A stretch of DNA of 62,810 nt from an uncultured Candidatus Poseidoniales archaeon. GTDB lineage: Archaea; Thermoplasmatota; Poseidoniia; Poseidoniales; Thalassarchaeaceae. The notes below the pieces were generated by a model that was not told the DNA's origin, made no database searches, and was given only the letters and a program-made list of their open reading frames with translations. The stretch lies in NCBI GenBank assembly GCA_964401115.1, contig CAYNXD010000073.1, positions 1 to 62,810 of the forward strand, written 5' to 3'. Both the position numbers and the translations under genes were made by a program. Below, one piece after another: positions 1 to 62,810 of this stretch. How positions within the stretch are numbered: position 1 is the first letter of the stretch; each line of letters begins with the position of its first letter.

Positions 1-2
1 CA

Positions 3-233
3 ACTGGAATTGGTAGAGTTCTCCTCCCCCTATCCGTGCTCCCTGAAGGTTTATCCTCAAAAGTAGAATTGCTAGTTTTAGATGGCGTTGATTGTAGAAC
101 CTTAGATGATATAGGGATTAAAATTGATAATGTAATAGAAAAAACTAGTTCCGGATTCGTAATTGATGGCGTTGAAATAGCAATTTCAAAATCATTGCAA
201 TCGAGAATTCTGGTACGCGAAATTGATGATTGA
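3..233 (+). CDS. 3' end of a gene that starts upstream of the window; product unknown
   Basis: Frame is open from the window edge to the stop at 231-233 (track ORF 36..233). No motif I can name. Confidence 0.3.
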   Translation, partial: TGIGRVLLPLSVLPEGLSSKVELLVLDGVDCRTLDDIGIKIDNVIEKTSSGFVIDGVEIAISKSLQSRILVREIDD

Positions 234-274
234 AAAAGAACGATTTGATATGGGATTGATTGTTCCGCCTGCAT

Positions 275-1282
275 ATGGCGGATTCTGAATCTGAGGATGA
301 CCCAGAAGGCGATGAGGTCAAAGAACGCCTTCAAAATATGGAGTCGAGGATGCGGAAATTGTCAGAACAGCGCCGTTCTCACAATGAATCTGCGAGAGCT
401 CATGCAGACCAGAGGGATGCTATTCAGAAACAGTATTCCGAGCTTCGTGAAGAAATCAAAGAAATACTTGAATCACAGAAAGAAGTTAGAAAAAAGGCAA
501 AAATTCACCAGGCTAGAAGAGATGCCATTCAAGAACAATTGAGAAATCTTTTTTCACGTTCAAAATCATCTAACTCTGGCCGTGGCAAATCTGTAATTCT
601 ACAGTTATCTGAGAAGAGCGCAGAAGTAGAAAAATTGGAAGAGAGATTAGTGATTGATGGCACACTGACATTGGATAAGGAAAATAGGTTACACAAGAAA
701 TTAAAGTCATTAAAATCCGAAATCAAGCAACTAGAACCACTAGTTGAAGAGGAGATGAGAATAAAAATTGATATTGATGATCTAGAAGGCTCAATAGATC
801 ATCTAAAATTAGAAGCAGATGATGAACACAAACAGATGCTAGCTCTAAATGAAGAAGCCGACAAAATTTGGGAGGGGATAAAACTGAAGTTTGAAGAGCG
901 TGATTTTCTAAAGGCAGAAGGTGATAGGTTGCATTCCCTTTTCTCTAAATGTAGAGAAGATGCAGATTCTGTTCATTCACAAATAGAAGAACTAAGGGGG
1001 CAAGTCACCGAGGTCAGGAACGAGTTGAAGGCTTTGAGAGAGGAGAGAAAGTCATGGATTTCTATTCACAATAAATCTGTTGAGGAATCTACTAGCAATC
1101 CAAAGGATGATGCAGAATTAGCAGACAGCCTCGTTTCTAAATTGATGGGTTCGGGAGAACTTTCTCTAGGGGGCACAGGTGGTAATAAACCACAAAAAGA
1201 GGCAAAGTCATCTAGAAGAAAAGGAAGGAGAACTAGTGCCCCAAGGAGGGGTAATAAGGGCCGTTCTAAGAAGAACGATTAA
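275..1282 (+). CDS. Archaeal coiled-coil protein (COG1340-like) with basic C-terminal tail
   Basis: Track ORF 260..1282 starts at TTG; first ATG is at 275. E/K/R/L-rich heptad-like sequence throughout. Last ~30 aa are Lys/Arg-rich (RRKGRRTSAPRRGNKGRSKK). Confidence 0.6.
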   Translation: MADSESEDDPEGDEVKERLQNMESRMRKLSEQRRSHNESARAHADQRDAIQKQYSELREEIKEILESQKEVRKKAKIHQARRDAIQEQLRNLFSRSKSSNSGRGKSVILQLSEKSAEVEKLEERLVIDGTLTLDKENRLHKKLKSLKSEIKQLEPLVEEEMRIKIDIDDLEGSIDHLKLEADDEHKQMLALNEEADKIWEGIKLKFEERDFLKAEGDRLHSLFSKCREDADSVHSQIEELRGQVTEVRNELKALREERKSWISIHNKSVEESTSNPKDDAELADSLVSKLMGSGELSLGGTGGNKPQKEAKSSRRKGRRTSAPRRGNKGRSKKND

Positions 1283-1396
1283 TCCTATTTACCAATTTCA
1301 AATCAGGGCCCGTAATAATCACCACGCGCTGTAATGGTTCCCAATCCTGACAGGGGCCCATTATTCTAAAATAGTCTATTCAAAGGGCGGCGTTTA

Positions 1397-1639
1397 ATGA
1401 CAGAAGACTCCTCCTCACCTCATCGTTCATACGACCGTCAATGGGATGAAATTGAGGAAATGCTTGAATTGGCAGAATCTCGCGGTTTGGAGTGGCAAAA
1501 CTGGTTTGAAGAATGCAGAGAAAATGGAGATAGGGAAGGCATGAAAGAAGCAGCTAGGAATTTTAAGGCTCTTGACGGGGTAATCAAGTGCTTGAAGTGG
1601 GTTTTAGGGGAAGAAGGAATTGATCACCCACTGGAATGA
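1397..1639 (+). CDS. Hypothetical small acidic protein (80 aa)
   Basis: ATG-initiated ORF in an otherwise non-coding gap. No recognisable motif. Confidence 0.35.
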   Translation: MTEDSSSPHRSYDRQWDEIEEMLELAESRGLEWQNWFEECRENGDREGMKEAARNFKALDGVIKCLKWVLGEEGIDHPLE

Positions 1640-1721
1640 AAAATACAATTTTTATTAAAAAACATTTTTTCCTACCTTACTAACATTGATGAGAGGCACC
1701 CCGGTCGTGAGGTTCGTTAAC

Positions 1722-2705
1722 ATGGCTCTCGACCTAAATGAAATGCGGCACGGAACCGAACTGCTAAAGCGCGGATTCGCAAAAATGCAGGAAGGGGGTG
1801 TAATCATGGATGTAGTTACTCCAGAACAGGCCCATGTTGCAGAAGATGCGGGTGCGACTGCCGTAATGGCACTTGAGAGGGTACCTGCCGATATCCGAGC
1901 AATGGGTGGTGTTGCAAGAATGAGCCACCCCTCTCTTATTCAAGGAATAATAGATACGACTTCAATTCCTGTGATGGCAAAAGCAAGAATAGGACATTCT
2001 GAAGAAGCTAGGGTCCTAGCTGCATTGGGCGTAGACATGGTTGATGAATCAGAGGTTCTAACTCCTGCGGACCCGTTTTATCACATACCCAAGAACGATT
2101 TTACCATTCCATTCGTATGTGGTTGCACGAATTTGGGGGAGGCTGTTAGAAGAATTCACGAGGGCGCTGCAATGATTCGGACTAAGGGAGAGGCAGTGAC
2201 TGGTAATGTCGTAAGTGCAGTAAAGCACGCCCATTTAGTGTCTCAAGAAATAAATTGGTTACAGAATTGTGGGGAGGAAGACCATTCTTTTGCTGTTGAG
2301 CAAATAGTTGAAGGATTCCTTAAACTAGAGTATGAGAGTGAATTGGGTGTTGAATTGCAAAATACTCCATTTGGCACTATCAAGGAATGTATTGATGGGG
2401 TAGAGGAGATTCTTGCTGAAGTTAAAAAATTAGGAAGATTGCCGGTTGTAACATTTTCCGCAGGCGGAATTGCTACTCCTACTGATGCAGCATTGATGAT
2501 GAAGCAAGGGATGGATGGTATTTTCGTTGGTTCTGGAATTTTCAAGTCAGAGGATCCAGAAACCACTGCTAGTGCGATTGTATATGCCACACATCACTTC
2601 GATGATGCATACAAGATTGCCGAAGCATCATCAATGATGCTTTCACCTATGCCGGGTCTTGAAATTGAAAGCCTAGATGTTCGGATGGAAGAACGAGGGC
2701 ATTAA
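1722..2705 (+). CDS. pdxS: Pyridoxal 5'-phosphate synthase lyase subunit PdxS
   Basis: [42 protein letters not shown] and RTKGEA.TGNVV are near-invariant PdxS blocks. Start placed at MALDL (ATG 1722) by analogy with PdxS N-termini; the track ORF starts at 1686. Confidence 0.93.
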
Positions 2706-2715
2706 TCAAGAAAAT

Positions 2716-2988
2716 TCAGCCAAGCACTGGAGAGTCGCCCTCGGCTACAGGTAAGTCTGGGGATTCCTTTTCGTTGCGTTCAATCCATTCATTCTCTTCC
2801 TCAGGGACATCGAATTCATCAAAAATAGCATCTACGGGGCACTCAGTAATGCAAGCCCCACAATCTATACATTCATCAGGGTCGATTACCAAATATGTCG
2901 GCGCTTCTCTAAACGCTTCAACAGGGCAAACTGCTACACATTCCTGATATTTCATATCCACACATGGCGATGTAACTACGTGAGTCAT
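2716..2988 (-). CDS. Dicluster (3Fe-4S + 4Fe-4S type) ferredoxin
   Basis: Cx7Cx3CP ([14 protein letters not shown]) followed by CxxCxxCxxxCP ([12 protein letters not shown]), with an acidic C-terminal tail. Confidence 0.85.
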
Positions 2989-3030
2989 GGCTATCCCAGT
3001 TGCCGACCCCGAGGGCTCCTATTGATGAAG

Positions 3031-3516
3031 TTACTCATCATTGACATCAATGATTGAAGGAAATCCGAGTTTTTCAGCAATTTCGTGAGTCTCATCTAAT
3101 AATCTTCTAGCAACGTCATCTTTGGTATCATTAGGATAAATCTCAAGTTTTACTCTCCCTTTAACGAAATCAACATTATCTCTAGAATTTACTAGAACGA
3201 TTCTTCCGCATACTAATTCATTCAGATCTAGTCTTAAATGTAACCAATTCTCATCGTCTATCCGTTCATCGAGAGAATTTTTTAGTTGCCCAATCAATTT
3301 AGCACCAATTCTTGGGAAGGCTTTTCTGGCTGCGCCCTTCTTATCAGCATCCGCTCGAACAATATACATTGATGAACCATGAAATGATTGTGTTTTTTCT
3401 ACTTCAACTAATTTTTCATCGCCTATTAACCAAACTAGCGCATCATAAATCAAATGGATATCTGCGACACCTGAAGCATTTACAGACCATTCAACTCGGT
3501 GTATAGGGAGTGCCAT
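3031..3516 (-). CDS. DUF54/COG1325-like RNA-binding protein (predicted exosome-associated)
   Basis: Size (161 aa) and blocks SFHGSSMYIV and ERIDDENWLHLRLD resemble the archaeal DUF54 family. Recognition is from memory only. Confidence 0.45.
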   Translation of the reverse strand: MALPIHRVEWSVNASGVADIHLIYDALVWLIGDEKLVEVEKTQSFHGSSMYIVRADADKKGAARKAFPRIGAKLIGQLKNSLDERIDDENWLHLRLDLNELVCGRIVLVNSRDNVDFVKGRVKLEIYPNDTKDDVARRLLDETHEIAEKLGFPSIIDVNDE

Positions 3517-3664
3517 TAGTGATTGGCTGTAGCCTACAATTCATGACTGTGCCGCATGAATTGATATTGTATCACAAATTTTGCCAGTCGCGGCGTTCAA
3601 ATAGTGGGGTAAAGTCGGCGAGTCGCTAATGGGGTAGCCCCCGTGATAATTCAGGTGTTTGAGA

Positions 3665-4579
3665 ATGGCGGCAAAAGGAGCGAAAGCACGCGCAGCAGCA
3701 CGGAAACAGAGAGATAAGTGGAAGTCAAAGCGATGGTTCACCATTCGCGCACCTAGGCAACCCTGGCAATACAAGATAATTGGGGAAACTTTAGGGGAAA
3801 CTCGAGAACACATTATCAATAGAATTTATGAAACTACTCAGAATGAAGTAGATGGTGATTTCAGCAAGATGCATGTGAAATTGCGTTTCCGTGTTATCGA
3901 TACTAGGGGCGAAGATGCATTGACTGAATTTATTGGCCATACACTGCAGAATGATTACGTCAGAAGGCAAATCCGCCGTCACCGTGGTAGAGTAGATGAT
4001 GTAGTCGATTGCGTTACTGCCGATGGATTCTATATTCGAATTAAGCCTGCTGCAGTAGCATCTCATAGGATTAAGAGTAGTCAGAAGAGCCAGATGAGAA
4101 AATTGATGAAAGACGCGATTTTACAATTCACAGCGCGTTCAACTTGGTTGGATGTGCAAAATTCACTACTAACTGACTCTATGGAGAAATTGTTGATTGA
4201 GGCGATTAAACCCATCCATCCAACAAAGAGTGTCATGATTAGAAAGGTTCAGTTAATTCAATCAGGAGTTGTATCTGATGATGGTCCCACACTTGATGAT
4301 ATTCACGAAAGTGAGAAGAAAGATTCGGCTGAAAGGGCAGCTAAGAAGGCTGCTGCTTTGGAAAAGGCAATGGCTGGCGAAGATGAGGAGGATTCAGAAT
4401 CTGGGGGGGATAATTCAGAATCAATAGAACATGAAGATGTTGTTGCTGATGAAGATGAAGTTCCGTCTGAAGAAGATCTAACATCACTAACTGTTGCTGA
4501 ACTAAAAGAAAGATGCAAGGCGGCAGGGCTCAAAGTTGGTGGCAAGAAATCTGAATTGATTGCTAGACTAAGTGAGTGA
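3665..4579 (+). CDS. rps3ae: 30S ribosomal protein S3Ae (eS1) with acidic linker and C-terminal SAP/HeH motif
   Basis: N-terminus AAKGAKARAAARKQRDKWKSKRWFTIRAP and a core of ~200 aa typical of S3Ae. ATG at 3665 (track TTG 3659). C-terminus LTVAELKERCKAAGLKVGGKKSELIARL. Confidence 0.85.
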   Translation: MAAKGAKARAAARKQRDKWKSKRWFTIRAPRQPWQYKIIGETLGETREHIINRIYETTQNEVDGDFSKMHVKLRFRVIDTRGEDALTEFIGHTLQNDYVRRQIRRHRGRVDDVVDCVTADGFYIRIKPAAVASHRIKSSQKSQMRKLMKDAILQFTARSTWLDVQNSLLTDSMEKLLIEAIKPIHPTKSVMIRKVQLIQSGVVSDDGPTLDDIHESEKKDSAERAAKKAAALEKAMAGEDEEDSESGGDNSESIEHEDVVADEDEVPSEEDLTSLTVAELKERCKAAGLKVGGKKSELIARLSE

Positions 4580-4590
4580 GGTGGTGAAGT

Positions 4591-5400
4591 ATGCAAAGGA
4601 TCGCCGTCATCGGCGGTACTGGGATGAAAGAGCTGGTTTCCGGTGCTAATATTGGAATTGAAGGGTCAGAATCTGGAGATTCTATTATTTCACTTTCAAA
4701 AATTGATAAATTGAGTATTGAAACAGAATATGGAGAGGTTCCTGCAGAGGTATTGTTGCTAACTCGCCATGGACAAGGTGAACTAAGAATTTTCATCATT
4801 CATAGACACCACGGTGAAGGTAAAACTACACCCCCCCATCTTATCAATTATCACGCAAATGTTAGTGCTGCAGCATCATGTCAGCCAGATATCATCCTTT
4901 CAATACAGTCAGTAGGGGCAATAGATCCAAATTTCCCCCCTGGTACTGTTGGGATGGCTGAGCATACACTAGATTTCTGTAGTGAGCCAGTTACATTCTC
5001 TACTGAAGATGCCCACCATGCAGACATGACTCATCATTATCCAAAATATTTGAGAGACTTACTTAGGCCAATTCTTGCCGAGCAGTCGTCATCTGAATTA
5101 ACTCTTGACCATGTAGTTTCCCACATGCCTGGTCCGCAATTTGAGACACCTGCTGAAATAGAGGCTTGGAGTAGGCTAGGTGCTACTGCAGCAAGTATGA
5201 CCATTTCTCCAGAAGCTAGATTGATAGCTGAGACTGGAATACCTCATGTTGGTTTGATTGCTTCTTCAAATTGGGCTGCTGGGAAAACTCCGGGTGACTC
5301 TGAGGCTAAAATTGATCATGAATCTGTGGAGTCAAAAGCAGCGCATATGCACGGGACAATTTGGAATTGTCTCAACGCTCTTTTGACATACGAAGAATAA
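4591..5400 (+). CDS. MTA / purine nucleoside phosphorylase family protein
   Basis: IAVIGGTG start, RHG..H..PPHLINYHANV block and GPQFETPAE block typical of MTAP/PNP-I. GAGGTGGTGA lies just upstream of the ATG. Confidence 0.75.
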   Translation: MQRIAVIGGTGMKELVSGANIGIEGSESGDSIISLSKIDKLSIETEYGEVPAEVLLLTRHGQGELRIFIIHRHHGEGKTTPPHLINYHANVSAAASCQPDIILSIQSVGAIDPNFPPGTVGMAEHTLDFCSEPVTFSTEDAHHADMTHHYPKYLRDLLRPILAEQSSSELTLDHVVSHMPGPQFETPAEIEAWSRLGATAASMTISPEARLIAETGIPHVGLIASSNWAAGKTPGDSEAKIDHESVESKAAHMHGTIWNCLNALLTYEE

Positions 5401-5425
5401 TCACCCCTATTCCTAAGGGGTATTT

Positions 5426-5842
5426 ATGCAAGATAGGCCAATAGATGTTGTTCAATGGATGAAGCACCCAATGCAAAAGGGTATGGGTGATAATGGAATA
5501 CCTGATGGTTCATGGGAAAAAATGATGTGCAGAGTGGCTAGATTTCATGACAAACACGATTTTGCAGATCCAGAAAATAATGGCCATGATATGGGTTATC
5601 GTCTAGCACTAATGATAGAAGAATTGGGGGAATTGTCAGCAGCAATCACAAAACGTAAGCCTGATCAAGAAGCCGCCGAAGAATTAGCAGATGTTTTCAT
5701 ACTCACATTGGGCAATGCATTAGCCATGGAGGTCGATTTAGAGAAGGTATTCCATCAAAAAATGGATCGCCTAATGCTTAGAAAAGCAAGAAGAGGAAAT
5801 CTAGGAATTCGTGTAACAGAGTATGCTGGTGAAAATGAATAA
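5426..5842 (+). CDS. MazG-like nucleotide pyrophosphohydrolase
   Basis: EELGEL ... EELADVFI pair of acidic helices (the EExxE/D motifs of all-alpha NTP-PPases). Confidence 0.7.
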   Translation: MQDRPIDVVQWMKHPMQKGMGDNGIPDGSWEKMMCRVARFHDKHDFADPENNGHDMGYRLALMIEELGELSAAITKRKPDQEAAEELADVFILTLGNALAMEVDLEKVFHQKMDRLMLRKARRGNLGIRVTEYAGENE

Positions 5843-5926
5843 TGGGTTTTGTCGAACTAATTGGTAATACTCATGTTTCCAAAAATAAAATAAAGAAAAG
5901 TCCGACGTAGAAATTACAGTGATATC

Positions 5927-6220
5927 ATGTCATCGAGTTATCGTGTAAATTGTGATTTAGAAGGGACTTATGAAGGAGAAATCAGAAAAGATGCTATGAA
6001 TAGTGTCCTTGATTCAATAGGGGGTTTGACGGATTCAGGATTAGAGTCAACTAATCTGAGTGCTGATGAAGATTATAATCAACCAGGTAAAATAAATGTT
6101 AGAATAACCCTTGAAGGAAATAAAATGGCATCCGGTAGCCAAGAAATAATAGAAGATATATTACGTATTTGCAAAGAGATTGATGTGGATATTACGAGCA
6201 TTAGTTGTTACAAAAACTAA
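5927..6220 (+). CDS. Hypothetical protein (97 aa)
   Basis: ATG ORF filling an intergenic gap. No motif recognised. Confidence 0.35.
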   Translation: MSSSYRVNCDLEGTYEGEIRKDAMNSVLDSIGGLTDSGLESTNLSADEDYNQPGKINVRITLEGNKMASGSQEIIEDILRICKEIDVDITSISCYKN

Positions 6221-6224
6221 ACAT

Positions 6225-6848
6225 CTATTTCCGTGCAATTATAGCAAGTGTCCCGGGCCACTCTTCAGTTTTGTTGGCTCTAAACATTCTCAAAATCTTA
6301 AAGCCAACCGACTCAACTATTTCATGCCATTCAGATTCACTAAACATTGCCATACCAACTCCGACCTTTTCTGACCATCCATGACATTCTTCATTCTCTT
6401 GGTAATGATCTATCCCAAATGCTAAGATACCTCCACTTTTTAACCAATTATCCCTGACAGATTTTAGAAATGAAGGAATATCATTTAGGTAGTATAGAAC
6501 TTCCATAGAATGAACTAATTCAACAGGTTCATTAGGAGACCAAGATTCCAAATCAGCACAAATGTATTCGCCATTGTAATCGATTTCATTGGCCCTTACA
6601 ATCATAGCTTTTGCTCCATCGACACCGATTATATGTTCACATTTTTCCATCGAGGATAGCATTCGAACTACCCAACCGTTTCCACACCCTGCATCGATTG
6701 CGTGAAAACCTTCATCACCCATTTCCTCAAAAGTGGCTGCAAGAATTTCATTTACGGCAGCGGAATGACCTTTCTCCATTCCTGAATCTTTACCTTGTTC
6801 CGCCCATTCAGAGAATACTTCAGTTGCAGGTCTCATACCTTCCGGCAA
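6225..6848 (-). CDS. Class I SAM-dependent methyltransferase
   Basis: Motif I AIDAGCGNGW and overall size and fold pattern of small-molecule methyltransferases. Confidence 0.75.
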   Translation of the reverse strand: MPEGMRPATEVFSEWAEQGKDSGMEKGHSAAVNEILAATFEEMGDEGFHAIDAGCGNGWVVRMLSSMEKCEHIIGVDGAKAMIVRANEIDYNGEYICADLESWSPNEPVELVHSMEVLYYLNDIPSFLKSVRDNWLKSGGILAFGIDHYQENEECHGWSEKVGVGMAMFSESEWHEIVESVGFKILRMFRANKTEEWPGTLAIIARK

Positions 6849-6877
6849 TGAATGAAGGCTTTCGGTTTTTTCGTTAA

Positions 6878-7207
6878 TTATCCGTATTCATGAAGGGCAG
6901 TAGCGCCGGTCTCTGTAGAGATAATTTTACCATCCACAATTCTGTGAACTGACAAAACAGCTTCAGGCGTGGTCCCATTTGCAAATGTCACAAATGTATG
7001 TTCAACTCCAATTTCATCATTTTCATATATTATTCTACTTCTACTTCTTGTGAATGAATCACTCATACACCAACCAATTAAATCACTCTTGAAAAGTACT
7101 TTGTTATTGATATGAATGAAAAATTTGTAATCATCACAAACTAATTCTTTGATGGTGGCTTCATCCTTATTTTCTACTGCTTCAATAAATCTCTTGATAA
7201 CAGACAT
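6878..7207 (-). CDS. SnoaL/NTF2-like fold protein
   Basis: N-terminus IKRFIEAVENKDEATIKELVCDDY, typical of SnoaL-like domains; 109 aa. Confidence 0.5.
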   Translation of the reverse strand: MSVIKRFIEAVENKDEATIKELVCDDYKFFIHINNKVLFKSDLIGWCMSDSFTRSRSRIIYENDEIGVEHTFVTFANGTTPEAVLSVHRIVDGKIISTETGATALHEYG

Positions 7208-7220
7208 ATTCTAATCACAA

Positions 7221-7724
7221 TTATTTTGCACGCTCGTAAGAAGCAAAGGCCATGTCGAAAGAATTATTTTCATTTGCTCTGACAGTTTCTCTACTTATTT
7301 CCTCCCAATCATCCCAATTGATGTATGGGAACCATGTATCTCCGCCTCCAACTTTCGCTTTAACATGAGTAACAAGCAATCTATCACACCTAGGTAACAT
7401 AGTAGCGTAAATAGCACCGCCACCAATTACCCATGCCCAGCCGTCAGCTCCTGCCTCAATAGCAGAAATATTTAGTGCATCATCTATGCTATTTACTATC
7501 TCTACATTAGGTACATACCATTCCATATCTCTAGTCAAGACTACATTCAGCCTCCCAGGAAGTGACTTGCCAATGGCTTCGTAAGTTTTTCTTCCCATAA
7601 TTATCGGGCAACCCATTGTACTCCTTTTGAAATGAGCTAGGTCAGCAGGTAAGTGCCATGGCATTACGCCATCCCTGCCAATAACGCCATCTTCATCCAT
7701 TGCTACAATCATTCCCAGTTTCAT
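7221..7724 (-). CDS. folA: Dihydrofolate reductase
   Basis: IVAMDEDGVIGRDG.MPWHLPADLAHFKRSTMG.PIIMGRKTYE is the canonical FolA N-terminal signature. Confidence 0.9.
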   Translation of the reverse strand: MKLGMIVAMDEDGVIGRDGVMPWHLPADLAHFKRSTMGCPIIMGRKTYEAIGKSLPGRLNVVLTRDMEWYVPNVEIVNSIDDALNISAIEAGADGWAWVIGGGAIYATMLPRCDRLLVTHVKAKVGGGDTWFPYINWDDWEEISRETVRANENNSFDMAFASYERAK

Positions 7725-7733
7725 TTAATCATC

Positions 7734-8528
7734 TCATACACTTATTTTTGCCGCTATATGCGGATGGTGGTTGTAATTCTCTATTTTGATATCCTCAAAT
7801 GAGAAGTCATCTATCTCCTTGCATTCGGGATTGAGTTTTAGTCTTGGTATTTCTAGTGGTGTTCTAGTGACTTGTTCCCTAGCTTGCTCTAGATGATTTA
7901 GATAGAGGTGGGCATCACCAATAGTATGTATGAAGTCACCAGGTTTTAGACCACATACCTGAGCCATCATACATGTCAAAAGACTGTAAGAAGATATATT
8001 GAAAGGAACGCCTAGAAATACATCAGCTGAGCGTTGATATAGTTGACAAGATAATTCTCCATTTGCGACATAAAACTGGAAAAAGGCGTGACATGGCATC
8101 AAAGCCATTTCATCAAGTTCCCCTACATTCCATGCAGAAACAATTATTCTGCGAGATCCTGGATTTTCTCTAATTTGCTTGATAGCATTTCTAATTTGAT
8201 CTACTACAAGCCCATCTTTAGATTCCCAAGCCCTCCATTGCTTTCCATAAACTGGTCCTAAATCACCATTTTCATCAGCCCATTCATTCCAAATTCTAAC
8301 GTTATTATCTGTTAGATATCTTGTATTTGTATCTCCTGAAATAAACCATAATAGTTCGTGAATAATGCTGGGCCAATGAACTCTCTTTGTAGTAATTGCA
8401 GGCAGTCCTCTTCGAAGGTCATATCTTGCTTGGTGTCCAAAGACAGAAAGGGTCCCTGTGCCAGTTCTATCATCACGTTCGACACCCTGTTGTAGGATGG
8501 TTTTGATTAGGTGCAGATACTGGTCCAT
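7734..8528 (-). CDS. thyA: Thymidylate synthase ThyA
   Basis: DRTGTGT.SVFG, the PCH active-site block ([13 protein letters not shown]) and DAHLY; 264 aa. Confidence 0.95.
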
Positions 8529-8599
8529 GACGACGCCGGTATAGTGGGGTGAAAGGGCGAACTAAGAACAAATCGCTTGAGTTGCGTTTTATGATGGTT

Positions 8600-9391
8600 T
8601 CAGGGGGCGCCCAGAGCAGCCAGAGTTGCAATAGTTTGATTTGTAAATTTCCGATAAAGTTGGCGCCTCTTTTCGTGCAATTTTTCTTCAGAAAGTTTGC
8701 TCATTTTCTTTACTTCAGAATCTGTGATGCCTCCCCCATTTTTATCCTCTACCCACTCATTCCAGGTGATTGTTGTGCTGAATCTAAGTTCTGTACGCTT
8801 CCAAAATTTTGGAAGGAATGGCTCACCAGGGGCAAGTATTTCTCTTGATCCTTTTATTCCACAGAAGATTACTGGCACATCGGGAAACGATGCAGCAATT
8901 CTAGCAATTCCAGTTTTTCCTCTTGCTAGGAAGGGAGGTGATTTATTTCTAGAGCGGGTTCCTTCTGGGAAAATACCTAGTGGCATACCGGCTTCAAGAA
9001 CGTCTGCAGCTCTAGCAATCGCATCATCTCCTCCAAAACTTCGATTAGTCTCAACTTGCCCAGTTGCTAGCATCAATTGTCTCCAACCAATTTTCTTGAA
9101 ATGCTCATCTTTTGCAAGGTAGAACAGTTTTCTTCTTGAACTAAATATTGCGAGTGCAGGGTCTAGGTGGGAAAGGTGATTGGCAGCAACAATAACAGGT
9201 CCCTTTTGAGGAATGTTTTCACGTCCAAATATTCTCAATCTAGTAATTATATTGAATAGCGGAATCGCAAAATTTAGCAATCCTGTGTAATATGGGGTCG
9301 AGGGTATAGGCCTCCCAGCAGGTTCGATATGCATTAACTCGGCCAGATTGTCGCGACCTTCATCTGACAAACCCATGAGTGCTCGTAACAA
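8600..9391 (-). CDS. plsC: 1-acyl-sn-glycerol-3-phosphate acyltransferase-like (PlsC family)
   Basis: Acyltransferase motif I NHLSHLD (HX4D) and motif III FPEGTRS. Confidence 0.78.
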   Translation of the reverse strand: MLRALMGLSDEGRDNLAELMHIEPAGRPIPSTPYYTGLLNFAIPLFNIITRLRIFGRENIPQKGPVIVAANHLSHLDPALAIFSSRRKLFYLAKDEHFKKIGWRQLMLATGQVETNRSFGGDDAIARAADVLEAGMPLGIFPEGTRSRNKSPPFLARGKTGIARIAASFPDVPVIFCGIKGSREILAPGEPFLPKFWKRTELRFSTTITWNEWVEDKNGGGITDSEVKKMSKLSEEKLHEKRRQLYRKFTNQTIATLAALGAP

Positions 9392-9465
9392 TGGTTTGTT
9401 TTCATGGTTGTTAAAGGAAGAGGGATAACCGAGTCATTCTTGACTGAATCTTTAGTCGGCGTTCC

Positions 9466-10638
9466 ATGTTTGGAAGGAGGGGCGTTGCTGTTGCTATCCT
9501 GTCTCTACTAATTTTTCCTCTAGCATCCCCTGTTGCTGCAGAGTGGGAAGAAGATGCTTGGCTGTCAAATATAATTGGGCCTGAGCGTTTAGCACTGGGT
9601 GACGAATTCGGGTGTCACGGCATGCCGGGCTATACCTCATCGGTCAATTATTCAGAAATAATTTCATGTAGAGACTATCTTTCTGATCGAATTAATGCTT
9701 CAAAGTGGGGTTCTGAACCACTTTCATACGGTTTAGATTTGGAACAATATGATAATACAGATTTTTCATCAATTAGCGAAGCAGGTTTCTATTTGATTGA
9801 TTCTTATGAAGAAGAATTGGTAGCAAATCACGATGGCCTATCTGTAATTAATTACAATGGGGGTTCATTAGAGAAAAACATTGGTTCTAAAGAACAATTT
9901 GATAATGCCTTAGCAACCGGTTCAGATTTAGTTAATTTCTATTGGATGGCACGCAATCACGATGCAATTGTCAGACCAGAACCAGAGTTGATTGAATCTA
10001 TAGAGTCATCAACTGCATGGTTCACTACATGGGGTGAGCATTTTTCATACAGAGCAATTTACGGAAATTTTAGCGTAATAAATGATGGATTGGGTTTTTG
10101 GGAAGTTGAGTTCAAAAATGAAAATATTTCAACTTGGATAGTACCAGTAACATCTTCATTCGAATTATTTGGTGTTAATGTAGTATCGATTGAAGATGAA
10201 TTAGGACAATTAAATGAATTGGATTCAAATTCTCCTCATTTAGAAGAGGGATGGAGGCAACAGGGAGAAAAACTATTTTTGACATTGGAGCCAAATAAAC
10301 AAGTTAGGGTCAATTTTGACCGTTCTGAAAAAGTAGATATCGTTCAGGTGCCATGTAATAATTTCAATGGGCATAATTTCTCAATTACAGTTGCTGGCCA
10401 TCACACAAATGACCTATTCGATTGGTCTCGAAGATGGGATGATTCAATAATGAGGTTTACTTGGTTGATTGAGCCAAGAGAACTAGGTGGATTTAGTTGG
10501 TTTTTACCAGCAATCGCAGTTTTTCTTGCATTAGCTGCACCGGCAGCAATAATTTATTTGGTAAAAACAGACCGAAGAGCCCAACAGATGGTTTCAGTTT
10601 TTAATTCACTAGATGGGATCCAATTTGGTGAGGAATAG
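9466..10638 (+). CDS. Secreted protein with N-terminal signal peptide and C-terminal TM anchor, unknown function
   Basis: Hydrophobic N-terminus (VAVAILSLLIFPLASPVAA) and C-terminal TM (FLPAIAVFLALAAPAAIIYLV) followed by KTDRR. Confidence 0.55.
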   Translation: MFGRRGVAVAILSLLIFPLASPVAAEWEEDAWLSNIIGPERLALGDEFGCHGMPGYTSSVNYSEIISCRDYLSDRINASKWGSEPLSYGLDLEQYDNTDFSSISEAGFYLIDSYEEELVANHDGLSVINYNGGSLEKNIGSKEQFDNALATGSDLVNFYWMARNHDAIVRPEPELIESIESSTAWFTTWGEHFSYRAIYGNFSVINDGLGFWEVEFKNENISTWIVPVTSSFELFGVNVVSIEDELGQLNELDSNSPHLEEGWRQQGEKLFLTLEPNKQVRVNFDRSEKVDIVQVPCNNFNGHNFSITVAGHHTNDLFDWSRRWDDSIMRFTWLIEPRELGGFSWFLPAIAVFLALAAPAAIIYLVKTDRRAQQMVSVFNSLDGIQFGEE

Positions 10639-11100
10639 TCAATTATCTATTTCTACTCTGCTTATTATCGAACCAGCATCTTGCAACCTTTTTACAATTT
10701 TATCAACATCCGAGTAGTATTCATCTGGCGATTGAATGCCAATTATTTCACCATTTAGCAATGCTTCACAGCCTACTAGAAAAGGAATTCCAGTTGCTAC
10801 AGCCATTGAAGGCCAAAATCTACCCTTTTGTACATCTATTCCTGGAATGTCAAAAGTCCATATTATCTTTGTTCCGTCCATCTTTTCGATAGTAATATCC
10901 ATGTAAGTAAATTCAATTTTATCTGCAGTATATCTCCATTCTTTCACTAATGATTCCTCGTCTATCACACCATCTTCCCTTAATTTGATAAATTTATCAA
11001 TATGGCCTGGCCACCTTATTGTATATTCTGATAGGGATTTGGAAGTTATTTTTTGATTTTCTAGCAGGCTCCTCAAACCATCGGTGAGAAAAGCCTCCAT
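10639..11100 (-). CDS. Saccharopine dehydrogenase-like, C-terminal half (in frame with 11119..11721 across a TAA)
   Basis: Same reading frame as the upstream ORF, separated only by TAA plus 6 codons. Size fits the C-terminal domain of the family. Confidence 0.5.
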   Translation of the reverse strand: MEAFLTDGLRSLLENQKITSKSLSEYTIRWPGHIDKFIKLREDGVIDEESLVKEWRYTADKIEFTYMDITIEKMDGTKIIWTFDIPGIDVQKGRFWPSMAVATGIPFLVGCEALLNGEIIGIQSPDEYYSDVDKIVKRLQDAGSIISRVEIDN

Positions 11101-11118
11101 TTCTCCATAATTGCCTGC

Positions 11119-11721
11119 TTAGAGAAAGTGTCTTTCAGAAATAGCAGGAACTTCAATTTCGATTCCATTTTTTCTAATTCTAGCAGGTCTAGAATATTCT
11201 TCAATTACATCAGTCGGGGAGAAAGGCGCGAAATAGTTCCATTCATCATCACAGTCGATAGGATTACCCCCGACTCTAATTCTAACAGATTTTAGGGGTT
11301 TCTTTCCGATTTGTTCAGATGCAACCACCATATTCGATAAACCAGGAGCAATTCCACAATCATGTAACATATTAGATCCATTTTTTTTGGCTAATTTAGA
11401 TAACCAATTTGGTGATTTTTCTGAAAATGCGAGGTCGCATACATTATGTCCATTAGAAATCAAATGTTCCCTAATAGAATCTCCAATTCTTCCCGGTAAT
11501 AGGTTCAAAATTAAATCATAATCGTCTATGTCGTTAGAATCTAAGTAACTGAATGCATCAAATTCTAAGATTTCAAATTGTAAATTTCCCCTCACTTCAT
11601 CAATTAATGGCACATTCGAATGAGCTATGGCAACTGCTGTAACTTCATGGCCTTGCTTACCTAGTTGATCACAGATATAAGAGCCAACCAACCCGGCTCC
11701 AAATGAGAATATCCTTGCCAT
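11119..11721 (-). CDS. Saccharopine dehydrogenase-like, N-terminal NAD(P)-binding half
   Basis: Rossmann start IFSFGAGLVGSYI and a CGIAPGLSN block typical of saccharopine/homospermidine-type dehydrogenases. Ends at TAA 11119-11121. Confidence 0.55.
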   Translation of the reverse strand: MARIFSFGAGLVGSYICDQLGKQGHEVTAVAIAHSNVPLIDEVRGNLQFEILEFDAFSYLDSNDIDDYDLILNLLPGRIGDSIREHLISNGHNVCDLAFSEKSPNWLSKLAKKNGSNMLHDCGIAPGLSNMVVASEQIGKKPLKSVRIRVGGNPIDCDDEWNYFAPFSPTDVIEEYSRPARIRKNGIEIEVPAISERHFL

Positions 11722-11833
11722 GTTTGTTTCGGGTGACGGGGAAGTATATTGGGTTTAAACAATCAGCATCTTGTGCTATTTACAGCCGTAGCATTCATGC
11801 GATGCATGCATACGAGAGCGATTAGGGGAGAAT

Positions 11834-13216
11834 ATGGGGGACGGAATTTCGATTGACCCATGGTCTTCAAATCAGTCTACTGATTATGATAGAATAATAG
11901 AGCAATTTGGTTTGGAATCGATAGATTATTCGTTATTACCAAATCCACATATGTTACATCGTAGAGGGATTATATTTGCACATAGAGACCTAAATCTAGT
12001 TCTAGGTGCGCATTCAAGTAACAAGCCATTCGGTGTTTTGACAGGATTGATGCCTTCTGGTAAAATGCATCTCGGCCATAAGATGGTAATTGATCAGGTC
12101 AAGTGGTTCCAAGAGCAGGGTGCGGACGTGACTATCGCTGTTGCCGATTTAGAGGCTTTAGCTACTCGTGGAGTTTCATTAAAAGAATGCCGAAGGATAG
12201 CTCTTGAGGAATACATTTCAAATTATGCGGCCCTAGGTTTAGATGTCGAAAAAACTGAGGTTTATTTCCAATCTTCAAGACCAGTTGTTCAAAGATTAGG
12301 TTTCATGCTTGGTAAAAGAACAAACCTATCGGAATTAGAAGCAATCTATGGGTTCGGTGGGGATACAAACCTTGGGCATGTTCAAGCCCCACTAGTTCAA
12401 GCGGGAGACATTATTCATCCACAATTGGATGATTTCGGAGGCCTAAGGCCAATAGTTGTGCCAGTGGGGGTGGATCAGGATCCACACCTTCGCCTTACTA
12501 GGGGAATTGCCTCCAAAACAAATTGGTTCAATGTCAATAAAAGAAAGGCTGGAGGGCTAGTAATTGGCCTCTCCATACAAGAAGACAATTCAGCAGCACT
12601 AGGAATTGGTATTGATGGAAGGATTGACAGAGGACGAAGGAATTCCGTTTTTGATAAATTATCTTCAATTCTTAAAAATCATGGATTCAGCGATATTCTA
12701 CCGAATCCCAAACATGGTTCAATAGAAATTCCTGGGGCAACACTACATGATAGGGATTTAATTCGTCCCGATTTACTCAAATTAGAAAGGGAAATGGGGG
12801 GTCTTGGACTACTACAACCATCTAGCACATATCATCAATTTGCAATGGGTATGACTGGCGACAAAATGTCTAGTTCAAACCCAGATACTACAATATTCTT
12901 AACTGAAGATATTGAGTCAATGGAGAGGAAAGTCAAGTCATCATTCTCTGGCGGCCAACCTACTCTAGAAGAGCATCGCAGATTAGGCGGCAATCCGGAT
13001 ATTGATGTTGCTTTCCAATATCTAAAATATTTCTTTGAGTCGGATGATTCTGCACTTTTAGAATTAGAAAAAGGGTATAGGAGTGGGGAAATACTTACTG
13101 GTCAAATGAAGAAAATTTGTATTGAAAAGGCATCTGAGCACCTCAATAAAATTAACGAAATGAGGTCACAGAATGCTCATCTCGTGGCGGATTTTCTAGC
13201 AAAAGATTCAAGATGA
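11834..13216 (+). CDS. trpS: Tryptophan--tRNA ligase (class Ic) with a ~100-aa insertion
   Basis: PSGKMHLGH (HIGH), VPVGVDQDPHLRLTRGIA and KMSSS. The YP.LQAADI-like block (APLVQAGDII) favours TrpRS over TyrRS. Confidence 0.72.
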   Translation: MGDGISIDPWSSNQSTDYDRIIEQFGLESIDYSLLPNPHMLHRRGIIFAHRDLNLVLGAHSSNKPFGVLTGLMPSGKMHLGHKMVIDQVKWFQEQGADVTIAVADLEALATRGVSLKECRRIALEEYISNYAALGLDVEKTEVYFQSSRPVVQRLGFMLGKRTNLSELEAIYGFGGDTNLGHVQAPLVQAGDIIHPQLDDFGGLRPIVVPVGVDQDPHLRLTRGIASKTNWFNVNKRKAGGLVIGLSIQEDNSAALGIGIDGRIDRGRRNSVFDKLSSILKNHGFSDILPNPKHGSIEIPGATLHDRDLIRPDLLKLEREMGGLGLLQPSSTYHQFAMGMTGDKMSSSNPDTTIFLTEDIESMERKVKSSFSGGQPTLEEHRRLGGNPDIDVAFQYLKYFFESDDSALLELEKGYRSGEILTGQMKKICIEKASEHLNKINEMRSQNAHLVADFLAKDSR

Positions 13217-13222
13217 TATTAA

Positions 13223-13858
13223 TCATTTATTATTTTCTAAATCATCTGAAGACATGATTAAGGATTTTGGCCCAGGGTCTAAATTACTAATTTCTTCATT
13301 ACTCAATTCTCTTTTTATTGCATCCTCATGAGCTATTATACTGTGCCCCTTGGGGTCTAGAATCTCCAAAGAAAGGTCACCAAATAATTCACCATTTTTT
13401 AGTGCAATTAAAGCAATTTCCAGTTGCATAAGCAATTCCAATCTAATTTGTGCATCTTCAGCATTATCATCCGAATCAATATCTGAAACTAATTGCCTCA
13501 TCATCATTCGTACAATATCTATGAATCTAATGATAACGCCTTCAATATTTGTTACATATCCAGTGGCTTGATTTCCCGGCGATGCCTCAAGATCTAATTC
13601 TGGTATTCTTAGGGTACCTGAAGGGCCCCTGACTACCCGGGCATTTAAGTGCTCTAATTTTTCTATAGAAAGAGTGTATGAGAGCGCTCCTCTTTCATCT
13701 GATGGTATAAAATCAGTCTGCCTCATCCCACAACTTTTACAACTAATTGTGATTTGTGTATGTTCTCCAAAATAAGGAATTTCAGAAGATAATGATAGCA
13801 TTTTAAGGGAGCCATTTTCATTACAAGATGGACAAGGTAAATCTAAATCGCTTTCCAT
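13223..13858 (-). CDS. ZPR1-type zinc-finger protein
   Basis: CPSC ... IPYFGE ... CKSCG, the ZPR1 zinc-ribbon arrangement, followed by the ZPR1 beta-rich domain. Confidence 0.8.
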   Translation of the reverse strand: MESDLDLPCPSCNENGSLKMLSLSSEIPYFGEHTQITISCKSCGMRQTDFIPSDERGALSYTLSIEKLEHLNARVVRGPSGTLRIPELDLEASPGNQATGYVTNIEGVIIRFIDIVRMMMRQLVSDIDSDDNAEDAQIRLELLMQLEIALIALKNGELFGDLSLEILDPKGHSIIAHEDAIKRELSNEEISNLDPGPKSLIMSSDDLENNK

Positions 13859-13867
13859 AATCGTACC

Positions 13868-14314
13868 TCAAGAGTGGTCCTCAAATGATTCTTTTTCAAG
13901 TCCAGCGATTCCAGAAACACCCGGAGGTAATAGCAACAAGCGATCTTCACCAAGTTGAACCAAAGAACCCCCCATATCTCCAACAATAAAATTTGATATA
14001 CGTTCTATTGCAGTTTCAAATTCAAATCCCCTATCGAGAATATTACCGAGTTCAACTATTGCAATTTCTCCATCTGATGCCCAGTTTAGTAGCATGTCTA
14101 GGCCTGTGACGTCGTGTAGAACTGCTCTTCTGATTATTAATTCACTATCAGATCTACTGACTGGGGCATCAGGGTATAGCGATCCTAGGTCATGGTACAA
14201 TTGCCCAGGTTCAGGCCTTGGCATTTCATCGTCATCAATACTTGGGATATCAATCCAGCGAGGCCCCTTAACTTCATCAGTACTCATCTTCTTTATGGCG
14301 GCAGTGATGAACAC
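13868..14314 (-). CDS. sepF: Cell division protein SepF-like
   Basis: C-terminal block GEIAIVELGNI ... GDMGGSLVQLGEDRLLLLPPGV matches the SepF/DUF552 pattern. Short hydrophobic N-terminal helix. Confidence 0.6.
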   Translation of the reverse strand: MFITAAIKKMSTDEVKGPRWIDIPSIDDDEMPRPEPGQLYHDLGSLYPDAPVSRSDSELIIRRAVLHDVTGLDMLLNWASDGEIAIVELGNILDRGFEFETAIERISNFIVGDMGGSLVQLGEDRLLLLPPGVSGIAGLEKESFEDHS

Positions 14315-14475
14315 AATTAACCAATTGCCTTGTTTTGTGATTGAAAAATCGATTTAGACTATTTTTTCATTTTCCATTTTCGTCGGGTTCATAAGGGATT
14401 GGCATTTCGAAAGTTCAGCCGAAGCGGGTTCTGCTTTGTGCGAATGTTCAAAGACGTCGAACCGGAGGGTGTGTT

Positions 14476-15102
14476 ATGAGTGCAGAGATGGAAGCGATGA
14501 AGACTGGGACTAGCACCCTTGGCATTTGTTTTGATGGTGGGGTAGTTGTAGGTGCGGATCACAGGGCAACTATGGGCCATTTTGTAGCAAACAAGAATGT
14601 CCAAAAATTATTCTCAATAGCAGATAACATAGCCTTGACTACAGCTGGTTTGGTAGGGCATGCTCAAGTACTTTCTAGAGTTTTAGCGGCTGAAATTGCG
14701 ATTTACGAGATGAAGCGCGGTGGCCAAATGAAAGTTGAAGCCGCAGCTACATTAACAGCTAATATTCTCGGAGGCAGACCTTATTGGGTTCAGTTGCTAA
14801 TTGCTGGAGTCGATCAAGAGGGTGGTCATGTCTATTCTATCGATTCAGCGGGTGGCTCAATTGCTGACACTTATTGCGCTACTGGTTCAGGTTCCCCGTA
14901 CATGTACGGTGTATTGGAAGATCAGTACAAGGATGGTATGAATGAAAAACAGGCACTTCAAGTTGCAGCTAAGGCATTATCAGCATCTGCTCAGAGAGAT
15001 GCTGCTTCTGGAAATGGAATGGATTTGTGCGTGATTACAAGAGATGAAGGCTTCAAACTTCTAACTGATTCAGAAGTTCAAAAACTATTGAACTCCCTTT
15101 GA
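14476..15102 (+). CDS. psmB: Proteasome subunit beta
   Basis: Propeptide then TSTLGICFDGGVVVGADHRAT. GGAGGGTG lies upstream of the ATG. Confidence 0.92.
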   Translation: MSAEMEAMKTGTSTLGICFDGGVVVGADHRATMGHFVANKNVQKLFSIADNIALTTAGLVGHAQVLSRVLAAEIAIYEMKRGGQMKVEAAATLTANILGGRPYWVQLLIAGVDQEGGHVYSIDSAGGSIADTYCATGSGSPYMYGVLEDQYKDGMNEKQALQVAAKALSASAQRDAASGNGMDLCVITRDEGFKLLTDSEVQKLLNSL

Positions 15103-15193
15103 AAATAATATTCCCGGCAGATAAACTGCCATTTGCCCTCTTTTTATGGAGGCAGGTAACTGCGGGATGTCAAATAGAATATGAGGTGTCGAA

Positions 15194-17095
15194 ATGAGGC
15201 TAACCTTCAAAGAAATAAAAGATAAGATAAGCAAAATGATTCCATCTGGAGTTGATTTTGAAATTGATTTAGAGGCGGCTAGTATTGCTATAATTACCAA
15301 GAATCCTGAAGAATTTACTAATGCGCTAGTTGGAGATATGGCAAAGACTGTTAAGAGGAGAATAATTATCAGGCCGGATGAATCTATTTTAATGGATGAA
15401 GTTGAAGCTAGAGAAATAATTAATGAAACAATTCCTTCAGAATCATTGATCCTTAATGTTTGGTTTGATAGGGCAATAGGTGAATGTACAATTGAGTGTA
15501 AAGATCCAGCAATAGGTGTTGGGAAAAGAGGAGTAAATCTAAAGGAAGTGAGGGATAAAATTGGTTGGCAAGTCAAGATAATTAGGGCATCAAGAATGGA
15601 TAGTTCTACTGCTATTGATATTCGTCGTTATAGGATTTCAAACGCCGACGTTAGGAAAAAATCACTCAGGAGATTTGGTACGAATATTTACCGCCCAAAG
15701 AGGCCAGGGTCTCCTTGGGTTAGGCTCACAGCACTGGGCTCTTATGGTGAAGTTGGCAGGGCTATGCATCTCATAACAACTAATGAGAGTAGAGTTGTCA
15801 TTGATTGTGGGGCTAAGCCAGGAAAAGAAGACGAAGCCATGCCCTATTTTTCAGCCCCTGAATTATTACCTCCGGAAAAAATTGATGCTGTTGTAATTAC
15901 TCATGCACATTTGGATCATATTGGGATGCTACCGGTTTTATTCAAGTTTGGATATCGGGGACCAGTATACTGCACGCCCCCAACAAGAGATTTGATGGTA
16001 CTATTACAACTAGATTATATCAAGGTCTCACAATCTGAAGGGAGGAGGCCACCCTATACTCTTGAGGATGTTCAAGAGATGATGTTACATGTTGTTGATG
16101 TAGAGTGGAATCAGACAACTGATATTGCTCCTGACATTAAGATGACTCTCTACAATGCAGGACACATTCTTGGCTCATCATCTGCACATATGCACATTGG
16201 AGATGGATTACATAATGTTGTATTTAGTGGAGATATTAAGTATGAAAAATCATGGCTTTTCGATGCAGCAAATGTTAGATTCCCTAGGGTAGAAACTCTA
16301 GTAATGGAGTCAACTTATGGGGGGAATAAATCTTTCCAACCATCCCGTCTAGAAGCGACTCAAGAACTACACGATATGATAAAAAGGGTACTTTCAAGGG
16401 GGGGTAAGATATTTTGCCCCGTATTTGCAATTGGTAGGAGTCAGGAGTTAATGATAGCAATAGATCAATTGTTTAATTCAGGGGAGTGCGAACCTGTTAC
16501 AGTTTGGTTAGATGGAATGATCCAAGAGGCAACAGCAATTCATTCAATTCATCCGGAGTATCTGAATCAAGATTTAAGACAGTCAATATTGAAGGACGAT
16601 GAAACAAATCCATTTTCATCCAAATGGTTTAGAAAAGTCGAAAGTAGAGAACAGAGAGAATCAATTTTATTGAATCCTGGTTCTTGTATAGTTCTTGCAA
16701 CTAGTGGTATGATGTCTGGTGGTCCAATAATTGATTATTTCAAGCACTGGGCTGGTGATAGTCTAAACACTCTGTGCTTTGTAGGTTATCAATCTGAAGG
16801 AACTCTAGGAAGAAGACTAAGGGATGGATTCAAAGATGTGCCAATTTCTGATGGTGGGCGTGGAACTGAAATGGTTCGGGTAGAATGTGATATGGTGATT
16901 ATAGATGGTATGAGTGGCCATTCTGATAGGAGACAATTGATGGAATATGTAAATCAGATGAATCCTAAACCCAAGTTTATCGTTCTACATCACGGGGATC
17001 GGAAGATGTCAAGCCAGTTTAGGCAAGCATTGCGTGAGACATATAGGGTCAGAACAGTTTCACCTTCAAACCTAGAAACTGTAAGGCTGGCATAA
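15194..17095 (+). CDS. fttA: aCPSF1 / FttA beta-CASP ribonuclease (two KH domains + metallo-beta-lactamase + beta-CASP)
   Basis: N-terminal KH-like region, HAHLDHIG motif and beta-CASP C-terminus; 633 aa, typical for aCPSF1. Confidence 0.92.
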   Translation: MRLTFKEIKDKISKMIPSGVDFEIDLEAASIAIITKNPEEFTNALVGDMAKTVKRRIIIRPDESILMDEVEAREIINETIPSESLILNVWFDRAIGECTIECKDPAIGVGKRGVNLKEVRDKIGWQVKIIRASRMDSSTAIDIRRYRISNADVRKKSLRRFGTNIYRPKRPGSPWVRLTALGSYGEVGRAMHLITTNESRVVIDCGAKPGKEDEAMPYFSAPELLPPEKIDAVVITHAHLDHIGMLPVLFKFGYRGPVYCTPPTRDLMVLLQLDYIKVSQSEGRRPPYTLEDVQEMMLHVVDVEWNQTTDIAPDIKMTLYNAGHILGSSSAHMHIGDGLHNVVFSGDIKYEKSWLFDAANVRFPRVETLVMESTYGGNKSFQPSRLEATQELHDMIKRVLSRGGKIFCPVFAIGRSQELMIAIDQLFNSGECEPVTVWLDGMIQEATAIHSIHPEYLNQDLRQSILKDDETNPFSSKWFRKVESREQRESILLNPGSCIVLATSGMMSGGPIIDYFKHWAGDSLNTLCFVGYQSEGTLGRRLRDGFKDVPISDGGRGTEMVRVECDMVIIDGMSGHSDRRQLMEYVNQMNPKPKFIVLHHGDRKMSSQFRQALRETYRVRTVSPSNLETVRLA

Positions 17096-17941
17096 TTACT
17101 GGAATTCTAGTTGAACCTTGTCTATCTGTTTCCCCATGATATAGAGGACTAGGCCGGAAACTAGAGATAAAACACCTATGAATGTCACTGCGAAAGCAGC
17201 CATTGCAACTCCGATACTGACTGTATCATGTGGGCCCCCTATGTCAATTAATGCCTCTGCCATCTGATACCCTACTGTGAAGAAAATTATCCCAGGTATT
17301 CCTAGAACAATTAACGGGTGCTTTGATTCTAACATCCAATAAAATAGTTGAGCGGACCTAGATGCAGTGGTCAGTGACTCTCTTTCATGGCTAGAGGGGG
17401 GTGGGTCTAATTCGATAATTCTGACAGCCAAATCTCTAGGAAGATCTGCTGGTCTTTCGCTAATATCTGCTTTAGATAGAGCTATCAAACCGTCAGGGGT
17501 GAATGCACAAACAGAAATGGCGGCATTTTCATATGAATAAGATGCAATAGTGATTGCTTTCTCATCACTTGGAATTTCTTCAGTTCTATGATTTGCAGAA
17601 CGATGTTTGAAGGCGATGTAAATATCGTGCCTACTTCTCGATAGAGCAATATGCATTGGCAGATCCTTTAATTTCCAATGCTTGTCTAGCCCTATTGCGA
17701 TCGTATTCGGTGATTCTTCTAAGTTTAGGTTAACCAAAGTTCTAGCTAAGTCTGGTGCATGAGGGGTCCCTTCATGAACAACAAAAATACCTCCTGCGTT
17801 TTCTACTAATTTTCGTTGCTCTTCATCATCCTCCAAGGCTATCACTATTACTTCGTCTGCGAAGTCTGTCCCTCTGCTAACTGCTGAACCTAGACGTAGA
17901 GATTGATTGCGAGCAACGAATACCAATCGCATCCTAATCAA
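17096..17941 (-). CDS. Membrane protein with a degenerate GT-A-like N-domain and two C-terminal TMs; function unknown
   Basis: The C-terminal TM pair resembles those of DPM1-like GT2 enzymes (compare 35296..36246). I did not see a clear DxD motif in the N-domain. Confidence 0.4.
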   Translation of the reverse strand: MIRMRLVFVARNQSLRLGSAVSRGTDFADEVIVIALEDDEEQRKLVENAGGIFVVHEGTPHAPDLARTLVNLNLEESPNTIAIGLDKHWKLKDLPMHIALSRSRHDIYIAFKHRSANHRTEEIPSDEKAITIASYSYENAAISVCAFTPDGLIALSKADISERPADLPRDLAVRIIELDPPPSSHERESLTTASRSAQLFYWMLESKHPLIVLGIPGIIFFTVGYQMAEALIDIGGPHDTVSIGVAMAAFAVTFIGVLSLVSGLVLYIMGKQIDKVQLEFQ

Positions 17942-18034
17942 CCCGTCCCGGAACTCATACAGCGTTAATGATTCGGTCCGTGAGGTGAATATTGTTGGAA
18001 CTTATTGAAAGACTGTGTTGGCCACGGCAATTTC

Positions 18035-18967
18035 ATGAGGTCGGGTCGGAGAGTCGCTGTAGTCATGCCTGCTCGTAATGAGGAGCAACTAATTGAAGCA
18101 GCGATTTACTCAGTTCCAAAGTGGGTTGATTTACTAGTCGTAATTGATGACGGTTCTCGAGATAATACTTACTCATTGGCTAAATCTGCTCTAACTGAAA
18201 ATGGCTTAATCGTTAGGACACAAGGTCTTGGTGTAGGTGGTGCTATTGCTAGGGGTTACGAAGAAATAATTTCTATGATTGATGATAATTCAATACCCTC
18301 TGGCGATTGGGCGGCAGTAGTGATGGCCGGTGATGGACAAATGGATCCAGTTGATATCGAACCATTATTGGAACCTTTGTCTAGAGTCCCATTTGTAAAA
18401 GGTAATAGGTGGGCTCATCAAGATGGTTTGGGTAACATGCCTAAAAATCGCAGAATAGGTTCTTGGCTTCTTAGTAAATTAACTACAGTTGCATCAGGAA
18501 GGAAGGTTAGCGACCCTCAATGCGGATATACTGCAGTTTCTATTGACGAATTGAGGAAATGGGATTGGGTTTCAAATTGGGAAGGATATGGGTACCCAAA
18601 CTGGTGGTTACTAAATATTGGAAAGCATTCCATCCCGTTCGAATCAGTCCCTGTTCGATCAGTCTATAGAAATGAAAAATCAGGAATCAAGGTTCCATTA
18701 TTCCTGACTAAGATTTCTATATTACTTTTCTCAGGACTTTGGAAAAGGGGTTGGGATTGGTATGTTTGCGGCGAGGGTAAGACGCCAATAGCAAGCCGTT
18801 TGGCAGTTTCAACCACTTGGTTTTCTTCCTTACTAATTTTGTTGTTAATCCCAGCAATAGCATTACTAAAACCAGATTTGATGTGGATATTTTTCTCCTT
18901 GATTGGATTTCTATTATTGACATATTATATTGATCAATCGGAAGTCCAAAGGCGCCTCAAATTATGA
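18035..18967 (+). CDS. Family 2 glycosyltransferase with C-terminal TM segments
   Basis: VAVVMPARNEE ... LLVVIDDGSRDNT (GT2 signature). ATG 18035 lies inside track ORF 18005..18967. Confidence 0.8.
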   Translation: MRSGRRVAVVMPARNEEQLIEAAIYSVPKWVDLLVVIDDGSRDNTYSLAKSALTENGLIVRTQGLGVGGAIARGYEEIISMIDDNSIPSGDWAAVVMAGDGQMDPVDIEPLLEPLSRVPFVKGNRWAHQDGLGNMPKNRRIGSWLLSKLTTVASGRKVSDPQCGYTAVSIDELRKWDWVSNWEGYGYPNWWLLNIGKHSIPFESVPVRSVYRNEKSGIKVPLFLTKISILLFSGLWKRGWDWYVCGEGKTPIASRLAVSTTWFSSLLILLLIPAIALLKPDLMWIFFSLIGFLLLTYYIDQSEVQRRLKL

Positions 18968-18974
18968 TTAAGAG

Positions 18975-19049
18975 TGGGCCCGTCCGGATTTGAACCGGAG
19001 TCTAAGCGTCCCAAACGCCCAAGCATAGGCCAGGCTAACCCACGGGCCC
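18975..19049 (-). tRNA. tRNA-Pro: tRNA-Pro (anticodon UGG)
   Basis: The reverse complement folds as a cloverleaf. Acceptor GGGCCCG/CGGGCCC, anticodon loop UU-UGG-GA, T-arm CCGGTTCAAATCCGG. No encoded CCA. Confidence 0.9.
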
Positions 19050-19087
19050 CAACATCGGTTCCAACTGACCATCTTTCAAGAACCTGT

Positions 19088-19543
19088 TTATCCAAGCCAA
19101 ATCCAACAGCCATCAGAATGCCTCATCAGAAGTCCTTGAGATTCCGCCATATCTACGATTTCTTCAGCATTTGGCGATTCAATTCCCAAGCGATTCAATT
19201 CAGAATATATTTTGTCAATTTCAATCATTCCATCTTCATTTATGATGTTACTAAGAATTTTCAATAGTTTTCTAGGTTGAGTTATCTCCCCATCAAAATT
19301 TTCAAATTTATCTTGATTTCCTAGTATCTTTTTCAAATCCTGTTTCAAATTAGTTGGTACATTAGCCATGGCTACGCGATTAGAAAGATCTCTGTCATCT
19401 TTAGCCCTATCTACTATAGGGTGAGAATCATAATCACCACAATTTGGACAAGAAGTTTCTTTGGAGTATAGGGAGCCAAAATGATTTTTACATTTGGAAC
19501 AACGAATTACTAGAAATTCACTTTTTTGGCCATCCATGTCCAA
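19088..19543 (-). CDS. Zinc-ribbon protein with probable C-terminal winged-helix domain
   Basis: CSKC...CPNC ribbon at the N-terminus. Lies 3 nt downstream of the PdaD-like gene on the same strand. Confidence 0.5.
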   Translation of the reverse strand: MDMDGQKSEFLVIRCSKCKNHFGSLYSKETSCPNCGDYDSHPIVDRAKDDRDLSNRVAMANVPTNLKQDLKKILGNQDKFENFDGEITQPRKLLKILSNIINEDGMIEIDKIYSELNRLGIESPNAEEIVDMAESQGLLMRHSDGCWIWLG

Positions 19544-19546
19544 TCC

Positions 19547-20191
19547 TCATAATTGGAAACTGAAATCGTCACTCCTTTTTGATTTCGATTGTTGGCTAAT
19601 TCCTTGGTTTGGATTAAATCCTTCTGCGCTTCTTGTCAAGCCACCCCTTACTCTCCCCACTGACCCGCTTTGCATGTTCAGTGTCTCTGGTAGAATTAGA
19701 GCTGCAATTGCGCAACCATGGTGGTCTTGGGCTGCTGTAACTTCATCTACAGCAATTTGGTGTTTTACTACTTCCAAATCTCTAGATGCAAGTTTTTGTT
19801 TCAGATTTCGTTTTAGGAGCAACTCGGTATCTTCGTAAGAAAGCCCACTAGAAATAGTTGCCACAATTGAACATTCATCGCCTTCCGGTGTGGTGCATTG
19901 CGCCCAAGCAACTCCTGCGGATGCAGTACCTCCATCATTTGCATAAGATTCAGCAATGTGGCATTCCACAATAGAACCCATTGCCAAATCTTCTGGCTGA
20001 ATTGGTTCAAAACCCATGGGCAGCATTGCACCTTCCATTCGAATTAATCTAGAGTCACCTAAACCCAAATCGACTAGGCATTGATCAAATGCATCTTCCT
20101 TGGTATCCCCCCAAGATGAAACAGATGTCATTAACCAACCAGAACAAGAGCCTGAGGCCTTCTTTCTACCTGTGTCAATCTTGAAGTCCAT
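19547..20191 (-). CDS. Pyruvoyl-dependent arginine decarboxylase (PdaD)-like protein lacking the Ser-Ser processing site
   Basis: From ATG 20191, SSWGDTKEDAFDQCLVDLGLGDSRLIRMEGAMLP aligns by eye to PdaD [34 protein letters not shown]. C-terminal HGCAIAAL is also PdaD-like. Confidence 0.55.
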   Translation of the reverse strand: MDFKIDTGRKKASGSCSGWLMTSVSSWGDTKEDAFDQCLVDLGLGDSRLIRMEGAMLPMGFEPIQPEDLAMGSIVECHIAESYANDGGTASAGVAWAQCTTPEGDECSIVATISSGLSYEDTELLLKRNLKQKLASRDLEVVKHQIAVDEVTAAQDHHGCAIAALILPETLNMQSGSVGRVRGGLTRSAEGFNPNQGISQQSKSKRSDDFSFQL

Positions 20192-20243
20192 GATGAGCCG
20201 AGATGGGTTGGGTTCATCAAGTGGCCGGCTACTGGAATAATCA

Positions 20244-20531
20244 ATGAAGTGGCATCGACTTACTCCAGGGTTACTGGTTGCTCTACTAATGTTGGTTGTA
20301 ATTGCTATTAGAATTAGGCAAGATGGGGGAATTTCTACGGATTCTTTTGCAGTGCTTTTGATTCTATTTATTGGAATTTTTGTTATAGTAATAATCTCAT
20401 CACCTAGTGAGAGGGGATCAAATGAAAACACATCGACTAAATCAGAAGAAGATAATGATAAATCATCCCAGTCAATCGAGTCAGTATTACCTGACCCACT
20501 GGATGAAGGATTTGATTATCCCTTAATGTAA
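20244..20531 (+). CDS. Small two-TM membrane protein with acidic tail
   Basis: Two clear hydrophobic helices. Becomes non-overlapping once the PdaD-like start is placed at 20191. Confidence 0.35.
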   Translation: MKWHRLTPGLLVALLMLVVIAIRIRQDGGISTDSFAVLLILFIGIFVIVIISSPSERGSNENTSTKSEEDNDKSSQSIESVLPDPLDEGFDYPLM

Positions 20532-20535
20532 TCAG

Positions 20536-21957
20536 TCAGGGAGTAACTCTCCGTGAATCACGCGGGAAAGGTATGACTTCTCGAATATGTTCTGCACCAG
20601 AAAGCCAAGAGCACACTCTATCTACACCTAATCCGAATCCTCCGTGCGGCACACCTCCGAATCTTCGAACATCAATGTAAAACTCATATGGTTCCCTGGG
20701 TGTTCCCTCTTCGTCAATCCTTTCCAGGATCTCCTTTTCTGTCCATGTCCTTTCACCACCACCAATAATTTCACCATATCCTTCTGGAGCTAAAAGGTCA
20801 TGGCACAGTACATATTTAGGATCTTCAGGGTCGGGTCTGTGATAGAATGGCTTCGCAATTCTTGGGTAATGGGTTAGGAAATGTGGTACTTCGAAATCTT
20901 GAGTTAGGATTTTCTCTTTACTATAGTCTAGATCTTGTCCCCATTCAATTTCTACACCCATTCCCTGTAATGTTTCAATAGCCTCATCATACCTAATCCT
21001 AGGATATGGTGTGTCAGCATATCTTGCAACCAATTCAAGGTCTCTTCCAAGGCTGCTTAATTCATCACTTCTCTCATCAAGCAATGTAGAAGCTATACTC
21101 CTAACCAATGATTCTCCATGAGCCATAACATCTGAGTTCCCACCCCATGCAATTTCCATTTCTGCGTGCCAAAACTCAGTCAAATGCCTTCTAGTACGAC
21201 TTTTCTCAGCCCTAAATGAAGGGGCGATGGTGTATAGACGCTCCAAAGCAGGCATTGCTGCTTCTGCATAAAGTTGCCAGGATTGAGTAAGGTATGCTTT
21301 TCTTTCCGGATTCTTTTCTGAAGGGAAATATGGTACCTCAAATAAGGTGCTTCCACCTTCGACAGCTCCTGCGACAAAATTGGGTGCCTGATATTCTATG
21401 AAATCTAGATTTCTGAAGTATGAATGAATGGCTCCGAAAACAGAAGAACGAATCTTTAGCATTGTTGTCATCCTATTTGTTCTAAGGTATAGGTGACGAT
21501 TGTCAAGAAGGAATTCTGTTTCACCACCATCTGAACTCTCCATGGCGGAATCGGTGATGGGGAATGGATTTTCTGGATTGACCTCACCAATAATTTTTCC
21601 TGATGTAATTACAATTTCGTGACCACCAGGTGCTCTTTCATCAACATTTACTTTTCCAGAAAGTACAACACTAGATTCAATTAGTGCAGATTTCAATTCT
21701 TCAAAGCACTCGTCCCCAACGTCACTTCTCTTAATCACACATTGAACAATACCAGTGGAATCTCGTAAAACAAGGAACCAAATTTTGTTCGAACCACGAG
21801 TTCGATAAACCCATCCTTTCAACTCTACATCTTCTCCATCATGGGAGCCATTGTGAACATCACTAACCCACACATCCTTGGTCACGCTCAGCCACCCTGT
21901 GCTACCCGAATCGCTTCGCCCATTTGAAATCAAGCCCTCCGCAAACACCGGATACAT
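20536..21957 (-). CDS. asnS: Asparagine--tRNA ligase (class IIb)
   Basis: OB-fold GWVYRTRGSNKIWFLVLRD, motif 2 FRAEKSRTRRHLTEFWHAE (AsnRS-type rather than AspRS FRAEE) and motif 3 GGFGLGVDR. Confidence 0.8.
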   Translation of the reverse strand: MYPVFAEGLISNGRSDSGSTGWLSVTKDVWVSDVHNGSHDGEDVELKGWVYRTRGSNKIWFLVLRDSTGIVQCVIKRSDVGDECFEELKSALIESSVVLSGKVNVDERAPGGHEIVITSGKIIGEVNPENPFPITDSAMESSDGGETEFLLDNRHLYLRTNRMTTMLKIRSSVFGAIHSYFRNLDFIEYQAPNFVAGAVEGGSTLFEVPYFPSEKNPERKAYLTQSWQLYAEAAMPALERLYTIAPSFRAEKSRTRRHLTEFWHAEMEIAWGGNSDVMAHGESLVRSIASTLLDERSDELSSLGRDLELVARYADTPYPRIRYDEAIETLQGMGVEIEWGQDLDYSKEKILTQDFEVPHFLTHYPRIAKPFYHRPDPEDPKYVLCHDLLAPEGYGEIIGGGERTWTEKEILERIDEEGTPREPYEFYIDVRRFGGVPHGGFGLGVDRVCSWLSGAEHIREVIPFPRDSRRVTP

Positions 21958-21989
21958 CTATTCGTGCGTTACCTTTCCCACGTTGTTCC

Positions 21990-22979
21990 ATGTCTGATGT
22001 GCCAAATAGAGGAGGCCAGCGTTTGGCGGTATATGCCGTAGGCGGAAATGCTCTTTCAAACCCATCTTTAGAAGGGAGTGAGGCGAAATCTGCTGCAGAG
22101 AATGTTATGGGATTGGTTTTAGAAGACGTAGTCGATTTATTAGAGGCGGGAATTAGGGTTGTTTTGACTCATGGTAATGGACCCCAAGTCGGAGAATTAT
22201 TGCTAATGGAAGAGGCATTATTTGACAGGAGGAATGACTTAGATAGTTCCCCCCCAATGCCGGAGGGATTGGATCATTGGGTGGCTGCAAGCCAAGGTAC
22301 GCTAGGTCATGACATCGCCACACGTCTTGACAATACCCTTCGAAGGAGAGGCAGGCACGAGCAAGTTGCAACACTTCTCACTAGAGTTGAGGTTTCATCA
22401 TCTGATCCAGCATTTTCTCTACCAACCAAACCAATTGGTCCTGTAATTGACGATTTGGATTTGATTCCAGATTCTTGGGCTGTTGGTGTGACCAATGCTG
22501 ATTCTGGGCCGCGTAGAGTAGTTGCTTCCCCTAAGCCAATTTCGATAATCGATTCCGATGCAATTGAAGCCCTTTTGTTAGCAGGTGCAGTAGTTCTTTG
22601 TGGTGGTGGGGGTGGGATTCCAGTAATTGCTGATAAAGGAGGAATTAAGGGTATTGAAGCTGTTATTGATAAAGATAGAGTTAGTGCTTTATTGGCAAAT
22701 TCACTGAATGCAGATTATTTGTTTATTTCCACAGCAGTTGATTCAATTAAGATTGATTTTGGTACCGATAGTGAAAGCAATATTTCATCTCTAAGCATCA
22801 GTGAGGCAATTATTCATCTAGAAAATGGGCAATTTCCCGTTGGTAGTATGGGCCCGAAAGTAGAAGCGATGATTTTTGCAAAGAAATCAACACCCGGGAT
22901 GAAAGTAATACTATGCAAACCAGGGGATGCAATAGATGCAATGCGTGGCGAAGTTGGTACAACTATTGTAAATAATTAA
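21990..22979 (+). CDS. arcC: Carbamate kinase
   Basis: LAVYAVGGNAL and VVLTHGNGPQVG blocks. ATG 21990 lies inside track ORF 21924..22979. Confidence 0.85.
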   Translation: MSDVPNRGGQRLAVYAVGGNALSNPSLEGSEAKSAAENVMGLVLEDVVDLLEAGIRVVLTHGNGPQVGELLLMEEALFDRRNDLDSSPPMPEGLDHWVAASQGTLGHDIATRLDNTLRRRGRHEQVATLLTRVEVSSSDPAFSLPTKPIGPVIDDLDLIPDSWAVGVTNADSGPRRVVASPKPISIIDSDAIEALLLAGAVVLCGGGGGIPVIADKGGIKGIEAVIDKDRVSALLANSLNADYLFISTAVDSIKIDFGTDSESNISSLSISEAIIHLENGQFPVGSMGPKVEAMIFAKKSTPGMKVILCKPGDAIDAMRGEVGTTIVNN

Positions 22980-22987
22980 TTTTTTAG

Positions 22988-23061
22988 CGGGCCTTACGGG
23001 GTTCGAACCCGCGGCCGACGGATTAAGAGTCCGTCGCTCTACCTGACTAAGCTAAAGGCCC
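22988..23061 (-). tRNA. tRNA-Lys: tRNA-Lys (anticodon CUU)
   Basis: The reverse complement reads GGGCCTT-TA-GCTT...GAGC-G-ACGGA-CTCTTAA-TCCGT-...GCGGGTTCGAACCCCGT-AAGGCCC-G. Clean cloverleaf. Confidence 0.92.
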
Positions 23062-23109
23062 GTCATTGCGGGAGCGTCACCACTATTTGACCAAAGCGGA
23101 CGGTGCTAT

Positions 23110-23820
23110 TCAAACAAGCCTACCATCTGCCTTAATCCTAATTTCAATTCCTTCATTAGAACCAATAATTACAGCATCTGCAATATGTGTGAAAAGTCCA
23201 ACTTCCACTACTCCAGCAATTGATTGAATTTGGGATTCTAATTTCACAGGTTCTTTAATAGATGGTCCAAAATTACAATCAATGATGAAATTTCCATTAT
23301 CTGTTACAAAAGGATCTTGACCACCCCTCCTTGAAATCTCTCCAGGACAAATTTCTTGGAGGTGCCTTACTGTAACTTCCCAACCAAATTGGATTACTTC
23401 AACTGGCAAAGGAAATTCACCCAGAATCCCAACATCTTTCCGGGGGTCAGTGACAACAACCATGGAATTTGAAATCTGAGCTACAATTTTTTCTCTAGTT
23501 AGGGCTCCCCCGCCACCTTTAATTAAATGAAAATTGGAATCGAACTCATCCGCTCCATCTATAGTCACAGATAGGCGATCAACTTCATCGAAAGAAATTA
23601 GCGGTATTCCGAGTTTTCTAGCCAATTCTTCAGTTTCAATACTTGTGGGCACGCCTCGTATATTCAATCCTTCTTCTGACATTCTCCTTCCTAGTTCTAT
23701 CACAGTATGCCTTACAGTCGAACCCGTGCCAAGGCCAACATCCATTCCTTCACTTACAAAATCACATGCTGCAATCCCTGCGGCCTTTTTTGCCTGCTCT
23801 ACAGAATCCATCTCTCTCAT
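23110..23820 (-). CDS. rpiA: Ribose-5-phosphate isomerase A
   Basis: GLGTGST, IDGADE and KGGGGALTREK blocks. Start moved to ATG 23820 (MREMDSVEQAKK) to match the usual RpiA length. Confidence 0.9.
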   Translation of the reverse strand: MREMDSVEQAKKAAGIAACDFVSEGMDVGLGTGSTVRHTVIELGRRMSEEGLNIRGVPTSIETEELARKLGIPLISFDEVDRLSVTIDGADEFDSNFHLIKGGGGALTREKIVAQISNSMVVVTDPRKDVGILGEFPLPVEVIQFGWEVTVRHLQEICPGEISRRGGQDPFVTDNGNFIIDCNFGPSIKEPVKLESQIQSIAGVVEVGLFTHIADAVIIGSNEGIEIRIKADGRLV

Positions 23821-23925
23821 AATGGCGGTAGGGAGGGAGGGGGATATCATTTGCCCAATTTCGTGATTCACAAATTTTCCATGATGCCGAATAATTGACA
23901 AACCTTCATGTACTCCGTACATGGT

Positions 23926-26900
23926 ATGGAGCGTAGTCTAAGTCGAGTGTTCCTTCCAATAATTTTGGCTTTTTTGTTGGCAGGCCCTTCACTAATCTGT
24001 TTTCTACAACCTCCTACAGAGCTTCATGAATTTGGATCTGTCAAAGAAACACAACTCAATGTAGAAACTACAATTTCAATCACTGGTTCCCCCAATGGTT
24101 CTTCAGATTCTTTGCAATTAGAAGTTCCAGAGGACGAGGCCGTTACAGGAGTAGATTTGTCTCTGGAGCCACATATTCATCCAGTTTCTGATGGCATTTC
24201 TTGGTCATCTGCATCTGATTGGAATATGTCAGGGGTGATTAACGATGGTGTTGATTTTAACATTAGTTCCGGAATGACCTTGTTGCCACAAGGATACGAT
24301 TGGGATTTTGAGTCCAATTCTTTTGGTAATGGATGGACCCATTCAGGCAATTCAAATTGGATAGTTCAGAGTGGAACAAGACTCAGCGGCCAGTACTCAG
24401 CACAGTCTGGTTACATTTCTCATAATCAACAGACATCAATTAGCGTGACAATATCTAATATGGTTGGTTCTGGTTCATTCAAGTATAGGACATCAACGGA
24501 GGGGTATTACGATAGACTTTTGTTCTGCGTTGATAATACGGGTTGTACTAGATATGGTGGATATCAAGCACAATGGTCGGGAACAACTAGCGGGACTTAC
24601 AATTTCAATGTAAATTCCGGCTCACATACATACACATGGAAGTACTACAAGGATGGTAGCGTTAACTCTGGATCTGATAGAGTTTGGATCGATGATGTAG
24701 AATTCAATCCCACTAGTGGCGGCTCAGGTGATGCTAATTGGACTTCGGCTCAATTTGGCCCAGGTGCTACAGGGTCTCTGAAAACCCCTGTTGGACAGTA
24801 TGGTTTGATGAGTATTGATGCTAGCACGTCAGGTGGTTCTTCTGTCACCTGGGATGTTCTGGATGGTATTACAAAACAACCGATTTACGGGTTCAATGAT
24901 CGTTCGGATTTGTATGCAGATCTAGGGGCTATTGATTGGCATGATCACCCCACAATTCGCCTACGTTTGTATATGGATCAACCTTCTGGGGCTTCGATAA
25001 TAGTACATAGTGTCAATCTTCAGGGTAGATATGCTCAGACATTTACTAGAGATCCTGGTTGGGGTGGTTCGATTAATTGGGATGGCGATTCATATTATGG
25101 TTCTGGGTCTATTTTATCACCTGTTTTTGAATGTTTAAGACCGATTTCAAGAGTTAAGTCTACAGCTTCATATTCTAGTTCAGGACAACTATTAGTTTCA
25201 GCGGATGGTGGCCCATTCAATTCAGTTTCTACGAGTGGCGGGACCCATACTTTCGATAGTTACGCAAATGAAATTCAATTCAAATGGGAGGGCACGTCAT
25301 CTAATTCAGACTTGAGGTCAGTAATTTTGGATTTAGATTCGGGTGGTCTTCCTGTTGATCCTAGGATAGATGTAGGTTTAGATGGATTAATTGAATGGGA
25401 AATTTCAGATTCAAAAATCGGCCCATGGGGTTGGCAGGATAGATTATCTACGGGCTCTCTTTCAAGTGATCATATCTTTACAACTACATCTTCAAAACAG
25501 GTTGGAATTTGGCTCCCTACATCAGGGCTTGATGCAATGAGATTTTCTGTAAATCCATCATCATCAGGGATTCAAAACCTAGATATTTCTCTAAATGTAG
25601 ATGGTACAGATGTATTTAGTCAGTCATTTGGTACTTTTTCTAATTCTCGGATTGTTACTTTAGATACCACCTCTTTGAGCAATTTGAATAATGAACTGTC
25701 ATCTTCATCATCTATAATTTGGCCTAATTCACAGAAGCAAGTGGGGGATAGTTATGTTCAAGCAGTATTTACATTGGATGCCGATTATGGCTCAGTGAAT
25801 ATTGGCGGTATTTCAGCAGTTTATCATCCAATAGTAAATTTATCTTATCAGGAGTTTGATGAGATGGTTTGGTCGATAAACGATCTTATGCCATCTACAA
25901 ATGCACTAGGCGGAATCAAGAAGGTTCCTTTGACAATTCAGATGACAAGTTCTGGCTCGATCAAGGCTACAATCAAAGATCTAACTTCGACAGATGAACT
26001 GAGTAGTGATTCTATGAGTATTACAAATGCAACAATCACACTTGCGCCTTCCCATCAATGGATTGAAGTCAATACGACTCATACTGCGCCATTAGGGACT
26101 GTTTCTGCTATTCAATTGGATATGATAGGTTCTTTACACCAAGTTAGGGTTCTATGCAGGCAGGATGGCTCTCTCTCCCCATTAACCAGTTTAGGCGGTC
26201 AAGGGATGAATGAAATGGAAATGCTCCTATGGGATGTAGCAAATGGATGCAATTTAGAAGTAAATGGTACTTCAGTAACTAGTTCTCTACGATTCCAATT
26301 AAACTCTTCTTGGGATGATGAAGATAATCTCGCGATGAGGGTTAGGTTAGTTCTTACTGATGGCCGTCGTAGCATACCACTAGTTCAGGAATTTGGGCCT
26401 GGTTCAATTTTGGCTGTAGAGAATGATGTTGAAATCATTTCATGGGAAATGTACAATGACCTCGGCATTCCTATTCCTGAAGATAGATTATATCTGAAAT
26501 CAAATACTCCAATCACAATTTCCGTTGATTTAGGGTTTCCAAATGTGGATAGTTTCCTAGCTCCTAGGGCCGGTGACGTTGCAGTTAGAGTATTTGAGAA
26601 TGACCAAGTCGTAGCAAATTCCACAGCACTAGTTAATGGTTCAATAGACATCAATCTTTTAGCCCCATTAAGTTCCCAACCAATTGAATATCGTATCGAC
26701 ATTTTTACACTCCACGGACAAGAAAATATTTCACAAATAGCATTGAATAGGACCTATGAAATTGATTCGCTAGCTCCAATAGTAATAGATCAGAACATTA
26801 GAAAATACGATCATCTTGAACATTCGCTAACTCAGGAGATTAGAGTAGAGATTTATGATCGGCCATTACTCCCTGACCATCTTTCACTTATGCTTTGGAG

Positions 26901-29061
26901 AGATTGGAATGATGATTCCAATTTTGATGGGATGCCTAATGCATCAGAATTCATAGAATATCAAATGATGTCACCATCAAATATCGAACAGGCACGCGAC
27001 AATTATACGTTTTACTTTGATGACACAGATGCTCCTAACGGCGGTATTGTTGCGGGTTATGTCTCAGGTTCAGATGCTGCCGGCAACTCATTGATGGGTG
27101 GCGGTGGCCCAGGTATTGATGAGCAATTATTCACTTATCAACTGGCCCAAGATGGCGCTCCCAACATTATTGGAACTGGTGGCTTTTCGGACGGTCCCCA
27201 CTCATGGTTGCATCCAGCCACCCTCTATGAAATTAATATTCCATTTGATGAACCAAACGGTTTGTCTGATCTAGAGGATGTTAGATTCCAACTCGCTAGC
27301 AACTCAATCGTTGATCCTTTAGAAGTAGTTTGGAATGCCACAACAAATCGTTGTGTATCTTCAACTGAAGATAAACCCTGGATGCAAAACAACCTTTTGG
27401 TAAATTCATGCCACATTCATGCTAGGGATGGCGAGATAACCCCATTCACAACCGAGTTAGAATTGAGAATGGAATTCACATTGGATTGGGGGCTACCTAT
27501 TGAAAATGACCTCAGAAGGGCTCCGGCAATCACAGTTCGTGACCGTGCTGGATTGGAATCATGGCTTGAATTGCCCCAGTTACGCTGGCGTTTCTCCCCT
27601 AACTTGGCAATTTTTGGAGATAGCGTAATTTTGGAAGTAGAAGAAGGTTCCATTATTGATCAAAGCGCTTGGGTGAGGCCAGGGACTGGATTAAACATAT
27701 CTGGACAAGTGAAATTTGTCGAAACAGGACTAAGTCCCACTATACCGTTTGATGTTTCGATCCTTCTTGATGGAGAAAGATCGATAGTTTCAACTATCAA
27801 TGGTTATTTCATTGCTGAGTTGTCTGCACCTATGGATTCTAAGAGTCATGCGCTTTCATTTGAATTGAGTGGTTTGCCCCCTGAGGCAGTAGATGGCACA
27901 GACTCAACAGCAACTCTATATTGGATAGAGGTGGATAGTAATCAGCCAATTCCTGCAGGTGTTGTCGCCCCTAGAGAGGGTACGGAAATTACTCTTAATG
28001 AGCTATCATCAGTTGAAGTCGAATTACTTATTTCAGAACAAGAGAAATTGAATGTTGATAGTCTTCAATTGTTTTACAAAGTTTCAACTGTCAGCCAACC
28101 AAATGGTCCAGCTTTAATAGAAGGTTCAGAGCCGCTAATTGTTTCAGGCTCTCCGGTCGGGCAATCAATTTCAGTATCATCTGTAATTGATATAGAGAGC
28201 CGCCTTCCGAGCGATGCTTATCAAGACGAGTTACTTCTTTCTGTTTGGATTAAAGGTAGTGACATGGCAGGTAACGGCATAAGTTCATCTGCCCAGTTCA
28301 ATAGTGGTTCAACTCCTTTCGTTGTATGGAATATTGAGCATTTGGTTGCTGAAATTGAGATTACAAAATTGACATATTCAAGAAGCGGAGAACTTGATGT
28401 TGGACAGACAACGATGGTGACAATTGAATTGAGGAATATAGGGCATGCGCCGGGTTCTGCGAAATTATTGGCATATGAATTAGGAAGAGGGGGCGAAAAC
28501 CGCTCACTTACTCCTGTTCCAATTTCTGTAGTTGTGCCGATGGGTGAAAGAGTCACTTACGATATAGATTGGGTGCCAGAAAATAATGGCGAGAGGTGGG
28601 TAGTTGTTTCATTAGAAGATGGTTCATCAATGGAAGGGGATCACATCAATATTCGAGGGGACGGAGGTGATGATCCTCTTGGAAACGCCCTACAAGATGT
28701 TCCAATAACATGGCTGTTGGTAATTGCTGTTTTACTTCTAATTCTGACTCTTGTAGTTTCTCTTGCACTGAGGAGCGGCGGTTCTTCTGAGTCAGTATTG
28801 GATGATACTGACGATTGGGATGATGATGAGTGGGAGGAAGAAACGAAGTCTACCTATGCTAGCCCATCAGATGCAATGGCTAATTTGGCACCTTCTGAGC
28901 AACCACCCAATTTGGGTTATCAATATCAAAACCAACAGTTAGATCAAGCTCAGAACTACCAGCAAAACAACCAAAATCAATGGACTGAAGAACAAATCCA
29001 AGCATACCACCAACAGAATCAACAACAATATTATGACGCTGAAAAACATCAAAATCAGTAG
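23926..29061 (+). CDS. Giant (~1710 aa) surface protein: signal peptide, beta-rich ectodomains incl. CARDB-like module, C-terminal TM, acidic then Q/N-rich cytoplasmic tail
   Basis: N-terminal hydrophobic segment (VFLPIILAFLLAGPSL) and TM ITWLLVIAVLLLILTLVVSLAL near the C-terminus. The tail ends QYQNQQLDQAQNYQQNNQNQ...QQNQQQYY. Confidence 0.8.
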   Translation: MERSLSRVFLPIILAFLLAGPSLICFLQPPTELHEFGSVKETQLNVETTISITGSPNGSSDSLQLEVPEDEAVTGVDLSLEPHIHPVSDGISWSSASDWNMSGVINDGVDFNISSGMTLLPQGYDWDFESNSFGNGWTHSGNSNWIVQSGTRLSGQYSAQSGYISHNQQTSISVTISNMVGSGSFKYRTSTEGYYDRLLFCVDNTGCTRYGGYQAQWSGTTSGTYNFNVNSGSHTYTWKYYKDGSVNSGSDRVWIDDVEFNPTSGGSGDANWTSAQFGPGATGSLKTPVGQYGLMSIDASTSGGSSVTWDVLDGITKQPIYGFNDRSDLYADLGAIDWHDHPTIRLRLYMDQPSGASIIVHSVNLQGRYAQTFTRDPGWGGSINWDGDSYYGSGSILSPVFECLRPISRVKSTASYSSSGQLLVSADGGPFNSVSTSGGTHTFDSYANEIQFKWEGTSSNSDLRSVILDLDSGGLPVDPRIDVGLDGLIEWEISDSKIGPWGWQDRLSTGSLSSDHIFTTTSSKQVGIWLPTSGLDAMRFSVNPSSSGIQNLDISLNVDGTDVFSQSFGTFSNSRIVTLDTTSLSNLNNELSSSSSIIWPNSQKQVGDSYVQAVFTLDADYGSVNIGGISAVYHPIVNLSYQEFDEMVWSINDLMPSTNALGGIKKVPLTIQMTSSGSIKATIKDLTSTDELSSDSMSITNATITLAPSHQWIEVNTTHTAPLGTVSAIQLDMIGSLHQVRVLCRQDGSLSPLTSLGGQGMNEMEMLLWDVANGCNLEVNGTSVTSSLRFQLNSSWDDEDNLAMRVRLVLTDGRRSIPLVQEFGPGSILAVENDVEIISWEMYNDLGIPIPEDRLYLKSNTPITISVDLGFPNVDSFLAPRAGDVAVRVFENDQVVANSTALVNGSIDINLLAPLSSQPIEYRIDIFTLHGQENISQIALNRTYEIDSLAPIVIDQNIRKYDHLEHSLTQEIRVEIYDRPLLPDHLSLMLWRDWNDDSNFDGMPNASEFIEYQMMSPSNIEQARDNYTFYFDDTDAPNGGIVAGYVSGSDAAGNSLMGGGGPGIDEQLFTYQLAQDGAPNIIGTGGFSDGPHSWLHPATLYEINIPFDEPNGLSDLEDVRFQLASNSIVDPLEVVWNATTNRCVSSTEDKPWMQNNLLVNSCHIHARDGEITPFTTELELRMEFTLDWGLPIENDLRRAPAITVRDRAGLESWLELPQLRWRFSPNLAIFGDSVILEVEEGSIIDQSAWVRPGTGLNISGQVKFVETGLSPTIPFDVSILLDGERSIVSTINGYFIAELSAPMDSKSHALSFELSGLPPEAVDGTDSTATLYWIEVDSNQPIPAGVVAPREGTEITLNELSSVEVELLISEQEKLNVDSLQLFYKVSTVSQPNGPALIEGSEPLIVSGSPVGQSISVSSVIDIESRLPSDAYQDELLLSVWIKGSDMAGNGISSSAQFNSGSTPFVVWNIEHLVAEIEITKLTYSRSGELDVGQTTMVTIELRNIGHAPGSAKLLAYELGRGGENRSLTPVPISVVVPMGERVTYDIDWVPENNGERWVVVSLEDGSSMEGDHINIRGDGGDDPLGNALQDVPITWLLVIAVLLLILTLVVSLALRSGGSSESVLDDTDDWDDDEWEEETKSTYASPSDAMANLAPSEQPPNLGYQYQNQQLDQAQNYQQNNQNQWTEEQIQAYHQQNQQQYYDAEKHQNQ

Positions 29062-29141
29062 TTTTATTCTACAATATTTCTCACTATTGGGTATTTTTCG
29101 AATCCGTTCCTTTCATAGCATAGGGGCTTTCACGCATGATT

Positions 29142-29446
29142 GCGAGGGAGTAGGAGGGCTGCTGACAGTGTTCGACACTGAGGAAAGTCCCCTCTCCACC
29201 ATGCAGGCGCCCCGATTAACTTCGGGAGCCCGGGAGGGCTGGCTCTGCTTCAGAAACGAACCAGTGAGGTCGAGAACTATGATTCCGAAGGGAGGAGATT
29301 GTCACCACTGGCTGAGACGAGTAACCGCGCCGGAGCAAGTCCAAACAGTTCCGCCGAATAGCATGGGTGAGGAACGGGTAGGATGCTAAGTTGAATGCAG
29401 CCAACCGAAAGGCCAACAGAAAGGGGCTTACTCCCTACTCCCTTGC
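29142..29446 (+). ncRNA. rnpB: RNase P RNA (archaeal type A)
   Basis: CR-I GAGGAAAGTCC at 29180-29190 and CR-V ACAGAAAGGGGCTTA at 29416-29430. P1 pairing of 29142-29156 with 29431-29446. GC-rich island in AT-rich DNA, ~305 nt. Confidence 0.85.
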
Positions 29447-29448
29447 AC

Positions 29449-32136
29449 CTAATCAAACAATTCATCTACAGATGGTATTGTGCTAGGATCAGAAAAATCA
29501 TCTTGTGGAATTTCAGAATTTTGGATTAGTTCTCTTTCAACTTCCAGAGTTGATATTGATGATGGGTTTTCATCCCAGATAAGTTTAGGATTTCTAGTTC
29601 TGTTCATTCTAATTATTGAACCAATCGTTAGTCCAATTCCAATGAAAAACAGAACCGCTAGTAGGAACTCAACGGTCGAAGATAACTGCCATTGATTTGA
29701 TTCTATAGTTTCAATATTTTGTTCGATAATTTCATCATCCTTTTCACTTGTCAAATCACTATTATTTTCTTCAATTAAAGGTGGTTCAGGCCAAAATAGA
29801 TTCACTTTCTTCTCCATCCAAGACACATCATGTTCTATTCTCAATAACAATTCTAACTCACCTATAGAAGGCAATACTTCTATTTCATATTCCCCTGAGC
29901 TTTGGTTGTAAAATGTTTGATTACCTATAATGGTTGTAAATTTACAATCATTTTCGCAACTAGAATTAATCAATAATATAGCCGTATCATTATGATTCAT
30001 AGGCCAATGTAATACATCTACTGAAAGCGACATAGTGGGACATCCACGAATAGATCCACTGGTGTAAATACATTCATCCAAGGCATCATTTCGGCCATCT
30101 CCATCACTATCTCTCTGTGTTGGTGAGCAACCCAATTCGTCGGCTATTTCATCTAAAGGTGTGAAATCGCAAATGTCAATAGCATCTGAAACGCCATCAG
30201 AATCTGAATCAATCTGAGTCAAAGCACAACCATATTTGTCAACATCTAATCCATTAGGGGTGTCTGGGCAATTATCTAAATTGTCAGTTACTCCATCTAC
30301 ATCACTATCTAGTTGGCTGAGCGAGCATCCATCATTATTTACTAACTCTCCCGGAGTTGTATTTGGACACTGATCAACATCGTTCATGACACCATCCCAG
30401 TCATCATCGATTTGGTTTTGAGCACAGCCAATAAGATTGATTTCAACCCCAATTTCTGTATCAGGGCAAATATCAATGTCATCAGTAACACCATCGCCAT
30501 CCGTATCTTTCTGATATTCTGCACACCCTAAACTATCAACTTCTATGTTTGCTAAGGTATTAGGGCAAATATCAATGTCATCTGTAACTCCATCTTCATC
30601 AGTATCTTTCTGGTAGTCAGCGCATCCCGAATCATCGACAATAGATCCAGCATTAGTTCCAGGGCATTGGTCTAGAAGGTCATTCACCCCGTCATTATCA
30701 GTGTCTAAATCTGCTAATCGGCATCCAAAATGATTAACCAAATCTCCAACGGGGGTTTTAGGACAATTGTCAGCATGATTTCCAATCCCATCGCCATCAA
30801 TATCAGATTGACCAATTTGTTCTAATACATACATTCCAAGTAACTGATGTGTTGTTCCAGTGGGGTGAATTTTGTCAAAGAAAATGAATTCATCAACTGT
30901 TGGTTCAATATAGTCGTTTGAGTCACAAGAAAAGCCATCATGGTGACATGCAGCATGTGTGACGTTAGAAATCCCATAGAAGGAACCATTCCAATATATG
31001 GTCTCAAACATTTGAAAGACATCTATTACCTGTATGCTAATATTTAGGGCACTCTCTCTTGAAATCATTGCACTTTCTAGTTTTGAGTTGTAATCTTTCA
31101 ACCTATCGTGGAAAGCTTGTTTATTATTTTGGCTTTCACCGGAATATGAGGGGGTCTTCTCAAGGGGGGGCATATTGATGACCACGATGTCTTTTGCACC
31201 ATTTGAAAATACATCATTAACATGGTTAACAACGTAATCCACTACCTTTTGTGTATCAGTTTCACCACTATTTAGGAAGTTATTACCCCCTCCCCAAATC
31301 ATGACCTTTTCGTTTGGTGAAATCCAATAATTGTTGGTATAGTCCTCTATTTGTTTGCCCAAATTTGGGATAACGAAAAAGTTCATTCCTTCGCCTGCTT
31401 CAGCACCACCAAATGCCCTATTTGATCCAGTTCCACTACCTGCTCCTGGAGATATGTTAATTCCCATGCCTGCTGCGACATGTTCGTTCCACATTGGCCC
31501 TGTTGAAAATCTACCATTGTAGTATGGTGGCGATTCTGGAGTGCCATAAGCGGACTTTGAGTTACCCATATCGCTTAAAGAATCGCCAAATATCAATAAT
31601 TTTGATATGTTTGATTGTATGGTGGATTCAAAAATTATGAATTCCTTTTCTGCGTAATCAAGCAATTGATTTCTATTTTGATCCCACAGAACAAATCTTA
31701 GTGTGTATTCATAGCTCGTATTTATCCAAAATTCATATGCAGGAAATGAGAATGAAATAGTGCCATTAGTAGAATTAAATCCTTGGCCTGAACCGTTGAA
31801 TGTCAAAGTTCCATTATTTGCATATCCTGCATGAATAGTGTAGTCAAAACTGTAAAAGTTGCTAATACTACTATCGACTCCTGACCAAGTCAAATTCCAA
31901 TTAATCATCTCGCCAGTCTGAAAAGCAAACAAATTTGGCAGTGAATTATAATTATCCATATGAATTTCAATATTTTCATTGCCAGTTACCGATTTGCTAT
32001 TTCCTGCAGATGTAGTGATTGTTGAAATAGGTAGAATTACAATCATCATAATCATAATCATGGCTGATTTGCGGCTATTTGTAGGCATAACCCCACCATT
32101 CACATTCACCGAAGGTGAGATGTTATCATTTAACAT
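29449..32136 (-). CDS. Membrane-anchored extracellular SGNH/GDSL hydrolase with eight thrombospondin type-3-like Ca-binding repeats
   Basis: Signal anchor, then GDSL block LLIFGDSLSDMGNS, GGGNNF, and FFDKIHPT (DxxH). Then 8x D.D.DG..D..D.CP repeats, a beta-rich domain and a C-terminal TM. Confidence 0.8.
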   Translation of the reverse strand: MLNDNISPSVNVNGGVMPTNSRKSAMIMIMMIVILPISTITTSAGNSKSVTGNENIEIHMDNYNSLPNLFAFQTGEMINWNLTWSGVDSSISNFYSFDYTIHAGYANNGTLTFNGSGQGFNSTNGTISFSFPAYEFWINTSYEYTLRFVLWDQNRNQLLDYAEKEFIIFESTIQSNISKLLIFGDSLSDMGNSKSAYGTPESPPYYNGRFSTGPMWNEHVAAGMGINISPGAGSGTGSNRAFGGAEAGEGMNFFVIPNLGKQIEDYTNNYWISPNEKVMIWGGGNNFLNSGETDTQKVVDYVVNHVNDVFSNGAKDIVVINMPPLEKTPSYSGESQNNKQAFHDRLKDYNSKLESAMISRESALNISIQVIDVFQMFETIYWNGSFYGISNVTHAACHHDGFSCDSNDYIEPTVDEFIFFDKIHPTGTTHQLLGMYVLEQIGQSDIDGDGIGNHADNCPKTPVGDLVNHFGCRLADLDTDNDGVNDLLDQCPGTNAGSIVDDSGCADYQKDTDEDGVTDDIDICPNTLANIEVDSLGCAEYQKDTDGDGVTDDIDICPDTEIGVEINLIGCAQNQIDDDWDGVMNDVDQCPNTTPGELVNNDGCSLSQLDSDVDGVTDNLDNCPDTPNGLDVDKYGCALTQIDSDSDGVSDAIDICDFTPLDEIADELGCSPTQRDSDGDGRNDALDECIYTSGSIRGCPTMSLSVDVLHWPMNHNDTAILLINSSCENDCKFTTIIGNQTFYNQSSGEYEIEVLPSIGELELLLRIEHDVSWMEKKVNLFWPEPPLIEENNSDLTSEKDDEIIEQNIETIESNQWQLSSTVEFLLAVLFFIGIGLTIGSIIRMNRTRNPKLIWDENPSSISTLEVERELIQNSEIPQDDFSDPSTIPSVDELFD
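30037..30807 (-). repeat. In-frame tandem coding repeats (~96-99 nt period) encoding TSP type-3-like units
   Basis: Eight DxDxDGxxDxxDxCP units. The two central units (about 30462-30530 and 30561-30628) are near-identical at the DNA level. Confidence 0.8.
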
Positions 32137-32150
32137 ATCGATACTTTGAA

Positions 32151-35100
32151 TTATGATAATTCAGCATCCATTGCTTCTGAAATAATATGGGCATTATCTT
32201 CGTAATCTTGCCAATTTCCTTCACCCTTAATCCATGACTCTATTGTTCTATACGCAACTAATAATGATGGTAAAAGTATGGCACTCGTCAATAAAGCCAA
32301 GAAAATCAATAGCATCATCAAGATGAAGAAATTTCTCAGACCAGGTATTGCCAATGTTAATCCGGCAGCCAATCCCGCGCAGGTAGTCGCAGTGGTCTCA
32401 AAAATAGTTTGGCCAGTTCTAGCTACCGCTTTTACTATACCGCCGGGGGTCTCTTTTTCTTCTCTGATTCTGTCCATTACATGAATTGAATCGTCTACTC
32501 CTATTCCAAAAACAATTGTACTAATCATGGCGGTAAAGACATTAACATTAACATCACCACTTTTCATCAATAGCGGTTGCCATAGTACAACAACAGCGAC
32601 AGAAGTCATTGTGAAGAAGGCAAGTCTCGGGCTTCTGAATAACAATGTCATAGCAAATAGGAGAACAATCATCGTTGCAATTGTTGCATCAGATTGTGCA
32701 TTGTGTATGCCTTTGTTTATATCCAATGAAACTGGAAGTCCCCCAGTCAGTAAAGAATTCTTAACGCTATCAACTCCTAAAGCATTGCAATTAAGGGCAT
32801 CATCACATCCTCCTTCTGATAGGTATGTGTCTAATTGGTTTCTTAATTCACCGGCAAGTGCTAGATTTAGGTAAGGTTGATTGACATATACAAGTGTCTT
32901 TGTTTCTCCAAGATTTGCCATTGGTTCGTTCATTAACATTGAACGAATTTCGTAAGACAACGTATCAAATGCGATATTTATCATCACTTCCCTAGTTGTA
33001 ACTGAGGTGATTACAAAATCACCTGTTATGATACACTCTGGTTGAAATTGGTCTTCCCAACAAGGTGAATGCAATATTTCCCAAAGAGATCTGTCATACA
33101 TCTCTTGACCTGAAAGGTTAACATTGATATGAATGGCTTTTAGAATAGTTACCAAACTGATAGAACTAGTATTTTCAACATTGTTAATCTTCTCTTCTGT
33201 AATATATTCTATCGAATCTAACACTTCAATATGCCTAATAGGTGCAATATCATCTCTTACACCCCTATCTTCTGCGTCAATGATGAACATATTCGTTTGA
33301 CCACCTTCAAAAACTGTAGAATATTCTGCTAGAGTCTCATAAGATTCTAAATCAGGAGGTACTTCATTAGAGCCAGCTGTGATGTCTGCCCCTAATTCTT
33401 CTTCAAGGAACACAAAACCAATTGCACTTACGACCACAGCGAAAACAATTACTATCGCAGAACCCTTTACTGGCACTTCCCCAATTATTTTCCAAGCCTT
33501 CTCAGCTTTCTTTCCGCCAGTCTTTCTATAGCGAACTAGCCACCCCAATGCGGGCACCATTATTATGCTGAAAAAGAAGGTACAACTAATTCCCAGAACT
33601 AGCGTAATACCAACGGTCCTCATTGGTTGGATTGGTACAAGCCATGCCCAAGCCAGTACACTGAATCCAACAATTGTGGTAATTGCTGAGAGCAATATTG
33701 CATGTCCAGTGGTCATAATCGAATGGACCGTTGCATCAAGATAGAGTTGTTTATCCCATGGATCTAGCTCGGGAATTGGGTCGCCGTCCCTTTTTGATTG
33801 CCAAACAAGATTTGCATTCTCTTCAAGCATATTTTCTCGAGTTTCTTCTATTCTGTTAATTAGGTGTAATGCATAGTCAACTCCAAGCCCGATTAGAATT
33901 GGTCCAGCAGCAATAATCATCGGTGTCAGCATTATATCTAGAATTACAGTTGTGCCAAAGGTGGTCGCTAAACTCAGAACAATAGGTGTGCCGCAAATTA
34001 TCAGCACTTTCGGATTTCTGTGAAGAGCAATCATAGCAATACAAACAAAAGCAAGACTAATTGGTAACATATCTTCTAGTGCTAAATAAATTGCATCTGA
34101 AACATCATGCAATACTGGAGTAAGCCCTGTGACTGTAATGGCTTGTCTTGTTGGCAATTCCTCCCAACGTTCTTCATTCATACTAGAGAGTTTAATTCCC
34201 TCATAATCTCTGCCACAAAGCGGATTATCAAATTGATTGTAAATATCTGGATTTCTAGCACAGTCATCGATTACTTCCTTAAGATGTAGGATGAATGATT
34301 TATGATCTAGAATTTCTTCCCCATTAGGATCAAATCTTGTATCAACATCGGTTCCAGTCATATCAAATCTGATACCCATTACAACAACTGAAGTATCCCA
34401 TATTCCGTCACCATTAGTGTCAATAACTAGGCTGTCCAATGAACTACCAAGATTCTCAACAGTGTTGTTAATTCTGTCTTGGTTGTCGGGAATAACATAG
34501 GTGTCTCTTGGGTCTTGATTTGCTATATTACAGTCATCTCCAGTTTGAATGGGTAGGCCATATTTTTCAACTGAACAAGCAAAACGATTTGGTGCTGAGT
34601 TTGCTTCCTTAATCATTTGAGGGGCACTTAAAATCCAAACCACACCATCTTGAGTTCCTCGGTCATCTTTATTCCAATCTATTCCCCTTGCATAACGCCC
34701 CATATCTTTGTTATCATCATCACCTTCTAGGAAACTAATCTGCCTAAGAATATCAACATCTGTAATATTTTCACTACCTCTGCGTGCAGGGTCATCGATT
34801 GAATTGTCAGTATGAATGTATAGCAATACGATGTCAGTAGACCATTGTTCTCTCACGTCCAGTAATAATTCGGTAGAATCGGCTCCATCTGGGAGATAAA
34901 TCTCCACATCTCCGTTAATTTGTTGCCCAAAAGCCATGGCGTCTTTACCAACAAGAAAAGTGAGAAGAATCATTACCAATACTATTGGCCCCGGGGAGCG
35001 AAAAATTGTACGATAGAAACGAGTAGCTTGCCCTTTTACGAAAGAATGTGACCAACTACTTATCTCAGAAAACTTACTGCTTACTGAGAATGATATATCT

Positions 35101-35222
35101 TCGTATGTAGAGTAAAGTTGATTGTTCTTTATAATTTGTAAAATGTTTAAAATTGATTTACGAAAATCTGTACTTTCCGAATCCCGGACTTCATCGTTCG
35201 ACAACCCCGACTCATCCGCCAT
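32151..35222 (-). CDS. RND-superfamily exporter, COG1033/MMPL type (two 6-TM bundles, two large external loops)
   Basis: Duplicated GLGVDYALH / GIGVDDSIH motifs at the start of TM bundles, and 12 predicted TMs; 1023 aa. Confidence 0.8.
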   Translation of the reverse strand: MADESGLSNDEVRDSESTDFRKSILNILQIIKNNQLYSTYEDISFSVSSKFSEISSWSHSFVKGQATRFYRTIFRSPGPIVLVMILLTFLVGKDAMAFGQQINGDVEIYLPDGADSTELLLDVREQWSTDIVLLYIHTDNSIDDPARRGSENITDVDILRQISFLEGDDDNKDMGRYARGIDWNKDDRGTQDGVVWILSAPQMIKEANSAPNRFACSVEKYGLPIQTGDDCNIANQDPRDTYVIPDNQDRINNTVENLGSSLDSLVIDTNGDGIWDTSVVVMGIRFDMTGTDVDTRFDPNGEEILDHKSFILHLKEVIDDCARNPDIYNQFDNPLCGRDYEGIKLSSMNEERWEELPTRQAITVTGLTPVLHDVSDAIYLALEDMLPISLAFVCIAMIALHRNPKVLIICGTPIVLSLATTFGTTVILDIMLTPMIIAAGPILIGLGVDYALHLINRIEETRENMLEENANLVWQSKRDGDPIPELDPWDKQLYLDATVHSIMTTGHAILLSAITTIVGFSVLAWAWLVPIQPMRTVGITLVLGISCTFFFSIIMVPALGWLVRYRKTGGKKAEKAWKIIGEVPVKGSAIVIVFAVVVSAIGFVFLEEELGADITAGSNEVPPDLESYETLAEYSTVFEGGQTNMFIIDAEDRGVRDDIAPIRHIEVLDSIEYITEEKINNVENTSSISLVTILKAIHINVNLSGQEMYDRSLWEILHSPCWEDQFQPECIITGDFVITSVTTREVMINIAFDTLSYEIRSMLMNEPMANLGETKTLVYVNQPYLNLALAGELRNQLDTYLSEGGCDDALNCNALGVDSVKNSLLTGGLPVSLDINKGIHNAQSDATIATMIVLLFAMTLLFRSPRLAFFTMTSVAVVVLWQPLLMKSGDVNVNVFTAMISTIVFGIGVDDSIHVMDRIREEKETPGGIVKAVARTGQTIFETTATTCAGLAAGLTLAIPGLRNFFILMMLLIFLALLTSAILLPSLLVAYRTIESWIKGEGNWQDYEDNAHIISEAMDAELS

Positions 35223-35295
35223 ATTGTTGCCTGATGGCTTGACTATGATGAATAGTTCGCCCTAAATGGGTGTGAGAATGGCGAAGAAGAGAATC

Positions 35296-36246
35296 TCACT
35301 CAATTCCAAAATTTCTAACTATGAGCCTTTTCATGATTGTTCTAGTACCCTGTAAAACAAACCCTGTAAAAATTAGGCTAATGCCAAGCATAGATAACCA
35401 AGCAGCAGTTAATCCCGGGCCCACTGTTAAGTCGAGATTAAGTGATGTCCCTGTAAAATCATTGAATCTGTTCAAAGCCCTCATTCCAATAGCCGAGCCT
35501 ATGGTCAAAAGTCCAGCCCCTGGTAATCCAAAAGCCAAGATAGGTTTCTTCTGAGAAAGAGAAATCAAAGCATAAGAAAGTACAGTAAATCCGTGACTCA
35601 TTGCAGTAAATCTAGATCCTTTGGGTACATCATAACGAATGACTGTTGGCACTTCTTTAACAGATAATTCCATTTCTTTACATTGCTCTAACATCTCAAG
35701 TGTGGATTCCATGCCATCCTGATCAAATCTTATTTTCTTTAATGCTCTATTAGAAAATGCCCTAAATCCACTTTGAGTATCTCTGACGGAAAGATCAGTA
35801 GTAAGATTTGATGTTGCAGTGATTAACTTAACTCCAAGTTTTCTGTATGCTGGCATTTCTTCACCTGAACCGCCTTCAACAAATCTGGATCCTATTACGA
35901 AGTCAGCCTGTTCTGAAAAAATTGGTTCTAGAAGGGATGGTATGTCATCTGGTTCATGTTGCCCATCACTGTCGAGAATTACGAGTGCCTCTGCATTGGA
36001 TTCTAATGCGTATTTGAAAATAGATTTTAGTGCCGCACCGTACCCTCTATTTGATCTGTGATAATGTACTTTAGCACCCAATTTAGCAGCAATTCTGGCC
36101 GAAGAATCATACGATCCATCATCAACACAAAACACTTGATCAACATGATTTAGGGACTTCAGCACAACGGTTCCGATAGTCTCCTCTTCGTTGTATAGGG
36201 GCATCGCCGCAATAATTGGGCCAGAGGAGGTATCCCCTTCCATCAT
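35296..36246 (-). CDS. Family 2 glycosyltransferase (dolichyl-phosphate sugar synthase-like) with C-terminal TMs
   Basis: IAAMPLYNEEETI ... VFCVDDGSYDSS ... ILDSDGQH (GT2/DPM1-like). Confidence 0.85.
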   Translation of the reverse strand: MMEGDTSSGPIIAAMPLYNEEETIGTVVLKSLNHVDQVFCVDDGSYDSSARIAAKLGAKVHYHRSNRGYGAALKSIFKYALESNAEALVILDSDGQHEPDDIPSLLEPIFSEQADFVIGSRFVEGGSGEEMPAYRKLGVKLITATSNLTTDLSVRDTQSGFRAFSNRALKKIRFDQDGMESTLEMLEQCKEMELSVKEVPTVIRYDVPKGSRFTAMSHGFTVLSYALISLSQKKPILAFGLPGAGLLTIGSAIGMRALNRFNDFTGTSLNLDLTVGPGLTAAWLSMLGISLIFTGFVLQGTRTIMKRLIVRNFGIE

Positions 36247-36359
36247 TATATTCTGCCCACCGCGCCGTATTTAGCCGTTTACCGTATTTCATTCATCATT
36301 TAATGAATTATAAATCACTAATTGAATTCTAATTGCAATTTTTTGAATTTTAATGCCAT

Positions 36360-36830
36360 TCAAAATGCGGAAATTGAGTTATCTGAGGCCATCCTGCGTC
36401 GCTGAAATTCCTCTACAAGCTCTTTCCTTAAGTCAGCCTCTCTTTCGCTCAATCTTCTATTTACGATTTGGGAGATATATGGGTCTAACTTCTCAAGCAT
36501 TTTTGCGACATCTAGTGCGTCATCACAATGAGGACAACATAAATCTTGATTGGTGTGAATTTCATTACTTTTTGATGATTCATATGTGTATAGTGATTGC
36601 ATATTTGAGTGATCTTTCTTATTCTTACGAACCTTTCTTTTGACACTCTTTTTTACTATGGTTTTTGAATCGGCTCTAGCCCTTAAACTTCCCAATCCTA
36701 ATCTTGGTTCGACACCTTCGCTCTTCATTCTTCTCTTTTTCTGAACTGGCTTTTCCTCAATGTCAAAATTTACACCTGAACACACGAATTGACGCATATC
36801 ATCTCCATCTGGTTTTGCATCAAATGCCAT
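36360..36830 (-). CDS. Hypothetical basic protein with CCPHC motif
   Basis: ATG ORF of 156 aa with a Lys/Arg-rich centre. No family recognised. Confidence 0.4.
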   Translation of the reverse strand: MAFDAKPDGDDMRQFVCSGVNFDIEEKPVQKKRRMKSEGVEPRLGLGSLRARADSKTIVKKSVKRKVRKNKKDHSNMQSLYTYESSKSNEIHTNQDLCCPHCDDALDVAKMLEKLDPYISQIVNRRLSEREADLRKELVEEFQRRRMASDNSISAF

Positions 36831-36909
36831 ACGAAACTGAGCAGCAGGCCCGCTGGCGGTGTTATAAGTATATCCGAGTTTGTTACTATAGCGAGAGTGA
36901 TTGTTTAAT

Positions 36910-36942
36910 CAAATAGAAATAGCGGCTATTAAAATCTATTTG
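36910..36942. promoter_or_regulatory. Nested palindrome in divergent intergenic region (candidate operator)
   Basis: CAAATAGA-AATAGC-G-GCTATT-AAAA-TCTATTTG. Outer 8-bp and inner 6-bp arms are perfectly complementary. Confidence 0.25.
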
Positions 36943-37060
36943 AATTTAAAAACTGAATTTATTGTGAATTAATTGGCATTTATATCAGAATAAGTTATCA
37001 TTCAGGTTTTTACTTGTGCGCGCAATTGTCAAAGAGGGTTGCTTAGTCGGGCCCTTCAAC

Positions 37061-38008
37061 ATGCAATGCTTAGTGACTGGTGGTGCAGGCTTTGTTGGCT
37101 CCCATTTAGTAGATTTGTTACTCGATGCAGGTCATAGAGTCAGTATATATGATAATTTTTCATCTGGTAGGAGAGAATTTCTAAATCATCATGGTGATGA
37201 AGTATCTATTATTGAAGGCGATTTACTTGATTTAAATTCAGTTATCAAAGCTATGGAGGGGGTTGATATTGTCTATCACCTAGCAGCAAATCCTGACATT
37301 AGATTGGGTACTACTGTAACCGATACCGACCTAAAACAGGGCACCGTAGCAACTTACAATGTTCTAGAGGCTATGAGAATTAATGGAGTAAAGAAAATTG
37401 CTTTTTCCTCTTCATCTGTAGTTTATGGAGAAGCAGAAGTTATGCCAACACCTGAAGATTATGGTCCGCTATTCCCCATCTCATTGTATGGTGCTAGTAA
37501 GTTAGGATCAGAGGCACTCATAACTTCATGGGTTGGTACATTTGATTTACAGGCTTGGATTTTTAGATTTGCAAATATTGTAGGTGCTCGTGGAACTCAT
37601 GGTGTAATTTTTGATTTCATTCACAAACTTAGGGCCAATCCTAATCGATTAGAGGTTCTAGGAAATGGTCTTCAGGAGAAATCTTACATGGAAGTCAGGG
37701 ATTGTGCGGCTGCAATTATTCATCTAGTATCTAGTGCAGATGAGGCAATTAATTGCTATAATCTTGGTAGCGATGACACATGTAGTGTAAGGAGAATAGC
37801 AGAAATTGTTGTAGAAGAATCAGGATTGACGAATGTATCTATTGAGTATACTGGCGGTGATCGTGGTTGGGCGGGGGATGTCCCAAAGGCTATGCTAGAC
37901 CCAACAAGGATGAATGATGCTGGTTTTTCCACAAGATACAATTCTGAGGGTGCGGTCAGACACACTGCTCAGACTCTGATGGAGGAGATTGGAATTGATG
38001 ATGAATGA
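37061..38008 (+). CDS. NAD-dependent nucleotide-sugar epimerase/dehydratase (GalE-like SDR)
   Basis: VTGGAGFVGSHL, YGASK and extended SDR length. ATG 37061 lies inside the track ORF. Confidence 0.88.
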   Translation: MQCLVTGGAGFVGSHLVDLLLDAGHRVSIYDNFSSGRREFLNHHGDEVSIIEGDLLDLNSVIKAMEGVDIVYHLAANPDIRLGTTVTDTDLKQGTVATYNVLEAMRINGVKKIAFSSSSVVYGEAEVMPTPEDYGPLFPISLYGASKLGSEALITSWVGTFDLQAWIFRFANIVGARGTHGVIFDFIHKLRANPNRLEVLGNGLQEKSYMEVRDCAAAIIHLVSSADEAINCYNLGSDDTCSVRRIAEIVVEESGLTNVSIEYTGGDRGWAGDVPKAMLDPTRMNDAGFSTRYNSEGAVRHTAQTLMEEIGIDDE

Positions 38009-38690
38009 TGGAATTAGAAGGCGTAGTTTAGTAAATAATGAAGATGGCGATGCTAGGATAACTGCCGGTTTTGTTACTTCGGGATTGATTACTTTCATAA
38101 TCCTATCAGTTGTGCTTTTCACTGATGTGCCTCCGATAGGTCCTAATGAGGGGGAATTAGCACCTAATTTGGTAGGTGAGATACACATGTCAGGTTCTTC
38201 AACTTGGGATGATTTTGAATTATATGATGAAATTGACCATAGTTGGACGGTAGAATCTGATCCAGAGGCGAAGTGGTTTCTGATTCAGTTCATGGATACT
38301 GATTGTGGCCATTGTTGGGAATATTCCGATAAAATGTCCTTAATAGATGAAACATTTAGTTCCCAACTAACCATTATTAGTGTTGCAATAAGTTTAGATA
38401 TGCAAAATCATGATGCTGATAAGGATGAGATTGTTGCATTCCAAGACAAAATTTCCCTAGATGTCTGCAATGCGAAAAACACCGATTGTTCAACTAGGCC
38501 AGGAGAAATTCATAATTGGGGTTATTTGGATGACCTCAGTGGAAGTTATATGGATTCCTGGGGGGTTCAGGGGACTCCATTTTTCATTATCATTCAGCCC
38601 GATGGGGTAGTTGCTTGGAATCAAGCCCAGCATTCAGGGGAAGAGCCGGGCTCAGCACTAATGTCATTGTTACCTAGTTTGGAGGCCTAA
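37998..38690 (+). CDS. Membrane-anchored thioredoxin-fold thiol:disulfide oxidoreductase (CGHC)
   Basis: N-terminal TM, FMDTDCGHCWEY active-site block and GTPFFIIIQPDG (TlpA/ResA-like cis-Pro region). Confidence 0.7.
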   Translation: MMNDGIRRRSLVNNEDGDARITAGFVTSGLITFIILSVVLFTDVPPIGPNEGELAPNLVGEIHMSGSSTWDDFELYDEIDHSWTVESDPEAKWFLIQFMDTDCGHCWEYSDKMSLIDETFSSQLTIISVAISLDMQNHDADKDEIVAFQDKISLDVCNAKNTDCSTRPGEIHNWGYLDDLSGSYMDSWGVQGTPFFIIIQPDGVVAWNQAQHSGEEPGSALMSLLPSLEA

Positions 38691-38692
38691 AA

Positions 38693-39301
38693 ATGATTCT
38701 TTCTACCACAATTGTGACCATATTGGGTGCATCAGCTGTTGTATTCGCAGCTTTTTCAAAATCTGATTCTGTAAGGCCATTCTTCAAAACCTTGGGCATG
38801 CCTGATTTAATCTCTGGCCCGGTTAGCAAAAGAATGCTAGTGGGGGCCCTTTCATCTATTTTTGGTGGCATGATTGCAGCTGTTTGGATTTGGGCAATTC
38901 AAAGACAAGAAGTAGTTGGGCAGACTTCATTGTGCGCAGCAAGTAGCGGTTGTGCCAGCGCCCTTTCAGATCATACTATGAATTCAATCCCATTCACAAA
39001 TTTACAATATGGTTTATTCTTTGTAATTTGGTTCTGCGCGCTTTCATTCTTTGCATTAAGCATTCACTTGGATCATAGTTGGTCCAAGAATGGTGGCTTC
39101 CTTGGTTGGGGTAGAAATTTGTCTTTGATTGGTTCTATTATTGCTCTAATTATGTTAATCACTCACCTTGGTATGGTTGATGACTCACCAGCCATTTGTC
39201 TCCTTTGTTTAATCGTAGTAGCTGCTAATTTCCTAACCCTTTTCCAATTCCATAGGTTGCAAAATTTACATTCAGATGGTGCTTGGACTTCAAAGTCTTG
39301 A
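38693..39301 (+). CDS. VKOR (vitamin K epoxide reductase) family membrane protein
   Basis: Five TMs. Loop Cys pair C-AASSG-C (Cx5C) and CLLC at the start of the last TM. GGAGG lies 8 nt upstream, and the gene sits 2 nt after the Trx-fold gene. Confidence 0.6.
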   Translation: MILSTTIVTILGASAVVFAAFSKSDSVRPFFKTLGMPDLISGPVSKRMLVGALSSIFGGMIAAVWIWAIQRQEVVGQTSLCAASSGCASALSDHTMNSIPFTNLQYGLFFVIWFCALSFFALSIHLDHSWSKNGGFLGWGRNLSLIGSIIALIMLITHLGMVDDSPAICLLCLIVVAANFLTLFQFHRLQNLHSDGAWTSKS

Positions 39302-39334
39302 ATTGTTAGAGTAATATTGCGTATATTCTAAATT

Positions 39335-39907
39335 TCATTCTTCTTCATTATTAATGTCAGGCTGATTGGCGAAGATTAGTAAAGAGAATATGAAAATGAA
39401 ACCCATTAGTGCCATGAATGGGATACTCGCGAATCCATAGACATTGAGATATTGAACTGTGCATGATTCGAAGGCTGAACAAAACGGAGAATGTTGTTCG
39501 GGATTTAATTGTAATTGGTAGTGATATATCGAAATAAAAGCTCCAGCGAATGACATTGCTAATCCGTAAATTCGAATATTAAAATCTCCCCTAATACCCC
39601 CAAAAATCAGTAGAAAAGCAAGCGGATACATTATAATTCTCTGATACCAGCATAATTTACAAGGTATGAAATTGGCAATTTCCGAAAGATAGAGGCTAGC
39701 CATCATAGCAAATAAAGCTACAAATCCTGCTAGAAATAGCGCTCCTTGAGAATGTTCATTTCTTAATTCGGCCAATTTTTCTGCTATTGACTCATATTTC
39801 CTGGATGAGGCAACGAAAACCAAGATGACAATTCCAATTACTCCAGAAATCAGGGAAAGAATCCCAAACAGCGTCCCGGCCTCTTCAGGAGTCATTTTCC
39901 AGCACAT
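39335..39907 (-). CDS. dsbB: Disulfide bond formation protein, BdbC/DsbB family
   Basis: SLYLSEIANFIPCKLCWYQRIIMYP, GAFISIYHY and second Cys pair FCSAFESC closely resemble Bacillus BdbC. Has an extra N-terminal TM. Confidence 0.85.
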   Translation of the reverse strand: MCWKMTPEEAGTLFGILSLISGVIGIVILVFVASSRKYESIAEKLAELRNEHSQGALFLAGFVALFAMMASLYLSEIANFIPCKLCWYQRIIMYPLAFLLIFGGIRGDFNIRIYGLAMSFAGAFISIYHYQLQLNPEQHSPFCSAFESCTVQYLNVYGFASIPFMALMGFIFIFSLLIFANQPDINNEEE

Positions 39908-40015
39908 CCAGCGGGTAACCCCCGCTCATTGAATAACTGTGAGGCTACATGTTGATTTAATCACCACGCATGAGATTCCTTGTTCTTTCTCAATTAATGA
40001 CTCTGGCATCTCATT

Positions 40016-40300
40016 TTATGGTTGGTAAATACCTTGCAACTCGAAAAGCGCCTCATCTGTATCAATATCTATTGGAATCATTCGTGTGACGGTAACTTCC
40101 AACTTGAATTCCATCGGAAAATTTTCTCTTAATTCTGAATAAAGTCTAGTCTGCACCTCTTCCGCATTTCTTCCTCTCAATACTGTCATGCAGTGCAGTG
40201 TTTCTTTCTGTGATCTCTCCACAAAGTACTCTACGAGCCACTCTTTCATGGGGAGAGATGCACCATCATACCCCTCTGGTTGTCCGGATTGCCCTTCCAT
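40016..40300 (-). CDS. Hypothetical small soluble protein (94 aa)
   Basis: ATG ORF between the DsbB-like and CxxC genes. No motif recognised. Confidence 0.4.
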   Translation of the reverse strand: MEGQSGQPEGYDGASLPMKEWLVEYFVERSQKETLHCMTVLRGRNAEEVQTRLYSELRENFPMEFKLEVTVTRMIPIDIDTDEALFELQGIYQP

Positions 40301-40416
40301 GGTCCTATTAGTACAGTAATAGGGTATAAATCTCCCGAAAAAAGGAACTGATGCAGGAAGTAGAACAGTTTATCGGGGGTGTCGAACAAATATCACTATT
40401 TTGTATTAATCTGGAA

Positions 40417-41448
40417 TCATTCTTCTGATTCAGCATCATCAATCATTACATTGTCTGATTTTGAATCTTTCAACCGATTAAGTGTAGATGTTGCTATAAT
40501 TATCCCAATAATACCAACACTAGTGATGATGATTATTGATTCATTATCATAATCGACGTTTTTATTGGTAGATTCTAAATTTTGGGCTGCAATAATTTTG
40601 CCATCTGAATTTTCTGAAAATACCACCAGCCCCTTTTGATTCATCATTTCATAATCTTCCGGATTTGAACTTAAATTATAGTTGTAGGATATTTCAAATT
40701 TAGAAATATTTCCATTTCTTTCCCAATCAATAATTTCCCAAGCACCATCTGGCTCTGCGAAAATTATCGTTCCATTGTCATAATTGATCATTACTCCTGC
40801 TTTTGCGACATCATTGTGATGAGTTATTCCATTATATGCATCAGGATTGTCAATTTCAACATTATTTTCTTTTAGTATCAGGGTAATCTTATCAGAATTT
40901 CCTCCTGTAATCGTTGTAATGAACTCCAATCTATTCTGTGTATCGCCTGACAAATTACTAGCGCGGTTGAAGTATTCAACTTGTATAGTGTCTTCAGAAT
41001 TCCTCTGACCCGATGCTTTCAGATATGTTCTTTGCAACTGGTCATTAGTTACTGGCCCAGTTGCTTTATTGCCCCCATCCACCCAAATAGTTGGGAATTG
41101 AGCCTCCGTCGGATTTTCACCAAGATTCCACATTTGACGCGTTGAAAGTCGATTTCCAAGATAATCCAATCCATCATCAGGGTGGTATGCAATTCTTACA
41201 ACTTCCTGATACCTCTGATTTGTAAATTCTTCAATTGTAGTATCTGTTTCTGCACATATTTCGCACCAAATTGCTGTAATTTCCTGAATCACTACAAGAT
41301 TTGAACTGGAATCCGTTTTTATCCAATCACATGATAATCCCCGTTCACAATCTTCAGATTCTGCTTTAACGATAATTTGAGAGTGAAACGAGGTGATCAA
41401 TAACATCAAGACGACAAGCACCACTGGGTGATGGTTTGCCACTCGCAT
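40417..41448 (-). CDS. Extracytoplasmic thioredoxin-fold CxxC protein (DUF1223-like?) with N- and C-terminal TMs
   Basis: WCEIC after the signal anchor, followed by AYHPDDGLDY...FPTIWVDGG. C-terminal TM. ATG 41448 chosen so it does not overlap rlmE. Confidence 0.55.
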   Translation of the reverse strand: MRVANHHPVVLVVLMLLITSFHSQIIVKAESEDCERGLSCDWIKTDSSSNLVVIQEITAIWCEICAETDTTIEEFTNQRYQEVVRIAYHPDDGLDYLGNRLSTRQMWNLGENPTEAQFPTIWVDGGNKATGPVTNDQLQRTYLKASGQRNSEDTIQVEYFNRASNLSGDTQNRLEFITTITGGNSDKITLILKENNVEIDNPDAYNGITHHNDVAKAGVMINYDNGTIIFAEPDGAWEIIDWERNGNISKFEISYNYNLSSNPEDYEMMNQKGLVVFSENSDGKIIAAQNLESTNKNVDYDNESIIIITSVGIIGIIIATSTLNRLKDSKSDNVMIDDAESEE

Positions 41449-41498
41449 GTTTTCCGGACGGGTCTCCTTTACATATGCGCGCCGGCGGGGCTGCAACG

Positions 41499-42248
41499 AT
41501 GAGCAAGAGGTGGTATAACGAACACCGTCGCGACCCCTGGCGGAGAAAAGCCAAATCTTCCGGTTATCGTTCTCGCTCTGCGTATAAGCTAATTCAATGC
41601 CAAGAAAAATTCAATCTAATTAGGAAGGGGGACACAATTCTTGATGTTGGCTGCCACCCAGGCGGTTGGTCACAAGTAGCAGTTGAACTCGGTGGTGATG
41701 AAGGGAGAGTCATTGGGATTGATCTCAAGCCATGCGAACCAATTCAGGGAGTGGAACTTTTAGTAGGTGATATTACAGAAATTGGGACGCAGGAGAAATT
41801 ACTGAAATTACTTGATGGAGAGCCCATTAACTCAATAGTTTCTGATATTTCACCAGGCCTTACTGGGCAGTATGAGATGGATCAGGCAATATCTCTAGAT
41901 TTGATTTGTTTGGTTATGGATTTTTCTCTTCCAATATTGAATAAAGGCGGGTCTTTTGTTACTAAGGTGTTTCAAGGCAGGGGCATCGAAGCAGTTGTTG
42001 AGGCCGCAAAACTAAATTTTTCAAAAGTACAGAGGTTTTCTCCAGTTGCTAGCCGAAACTCATCATCTGAAACTTATTTGGTTTGTAAGAACAAGTTACC
42101 AAAACCACGTGGTAAAGATGTGGATATTTCAATTCGAGAATTCGTAGAATCATCTTTGGTAGAAGATGGTTTTGTAACAGTTCCAAATGAATCAGAATCT
42201 GTCGTTGATGGTAAGATTGGATTCACTCTTCACCGTGCCCGCGATTAA
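41499..42248 (+). CDS. rlmE: 23S rRNA 2'-O-ribose methyltransferase RlmE/FtsJ
   Basis: YRSRSAYKL ... DVGCHPGGWSQV ... VSDISP ... KVFQG. Confidence 0.88.
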   Translation: MSKRWYNEHRRDPWRRKAKSSGYRSRSAYKLIQCQEKFNLIRKGDTILDVGCHPGGWSQVAVELGGDEGRVIGIDLKPCEPIQGVELLVGDITEIGTQEKLLKLLDGEPINSIVSDISPGLTGQYEMDQAISLDLICLVMDFSLPILNKGGSFVTKVFQGRGIEAVVEAAKLNFSKVQRFSPVASRNSSSETYLVCKNKLPKPRGKDVDISIREFVESSLVEDGFVTVPNESESVVDGKIGFTLHRARD

Positions 42249-42329
42249 TTAAATCTAATATTTAATTTCGTTCACTTTAATTTGGTTTGCTCCCTCAGAC
42301 TCTGTACATACAACCTAAATCAATATCTA

Positions 42330-42551
42330 ATGTCCAAAAGCGATATGTCTCATCAAAGATGTTTGAGGTGTCATGAAGAGTGTGATGGGAGATTCTGTGA
42401 ATTATTTCTGGTAAGAAATGGGGTTGGCGATATTCCTATCTGTAAAATGCAACAAGAAGTACTTAGGATGAGGGAATTAGGTTGGTCTCCAGGAACTATT
42501 TCTGCAGTTCTAAGGATTAATGTAAAAGTGGTTCTGCTCTGGATATCATGA
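42330..42551 (+). CDS. Possible small Cys-rich/HTH protein
   Basis: CLRCHEECDGRFC then an HTH-like LGWSPGTISAVLRINVKVV. Weak coding evidence. Confidence 0.3.
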   Translation: MSKSDMSHQRCLRCHEECDGRFCELFLVRNGVGDIPICKMQQEVLRMRELGWSPGTISAVLRINVKVVLLWIS

Positions 42552-42676
42552 ATTACTATTTCATTTTCTATGTTATTATTTTTCAATAATTTATGTTTGA
42601 GGATAAACTAACTGGCCTAAAGTAAAATGGTAACCATCAAAAGGGGGTGTCCGTTCGGCGGCTCGTTCGGTGATTG

Positions 42677-42847
42677 ATGTTGGTCAAGAAGGCAACAATT
42701 TGCAACGCATCAGGCATCCCCCTTGTAGAGAGGGATAGCACATCATTCCCTTGCCCTAAGTGCAATGAAGCGATTGGTAGATCAGCCCAGTGTCGAAGCC
42801 AAGCAGTCGCTTACATTTGTGTATCTTGTGGATTTCAGGGTCCCTGA
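42677..42847 (+). CDS. Small zinc-ribbon protein (COG2888/DUF1610-like), not in ORF track (56 aa)
   Basis: MLVKKATICNASG...FPCPKCNEAIGRSAQCRSQAVAYICVSCGFQGP. C-terminal CxxCGFxGP matches the family. The stop lies within GAGGTGA, 9 nt before the aEF-1beta ATG. Confidence 0.7.
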   Translation: MLVKKATICNASGIPLVERDSTSFPCPKCNEAIGRSAQCRSQAVAYICVSCGFQGP

Positions 42848-42856
42848 GGTGATTTT

Positions 42857-43129
42857 ATGGGAGAGGTTGCTATTCGTTACAAGATAATGTGTTCTCCAGA
42901 AAGTGATGTTACTGCAGATGAAATAGCATCTAGTCTAGAAGAAATGGAAAACGATGTGGGTGTAGTCCAATCTGTTGAAACCAAACCACTTGCCTTTGGT
43001 ATGAAATTTGTTGAGGCTTACTGTGTCATTCAAGAGGGTGACGGAACGGTGGATAATTTCGAAGATGGAATTAAGTCAATAGATGGTGTGGGCGAGATTC
43101 AAGTCCTAGAAATTGGGCGCTTGATGTGA
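42857..43129 (+). CDS. Translation elongation factor aEF-1 beta
   Basis: MGEVAIRYKIM.SPE ... PLAFGMKF ... GVGEIQVLEIGRLM aligns along its full length with aEF-1beta. Confidence 0.9.
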   Translation: MGEVAIRYKIMCSPESDVTADEIASSLEEMENDVGVVQSVETKPLAFGMKFVEAYCVIQEGDGTVDNFEDGIKSIDGVGEIQVLEIGRLM

Positions 43130-43141
43130 TTTATTAGCACT

Positions 43142-44539
43142 TTATGATTGGTGCAATGGCGCCCGTGTGAATTCTCTTAGTAGAGTGGTTGCATAGGTTC
43201 CAGGGGGGAGGTTGAATTTGAAATTAATACAAGCCCCATCTGGGTGCCATTGATCTCCATCATTGGGTCCAGATTTCCATTTCTTACTAACCTCTGAAAC
43301 ATCCAAAACTGACTTGGAGTTGAATGAAAATTCTGAGTAACTACCAGTAAGTGGTCGCTTTGTTCCCTTCGTAGTTAGTCTGGGGATTTCTTCAATATTC
43401 CAATTAATTGAATCTAGTTCCAATTTTTTAAGAACATTTTGTTCTATTTCTCCTATTTTTCCAGTTGCATTAGTAGATTCAGCGCCAAAAAGGGAACCAG
43501 TAACGACAAGTCTCCCAAGGGTGCAATTTCGATTAATTCGTTTGATTGTAGATTCCTGAACGATAGCAAGTTTACTAGCGTCAATTTTGCCATCATTATC
43601 TATTGGTCCTACAACATCTCCAACTATCGGATTTGATATTGACATTCCGCACCGTATTCTTTCTCCCAATATGTGATTGAATGTGAGCGATTGTAATGAA
43701 TGAATTGTCATTAATTGGAGATTATTTGGTAATTTCTTGAATGCACTAACCCAATCATCTGGATTTTTTCTTAGTGCATATAGTAAATCTCTTTCATATC
43801 CCAATTGTTTAGGGATGATTTCTAAAGCTCCTTCCACATCTTTATTTTCTCTCCAATAACTACGAAATTCCGCAACATCACCAGCATCATTCAATCCTTC
43901 CATTCCTAAATATTCGCTGACGGCTAATTCCCATTCGCCATTAACTACATGCCTGCCAACTACTGGGGTAACAGGTCTAGTGGAACCAAATCTTTGCGGG
44001 CCTACCCAGTTGGGAAATTTACAATCTCCAAGGTTCGATACTAATGCTAAATGTATTTTTTCAACCTCTTTCAATGCTGTTTCATCATCCATAGGTTCCC
44101 CATTTTTGTCGGCACAACCTCTTACAGTAATACTGAAACGATTACTACTATGGGATCCCATGGATAATTTTTGGTGAGTTCTCCCTAACACTTCTATATC
44201 TACATCTTTGATATCAACCTCTGATACCTTTTTAGTTGGCGAGTCTATAACGAAAAGTTGAGTAGTCAATGCTCGTTTGTCTTTAGTTCCAGAAAACCAA
44301 ATCCTCTTCCTTGAAATTCTTAATTCCTTTGCTAATCTGTTAGTGAATCGATTAGTCTCCCAATTATTTAGGGTAATTCTTGCCACTGTAAAACGACCTT
44401 TTGGGTCTAGGGCGGGGATAGAGCCCTCCTCTACAACAATGAAATCTTCTACTCTCACTTTAATTAAGCCGCCAATTCCCTCTCCATCGCAAACCCACTG
44501 ATTAAGTCCGAGGTTGGATGCAACCTCTTCAGCATCCAT
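43142..44539 (-). CDS. truD: tRNA pseudouridine synthase D (TruD/Pus7 family)
   Basis: EDFIVVE near the N-terminus and FSGTKDKRALTTQ (TruD catalytic Asp block). Confidence 0.88.
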   Translation of the reverse strand: MDAEEVASNLGLNQWVCDGEGIGGLIKVRVEDFIVVEEGSIPALDPKGRFTVARITLNNWETNRFTNRLAKELRISRKRIWFSGTKDKRALTTQLFVIDSPTKKVSEVDIKDVDIEVLGRTHQKLSMGSHSSNRFSITVRGCADKNGEPMDDETALKEVEKIHLALVSNLGDCKFPNWVGPQRFGSTRPVTPVVGRHVVNGEWELAVSEYLGMEGLNDAGDVAEFRSYWRENKDVEGALEIIPKQLGYERDLLYALRKNPDDWVSAFKKLPNNLQLMTIHSLQSLTFNHILGERIRCGMSISNPIVGDVVGPIDNDGKIDASKLAIVQESTIKRINRNCTLGRLVVTGSLFGAESTNATGKIGEIEQNVLKKLELDSINWNIEEIPRLTTKGTKRPLTGSYSEFSFNSKSVLDVSEVSKKWKSGPNDGDQWHPDGACINFKFNLPPGTYATTLLREFTRAPLHQS

Positions 44540-44551
44540 CGGTTGTCATCC

Positions 44552-44842
44552 TCAGGAGAGCTTTATCTTGGAGAATTCAGTAACTAATTCTTTACTTATT
44601 GATTCCAAAATTTTCACTGCATCCTTTCCTTTCTTGACACGCAGGTAAAGTTCAGGGTCATCCAATCCGGGGTGTCCAACAAAATAATTAGAATATTCAA
44701 CATCTTTGTTATCATTTAGTCGAGTTCTGTATAGTTGCAATGCTGTATGGTTCTCACCACTTAACCTAATTCTCAATTCGTTTCCTTCGTTCAATAGTAC
44801 CTTGATGGCCATAGTTATCATTCCGGCGACCTGCGGCTCCAT
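44552..44842 (-). CDS. rpo11: DNA-directed RNA polymerase subunit Rpo11 (L)
   Basis: GENHTALQLYRTRL...VEYSNYFVGHPGLD.PELYLRV matches the RpoL pattern. The true start is probably ATG 44812 or 44821. Confidence 0.7.
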   Translation of the reverse strand: MEPQVAGMITMAIKVLLNEGNELRIRLSGENHTALQLYRTRLNDNKDVEYSNYFVGHPGLDDPELYLRVKKGKDAVKILESISKELVTEFSKIKLS

Positions 44843-44907
44843 TTTGAACCTTTGTAGAAAAACGTCCTTTACTAGGACCCACTTCCCTTCTCACTTATCA
44901 ATGGGTT

Positions 44908-47520
44908 ATGGCTGGGCAGGGCATGAGTCAGGACGGTTTGAAAGACCGGACCCAGCAACTGACTACTGTATTTGAGAAAGGCTCTCCAGCGATTTTATTT
45001 GGTGCATTGGTGGTTACTCTATTTTTTGGCATGTTCCTATTTCCCTTCCCCTCCTTCCACACCGATCTGCAAGCATTTGCTCCCGACGGGCCAAATGATG
45101 ATGCAGAGGAAAGGATTGAATCAGCATTTGGAAAACAAAGGCAGCCACTTTTCATACATGTAGTAGATGATGATGGAGGAAATGTTCTCTCAATAGAGTC
45201 TCTACAACAGCAACAGCAAGATTTGGATTCAATTATAGAATGGTCTGACCAAAATGGCCACTTAATTTCAGAGTACATTGCGATTCCTGAAATCATTCAA
45301 AGGGGACTGGACGAGACATCTCCAGGGGCACAATTGAGTGAAGCAACCTCGTGGGCACAATTGCTGAATGATACAATTGATGAGGGTGAAACTTGTGTGG
45401 ATGGGGCTAGTGACGATGAATTGTTAATGCTAGCTAGTTTTGGAAGGGAGGCATTAGTAAACAAAGATTTACAATTTGAGCATACCACATGTGCCTGGCT
45501 CGATGAAAACCGCTCATCTGGTGATCCAACTCCTTCAGCATCAAGCAATCTTTGGATATTCTATATCCGTGCAGATTTAGATGATGTTAGTAGGCAAGAG
45601 ATGGTCAACCTACTACGTATTCAATTTGATGAAGTAGGTTCCCAAGGACCCCTAAAATATGGGTTGATTTCTGATGATGTACTTAGTTATGACATCAACG
45701 AAGGGACAACCCAAAATCTAGTTTGGTTAATTGCAGGTGCTCTCGCTGTTGTAGTGGTTATTCTAGCAATTGCATTCCGTTCGATTAGAGGGGTTGTTTT
45801 CCCTCTTGCAGCTTTGTCTATGGCGCTAGTTTGGACATACGGTTCATTAGCAGCATTAACTCCCACATTTTCTGTACTCCATGTCGCTGTCGCTCCCGTG
45901 GTTCTAGGATTAGGTATCGATTATTCTATTCACCTCCAGAGAGCCTACGAAAGGAAAAAATCACAGGGCGCCGAAACACCCAAGGCTTGGGCTTTTGCAA
46001 TAAACGATCTATACATTGCACTTACTCTTACAGTTATTACAACAGTTGCAGCATTCCTTTCTAATGTTGTATCTCCTTTGCCACCAGTTCGTGCCTTTGG
46101 AATGGCTTTAGCATTCGGCGTGATTTCAGCATTTATTACTTCAACAATTGTTGTAGGTGCCATGCATGTAATGATGGAGAGGGGTGGCCAAAAATTCAGA
46201 CCTGAAAGCCACTGGGAAGGCCTACAGAAGATTGCAAGAGAAGTGGTGATCACTCAAAGAAAAATTCAGGCATTTGCACTAATTTTGGTTGTAATGTTAA
46301 CTGTCGGTAGTGTGGTTCTGGCTGCTGCTAAATTAGAGACGGAATTCGATTTAACAGATTTCTTGGATGATGAAATGGATGTGATGGAGGTGCGTACAGA
46401 CATATATCAATCGTACGAAGCAACAGGGTGGCGCCCAATTTATGTTCTATCAGAGCCACTTGAAGGAGAGCATTCAATAGTTGATGATTCAGATTTTATT
46501 GAAGCAGATAACCATTTGAACAACAGGCTCGAACTTTCCCCAAGAGTGGTGATCCCCAGGGCAGTTGGTGATGGGGAACCAATGATTGAATCAGTACATA
46601 CGGTCCTAAGGGATGCAATAAAGGGTGACTCGGAATTTGGAATTAGAAATGGTATGAGGGTGGTTGGTAACGATATTGTTGTTGAAAATTACTCTACTGG
46701 TGATGCTGTGAAGGCATTACTAGAATTAAGCGAAAATGACTCGGTTGGTGATATTTTATCTGGCGCAACTTGGGCTCAAAGAGTAAATGGGGTGGCCTTT
46801 TTCTCATTTAGTCCCGAAAATGGTTGTGAATCAGGTTGCTTACAGTACTCTCGGATAGAAGTAATGGTTCAAGTTTCATCAAATAGTGAGTCAATAGAGG
46901 CAGTTGAAGGCCTACAGACTGCAGTAATACAATCTTCTGGAAAATATGGTATTCAAGCAGAAATGTATGTTTCAGGAGATGCAGTACAACTTAACCTCGT
47001 CCTGACAGGATTAACTACTTCCCAACTAGAATCTACTGCCATTAGTTTAGTAGTTTCTACTCTAGTTTTAGTTGCATTGACTAGGAGAATAGGGCCAGCA
47101 ATAATTGTCATCACACCCGTTGCGATTGCATCAATTTGGGTTGTTGGGGCGATGGCAATGCTGAATTTAAATTGGAATGTTCTAACTGTAATGGTAACTG
47201 CTCTAACAATTGGGCTTGGAATAGATTATTCTATTCACGTTTGGAGAAAATTTGATTCTTTGAAGCACAAATTTGAACCTTGGGAGGCAATAAAAGAGAT
47301 GCATGCTAGCACAGGTACAGCCCTTGTATTATCTGCAAGCACAACGATATGTGGGTTCCTTGTGCTGAGAATTTCACCTATGCCTGTAGTACAGGACTTT
47401 GGAATTGTAACATCTCTAACAGTATTCTTCTCATTGGCACTCGCACTAGGTTTGATGCCCATCCTTCTCACTGCAGATAGTATGATGGACAATGGTAGTG
47501 GTTTGTTTAATGATGAATAG
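44908..47520 (+). CDS. RND-superfamily exporter, COG1033/MMPL type (second copy)
   Basis: Duplicated GLGIDYSIH motifs, two 6-TM bundles and large external loops; 870 aa. Confidence 0.8.
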   Translation: MAGQGMSQDGLKDRTQQLTTVFEKGSPAILFGALVVTLFFGMFLFPFPSFHTDLQAFAPDGPNDDAEERIESAFGKQRQPLFIHVVDDDGGNVLSIESLQQQQQDLDSIIEWSDQNGHLISEYIAIPEIIQRGLDETSPGAQLSEATSWAQLLNDTIDEGETCVDGASDDELLMLASFGREALVNKDLQFEHTTCAWLDENRSSGDPTPSASSNLWIFYIRADLDDVSRQEMVNLLRIQFDEVGSQGPLKYGLISDDVLSYDINEGTTQNLVWLIAGALAVVVVILAIAFRSIRGVVFPLAALSMALVWTYGSLAALTPTFSVLHVAVAPVVLGLGIDYSIHLQRAYERKKSQGAETPKAWAFAINDLYIALTLTVITTVAAFLSNVVSPLPPVRAFGMALAFGVISAFITSTIVVGAMHVMMERGGQKFRPESHWEGLQKIAREVVITQRKIQAFALILVVMLTVGSVVLAAAKLETEFDLTDFLDDEMDVMEVRTDIYQSYEATGWRPIYVLSEPLEGEHSIVDDSDFIEADNHLNNRLELSPRVVIPRAVGDGEPMIESVHTVLRDAIKGDSEFGIRNGMRVVGNDIVVENYSTGDAVKALLELSENDSVGDILSGATWAQRVNGVAFFSFSPENGCESGCLQYSRIEVMVQVSSNSESIEAVEGLQTAVIQSSGKYGIQAEMYVSGDAVQLNLVLTGLTTSQLESTAISLVVSTLVLVALTRRIGPAIIVITPVAIASIWVVGAMAMLNLNWNVLTVMVTALTIGLGIDYSIHVWRKFDSLKHKFEPWEAIKEMHASTGTALVLSASTTICGFLVLRISPMPVVQDFGIVTSLTVFFSLALALGLMPILLTADSMMDNGSGLFNDE

Positions 47521-47530
47521 TTATTTACAA

Positions 47531-48127
47531 TCATTCAATTTGTAAATCATTGACATCAATATCTAATTCCCTAGCTACCAAGAAAAGTGCCATCCAAATT
47601 GTGACATGCCCAAGTGTTTTCCTCTTTTTTTGTGCCCTCTCCATAATTACTTTTTTAGATAATTTTGAATCTTTAGAAATGGTTTGTAGTAGGGAAATCA
47701 CATCAAATGATTTGTTTTCATTATTTGTATTCTTTGAGATTTCTAGCGGTGTTTCCTTAATTCCATCAAAATCTAATTTATTTTCATGATTATCCCCTCT
47801 AGGGGATTTATCTGATTGGACCTTTTCTATTTCCATTGAGAATTTAGGGGGTTCTTCTATCAATCTTTGCCTTGGGAACCAACCTAGCGGTACATTAATT
47901 TGTGAAAAATCAGATTTTGGAGATAATCCTGAATCAGAAGATTCTAGCCACCCTTTGGAAATTAATTTTGTAAGTAAATTTTCCGAATCTTGAGGCGAAA
48001 GCCATCCCAGGTCGAGGCTCCAAGTTCTAGTAATCGAGTTTGGGTCAAGTGGTTCATTACCCCAAGTTCTCCAAGTCATTGCCAGAAGTCTTTGTATATC
48101 CTCGATTGCTTCGGCTTCCCTGCTCAT
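47531..48127 (-). CDS. Conserved-hypothetical-looking archaeal protein (possibly DUF2240-like)
   Basis: Winged-helix-like N-domain, low-complexity linker and a hydrophobic C-terminal helix. Family recall is uncertain. Confidence 0.4.
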   Translation of the reverse strand: MSREAEAIEDIQRLLAMTWRTWGNEPLDPNSITRTWSLDLGWLSPQDSENLLTKLISKGWLESSDSGLSPKSDFSQINVPLGWFPRQRLIEEPPKFSMEIEKVQSDKSPRGDNHENKLDFDGIKETPLEISKNTNNENKSFDVISLLQTISKDSKLSKKVIMERAQKKRKTLGHVTIWMALFLVARELDIDVNDLQIE

Positions 48128-48727
48128 TTAATCACCCAATATCCGAGACCCGTCTAATATCCAACCCGCAATCTGCCCAGTCCACCTTAAGGGAATAACT
48201 TCCCCCTCGTCGGGTGCCAACCACCAATCGAAAGAATTGCGAATGTACTTTGGCAAACGATCAAAAACAAAACCCAAATCACCTCTTGTTTTACTAATTA
48301 GTAGGACCGATTTTGGCCCTATTTTTTCAACCTCGTTAAGCCTTGGTAATAGTACATCTGTTATGTAAGTAAGTGTAGAATTACTCGGTATTATTATTGA
48401 AATCATAATCTGTTCTGAAACTGCATGTCCAAGAGATATTTCTTTATCAGGTGAGAATAAATCGATCGCTGCTCTTTCACAACCAACCATCAATAAATCC
48501 ATGACTTCCTTGTGGGATGTTGCACTAGAATCGACTTGTATCTGACGAAATTCATCGATGAATTGTCTAAGAAAGTTAAGAGGCATATTTTTCCTGATAT
48601 TCCCCCTAAATTCTATGTGAATTGGGTGGTTAGAAAGGCGGTGATCATGAAACTCAACAGGGCCAGGCCATAGCCCTTCTTCACTCCAAACAAATCTTGC
48701 CCAATATTCCACAATGCCCCCCCTCAA
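48128..48727 (-). CDS. Hypothetical protein (199 aa), abuts 47531..48127
   Basis: Its stop directly abuts the start of the next gene (48127/48128), suggesting co-translation. No motif recognised. Confidence 0.45.
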   Translation of the reverse strand: MRGGIVEYWARFVWSEEGLWPGPVEFHDHRLSNHPIHIEFRGNIRKNMPLNFLRQFIDEFRQIQVDSSATSHKEVMDLLMVGCERAAIDLFSPDKEISLGHAVSEQIMISIIIPSNSTLTYITDVLLPRLNEVEKIGPKSVLLISKTRGDLGFVFDRLPKYIRNSFDWWLAPDEGEVIPLRWTGQIAGWILDGSRILGD

Positions 48728-48852
48728 ATGAGGTTAGAGCATCAACCATATGTTAATCCACTTATCGCAACAACAAAGCGGTATAATCACCTGCGGCGGC
48801 TCAGGTGAATAACTGAATGCTAAAATAGGGTCAGTTGCACAGGAGATGTTTG

Positions 48853-50064
48853 ATGAAGGAATATATTGCTCGTGATCCAAAAACTGGTATGCCGCTGGCG
48901 TTTGGGAAAAGAGGGATTTCCTATAAGATAGATGAGGCCTATAGAGCGCCAAAAGGTCCTTGGGATGCAATAAAGCATTATGAAATAATTTCAATATGCG
49001 ATGGATCTATTCAGGCATTAGAGGTTAGATGGAAAGAAAAGCCCCAGTTGATAACTAGGACCGATGCAATTAGGGCATTACCAAGAATAATGAGGGAGGA
49101 GCCAGAATCAGTTCATAAACAACTAATTTTAGCCCTTTCTGACATCAAACCAGAAGTAAGAATTTCAGCACTTTTCTCACTTCCATATTGCGCTCTAGTA
49201 GAGACTGATGAGCTATTTGAGAATCTCCATGAATTGTTAGACGATGTAGATGTTAATGTTAGGAAAGCGGCTTCAACATGTTTGGAAATTGTAGCACCTG
49301 TATTTCCATCGGCCACAGAAGAAACATTGTTTCAAGAATTGCAATCAACAGTTGCATCTAGGAGAAAGCACGCGTATTCAGCATTGAAGGAGATGTGCCA
49401 AGTATGGCCAGAAGTTGTAGTTAATCATCTAGATGAGTTGCTACGGTCTGATAATCAAGGTTTAAGATTGGAGGCAGCAAGAATATTGCCCCCACTCGCG
49501 CGTACTAAATCAGCCTCTGTATGGGATTTGATTGGATGGTCATTATCCGACGAATCGGGACCAGTTCGTGCTCAGGCGGCTAGAACCTTGCCTACACTCG
49601 CAAATATTCATCCACAAATGGCTAAGATATTGATAGAAAATTCATTATTTGACACAAACAACCAAGTTAGGAAATCTGCTTTGAGGGCATTGAAATCAAT
49701 TGATGTGAGCGGCTTTAGAATGAACCGTTTGTGTATTGATGGCGCAAGGCACAGTGACCCGGAAATTCGCAGAGCATGCATTTTAATGATGCCAAGGCTA
49801 TTCACCGAATCAGAGATGAGAATCCAAGCATTGGAATTGTTAAGACAAGAAACTAGACCCGAATTAATTTCTCTTTTGGAAGAAATTTCAATAGATCCTG
49901 AAATTGAAGGTGGGGAAGATGAAAAGAACCGTTTCTTGGCACCCGTGCCACAAGCTACAAATGAAGATGGAACACCGATACTGCCTTCTTTAGAAACAGG
50001 TTTGGATAAGAAAATAACAGACGTGAAAAGTGATGATAATTCAAAATCTGATGAAACAGATTGA
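48853..50064 (+). CDS. HEAT-repeat (PBS-lyase-like) protein
   Basis: At least 6 repeats of the form D..VR..A...L. AGGAG lies 8 nt upstream of ATG 48853. Confidence 0.7.
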   Translation: MKEYIARDPKTGMPLAFGKRGISYKIDEAYRAPKGPWDAIKHYEIISICDGSIQALEVRWKEKPQLITRTDAIRALPRIMREEPESVHKQLILALSDIKPEVRISALFSLPYCALVETDELFENLHELLDDVDVNVRKAASTCLEIVAPVFPSATEETLFQELQSTVASRRKHAYSALKEMCQVWPEVVVNHLDELLRSDNQGLRLEAARILPPLARTKSASVWDLIGWSLSDESGPVRAQAARTLPTLANIHPQMAKILIENSLFDTNNQVRKSALRALKSIDVSGFRMNRLCIDGARHSDPEIRRACILMMPRLFTESEMRIQALELLRQETRPELISLLEEISIDPEIEGGEDEKNRFLAPVPQATNEDGTPILPSLETGLDKKITDVKSDDNSKSDETD

Positions 50065-50125
50065 TTATTGATTTTGCGTCATCGTTAAAGAGGGGCGTCA
50101 GGTGGGGCGGTCGCTGAGTGATACC

Positions 50126-50416
50126 ATGAGTGGGAAATCGGGCGATTGGAAGGCCGAGCAATTCGAGCGATTGTGGTATGGTAAAAGTGCCAAGGGGGAG
50201 AATCCAGTGAAGGCTGCTAAGTTCCGTCAGTACATGCGAGAGCATGTAAGACAAAAGGTACCAGATATCAAGTCAGTTAGTAGGAAGAGAGCTGAGACTA
50301 TTGGCGATGGGGGTGGAGTACACATGAATGAGAATAGGTACTTTACTAAAGAATACTGTCTGAAGTATTGGATGGGCGAACTGCAAGAAGAAATTCGAGA
50401 AGCAGAGTCCTACTAA
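50126..50416 (+). CDS. Hypothetical small basic protein
   Basis: ORF between the HEAT and helicase genes. No motif recognised. Confidence 0.35.
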   Translation: MSGKSGDWKAEQFERLWYGKSAKGENPVKAAKFRQYMREHVRQKVPDIKSVSRKRAETIGDGGGVHMNENRYFTKEYCLKYWMGELQEEIREAESY

Positions 50417-50432
50417 TTGGGCAGGTGATCGA

Positions 50433-51878
50433 ATGTCGAGTGATTCTACATTATCCAATGTTAAGTTTGATAGTTGGGATTTAGAATCCAATATTCTAAA
50501 TTCATTATCCGAGAATGGTTGGAGTTTTGCAACAAAAATTCAAGCAGACGCAATTCCAATCGCTAGAATGGGACGGGATGTCGTAGGACAGGCTAGAACT
50601 GGTTCTGGAAAAACTGCAGCATTCGGAATACCGTGCATTGAATCAACAGAAATTAACGGAATTACTCAAACTCTAATTATCACTCCTACTAGGGAGTTAG
50701 CCCAGCAGGTATCTGAAGAACTTAGTTGGTTAAAGGGTGATAAGGGCTTGAAAATTGAAACAGTATATGGTGGTACTGATATTGAAAAGCAAGCAAAGAC
50801 ACTCGATGGCGGGGTGGAAATAATTGTTGGTACTCCGGGTAGAATTATTGACATGTCAAAAAGGGGTCACATCAATCTTGAAGGAATTACTAAACTATGC
50901 TTAGATGAAGCTGACAGAATGTTGGATATGGGGTTCTTTCCAGACATTATTTGGATACTAGAAAAAATGGAAAATCGAAAACAAACGATGTTGTTCAGTG
51001 CGACCTTCCCAGAAGAAGTTCTGGAAGCTGCAAATACTTTCATTTCCGATGCAGAACATGTAATGTCTGATGATTTAGAAGTAGAAATACCTGAAATTCA
51101 ACAACTTCACATTTCAGTAGGTAGGGCTAACAAATTATGGGCTTTAGGTAGGATATTAGTTAAAATGGATGAAGATGATCAAATGATGGTTTTTACCAAC
51201 ACTAAAAGGATGGTAGACTTACTAGTACAACGTCTTAATAAATTTAGGCTTAATGCAGTAGGTCTTCATGGAGATATGCCTCAAAATAAGCGCCAGAGAA
51301 TAATTGAATCATTCAAAGAAGGTAAAGATAAGGTGTTAGTTTGCACTGATGTTGCTGCTAGAGGAATTGATGTTGATGGGGTTACAATTGTGGTGAATTA
51401 TGATTTACCTGACGATGTTGAGAGTTATGTTCACAGAATTGGAAGAACAGGTAGGATGGGCAGAAAAGGTGTTGCTTGGTCATTTGTTAGCGGTGAAGAC
51501 GAGGGGCAACTTCAGAAGATTTCTGCAACATGGAATCTTGAAATTCCAGAATCAAATCCACCCGAGTTGCCTGAAGGAGTTACTAGGGACCCAGTAAAAA
51601 GACAGAAGGATTGGGCTGAAGTTGCAAATAATTTTGGTATGGTTACTGTAAAATTGTCAATAGGGAAAAAACATGGCGCATCTAATCATAATCTCACCGA
51701 TTGGTTCCATAGTGAGGCTAGACTAGGCCAACTTGCTATAGGGGAGGTATCAATTTCAGAAAGTTCTAGTCAGGTAGAGATTCATCTTGATAAGGTTGAG
51801 TCGGCGATCAAGGTAATGGAGAATAGAAAGTGGGATGGTAATTCAGTTAATCTTGAAATTTCTAGATCAGGGATTTAA
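50433..51878 (+). CDS. DEAD-box ATP-dependent RNA helicase with DbpA-like C-terminal RNA-binding domain
   Basis: AQARTGSGKT, PTRELA, DEAD, SAT and HRIGRTGR, plus a C-terminal ~80-aa RRM-like extension. Confidence 0.92.
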   Translation: MSSDSTLSNVKFDSWDLESNILNSLSENGWSFATKIQADAIPIARMGRDVVGQARTGSGKTAAFGIPCIESTEINGITQTLIITPTRELAQQVSEELSWLKGDKGLKIETVYGGTDIEKQAKTLDGGVEIIVGTPGRIIDMSKRGHINLEGITKLCLDEADRMLDMGFFPDIIWILEKMENRKQTMLFSATFPEEVLEAANTFISDAEHVMSDDLEVEIPEIQQLHISVGRANKLWALGRILVKMDEDDQMMVFTNTKRMVDLLVQRLNKFRLNAVGLHGDMPQNKRQRIIESFKEGKDKVLVCTDVAARGIDVDGVTIVVNYDLPDDVESYVHRIGRTGRMGRKGVAWSFVSGEDEGQLQKISATWNLEIPESNPPELPEGVTRDPVKRQKDWAEVANNFGMVTVKLSIGKKHGASNHNLTDWFHSEARLGQLAIGEVSISESSSQVEIHLDKVESAIKVMENRKWDGNSVNLEISRSGI

Positions 51879-52817
51879 TCACTCTTCCTCATCTAGGTTT
51901 GATTTCCATTCAAATTTCATAACAGCGACTAAGGTGACAAATGCACTTGTTAAAAGATATCGAAATGATTTTCCCGAGATATTTTCCCATTCTCTAATCT
52001 CATCAGCGCATTTTGCAGATACTATATCTTCACACCCTTCTGCCTCCAATTTTTCTTTCTCTGCATCATTATCAAAACCTAGAGTGTAAGCTGATGATGT
52101 GGCTAATAAGCCAGCAATTAACAGCATTACAATTGACCATTTAGGTAATGGATTTCTTTGTTTAATTTCCTTTGGCATAGAAATTAACTTTGCAATATCT
52201 CCCATTTCACGAGTTTTGGATGGGCCCCCTGCGAAAATAAACCAAGTTGTCCAACCTATTAGGATGATTAATAAAAATCCTGAATCTAGCATTAATTGGT
52301 GAAAATCCCACATTGGTGACCAGCACCCATATTCCCCTGATGCACTGCTACATCCATTGACTGCTAGCGGGTAAAGAATCAGTAGCCGAGCAATATTGAG
52401 GACACTCAATACTAGTGTCATTGAAGCAATTCCTCTTAATTTCAGATTTTTTGAAATTCCGGGGGTCATCCAAATCATGAAACAAACAAAGGCAACCTCA
52501 TGAATTCCGACACACTCATCAGTGACTGCTAGCAATGGGATGTCACTACCAATCAAATTTGGATGTTTGAAATCAATTACATTGACCAATCCATTTTCAC
52601 TAGTAGTAATTGTAATGGTATCGGAACCAAAAATTAGTGAATGAAGGTTATACCATATCCAAGCAATAAATTCTTGATAAATAGAAAAACTATCCTCTGG
52701 ATGAGTCATCCATCGATAGAGTAATTCAGCACCCACTAGCAAAAAAACAACAGTAAAAATAATTTTTACTTTGCCTGCAATTTCTGACCAAGATACATCG
52801 TCCTGGCTCTGCTCCAT
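51879..52817 (-). CDS. Exosortase/archaeosortase-family membrane protein with extra C-terminal TM region
   Basis: Polytopic protein with the ordered triad contexts AVTDECVGI (Cys), LNIARLLI (Arg) and WDFHQLMLDSG (His). Confidence 0.55.
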   Translation of the reverse strand: MEQSQDDVSWSEIAGKVKIIFTVVFLLVGAELLYRWMTHPEDSFSIYQEFIAWIWYNLHSLIFGSDTITITTSENGLVNVIDFKHPNLIGSDIPLLAVTDECVGIHEVAFVCFMIWMTPGISKNLKLRGIASMTLVLSVLNIARLLILYPLAVNGCSSASGEYGCWSPMWDFHQLMLDSGFLLIILIGWTTWFIFAGGPSKTREMGDIAKLISMPKEIKQRNPLPKWSIVMLLIAGLLATSSAYTLGFDNDAEKEKLEAEGCEDIVSAKCADEIREWENISGKSFRYLLTSAFVTLVAVMKFEWKSNLDEEE

Positions 52818-52904
52818 GGTGGCTCGATGTGTTACTCCATATCAAAATAACATCCTGAATGGTTTGAAAAGTGTAGTGTTTGTCGAAAGATTACGGGTGC
52901 GGCT

Positions 52905-53774
52905 ATGCAAACCATCGACTTGTTGGGATATCACTGCCCTGTTCCAGTAAATGAGACTAAGAAGGCCCTTGAATTATTAGTTCAAGGTGAAATTCTTGAG
53001 GTAATTGCAGATGATTCCGAAGCAAAGCATGATATTCCCAAGTTATTGGAGAGGGTTGGAGCAAGATTGGTCTCTCTCACGGAAGATGCCGGTGAAATTA
53101 GATTTTACATAGAAAAAAGTGGGGGCTCCAAAATGGTTGATAATAATTTACAAGTGAAACTTATGGAGTCTGAGCAAATCCCTGCTGATGCACGACTTCC
53201 AACAGAAAAAGGAGAGTTTAGAATTAGGGTTTTTCATGAGGAGAATACGGGTCTTGATCATGTTGCACTAACTATGGGTGATATGTCGGGCCCAGATCCA
53301 GTTTTGGTTAGAATACATTCAGAATGCCTTACTGGTGACGCTTTTGGTAGTCTTAGATGTGATTGTGGCCCTCAACTATCATCTGCAATGTCATTAATTC
53401 AAAATAAAGGATGGGGTTGTATAGTATATTTGAGGCAAGAGGGTCGGGGTATTGGGTTACGTGAGAAAATTAAAGCTTACAATTTACAAGACGATGGTGC
53501 TGACACAATGGATGCAAATATTATTTTGGGGCATCCCCCTGATGCAAGGGATTATAGAATCGCAACTGATATTTTGAATGCAATTGGAATTACCGAAGTA
53601 TGTCTTTTGACAAATAATCCAGACAAGGTTAACCAAATTCAAAGTATGGGGATTCGAGTTGTAGAAAAAATGCCAATTATTGTTGGAGTAAGTAAAGAAA
53701 ATGTTGATTATTTGACTACTAAAGCAGATAGGATGGGCCATTCAATTGATTCAGATTCTTTAACTAAAGATTAG
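52905..53774 (+). CDS. ribA: Fusion protein: TusA/SirA-like sulfur-carrier domain + GTP cyclohydrolase II
   Basis: N-terminus DLLGYHCPVPVNETKKAL...ILEVIADD (TusA CPxP). C-terminus VRIHSECLTGDAFGSLRCDCGPQL, YLRQEGRGIGL and LLTNNP (RibA). Confidence 0.85.
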   Translation: MQTIDLLGYHCPVPVNETKKALELLVQGEILEVIADDSEAKHDIPKLLERVGARLVSLTEDAGEIRFYIEKSGGSKMVDNNLQVKLMESEQIPADARLPTEKGEFRIRVFHEENTGLDHVALTMGDMSGPDPVLVRIHSECLTGDAFGSLRCDCGPQLSSAMSLIQNKGWGCIVYLRQEGRGIGLREKIKAYNLQDDGADTMDANIILGHPPDARDYRIATDILNAIGITEVCLLTNNPDKVNQIQSMGIRVVEKMPIIVGVSKENVDYLTTKADRMGHSIDSDSLTKD

Positions 53775-53790
53775 GTAAATTGGTAAAGAG

Positions 53791-53863
53791 GGCCGCGGCC
53801 GGGAATTGAACCCGGGTTGGCGGGACCACAACCCACCGTCATAACCTCTAGACCACCGCAGCC
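53791..53863 (-). tRNA. tRNA-His: tRNA-His (anticodon GUG) with genome-encoded G-1
   Basis: The reverse complement reads G-GCTGCGG-TG-GTCT...GAC-G-GTGGG-TTGTGGT-CCCGC-...CCGGGTTCAATTCCCGG-CCGCGGC-C. G-1 pairs with C73. Confidence 0.88.
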
Positions 53864-53958
53864 AATAGGTGAGACTCCCACATACTAGCCCCTAATCAAC
53901 CGTTCTACGTGGCCATCAATACGAGAGATTGAAGGTCTCCAACAACTCGGAGGCAAAT

Positions 53959-56352
53959 ATGGAACGCAGGTCTCGAGGCTCTCCAGCAATATTCCTAGCA
54001 ATGCTAATCTTTGCATCAGTCCCATCTTTTGCAATAGCCGATACTGTAATTCGTTCGGATTCGATTGACCTATTTCCTGAAGGTTCTTTCGAAAATGCTA
54101 GCGAATGGTCAATTTCAACTCAGCATGGTTTCACTCAGGGAGTATCTGCACACTGGACTGAAGCTATGGTTACTGATAGCCATTTGTCATTCACTCATTC
54201 AAGGCCAAGAAATATTGATCAATATACTAGTTGGTCAAGTTTTTCTACAACTAATAGTAATGAATCAGTCGGTGCTCCTGATGGCGGATACACATGGAGC
54301 AAGGGCCCTGAAATAGAATTGTCTGGTTTTTCATTCACTGATCATTACAACAAACCATTGTTGAATGCTAAAATCATAGTTTATTTTGCTATCCCAGACA
54401 CGCTTCAGGATGATGAAGTTAGAATAGAAATGGACTGGGATGGCCAGATTTATCTTCTTGAAAAGTTCGCTCACACCCAATCCGCAATCAACAATATGCA
54501 AGGTAACCCACTTGAATTGTCTATTGATAATTTGAATAATTGGACCTGGGCCGAACTCGAAAACACTATGATTACCATTGATTATGCGTCTTCTGGAGGT
54601 ATTGATGATAGTGAAGTACAAGTCGATGCAGTCGGAATTCAAGTGGAATACCAAGCCCAATGGTCGGGCCTAGATTCTGCTAAGGCAACCCATTCTACAA
54701 CAATGTCAATGTCGCCATTCTACGATTTTAACTTGGCTGAAGGAAATCACAACAACGTAGTCACTGGAAGTTGTGGCCTCAATTTAGCAAGTGGGACGTC
54801 AGGAGTCTGGATTACTCCGCCTCTTCAATTACCCCACGATCAATCATGGGGTAGAATTCATATTTATGGTAATTCAACTAATTCTATTGAAATTCAATCA
54901 AGTAATGATGGTGTAAGTTGGTCAGAGGGTATCAGCTATAATGACAATTCAGTTATTTCTGGAGATGGCTTTGTTCGTGCTGAAATTGTGATATTTGATG
55001 GATGTATATCAGGAGTTAGAATTGATTTTAATGACCCGACTATTTTGATTAATGGTGAAATTTCAGGAATTTCAGATGGTTTAGTAGATAATTTCAGTTA
55101 TCTTAGCGTTGCAATTGCTAACGAATTAGTTGGCACTCATTCAATGGCAATTGGACAATTTCAACTTTCAATACCTGTCGGCCGTTTCTTACCTTCTGAA
55201 GGTGAAGATTTGACTATTGGGATTGGGGCTAGATTTTACTGGTCATCTTCTGGAGAAGAAGAAACATTAGTTGCACAAATTGAGGATATCGCGTTATCTG
55301 GAGGTTTTGTAGTGGAATGGGATTTGGATCCAACATGTGAATCACCTTCAGATATTTATCTAGAAGAAGATGGGATTGGTAGCGTAATTCCTTTTAGGAG
55401 TTCATGCTCTGATGATATAACTCCAACTAATTTGTTGCAAGTTTCAGTTTTATCCAGTGATGAAACATTGGTAATCGCTTCTGTATCTGATGGAAATATC
55501 GTAATTAGTCAACAGGCGGAAAAATCTGGGGTTGCAACAGTGCAAGTATTTACAACGGATGAAAGAGGAAATCAATGGTCATCATTCATGGATGTTGTTG
55601 TTTCTTCGATAGACGACCCGCCATCATACGGCAATCTTCCACTAGAAGTTTTAGTGCCTGTTGGCGACCCTGTATCAGTTTCCCTTAACGTTGCTGACAT
55701 AGATACAGATATGGATAATTTGACGATAGTCACGGATACATCTTGGGCAACTATAGATCAATTTGGTAACCTTTTGCTTTCGCCGCTATCACCTGGTACA
55801 TTTGACATTTCAATTACAATTTCAGATGGCACTACAACAATAACTGAATATATTACAATCCTTTCAACTGCAGATCCAGATTTGCTAATAGAAGATGTAG
55901 ATTTCAATCCGGATGAAATGATAGTTGGCTCATTAAATGAAATCAAGGTATGGGTTAGAAACGATGGTTTGAGTTCAGCATCATTAGTAACTATACGTTG
56001 TTACAATGGCCAGACTTTGATTGATAGTGCAAATATTACTCATATTGAGGATTCTAGTGTTGCATCTACTTCTTGTTATTGGCAATTACCAAATCAAGTA
56101 GGTAACACCTCACTTAGGGTATATGTTGATCCTACTCATGACATATTAGAAGTCTCAGAATTGAATAATGAATATTCTACAGTAGTTGAAATTCTACCAA
56201 CAAATCAGAAAGATGGTGGTACTAATACTAATTCTAATTCAGAACCTATTCTTAATACAAACTCGATATGGATAATTTCTGTAATTGTTATTCTAGTTGC
56301 TATTATAGCAATGCAAATTGGTCCTGGTAAGGTAAGAAGAAATCTAGATTGA
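53959..56352 (+). CDS. Secreted beta-rich surface protein with CARDB-like module and C-terminal TM anchor
   Basis: Signal peptide (AIFLAMLIFASVPSFAIA), CARDB-like DLLIEDVDFNPDEMIVGSLNEIKVWVRNDG and C-terminal TM IWIISVIVILVAIIAM. Confidence 0.7.
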   Translation: MERRSRGSPAIFLAMLIFASVPSFAIADTVIRSDSIDLFPEGSFENASEWSISTQHGFTQGVSAHWTEAMVTDSHLSFTHSRPRNIDQYTSWSSFSTTNSNESVGAPDGGYTWSKGPEIELSGFSFTDHYNKPLLNAKIIVYFAIPDTLQDDEVRIEMDWDGQIYLLEKFAHTQSAINNMQGNPLELSIDNLNNWTWAELENTMITIDYASSGGIDDSEVQVDAVGIQVEYQAQWSGLDSAKATHSTTMSMSPFYDFNLAEGNHNNVVTGSCGLNLASGTSGVWITPPLQLPHDQSWGRIHIYGNSTNSIEIQSSNDGVSWSEGISYNDNSVISGDGFVRAEIVIFDGCISGVRIDFNDPTILINGEISGISDGLVDNFSYLSVAIANELVGTHSMAIGQFQLSIPVGRFLPSEGEDLTIGIGARFYWSSSGEEETLVAQIEDIALSGGFVVEWDLDPTCESPSDIYLEEDGIGSVIPFRSSCSDDITPTNLLQVSVLSSDETLVIASVSDGNIVISQQAEKSGVATVQVFTTDERGNQWSSFMDVVVSSIDDPPSYGNLPLEVLVPVGDPVSVSLNVADIDTDMDNLTIVTDTSWATIDQFGNLLLSPLSPGTFDISITISDGTTTITEYITILSTADPDLLIEDVDFNPDEMIVGSLNEIKVWVRNDGLSSASLVTIRCYNGQTLIDSANITHIEDSSVASTSCYWQLPNQVGNTSLRVYVDPTHDILEVSELNNEYSTVVEILPTNQKDGGTNTNSNSEPILNTNSIWIISVIVILVAIIAMQIGPGKVRRNLD

Positions 56353-56365
56353 AAATAAAATTGAA

Positions 56366-56376
56366 TTTTTGTTTTT
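56366..56376 (+). terminator. Oligo-T tract (T5-G-T5), candidate archaeal terminator for 53959..56352
   Basis: TTTTTGTTTTT lies 14 nt after the stop codon. Confidence 0.35.
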
Positions 56377-56593
56377 ACTGAAATCAACAGATTAGAACGC
56401 ACCTTATGACGGATAATCCATTATTTTCGGACAATGGTTATAGGTGGCCCGTGAGTGAAAAGTTTGCTCTCACAAGTCAGCAGCGTCTGACGGGGGTGGG
56501 AGTGGGGGATGCGAAATGGGGACATTAAAAATACGTCTTGAAACAGAAGAATGGATTTACGAAGAGTATGAAATAAACTAAATCTAGTTTTAT

Positions 56594-57559
56594 TCACCAT
56601 CTTTTTGGATAGGTGTCGGTTTGCATTAAGACAAGGTTTGGCCTTGCAACTTCTCCACCATTCATATTTTCAACATCGCTACCATTTACACTCATTGTTG
56701 CTAGGCATACAATTTCACCTTTTATCGTCATGATTGCGACCTCATCTCCTCTGTTCACTTTATTATTAATTCCAACAATACCGGGGCTTGCTAATGGTGC
56801 TCCATGTGATAGGGCAGAAGCAGCACCATCTTTGATTGTAATTTTTGGTATTCCTTCTAAAAGAAATTCTACCGGTTGCAATATTTTTTTCATAGCTGCG
56901 GTTTGATCATGTTTTTTCCACAAGAAAATAGCATCACTTAACTGGTGCATTGTAATTGCATCGTTTTCTGAAAAGTAACCACTTTTACTTCTCCTAAGTT
57001 CTAGGAGTTCTACTTTACCATCTAATAGGAGCCCTAGGTCTCTGGTTAATGTCCTTACATAGGTACCCGCTTCACACTCTATTTCACATAGTATAATTCT
57101 GTCTTCTCGTTCTAATATATTGAAAGATTTGATTGTACGTTGTCGCACCTGGACCTTAACGGCCGATTCTTTTGGTGGGACATTGTGAATCCTCCCTTCT
57201 AGATTGGAAATAGCATTTTTCAATTTTTCATCATCGATTTCCATTGGAATTTTAATTATACAAATATAGTGTTTCTCGCCCTTCAAAATTCTTCCAGTTA
57301 GTCTCATTGCCGAACCCGACAATAAAAGCAGACCACCATTGGCAAATGGATCTAAAGTACCTCCATGTCCTAGTTTCTCAACCCCTAACATATCTCTAGC
57401 CCATGCGGCTAATTGGTGACTACTAGGGCCGGATGGTTTATCCAAAAGAATCCAACCCCCGTCAAGGAGTTGTTCAATTGTTCGATCCTCGGGTGGGCAA
57501 CCGTACTTTGGTTCAGATGTTGCATCATTATCTAATATTGTCCAGTCACCCTCTGTCAA
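56594..57559 (-). CDS. cbf5: H/ACA RNP pseudouridine synthase Cbf5 (TruB family, PUA domain)
   Basis: GHGGTLDP catalytic block and a C-terminal PUA-like region. Lies directly downstream of cmk, as in many archaea. Confidence 0.92.
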   Translation of the reverse strand: MTEGDWTILDNDATSEPKYGCPPEDRTIEQLLDGGWILLDKPSGPSSHQLAAWARDMLGVEKLGHGGTLDPFANGGLLLLSGSAMRLTGRILKGEKHYICIIKIPMEIDDEKLKNAISNLEGRIHNVPPKESAVKVQVRQRTIKSFNILEREDRIILCEIECEAGTYVRTLTRDLGLLLDGKVELLELRRSKSGYFSENDAITMHQLSDAIFLWKKHDQTAAMKKILQPVEFLLEGIPKITIKDGAASALSHGAPLASPGIVGINNKVNRGDEVAIMTIKGEIVCLATMSVNGSDVENMNGGEVARPNLVLMQTDTYPKRW

Positions 57560-57561
57560 AA

Positions 57562-58119
57562 TTATCCCTCCCTTTTGTTAAGTGCTTTCTCAACCATATC
57601 GGCAACTTCTACAGCAGTTAGCGAGTCAGTTTCGATAATCATATTGTATGGTGACATGTCTTCAAGAGATATTCCGTAAAGTTTGTTATATCGCTTTTGA
57701 TCACTATCCATTCTTTCTCTAATTCTTGAAATCGCATCTTCCTGAGATCCCCCTTCTCGCTTAACCACTCTGTTCCCTCGCTCTTCAATTGAAACGGATA
57801 GCCAAAGTCTGATACATGAGATTTCTTGCCGGAATGCCCACCAACCACTCAATCTAGACTCAACTATCTCTGGGCCATCATCTTCTAACATAGATGAAAT
57901 CAATCTTTTATCTAGAGATTTATCAACATCTGGTTCATTATCACATAGAATTGAAAATTCTTCTAAACTAACCCCTCTTTCTTCAGCTGAAGTTCGAAAA
58001 ACTTCTCCTCCATTCAGGCTTTCCCAACCCCTTCTGTGGCATATTTCATCGACAAGAGTGGTGGTTCCACTTCCAGGGTGGCCGCTAACCGTTAGGAGGA
58101 CCATTATCATCGCCTCCAT
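57562..58119 (-). CDS. cmk: Archaeal-type cytidylate kinase
   Basis: SGHPGSGTTT P-loop and full-length resemblance to archaeal Cmk (…KREG…RYNKLYGISL.D.S.Y…). Confidence 0.88.
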   Translation of the reverse strand: MEAMIMVLLTVSGHPGSGTTTLVDEICHRRGWESLNGGEVFRTSAEERGVSLEEFSILCDNEPDVDKSLDKRLISSMLEDDGPEIVESRLSGWWAFRQEISCIRLWLSVSIEERGNRVVKREGGSQEDAISRIRERMDSDQKRYNKLYGISLEDMSPYNMIIETDSLTAVEVADMVEKALNKREG

Positions 58120-59048
58120 ACATTCCTACATATTTGGCATCTCAAGCGACCATCGGGTGCTCTTTCTACATCCTGCGAGTCGCAATCAGGGCAACTAGAG
58201 CCTTCCTTAGGTGGCGCTACAGAACCCCGCTCCTCAATTTTTTGTTCAGACTTTTCGTTAATTGCTCCGAATCTTTTTCTCGGACCATCCCTGCTACGAG
58301 TGGCTTTTCTTGTCGTAGTTTTTCCTGCTGCGTCTTGCAAATCTTTGAGGTATGGTTCAGGTATTGTATCGCCTGATAGGACTAAGGGGTGGGTTCTATA
58401 TCTGACCAATTTAATGTGCCTATCTACAACTCTCCCTAGGGGTGCTGATGTGGTTATGTATGTGATAATCCAAGCAGGGAAAAATAGTACTTTATCGTGT
58501 AACAAGTTCCATTCTGCAACCCATGGCAGGCTGACATAGTTAACTCGAAAAGACTCTACACTAATTGACATCCAAGAGAAAATAGCAATTATGAATACGA
58601 AAGTGAACATCATTGGTTTCATCATCGAGTTCTGTAATTTCATTTGCTCTGGCATTAATCTCTGCTGCAGTTTCTGTATCTTATCCATTCTAGCTTTGTC
58701 ACGATTTATTCGTGCCTCATTCATCAATTTTCTAATTTGTTTATTTCTATGTGCTAGGTGGGCTTGCTTCAGGGGGTCCATAAAAAAGGATCTAAATACA
58801 GTATTAACAATCATGATGGAAGAACCGACCAATGTCACAGTAATTACAAACCATATATCAGAAAAAGGAATAATTGGACTAAGTATTGAATCAGCGCCAT
58901 TTGCTAAGCCATTTCTTATTGATGGGTTGATGATTAGTACAGACATTAGAACCAAGAGTAGCAGCGGTGTCATCATTGAACCCATTCCGGGCAATGCTTC
59001 ATCCTCTGAGTCCTCAGGCATGGAACTGCGGCCATGCCGCAATCGCAT
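58107..59048 (-). CDS. DUF106 (Mj0480-type, YidC/Oxa1/EMC3-like) membrane insertase with basic linker and C-terminal zinc ribbon
   Basis: TM1, then coiled coil (KQIRKLMNEARINRDKARMDKIQKLQQRLMPEQMKLQNSMMKPMM), then TM2/3. Position upstream of cmk-cbf5 is conserved. C-terminus CPDC...CQIC. Confidence 0.65.
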   Translation of the reverse strand: MRLRHGRSSMPEDSEDEALPGMGSMMTPLLLLVLMSVLIINPSIRNGLANGADSILSPIIPFSDIWFVITVTLVGSSIMIVNTVFRSFFMDPLKQAHLAHRNKQIRKLMNEARINRDKARMDKIQKLQQRLMPEQMKLQNSMMKPMMFTFVFIIAIFSWMSISVESFRVNYVSLPWVAEWNLLHDKVLFFPAWIITYITTSAPLGRVVDRHIKLVRYRTHPLVLSGDTIPEPYLKDLQDAAGKTTTRKATRSRDGPRKRFGAINEKSEQKIEERGSVAPPKEGSSCPDCDSQDVERAPDGRLRCQICRNVWRR

Positions 59049-59145
59049 GAACCCTTCGTATGTAGTTGGACTTGAATTCGTTCTTACAAGCCAATTAAGT
59101 AATTACCATTGTAAATTAAATAATTTTTAATGCGGTAACTTTGAG

Positions 59146-60051
59146 ATGGGGTACCCCCCATCAGAAACTGATACAATGGCCAGCCCCGATGAAGTCTTGG
59201 CAACTGTTAGGGATGCTTTAGATGCCGGAGATTTAGAATTGGCTGAAAAAACTCTACGTGATGCAAGTAGGAATTGGAAGAGGGAACCGGAATTCGCAAT
59301 TCGCCACGCAAATATACTGGCTAGATTGGGTAGGCATGCCCAGGCGCTTAAGGTCTATAGAAAAGCAATGAAGAAGGCTCCTGAACGTTTGGACGCATGT
59401 AAAGGGGCTGCAGAATGCGCAATTCAGGTTGGTAATGGAAAACTTGCTGAGCGTTTATACAGCAGGGCAACAGGTCTTGGATTAAGTTTGGATGAAGCAG
59501 CATTAGGTATTTCCCGCTCCCTAATTATTCGATCACAACATCACCAGGCATGGGATAAGGCTTTGATTCAGTTTAATGCATCAGGAAATAAATCTAAGGA
59601 TTTACATTCTCTTTTGAAAGAGATTTCTGCACAAGTTGGTTCAAGTGTGCCACAATTAGATCAGTACGATTCTATTGAAATTGATTTCGAGTATGCAGAT
59701 AATCGTGCTGAAATGAGTGATGTTAATTTGTCAGACAACTCATATGAAGCTGGATCTATCGAAGCAATGGCTGGATTAGATAGAAATTCATTATTAGATT
59801 CTAGTAAATCGATAGATGATGAAATATTAATCGATTCAACTATTGGTTCAGGGAAGACTAATCTAGGTATTGACTTGTCAGCATTAAATATTTCAGAATC
59901 TGAAATCCAAGATAATGATGATTTTGTAAATAATAGCGATGAAGAATCAAAGTCTGAAAATAAATCTAAATCATCATTTTCAGATAGCCTTGAAGGTCCT
60001 GATGAGTTAGAATCAAGTGATGATCCCTTCGATGATTGGCCAGATGTATGA
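59146..60051 (+). CDS. TPR-repeat protein with long acidic S/D/E-rich tail
   Basis: N-terminal ~130 aa of TPR-like helices (LELAEKTLRDA..., AQALKVYRKAMKKAP...). Acidic low-complexity C-terminus. Confidence 0.6.
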   Translation: MGYPPSETDTMASPDEVLATVRDALDAGDLELAEKTLRDASRNWKREPEFAIRHANILARLGRHAQALKVYRKAMKKAPERLDACKGAAECAIQVGNGKLAERLYSRATGLGLSLDEAALGISRSLIIRSQHHQAWDKALIQFNASGNKSKDLHSLLKEISAQVGSSVPQLDQYDSIEIDFEYADNRAEMSDVNLSDNSYEAGSIEAMAGLDRNSLLDSSKSIDDEILIDSTIGSGKTNLGIDLSALNISESEIQDNDDFVNNSDEESKSENKSKSSFSDSLEGPDELESSDDPFDDWPDV

Positions 60052-60068
60052 CCATAATTAGTTAATAT

Positions 60069-62780
60069 TTATTCGAAATCAAATGAACATGTTCCACAAA
60101 CATTAGCTCCAGGAGCATTTACTGAACTACATATTGGACAGGTTCGCCCTTCTTCTTCGTCAGCTTCTTGAGGTTCATCCTCAGAATCATCGTCTTCAGT
60201 TGATACATTATCACCAGTGATTTGTGCTAGTGCTGCATCCATCGATGCCTCATCATCATTTTCTTCACCTTCTGAATCAGAATCCTCTTCTGAACCCTCT
60301 TCCTCTTCTGGTGTATCATCTTCATCATCTTGTTCATCTTCTTCTGAGCCAGCATCCTCTTCAGGTTCATCCTCATCATCTTCTTCAGTGTCACCTTCTG
60401 ATTCAATATCATCCTCAACTACATCTTCTGTTTCCTGCTCTTCGACATCCTCATCTTCTTCGGATTCATCATCTTGCGGGGGGGTTGGAATATCTACATC
60501 AAGTTCGTCTCCAAATGTTGCGCCATGGAATTCTTGTGCTTCGCTAACCTTGTATTCAGCATTAGAGTCCCCTACTAATTCGTAAATGACTTCAATTCTC
60601 TCATCTTTTTCAATTACTGGTATGTGCCAAGTAACCTTGATTCCATTTTCATCATCCGCTTTTTCCATATCCGCTTCCCGGACCCCAGAATCACTACGGA
60701 TATTGTATCCTTTAATCTCAAATGAACTTGGAACTATATCATGAATCAATAAGTCTTGAAGTGCAGAATCAGATTTATTTTTGAACATTATCAAAACTTC
60801 ATACCTTCCTGAACCTCCAGCAGGGTATACTTCCTTACCAGTACTGAATTTCCTTCTTTTGTGAATAACACGAATTGAAGGTACATCATCCACAACTCTT
60901 GTAGCTACTGGGCCATACCTCTCTGCACTAAAATCAGTTCTCATTGGGGCAGCGACCATGTCATTATCAGGTGTTGGATCTGGTGCAATTAGTGGATAAC
61001 TAATGCTCATTTCTTGGCCGGGTTCGAGTCCGATAGGACCTTTCGTTCCAATTGTAAGTTTCATTGTATGCCCTGGGCCATCCGGGCTAATCGCATCTTG
61101 CTCAAGAGTTACACCATCAGTCACCTCTATTCTGAATTGTTCCCTTACTAGCTCATTACCATCTATTGAACAAACAACTTGTTCAAGATCAGGGCTATTG
61201 AAAATTCCAGGTACATCGTCAGTTAGTCGCATAAGATTGATTGTTGCAGAACCTGTGTTTTTGATGGTTATTTCAGAATTAACTGTGGCCTCCCTGTAGG
61301 TTCTTAGAATGTCTGTTGAGTAGGTTTTATTCACCTCTGCCTCCAAAACCTCGATAGTATATTGTTCAAGTTCAATCGATCCTTCTGTAGAATGAGTTAC
61401 TCTAGGAATTACGGTAAAACCTAACTCTTGGTTGAAGTTTGGCTCTTCTGTGGCTGGCACTATTGCAACATCACTTTCCCATCTACCATCTGGATGTACG
61501 TCTTTCTCCACATCTGTGATATCGAAAAGAAGATCTTCGGAACCTGCTTGTTTTACTTGTAGTCTAACTAAATCCACTGCAAATGATGAACGATTTTCGA
61601 AGACGGCTTGACATCTCCAGTTGTCTGGTCTTTCGTCTTCCTCAACATCCATATAACTGAATCCACGGCAAAATGCATCAAGTTCAACTATTGACATTCC
61701 AGAAAGCGTTGCATCAGCATTGTATGTAGCAGTGGTCTTGCCAGCAGAAACTTCATCAATTACTTCAGTCATCAACTCAGCATTTAGTGGAAGTGTCCTC
61801 TTGCCGCCCGGAGAGATGTCTCCGACAAACCACGTTAGAGTATTCTTACCAATACTGTGAGATTCGCCCTCAGAAATTGTCATTTGTTCGGGTATTTCAC
61901 GATTAACTTCAACATTGTGAAGATCAACTGGTCCTACATTCTCAACCTCAAGTTCTATGATAATATTTTGAGCATCTTCCTGACAAACCGCCGAAGTGCT
62001 TCGCTCCTGTTCGCGTTCTGGTTTTGTATCGATACGTTCTCGAACTGAAAGCATTACAGGTCCTGAAACAGAATAATCACTGGTATGTGCTTGGCCAGCC
62101 TCAAGTTCTTGTAGTGGTTGATGGCTTTCATCTACGTTAGTAGAGCCCAACTTGCTTAGGAATATGTCAATGTCCCAAAGCCTATCTTTTTCGCTAGGGT
62201 TACTGATTGTCAGTGTTCCATCTACATTTTGCTCAATTACATCTCCATCAACAGATAGAGTTGCGTTTTCCGACTCGTGCAATGAACCTTCCAATTTATC
62301 TCCAGGAATTTGATCAACATCATCCAAAGCACGAATTTGGGCGCCAGCGTGAATGACATCCTCATCGGTATCCTCTGTTTGTGTATCATTTTCATCGCTT
62401 CCAGATTCATCAGACATTAGTGGAGCAGTCAAGGGGTCATGAATCTCAGAATCACTATCTTCAATTGATTCATCGGTTGAATCTAGTGGAGAGTGTTCCT
62501 CAGTATCAATTGACTCTTCACTGAGTTCATCCATTGCATTGGAAAATGCATCTTCAGCACTCGGTACATCTAGTAAATCTACATCAGGAGCCTCAATTTC
62601 GGAATCATCCTCTCCCTCAGAATCTTCTACAACAGGAGTAAGCAAATCAAGAGCTGCTGCAGGTGAAGGTGAATCATCCATTGGTGGTGGTGCATCCATA
62701 GGCGGTGGAGGTGGTGCAGCAGACATTGTTGGATCTGCTGTAGGAGTATACAAAGCATAATGAGGAGGAAAAGAATACAT
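60069..62780 (-). CDS. Large (903 aa) signal-less protein: Pro-rich/acidic N-terminus, several DUF11/CARDB-like beta-sandwich modules, ~110-aa poly-acidic tract, terminal zinc ribbon
   Basis: One uninterrupted ORF. PPPPPMDAPPPMDD at the N-terminus, repeated ..I.N.G....L...D..P.. modules, a D/E tract and CPICSS...CGTCSFDFE at the C-terminus. Confidence 0.7.
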   Translation of the reverse strand: MYSFPPHYALYTPTADPTMSAAPPPPPMDAPPPMDDSPSPAAALDLLTPVVEDSEGEDDSEIEAPDVDLLDVPSAEDAFSNAMDELSEESIDTEEHSPLDSTDESIEDSDSEIHDPLTAPLMSDESGSDENDTQTEDTDEDVIHAGAQIRALDDVDQIPGDKLEGSLHESENATLSVDGDVIEQNVDGTLTISNPSEKDRLWDIDIFLSKLGSTNVDESHQPLQELEAGQAHTSDYSVSGPVMLSVRERIDTKPEREQERSTSAVCQEDAQNIIIELEVENVGPVDLHNVEVNREIPEQMTISEGESHSIGKNTLTWFVGDISPGGKRTLPLNAELMTEVIDEVSAGKTTATYNADATLSGMSIVELDAFCRGFSYMDVEEDERPDNWRCQAVFENRSSFAVDLVRLQVKQAGSEDLLFDITDVEKDVHPDGRWESDVAIVPATEEPNFNQELGFTVIPRVTHSTEGSIELEQYTIEVLEAEVNKTYSTDILRTYREATVNSEITIKNTGSATINLMRLTDDVPGIFNSPDLEQVVCSIDGNELVREQFRIEVTDGVTLEQDAISPDGPGHTMKLTIGTKGPIGLEPGQEMSISYPLIAPDPTPDNDMVAAPMRTDFSAERYGPVATRVVDDVPSIRVIHKRRKFSTGKEVYPAGGSGRYEVLIMFKNKSDSALQDLLIHDIVPSSFEIKGYNIRSDSGVREADMEKADDENGIKVTWHIPVIEKDERIEVIYELVGDSNAEYKVSEAQEFHGATFGDELDVDIPTPPQDDESEEDEDVEEQETEDVVEDDIESEGDTEEDDEDEPEEDAGSEEDEQDDEDDTPEEEEGSEEDSDSEGEENDDEASMDAALAQITGDNVSTEDDDSEDEPQEADEEEGRTCPICSSVNAPGANVCGTCSFDFE
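60147..60473 (-). repeat. Low-complexity poly-acidic (D/E) coding tract
   Basis: GAA/GAT/GAG-rich run. It generates the Ser-rich antisense ORFs at 60217..60585. Confidence 0.8.
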
Positions 62781-62810
62781 TAAATATTAAGTAACAAAAG
62801 AAAAAAAAGA

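Follow-up and report, generated by a model that had tools for sequence, protein, structure and literature searches.

Three envelope genes that lie side by side on one strand raise the question of whether they form a single machine. The window that we analyzed, a 62,810-nt stretch of DNA, comes from a Thalassarchaeaceae (Marine Group IIb) archaeon. Head to tail on its minus strand, inside a long syntenic block, lie genes for a GT2 glycosyltransferase (35296–36246, 316 aa), an MMPL/HAE3-type RND protein with 12 transmembrane (TM) helices and two large external loops (32151–35222, 1023 aa), and a surface-anchored GDSL hydrolase (29449–32103, 884 aa from a GTG at 32103; 895 aa, 29449–32136, if translation begins at an ATG at 32136). 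The first-pass annotation read them as an export-and-remodeling module, in which a lipid-linked sugar or glycolipid made by GT2 leaves the cell through the RND protein and is then trimmed or acylated by the surface SGNH enzyme. All three open reading frames were found where that annotation had placed them, on the minus strand and, as the ORFs were called, with spacers of 73 nt (GT2–RND) and 14 nt (RND–hydrolase). The module itself fared worse: most of the tests set for it in advance, on gene order and promoter-like boxes, went against it. Because the comparison with relatives, together with the promoter-like signals, points to genes that are run separately, we favor, at a probability of roughly 60%, the reading that the three work and are transcribed largely separately and are not one machine.

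The glycosyltransferase and the RND protein

All three proteins scored above their Pfam gathering scores, in agreement with the Lipase_GDSL, MMPL and GT2 families first named for them. The GT2 protein matched Glycos_transf_2 (PF00535) at 84.2 bits against a gathering score of 23.3, and carries a DxD-type motif, DSDGQH, at residues 92–97. Its PDB sequence matches were the P. furiosus DPMS (5mlz, 8.4e-16), where it aligns with PfDPMS residues 27–219, and ArnC; together with the Pfam score, these matches bore out the proposed DPM1-like identity. In NCBIfam it fell below the equivalog cut-offs of both AglJ (TIGR04182; 1.3e-34, 119.9 bits against 325) and PpgS (4.8e-33, 114.5 bits against 370). Judging from these matches, the protein appears to be of the polyprenyl/dolichyl-phosphate sugar synthase type (DPM1/AglJ/GtrB/ArnC-like). 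With Pyrococcus furiosus DPMS, Haloferax AglJ and bacterial GtrB/ArnC it has in common the GT-A GT2 domain and the DxD-type motif, and, like those synthases, it may have C-terminal membrane helices after the catalytic domain; two such helices are suggested here, not four as in the comparison set. Judged by eye, they would correspond to the hydrophobic stretches ILAFGLPGAGLLTIGSAIG and LTAAWLSMLGISLIFTGFVL, at approximately residues 236–258 and 278–300.

We propose that GT2 would act as a dolichyl-phosphate hexose or HexNAc synthase, charging a lipid carrier on the cytoplasmic face, and that the charged carrier would serve surface-protein glycosylation. A more plausible pathway neighbor for it is a GalE-like NAD-dependent sugar epimerase/dehydratase, which may supply the nucleotide sugar. 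The epimerase gene (37016–38008, plus strand; Pfam Epimerase 7.8e-45; NCBIfam GalE 4.7e-39, under the cut-off) is divergent from the GT2 side of the run. Of the Poseidoniales loci examined, nearly all have a GalE-like gene on the GT2 side of RND, and this gene immediately adjoins GT2 wherever GT2 is present at the RND locus.

The RND protein matched MMPL (PF03176) at 71.4 bits against a gathering score of 20.5. Its AF2 model (pLDDT 79, pTM 0.74) has 12 TM helices, arranged as 1+5 and 1+5 (residues 77–95, 367–562, 588–610 and 828–999), with two large external loops. Profile and fold thus confirmed the claimed identity as a 12-TM MMPL exporter type. Membership in narrower families failed: the score for HAE3 (TIGR00921, 1.8e-45) was 155.2 bits against a cut-off of 351.9, that for HpnN (TIGR03480) was 49.4 bits against 751.85, and that for TIGR00833 was also below its cut-off. 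A phmmer search of PDB chains returned no matches. The best Foldseek matches of the model were MmpL5/MmpL4/MmpL3, NPC1, Patched and HpnN (E 1e-18 to 1e-15; target-normalized TM-scores of about 0.72–0.76).

Twelve TM helices, two external domains, and conserved acidic residues in TM4 and TM10 are features that the RND protein shares with mycobacterial MmpL3/4/5, Burkholderia HpnN and eukaryotic NPC1/Patched, yet sequence identity is just 12–14%. The protein differs from them in a larger first external loop and in an extra cytoplasmic helical extension (residues 19–75); moreover, unlike in the MmpL and HpnN systems, neither an MmpS-type nor a hopanoid-pathway neighbor was found at the locus. The motifs GVD449Y450..H in TM4 and GVD910D911..H in TM10 were invariant in 29 RND orthologues, and by analogy with MmpL3 we infer that D449-Y450 and D910-D911 could form a proton relay. 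The protein may have a housekeeping role as an exporter in the MmpL/HpnN/Patched structural class, using the proton motive force to remove a lipid or some other amphiphile from the cytoplasmic membrane. Here, as for the other two proteins, the substrate is one that we infer.

Two further genes that had been listed elsewhere in the window were also present: a second MMPL paralogue at 44908–47520, and a PlsC-type acyltransferase at 8600–9391, confirmed by a match to PF01553.

The surface hydrolase

The hydrolase matched Lipase_GDSL (PF00657) at 68.6 bits against a gathering score of 23.6 over residues 181–436, and TSP_3 at 86.3 bits (1e-24). SGNH blocks I, II, III and V were all intact: GDSLSD with Ser186, G244, GGGNN with N285, and D421-x-x-H424. 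Alignment of these catalytic residues had been named in advance as a test, and the outcome was clear: the blocks align residue for residue with Legionella PlaA, and S186, G244, N285, D421 and H424 did not vary among 28 orthologues and paralogues or among 40 homologues from databases.

The predicted chain begins with a TLH/PlpA-like beta-sandwich (31627–31974, minus strand; residues ~55–170; AF2 pLDDT 80–93) that is rich in N-x-S/T sequons; an alignment of about 400 columns with Vibrio TLH/PlpA takes in the N-domain of both. Next comes the SGNH domain with its Ser-Asp-His triad (30814–31599, minus strand; residues 180–441). Eight Ca-binding thrombospondin type-3 (TSP3) repeats follow (30067–30804, minus strand; residues 445–690), as first noted; the units, DxDxDG...C, have a 33-residue period with invariant D and C columns, and they probably form a stalk. 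A second, membrane-proximal beta-sandwich (29791–30039, minus strand; residues 700–782; AF2 pLDDT 87–92) leads to a C-terminal TM anchor (29605–29679, minus strand; residues 820–844), seen both in the sequence and as an AF2 helix, and an acidic cytoplasmic tail. The hydrolase is a type-I membrane protein. The AF2 model had a pLDDT of mostly 79–97 over residues 250–441, with low-confidence loops at 187–204 and 233–241, and its alpha/beta/alpha SGNH fold matched PlaA, ChoE and TLH at a Foldseek probability of 1.00 (target-normalized TM-score ≤0.79).

The best NCBIfam match was PlaA (NF045906, 3.8e-34), at 118.2 bits against an equivalog cut-off of 450; in sequence, the hydrolase thus appears related to PlaA without being its orthologue. 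PDB sequence matches were PlaA and thermolabile hemolysin, Foldseek ranked TLH/PlpA in complex with fatty acids first and PlaA next, and homologues carry the JGI label ‘phospholipase/lecithinase/hemolysin’. Weaker NCBIfam matches were the acyltransferase PlaC and the type III effector PRK15381, which we take to be SseJ. By sequence and predicted fold the SGNH domain is closest to lipid-cleaving enzymes and belongs with the lipolytic Lipase_GDSL/PlaA/TLH group. It does not belong with glycan O-acetyl esterases/transferases, so the idea that the enzyme trims or acylates glycans outside the cell gained no specific support.

With Vibrio TLH/PlpA (8h09–8h0d, 6jkz–6jl2) and Legionella PlaA (8a24–8a26) the hydrolase shares the SGNH fold, the Ser-Asp-His triad and the blocks GDSLSD, GG, GxNN/D and DxxH; as in TLH/PlpA, a beta-sandwich lies N-terminal to the SGNH domain. 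Although these are its best sequence and fold matches, identity is just 18–23%. They are soluble, secreted bacterial proteins, whereas the hydrolase is archaeal, has a C-terminal TM anchor, and adds eight TSP3 repeats and a second beta-sandwich. From sequence and model, it is most likely a phospholipase/lysophospholipase acting on exogenous ester lipids. It would scavenge, cleaving ester lipids from algae, bacteria or particles, and the released fatty acids would feed a beta-oxidation pathway; fatty-acid degradation is encoded by all MGII genera, among which thrombospondin-repeat genes are widespread (PMC6461757). A lipid theme suits both the RND protein and the hydrolase, but an export-and-remodeling module with GT2 is not supported.

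Promoter-like elements in the spacers

Because the genes share a strand and are parted by short spacers, in neither of which an oligo-T tract was found, read-through co-transcription could still occur. The proposal that no independent promoters lie between the genes nevertheless ran counter to the spacers themselves, both of which hold a promoter-like box at −37 that is conserved among orthologues. In the GT2–RND spacer, the box CGAACTATTCATC (35247–35259, minus strand) starts exactly 37 nt before the RND ATG, lies at the 99.68th percentile of a PWM trained on other contigs, and recurs at −36 to −38 in 16 of 36 orthologous loci. The box CGATATGTTAAAT (32128–32140, minus strand) lies 10 nt past the RND stop and 37 nt before GTG 32103, overlapping the ATG at 32136 taken by the ORF finder. 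The consensus CGRCAnnTTnAAy was present at 12 of 16 RND-adjacent hydrolase loci and at one non-adjacent copy (locus L086), and at 11 of 13 loci the box has, 36–38 nt downstream, an in-frame ATG or GTG after which the sequence resembles a signal peptide. Genome-wide, an upstream motif, CGAnnnnTT[C/G]AA, is most frequent between −40 and −36 relative to start codons (59 matches in the peak bin versus ~9 per bin; 15 versus 4.2 in the other count). Many chance matches in coding DNA score as high on the PWM as the two boxes do (99.7th percentile); what speaks for both is where they lie and that they are conserved, not how they score. Placed at −37, the boxes may be promoters, and these genes may be transcribed without leaders.

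The hydrolase probably starts at GTG 32103 rather than at ATG 32136. The RND–hydrolase spacer would then measure ~47 nt and hold both the conserved box and a palindrome, CTCACC-TTC-GGTGAA (32105–32119, minus strand), located between the box and the start codon. This palindrome was kept in all seven spacers that were aligned, one pair showing a compensatory change from A-U to G-C, and is a candidate operator or 5′ hairpin; on contig C89, the identical 15-mer immediately precedes the start of a further gene whose product looks secreted. Having its own promoter-like box and palindrome suggests that the hydrolase gene is individually regulated.

Gene order and distribution

The claim of a conserved three-gene order did not hold. 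The full triplet was kept in only 5 of 13 sampled Thalassarchaeaceae genera, and adjacency of GT2 and RND was not found outside the order. Co-inheritance failed as well: RND was present in 61 of 61 sampled Poseidoniales genomes, GT2 in 50 of 61, and the SGNH family in 130 of 301 (~43%; 18 of 26 genera), mostly away from RND. RND homologues, 28–35% identical, occur in a sister family and in other Thermoplasmatota, where the flanking genes are RLI/ABCE1, riboflavin synthase, Macro, enolase, Cdc48, QueH and NMD3, and neither a GT2 nor an SGNH gene was ever found beside them. Its universal presence and these unrelated housekeeping neighbors in outgroups led us to conclude that RND is a core, stand-alone gene of Poseidoniales.

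The hydrolase gene adjoins RND only in five Thalassarchaeaceae genera. It lies apart from RND in families f2 and f3 (the latter being Poseidoniaceae) and in Thalassarchaeaceae genera g6 and g10, and such copies neighbor RNR, PepX, MFS, FTCD and FdhD genes. The RND-adjacent copies do not form one clade (at least four label changes), and copies from genus g20 of family f3 nest within Thalassarchaeaceae clades. Given this patchy presence, the varied neighbors, the lack of monophyly and the g20 nesting, the gene is autonomous and mobile. Several hydrolase clades that diverged deeply retain the adjacency to RND, which could reflect selection rather than ancestry. This pattern, seen in five genera and at least three diverged clades, fits a lipid-harvesting pair in which RND either channels the fatty acids or lysolipids released at the surface or clears them from the outer leaflet, as does the family name, hydrophobe/amphiphile efflux; in another archaeon HAE3 genes adjoin amphiphile-response genes (bioRxiv 10.1101/2025.10.20.683597). 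We nonetheless consider such a pair unlikely: the lipase does without an RND neighbor in the families and genera just named, RND is universal whereas the lipase is not, and the lipase has its own box and palindrome, the box accompanying it even at the non-adjacent L086.

Under the reading of three separately run genes, GT2 needs no tie to RND, and its distribution agrees. No GT2 orthologue was found genome-wide in seven Thalassarchaeaceae genera (g4, g6, g7, g9, g11, g12 and g13), all of which keep RND, and in genus g16 (Poseidoniaceae) GT2 lies ~11 kb from RND, with ArgRS, NOG1, PRTase, LysRS and a Zn-ribbon gene in between; GT2 is thus dispensable for RND. Elsewhere the two adjoin in most of the three families, at spacers of 33–154 nt, within a block whose synteny spans the entire order. 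In several Poseidoniaceae the spacer is 33 nt and no −37 box was found in it, which would fit an operon there. GT2 and RND might then be a true Poseidoniales pair, the MmpL-like protein exporting or flipping a dolichyl-phosphate sugar or glycolipid, to which the Thalassarchaeaceae lipase adds harvesting or remodeling. An archaeal RND protein would thereby be given a role in lipid export for the first time, but we judge such a pair quite improbable.

The full module draws on the same adjacency, on the single strand and short spacers, and on an RND fold like that of the glycolipid/lipid exporters MmpL3 and HpnN; to our knowledge, no flippase or exporter for archaeal Dol-P-sugars has been identified. 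Bacterial Gtr-type and mycobacterial MmpL clusters look superficially alike, likewise combining on one strand a lipid-linked-sugar synthase, a transporter and an enzyme that works outside the cell. Their genes, however, co-occur and are co-inherited, whereas the three here differ in phylogenetic distribution, and their promoter-like elements are separate. Against the module stand the RND-keeping genera that lack GT2, the separation in g16, the RND homologues outside the order with no adjoining GT2, the placement of the hydrolase elsewhere in most lineages, the boxes in both spacers, and an SGNH domain that clusters with phospholipases and not with glycan esterases/acyltransferases; we regard it as very unlikely. 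Least of all do we expect that the hydrolase remodels the cell’s own envelope, de- or transacylating its own ester-containing lipids or acting as a GCAT-type acyltransferase: the PlsC-type gene in the window, the PlsC and G3P dehydrogenase of MGII, the PlaC matches, and the finding that MGII do without G1P dehydrogenase and that their membranes may be mixed (PMC6461757) would favor it, but in the AF2 model the catalytic domain sits at the distal end of a long TSP3 stalk, facing away from the membrane, and the gene is absent from more than half of genomes, which makes a core envelope function unlikely.

Three envelope genes on the minus strand

We concluded that the GT2 glycosyltransferase gene (35296–36246), the MMPL-type RND transporter gene (32151–35222) and the GDSL/SGNH hydrolase gene (29449–32136) are best read as three independently functioning envelope genes, a reading to which we gave a probability of about 0.6. 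The three minus-strand reading frames and their spacers of 73 and 14 nt were confirmed as the first-pass annotation had drawn them, in a 1.68-Mb MAG (~72% complete) of Thalassarchaeaceae, Marine Group IIb; the PlsC gene and second MMPL paralogue that it had named were also both present. Its family identities stood in Pfam, where Glycos_transf_2, MMPL and Lipase_GDSL plus TSP_3 all exceeded the gathering score, but every NCBIfam match fell below the equivalog cut-offs. GT2 drew matches to AglJ, PpgS and dolichyl-phosphate hexose transferases, the RND protein to HAE3/MMPL RND transporters, and the hydrolase to lysophospholipases of the Legionella PlaA type.

The SGNH catalytic residues of the hydrolase did align. 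GDSLSD with Ser186, G244, GGGNN with N285, and D421-x-x-H424 did not vary among 28 homologues of related genomes or among 40 taken from databases, and matched Legionella PlaA block for block. An AlphaFold2 model (pLDDT 77.5) placed first a signal or anchor helix, then a beta-sandwich at residues 55–170, the SGNH domain at 180–441, eight TSP3 repeats at 445–690, a second beta-sandwich at 700–782, and a TM helix at 820–844 followed by a short tail. The best Foldseek matches were Vibrio thermolabile hemolysin (TLH)/PlpA structures, several with fatty acids bound; this alignment spanned ~400 columns, and thus included the N-terminal sandwich. PlaA and ChoE followed, with acetyl-xylan esterases lower. 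Because of the sequence and Foldseek rankings, we group the predicted enzyme with hydrolases of lipids and acyl esters, not with glycan O-acetyl enzymes. A glycan-esterase role for the SGNH domain was rejected, since the acetyl-xylan esterases were only lower-ranked fold matches.

All database homologues of the hydrolase were Marine Group II (MGII) proteins of ~900 aa, publicly named ‘phospholipase/lecithinase/hemolysin’ (JGI) or ‘SGNH/GDSL hydrolase family protein’ (NCBI). The N-terminal beta-sandwich (31627–31974, minus strand; residues ~55–170) held many N-x-S/T sequons (e.g. NLT, NGT, NGS, NST, NTS, NIS), and the protein is probably heavily N-glycosylated. Sequon density would be an indirect, generic tie to the putative Dol-P-sugar synthase encoded by the nearby GT2 gene. 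At the other end of the gene, an archaeal RNase P RNA (29146–29442, plus strand; Rfam RF00373, 229 bits) lay between the hydrolase gene and a convergent gene for a 1717-aa surface protein, its end 6 nt short of the hydrolase stop codon. Because this RNA occupies the region, we discarded ORF 29033–29389 as an artefact; its tblastn matches in relatives really reflect RNase P RNA conservation.

With the RND protein as query, phmmer found no relative among PDB sequences, so a fold search was needed. The model (pLDDT 79, pTM 0.74) showed the 12 TM helices that had been predicted and two external domains, and matched MmpL5, MmpL4, MmpL3, NPC1, Patched and HpnN with E-values of 1e-18 to 1e-15. The motifs GVD449Y450xxH (TM4) and GVD910D911xxH (TM10) were invariant in 29 orthologues, which fits an active proton-driven transporter by analogy with MmpL3. 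GT2 matched Pyrococcus DPMS and ArnC and carried two hydrophobic stretches at its C-terminus. Beyond it, past a 156-aa ORF, a GalE-like epimerase gene was found in the opposite direction of transcription, and in nearly all Poseidoniales loci examined such a gene lay on the GT2 side of RND. The 156-aa ORF itself (36360–36830, minus strand), which sits between GT2 and the promoter region of the divergent epimerase, had no family match, contained a CxxC...CxxC-like segment, and was conserved only in the two closest genomes (60–66% identity).

Gene order and distribution in Poseidoniales

The window’s genes were mapped on 40 orthologous loci by tblastn. Synteny extended order-wide from the aa-kinase, RpiA, 1717-aa surface protein and RNase P RNA genes through RND, GT2 and the epimerase to FtsJ. 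Because this entire 25-kb neighbourhood is syntenic, conserved order alone says little, and we did not accept it as support for function. Of the three-gene order, GT2–RND adjacency was found in most lineages; the hydrolase occupied its slot between RND and the RNase P RNA in five Thalassarchaeaceae genera only. In one Poseidoniaceae genus (g16), GT2 and RND lay ~11 kb apart, with housekeeping genes for ArgRS, NOG1, a PRTase, LysRS and a Zn-ribbon protein between them. Seven small-genome genera of Thalassarchaeaceae that retain RND had no GT2 anywhere in the genome.

These small genomes (1.3–1.5 Mb; genera g4, g6, g7, g9, g11, g12 and g13, loci L059–L062 and L079–L082) had lost the surface-protein and hydrolase genes from the locus. 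Most had no hydrolase homologue anywhere; some g6 genomes had one elsewhere. In several, the RND protein was ~100 residues longer (1105–1160 aa).

Across the order, 130 of 301 genomes carried a hydrolase homologue. In the order's other two families, f2 and f3 (f3 being Poseidoniaceae), and likewise in two genera of Thalassarchaeaceae, the gene lay elsewhere, beside RNR, PepX, MFS, FTCD or FdhD genes. RND-adjacent copies did not form one clade in a maximum-likelihood tree, which required at least four changes of adjacency label, and copies of f3 genus g20 (L085/L086, in G145 and G091) nested within Thalassarchaeaceae clades. One genus held two alleles in the same slot (L073/L074, in G003 and G009, versus the window), with SGNH domains just 49% identical beside RND genes at 70–75%. 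From these scattered loci, non-clade adjacency, divergent alleles and nesting, we concluded that the hydrolase gene moves and is exchanged; the pattern suggests diversifying selection and/or lateral exchange of a surface-protein gene.

An RND orthologue was present in 61 of 61 genomes. Its homologues outside the order (28–35% identity) lay by RLI, riboflavin synthase, Macro, enolase, Cdc48, QueH or NMD3 genes, and never beside a GT2 or SGNH gene. An RND–lipase pair that handles lipolysis products would account for the shared slot in five genera; set against a universal transporter gene and a mobile hydrolase gene, we considered such a pair unlikely. Two copies looked irregular: the G010 hydrolase (L068, G010:C145, 11126–13707) matched in two overlapping reading frames, perhaps through a frameshift or an error of assembly, and the G019 RND match (G019:C4:3145-5013) had seven in-frame stops over residues 1–612. 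These are possibly pseudogenes or MAG errors.

Promoter-like boxes in the two spacers

When RND–hydrolase spacers were aligned, the box CGRCAnnTTnAAy stood out as conserved, with a GC-rich palindrome after it. The box was present in 12 of 16 adjacent loci and also 5' of one non-adjacent copy (L086), so it at least can travel with the hydrolase gene. The GT2–RND spacer held a similar box, CGAACnnTT[C/G]AT. Throughout the host genome, the motif CGAnnnnTT[C/G]AA(g) peaked sharply 36–40 nt before the first ATG/GTG of long ORFs (15 matches versus 4.2 expected with a mismatch-tolerant pattern; controls flat). A refined PWM gave 59 matches versus ~9 per 5-nt bin but was partly circular, its sites having been picked at −40 to −34; we therefore also give the seed-only result (31 versus 12) and retrained the PWM without the window’s contig.

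The signal showed only in mismatch-tolerant and PWM scans anchored at start codons. No clear promoter consensus emerged when six-mers were tested for enrichment between divergent genes, strict-pattern matches over the genome were too rare to judge, and the strict pattern found none within the window because the window’s own box has one mismatch. PWM score alone does not set the spacer boxes apart, as equal scores occur by chance inside genes. A G-rich Shine-Dalgarno-like signal was also present at −12 to −6 in this genome.

With the retrained PWM, the RND box (35259–35247, minus strand) started precisely at −37 relative to the RND ATG (35222), and boxes held the same position at 16 of 36 orthologous loci. 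For the hydrolase box (32140–32128, minus strand), an in-frame GTG (32103) lay 37 nt downstream, and 11 of 13 adjacent loci had an in-frame ATG/GTG 36–38 nt past the box, then signal-peptide-like sequence. We infer that the hydrolase starts at 32103 and has 884 aa, and that it and RND are each transcribed into leaderless mRNA from a separate BRE/TATA-like promoter; the genome-wide motif is likely a promoter of this type in this MGIIb lineage. As a practical by-product, it can guide the assignment of start codons and transcription units in these MAGs.

The palindrome, CTCACCTTCGGTGAA (15 nt; 32105–32119, minus strand), has the consensus CTCRCC-N3-GGYGAG across spacers, with one compensatory pair. 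Because it is placed between box and start codon, it may be an operator. The identical sequence recurred at C89:2450-2464, 1 nt before the ATG of a gene for a 319-aa secreted-looking protein (C89:1495-2454, minus strand). A small surface-protein regulon could possibly share it, with this one further strict copy in like context being too few to define a regulon.

Neither spacer showed an oligo-T terminator, and read-through across them may occur. In Poseidoniaceae with 33-nt GT2–RND spacers the box was absent. In the export-and-remodelling module first proposed, GT2 would make a lipid-linked sugar, RND would export it and the SGNH enzyme would trim or acylate it outside. Given separate promoter-like boxes, an often displaced hydrolase gene and lipase-like fold matches, we judged that module quite improbable.

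Predicted roles in MGII archaea

MGII archaea, uncultured heterotrophs that rank among the most abundant in the surface ocean, are thought to feed on phytoplankton proteins and lipids. As independently functioning genes, GT2 would encode a Dol-P-sugar synthase supplying surface-protein glycosylation, RND a core MmpL-like exporter of a lipid or amphiphile, and the hydrolase gene a surface phospholipase or lysophospholipase, accessory and under regulation of its own, that would free fatty acids from exogenous ester lipids. The exogenous-lipid role agrees with two traits of MGII: a pathway of fatty-acid degradation in every genus, and abundant surface proteins with thrombospondin repeats (PMC6461757). 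That the hydrolase remodels the cell’s own lipids we thought very improbable.

All three families are already known, and public annotation gives the genes generic names. An archaeal protein that joins a TLH-like module, TSP3 stalk and TM anchor seems to be undescribed in the searched literature, which yielded no paper tying MGII to GDSL enzymes or phospholipases. An anchored TLH/PlaA-like predicted phospholipase on a calcium-binding stalk, encoded in ~40% of Poseidoniales genomes, is a concrete candidate for initiating the use of exogenous lipids. The RND substrate is worth finding because the gene is universal in the order.

Follow-up and report, generated by a model that had tools for sequence, protein, structure and literature searches.

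The window, a stretch of 62,810 nucleotides from a Marine Group II (MGII) archaeon of the Thalassarchaeaceae, carries a cluster of five open reading frames, all of which a sequence check located at the positions given in an earlier note on this DNA. On the plus strand, a gene for a thioredoxin-like protein with a CGHC active site (Trx; 37998–38690, 230 aa) is followed by a VKOR-like gene, here termed VKOR* (38693–39301, 202 aa). On the minus strand, the gene for a WCEIC protein (WCxxC; 40417–41448), orf94 (40016–40300, 94 aa) and the gene for a BdbC-type DsbB (39335–39907) form a co-directional series in that order. The four redox genes and intervening reading frame described previously are thus confirmed in their coordinates and Cys motifs, as is the 2-nt Trx/VKOR junction behind a GGAGG motif.

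The Trx partner and the flanking genes

The Trx protein has a single N-terminal transmembrane (TM) span preceded by four Lys/Arg residues and followed by an acidic ectodomain, which bears the active site C103-G-H-C106 and a second Cys pair, C157/C164. The first 11 nt of its gene are shared with the end of the epimerase gene. Direct matches to the Pfam families Thioredoxin_2, Thioredoxin and Thioredoxin_8 (E=1e-3 to 6e-3) remain under the cut-offs; the family profile (A7), however, matches B. subtilis ResA with E=1.7e-8, as well as other TlpA/SCO/DsbA-like chains, and one orthologue (L014) clears the Pfam AhpC-TSA cut-off (27 vs 26 bits). C103, C106 and the GTP cis-Pro loop (G192-T193-P194) are invariant in the family, the CxxC dipeptide differs among lineages (CGHC, CHHC, CSHC, CPYC, CGYC), and dN/dS is 0.08–0.15. 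These features identify the CGHC protein as a membrane-anchored, predicted extracytoplasmic protein with a ResA/TlpA-like thioredoxin fold. Because ResA and TlpA act reductively in the systems to which they belong, where they are fed by CcdA/DsbD, we infer an oxidising direction for Trx from its CxHC-type motif and from the fact that it is paired with VKOR.

The stop codon of Trx (TAA, 38688–38690) is separated by 2 nt from the ATG of VKOR* at 38693, and the ribosome-binding motif GGAGG (38681–38685, plus strand) precedes this ATG by 7 nt, still inside the Trx gene near its 3' end. In every related locus the two genes are either contiguous or overlapping. The motif and the close junction support a putative translational coupling of Trx and VKOR*, in agreement with the earlier description of a Trx split from VKOR yet coupled to it.

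The WCxxC protein, a predicted exported type-I membrane protein, starts with a signal/anchor, carries the motif WC62-E-I-C65 in a probable thioredoxin-like N-domain, continues in a middle region rich in beta structure and ends in a C-terminal TM anchor. Across 10 orthologues, residues T58, A59, W61, C62, C65, H89, P90, P119 and W122 do not vary, and dN/dS is 0.20–0.37. All 28 of its PDB profile matches are thioredoxins or PDI aligned on the WCxxC motif, each of them weak (best E=0.02); the orthologue in L009 matches Pfam Thioredoxin (E=0.006) and DUF1223 (E=0.15), a comparison with the Trx family by hhalign reaches 37% across 41 columns, and the AF2 model failed (pLDDT 30). The thioredoxin fold of this protein is weakly indicated by the PDB and hhalign comparisons.

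The product of orf94 is acidic and predicted to be cytoplasmic, has neither a TM segment nor conserved Cys, and shows no significant match in Pfam or NCBIfam; a minus-strand TTTATA element precedes its ATG by ~30 nt. A candidate substrate, an exported protein of the GDSL-lipase/TSP3 type that contains 20 Cys, is also encoded nearby.

A divergent VKOR beside a BdbC-type DsbB

VKOR* has five hydrophobic spans, with an extra N-terminal helix (TM0) ahead of a four-TM core, a loop Cys pair (C81-AASSG-C87) and C169-L-L-C172 at the start, that is the outer end, of the last span, TM4. Its direct match to Pfam VKOR covers profile positions 9–131 of 134 but reaches 14.8 bits (E=0.032) against a cut-off of 27.5. 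The earlier note had named the lack of a significant VKOR match as grounds against its assignment, and formally this is the outcome, because the Pfam score lies below the cut-off. The family profile (A1), which matched only 10 proteins in 1.84 billion sequences (including P0010–13 and P0015), nevertheless finds the proteins encoded at the same position on other MGII contigs with E=1e-14 to 1e-5 (HMMER), and these score 41–62 bits on Pfam VKOR, above the cut-off. Alignment of A1 with the profile of these canonical MGII VKORs (A5) by hhalign gives 99.4% (E=6.9e-22, 183 columns). Thus, the assignment as a VKOR homologue fails on the direct Pfam match and holds at the level of the family, and 38693–39301 is predicted to encode a very divergent VKOR-family protein. 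All four Cys are invariant in 13 of 13 family members, at identities down to 17%, and P100, G107 and W198 are likewise shared by the divergent and canonical types. Since the Cys motifs of the VKOR-like, DsbB and WCxxC proteins are invariant across homologues, they are not due to chance. Neither VKOR* nor even the profile of the canonical MGII VKORs yields a significant sequence match to solved VKOR structures (best 4nv6, E=0.12), and VKOR is absent from the Foldseek matches of the VKOR* model (pLDDT 73).

The 13 family members carry 3–6 Lys/Arg in the loop after TM0, 0–1 in the Cys loop and Lys/Arg-rich C-terminal tails. By the positive-inside rule, this predicts that VKOR*, like the rest of the family, is N-out and exposes its two Cys pairs at the outer face of the membrane, as the earlier assignment presupposed.

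In a relative-rate test with four outgroups, the divergent VKOR has 28–57 unique substitutions vs 12–21 in the canonical VKOR of L006 (p 1e-7 to 0.07), whereas the same test is symmetric for GT2, epimerase, Trx, orf94 and WCxxC. VKOR* is changed at 15 of 27 canonical-invariant positions, including Glu to His/Gln in TM3 and His to Val/Leu at CXXC+4 (Val176 in the window). Its dN/dS of 0.07 (window vs L001) and 0.13 (L002 vs L003), similar to that of Trx, places it under strong purifying selection.

DsbB, a protein of five TM spans, one of them extra at the N-terminus, contains PCKLCWYQRIIMYP, with C83-K-L-C86 and Arg90 at CXXC+4; C143 and C149 form its second Cys pair. It scores 54.1 bits on Pfam PF02600 (cut-off 22.1) and 121.4 bits against 124 on NCBIfam PRK03113, which bears out the BdbC-type assignment. 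The four Cys and Arg90 are invariant in archaeal and bacterial homologues, and the conserved motif reads PC.LCWYQRI.MYP. As the homologues have their first residue at Met5, translation probably starts at 39895. Among 837 homologues, an MGII clade (68–99% identity) is followed by ~200-aa five-TM DsbBs at 39–52%. The only two named non-MGII homologues come from Acidimicrobiia and Actinomycetota, and the nearest non-MGII homologue lies in a bacterial context, flanked by MurT/GatD, ZnuABC and Fur genes. These relationships suggest that DsbB is of bacterial origin, most likely acquired horizontally from marine Actinomycetota. Its dN/dS is 0.08 (window vs L001) and 0.05 against L004.

A replaceable cassette between epimerase and orf94

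Related loci occur in three states: an empty site, Trx with a canonical VKOR, and Trx with a divergent VKOR and DsbB. At 17 loci DsbB stands between VKOR and orf94, and each of them has a divergent VKOR with Val or Leu at CXXC+4, whereas none of the 51 loci with a canonical VKOR (His at CXXC+4) has DsbB at the site, both counts being of metagenomic contigs, redundant ones included, and referring to this locus rather than to whole genomes. The empty site is found in L063, L066 and L067, where comparison with L035 shows its boundaries to be clean.

The boundaries are also visible at the DNA level. Homology between the window and L028 stops at 38006 and restarts at 40017, which delimits a variable segment (about 38007–40016) comprising most of Trx, VKOR*, DsbB and a spacer of ~110 nt. 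Between L028 and L029 the flanks are 79–83% identical, the cassette does not align, and the breakpoints in the DNA are sharp. L028 has flanks near-sister to those of the DsbB-bearing L021 (87–93% protein identity; 67% for WCxxC), yet it contains the other cassette type, with 47% identity for Trx and 31% for VKOR. Trx-VKOR(-DsbB) is therefore a replaceable cassette between the conserved epimerase and orf94 genes. The earlier 'island' stands for this three-gene block, the only part that varies as a unit; orf94, retained in all three states and so also beside the empty site, and WCxxC, conserved at loci without DsbB and even without the cassette, belong to the flank. As WCxxC and Trx-VKOR also occur at loci without DsbB, the latter looks like a late addition.

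Proposed function and comparison with known systems

Beyond the observed homology, motifs, predicted topology, selective constraint, gene-order states and recombination breakpoints, we propose a direction of redox flow, a partner for each enzyme, the quinone used and an order of DsbB gain and VKOR divergence. With moderate confidence, we read the locus as a disulfide machinery for exported proteins, in which an ancestral Trx-VKOR pair and an acquired DsbB form an exchangeable cassette with both enzymes active. Membrane-anchored Trx, the ancestral partner of VKOR, would oxidise substrate cysteines of exported proteins and would be re-oxidised by VKOR via C81/C87 and C169/C172, with electrons passing to a membrane quinone, by analogy to the VKOR-Trx fusions and the DsbA/VKOR pairs of bacteria. 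The five-TM DsbB would have been gained directly 3' of VKOR in one set of lineages, the window's included, and in exactly these lineages VKOR is a long-branch variant that keeps its four catalytic Cys. Recombination in the flanks would have mediated gain, loss and exchange of the cassette. DsbB would provide a second, or by now the main, route to quinone, and the altered VKOR would remain specialised for its co-translated Trx partner. VKOR* and DsbB are probably both functional, outward-facing disulfide generators.

A possible, though rather unlikely, alternative is that VKOR* ceased to reduce quinone after DsbB took over and uses its four Cys otherwise, as an electron relay to or from Trx (isomerisation, reduction) or for one dedicated substrate, which would fit the long branch specific to VKOR and the loss of canonical-invariant polar intramembrane residues (TM3 Glu, CXXC+4 His). 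The CXXC+4 position matters for quinone chemistry (PMC11208910), and loss of its hydrogen-bonding residue could impair this chemistry in VKOR*, but non-polar residues are frequent there in VKORs, alanine being common (PMC11208910). The persisting purifying selection and the ResA/TlpA-like nature of the Trx partner, a group that includes reductive enzymes, are also consistent with a changed role. VKOR* nevertheless retains the family's overall architecture, its four Cys and the loop motif P100/G107; no separate electron donor such as CcdA/DsbD is apparent among the cassette genes, and no member of the VKOR family is known to act as a reductant.

Two dedicated relays in parallel, as the earlier note proposed, with VKOR re-oxidising Trx and DsbB re-oxidising the WCxxC protein, are one possible reading that we consider doubtful. 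DsbB is co-directional with WCxxC-orf94 in the window, L001, L004, L021 and others, where Trx-VKOR forms a separate coupled pair; however, its strand varies among the 17 loci, and in L012/13, L019/20 and L031 it follows the direction of VKOR in a Trx-VKOR-DsbB series, even overlapping VKOR. Moreover, the conservation of WCxxC at DsbB-less and cassette-less loci means that it does not depend on the cassette DsbB, and its thioredoxin fold is weakly indicated. Finally, that 38693–39301 encodes no VKOR homologue but a helical membrane protein with a coincidental Cys pattern, as the sub-threshold Pfam match and the PDB and Foldseek results might suggest, is extremely improbable and effectively refuted by the profile matches, the hhalign result, the Pfam-passing relatives at the same position in the same conserved neighbourhood and the common TM0, four Cys, P100, G107 and C-terminal Trp.

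Returning to the preferred reading of two active enzymes, DsbB and VKOR normally substitute for each other, and here they stand side by side in an archaeon. That genomes carry one or the other, as stated previously, is a tendency only: co-occurrence is already documented in bacteria, and a MauE survey covering 20,704 species of bacteria reports several classes of disulfide-generating enzymes in a significant number of them (10.64898/2026.03.05.709764).

The MGII Trx shares with ResA and TlpA, its best solved relatives, the membrane-anchored thioredoxin fold, CxxC and cis-Pro loop, but differs in its pairing with VKOR, its variable CxxC dipeptide and its extra conserved Cys pair. Like bacterial VKORs with a Trx-like partner, the MGII VKORs are built on a four-helix core whose two Cys pairs, one in the loop and one as the CXXC at the outer end of TM4, are predicted to face outward; they also have an exported thioredoxin-fold partner, with electrons presumed to flow from partner to loop Cys, CXXC and quinone. 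In contrast, their extra TM precedes the core rather than following it as TM5, and VKOR* falls under the Pfam threshold and has Val in place of the CXXC+4 His of canonical MGII VKORs. An Asn equivalent to human N80 is apparently absent from both MGII types, as judged by manual motif alignment. In the Synechococcus VKOR-Trx fusion (PDB 3KP9/4NV5-6), Trx is fused C-terminally, whereas the MGII Trx is a separate, coupled upstream gene with its own N-terminal anchor; M. tuberculosis VKOR also has a separate, DsbA-like partner.

Among archaea, Aeropyrum pernix VKOR paralogues were tested in E. coli (Hibender et al. 2017, cited in PMC13486548), and the literature establishes for archaeal VKORs a capacity to generate disulfides, with topology setting the compartment served. 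Both systems employ archaeal VKOR-family enzymes; however, A. pernix is a crenarchaeon with two VKORs, one facing inward, whereas the MGII locus belongs to a euryarchaeal lineage with a single predicted outward-facing VKOR and an acquired DsbB. The latter resembles B. subtilis BdbC in its PRK03113 match, CxxC-x3-R motif and second loop Cys pair, but has the extra N-terminal TM of the ~200-aa actinobacterial-type homologues and adjoins VKOR, in an archaeon, rather than a BdbD/DsbA-type gene. Bacteria with multiple classes of disulfide-generating enzymes, reportedly described by Dutton et al. in 2008 and recorded in the MauE survey, share with MGII the presence of DsbB and VKOR within one genome. 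Here, by contrast, the two are adjacent in a small archaeal cassette, DsbB looks horizontally acquired and tracks a divergent VKOR subtype, and relatives hold alternative cassette states at the same site.

Gene layout and family assignment

All ORFs named in the earlier note are present in the window, which has a GC content of 40%. The gene for a thioredoxin-fold (Trx) protein with a CGHC motif (37998-38690, +) starts inside the upstream NAD-epimerase gene (11-nt overlap), and its TAA is separated by 2 bases from the ATG at 38693 of the VKOR-like gene (38693-39301, +), with GGAGG at 38681-38685, such that Trx and VKOR are indeed separate yet closely spaced. The DsbB gene (39907 to 39335) is convergent with the VKOR-like gene, with 33 nt between them, and is co-directional on the minus strand with orf94 (40300 to 40016) and with the gene for a WCEIC protein (41448 to 40417). 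Hydropathy and charge counts give one N-terminal anchor for Trx, five spans for the VKOR-like protein, five TM for DsbB and, for the WCEIC protein, a signal/anchor plus a TM at the C-terminus. The small, acidic, cytoplasmic protein encoded by orf94 matched no family in Pfam or NCBIfam. Between the GT2 and epimerase genes lies a 156-aa Lys/Arg-rich ORF (36360-36830, -) with a CCPHC motif and without TM, which has no family match and is restricted to closer relatives (L001-L005, 60-79% identity), other small ORFs taking its place elsewhere. MMPL/RND-type 12-TM transporters at 32151-35222 (-) and 44908-47520 (+) flank the region, beside the GT2 and NAD-epimerase genes, and these neighbours point to a cell-envelope or glycosylation neighbourhood. 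Such regions are frequently variable among marine microbes.

The assignment of 39335-39907 to the DsbB family is unambiguous. As claimed earlier, the protein matches Pfam DsbB (PF02600), with 54.1 bits (E=3e-14) against a gathering threshold of 22.1, and its best NCBIfam match by far is the BdbC-like PRK03113 (121.4 bits, E=3e-35; narrowly under the 124 cut-off), followed by PRK00611 at 70.5 bits. The CXXC follows TM1, the second outer loop holds another Cys pair, and an Arg stands four residues after the CXXC motif (CXXC+4); archaeal and bacterial homologues alike share C83, C86, R90 (CXXC+4), C143 and C149 without exception. The listed ORF begins MCWKM and all homologues begin at the second Met, Met5 (MTPEEAG), thus the start is probably 39895, not 39907. 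A 6-bp stem, AGCGGG/CCCGCT, is located directly upstream of the listed ATG (39907).

The VKOR homologue proposed at 38693-39301 is not recovered by Pfam VKOR (PF07884) directly, where the protein scores 14.8 bits (E=0.032), under the 27.5-bit gathering threshold, the match covering profile positions 9-131 of 134. Two close relatives, P0008 (23.2 bits) and P0009 (20.3 bits), also fall short, and P0010-P0013 and P0015, which are encoded at the same gene position in other Marine Group II (MGII) loci, reach 41-62 bits, above the threshold. A word-indexed search with the VKOR-like protein returns 7 close relatives and no more, and an exhaustive HMMER search with the alignment of close relatives (A1) returns 10 proteins among 1.84e9 representatives. 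The same alignment reaches the Pfam-passing MGII VKORs by hmmsearch at E=1.3e-14 to 1.1e-5, and in hhalign A1 matches the profile of these canonical proteins (A5) with a probability of 99.4% (E=6.9e-22; 183 columns). Both groups occupy an identical position within an identical gene neighbourhood. C81 and C87, in the loop joining TM1 to TM2, and C169 and C172, the CXXC starting TM4, are unchanged in 13/13 sequences, and both groups also keep P100, G107, F114, A178 and a Trp at the C-terminus without change. At the level of sequence, the window protein is homologous to accepted VKOR members despite its own sub-threshold Pfam score, and the MGII VKORs together form a remote branch of the VKOR family.

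The outward-facing cysteines anticipated for the VKOR-like protein agree with topology prediction, since the positive-inside rule gives the Cys loop and the CXXC an extracytoplasmic position in all 13 members, which carry 3-6 K/R after TM0, the span ahead of the four-TM core, 0-1 in the Cys loop and K/R-rich C-tails. According to Goodstadt and Ponting (2004; summarised in PMC4555120), VKORs conserve a Ser/Thr in the loop after its second Cys. When the MGII proteins are aligned among themselves, the Cys+6 residue is D, S or N, and S92 (Cys+5) is constant in the DsbB-linked clade, the canonical MGII VKORs having Gly or Ala in that column. A PDB search with the single VKOR-like sequence returned nothing, and PDB searches with the family profiles A1, A2 and A5 returned spurious matches to EMC6, myosin-Va and KtrB, the best VKOR being 4nv6 at a non-significant E=0.12. 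The AF2 model (pLDDT 73, pTM 0.71) has no Foldseek match in the PDB at E<=0.001; its top 50 matches, designed helical bundles and unrelated membrane proteins, contain no VKOR, a result that carries no weight either way.

The CGHC protein alone is under the Pfam cut-offs (best 19.6 versus 27), its L014 orthologue clears Pfam AhpC-TSA (27.0 versus 26), and the family profile A7 reaches B. subtilis ResA at E=1.7e-8 together with 18 more thioredoxin-fold chains (TlpA/SCO/DsbA-like). C103, C106 and the cis-Pro loop G192-T193-P194 are invariant, and the N-terminal anchor, with K/R on its N-side, is predicted to locate the CxxC outside the membrane. Profile and motif together indicate a predicted thioredoxin-fold extracytoplasmic oxidoreductase of the TlpA/ResA/Redoxin group. 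For the WCEIC protein (40417-41448), a thioredoxin-like N-domain is likely: the TA-WCxxC motif is invariant, and all 28 of 28 PDB profile matches are thioredoxins or PDI aligned on the WCxxC, the best being weak (E=0.02). The window protein has no Pfam match, its orthologues match Pfam Thioredoxin (E=0.006-0.02) and DUF1223 (E=0.15) weakly, hhalign against A7 gives 37%, and the AF2 model from 8 sequences (pLDDT 30) is unusable. The WCxxC protein outpaces its neighbours (28-44% identity versus 77-85% for the epimerase; dN/dS 0.20-0.37), consistent with a surface-exposed protein under diversifying selection or relaxed constraint beyond the N-terminal CxxC domain.

Alternative states of one chromosomal site

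The order MMPL, GT2, epimerase, Trx, VKOR, (DsbB), orf94, WCxxC, FtsJ, ..., EF-1beta, TruD, RpoL-like, MMPL is kept across MGII contigs, and the wider region is therefore ordinary chromosome. The synteny expected for the whole cluster holds for this order; however, the Trx-VKOR(-DsbB) block alone varies, and orf94 and the WCxxC protein lie outside it. The metagenome scan was queried with the orf94 alignment A8, and 76 loci were assigned to states by HMM classification and context look-ups, redundant contigs still being counted. The site is empty in L063, L066 and L067, where the orf94 stop abuts the epimerase stop (state 0). Trx and a canonical VKOR with His at CXXC+4, but no DsbB, are found at 51 loci (state 1), a number that includes loci with an additional 180-183-aa anchored Cys/His-motif protein (state 1b: L014/15 and L018, with L017 ending inside it). 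Trx, a divergent VKOR with Val or Leu at CXXC+4 (hereafter VKOR*) and DsbB are found at 17 loci (state 2). Among the classified loci, redundancy included, DsbB is paired with the divergent VKOR without exception. DsbB shares the strand of VKOR in L012/13, L019/20 and L031 and takes the opposite one in the window, L001, L002, L004, L021/22, L024, L026, L027, L029, L030 and L033; a search around DsbB for inverted repeats that could account for the two orientations yielded short matches of chance quality and nothing more.

The boundaries of the variable block, at about 38007-40016 in window coordinates, emerge from pairwise comparisons. The state-1 locus L028 has flanks whose proteins are nearest to those of the state-2 locus L021 (epimerase 93%, orf94 90%, FtsJ 87% and WCxxC 67% identity), whereas the cassette proteins of the two are only 47% (Trx) and 31% (VKOR) identical. 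Rather, the L028 cassette resembles that of L006, with 55% identity for Trx and 60% for VKOR. At the DNA level, L028 and L029, which is the same contig as L022 and arranged like L021, align collinearly (79-83% identity) as far as the orf94 stop and once more from the first ~22 Trx codons onward, with no alignment between these two points. When the empty-site contigs are compared with their relative L035, the difference is a clean 1.3-kb Trx-VKOR block; Trx and VKOR are absent from the empty site and the WCxxC protein is retained. Indeed, WCxxC and orf94 are present in all states. From the state differences and the comparisons involving L028/L029 and L035, we conclude that recombination in the flanks has led to the gain, loss and replacement of Trx-VKOR(-DsbB) as a cassette. 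We note that the empty-site contigs L063 (3474-4701), L066 and L067 have a GC of 0.59, with the orf94 stop 1 nt from the epimerase stop.

The additional protein of state 1b (L014:5969-6520, +; L018:1103-1645, +; also in L015 and L073-L075) is a 180-183-aa single-anchor exported protein encoded, in a single MGII lineage, behind the canonical Trx-VKOR pair, where it overlaps the VKOR gene by 4 nt in L014 and occupies the slot of DsbB in the window's lineage. Besides conserved Cys residues it has a His-rich motif (MHVIHTHD / MHVTHTHG), and it may serve the cassette as a metal-binding or redox accessory. The single anchor, the Cys/His motif and the lack of a Pfam match for the genes in L014 and L018 rule out a cryptic DsbB. 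L012 and L013 are near-identical except that L012 has an additional 97-aa ORF (L012:7343-7636, -) between DsbB and orf94; in both contigs an N6-methylase/Eco57I-type restriction-modification gene takes the place, downstream of FtsJ, of the EF-1beta/TruD of the window.

Origin of DsbB and divergence of VKOR*

The MGII DsbBs form a tight group (68-99% identity), and the next homologues, of ~200 aa and with the same additional N-terminal TM, are 39-52% identical. Just 2 named relatives lie outside MGII, from Acidimicrobiia and Actinomycetota, and the gene of the closest non-archaeal DsbB (P0042, JGI 3300056388) has the bacterial neighbours MurT/GatD, ZnuABC and Fur. The archaeal gene was most likely acquired horizontally from marine Actinomycetota. 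Its composition (GC 0.378, GC3 0.33) is near the values of its neighbours and bears no sign of recent transfer, thus the acquisition is old. The P0042 gene is preceded by Fur and ZnuABC and followed, with a 4-nt overlap, by a gene for a 304-aa DUF929 protein, a possible partner of DsbB in the donor lineage; the MGII WCxxC protein showed no DUF929 match.

VKOR* is sharply diverged: canonical MGII VKORs are invariant at 27 positions, and 15 of these are altered, including a change of the TM3 Glu to His/Gln and of the CXXC+4 His to Val/Leu. The CXXC+4 residue is Val176 in the window, V or L in every DsbB-linked VKOR and His in every canonical MGII VKOR. In VKORs this residue stabilises the quinone (Tyr in human, Trp in M. 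tuberculosis), and experiments on DsbB (Arg) and VKOR (Tyr/Trp) alike have shown that it matters when disulfides form de novo; it is nonetheless not strictly conserved among VKORs and is frequently Ala (PMC11208910). In Tajima relative-rate tests with 4 outgroups, the DsbB-linked VKOR has 2-4x the unique substitutions of the canonical L006 protein (p 1e-7 to 0.07; the tests are not independent because the 4 ingroup taxa have a common stem), whereas tests on 5 neighbouring genes are symmetric. Simple vertical descent with acceleration after the gain of DsbB was dropped as an explanation, given that L028 has sister-like flanks and the other cassette type; as a feature of the gene tree, the long VKOR* branch is unaffected. 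VKOR dN/dS within the DsbB-linked group is 0.07 and 0.13 at usable dS, purifying selection that matches that on the Trx partner; VKOR* is not decaying.

Proposed roles and relation to known systems

If the cassette works like the DsbA/DsbB and Trx/VKOR systems to which it is homologous, the anchored Trx protein would oxidise the cysteines of exported proteins and would in turn be re-oxidised by VKOR, through C81/C87, C169/C172 and quinone, and/or by DsbB, through C143/C149, C83/C86 and quinone. R90 of DsbB would stabilise the quinone, a role described for the Arg at CXXC+4 (PMC11208910). Conservation of the catalytic residues and selective constraint suggest that VKOR* and DsbB are probably both active. 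The second relay put forward in the earlier note, in which the WCxxC protein serves DsbB, fits the orientation of the genes in the window but not that in L012, L019 and L031, and the presence of the WCxxC protein at loci without DsbB or without any cassette speaks against a dedicated partnership. A plausible substrate of the disulfide machinery is the exported 895-aa protein encoded at 29449-32136 (-), which has a GDSL-lipase domain (Pfam, 68.6 bits), TSP type-3 repeats (Pfam, 86.3 bits) and 20 Cys. Adjoining its gene is that of an exported 1717-aa protein (23908-29061) with 8 Cys and no match in a Pfam search.

Taken together, one tentative scenario is that the epimerase/orf94 interval is a hot-spot at which MGII exchange disulfide-oxidase cassettes, and that a DsbB, probably bacterial in origin, took over quinone-linked disulfide generation while VKOR was re-tasked and is still selected; we regard it as doubtful rather than likely in its entirety. 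The site takes four forms, namely empty, Trx+VKOR, Trx+VKOR with the Cys/His-rich anchored protein, and Trx+VKOR*+DsbB, and on this speculative scenario the re-tasking of VKOR could be marked by the disappearance of its CXXC+4 His and TM3 Glu. DsbB and VKOR are generally regarded as interchangeable answers to one problem; if the hot-spot scenario were true, the cassette would be a natural case in which the two are functionally non-equivalent.

Independently of that scenario, DsbB and VKOR are adjacent in one small archaeal cassette with alternative states at the same site in related genomes, and DsbB tracks one sharply diverged, still constrained VKOR subtype, which places a comparative series of canonical VKOR, VKOR*, DsbB and a common partner family at hand. 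The locus is a further example of envelope redox machinery that probably passed from bacteria to archaea. MGII are among the most abundant surface-ocean archaea, and their many secreted and surface proteins presumably depend on this machinery.

The open-access literature yielded nothing on archaeal DsbB or MGII disulfide machinery. Archaeal VKORs as such are known, with 491 in NCBI and A. pernix paralogues that have been tested (PMC13486548), as are split DsbA-like/VKOR pairs and VKOR-Trx fusions (PMC4555120), and bacteria with multiple disulfide-generator classes are documented (10.64898/2026.03.05.709764). The significance is moderate, because no part of the cassette is a new kind of protein and the co-occurrence of DsbB and VKOR is already known in bacteria. 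What seems new relative to these systems is an acquired DsbB adjoining a resident VKOR in an archaeon, its strict link to one diverged VKOR subtype and the polymorphism of the cassette at a fixed site.
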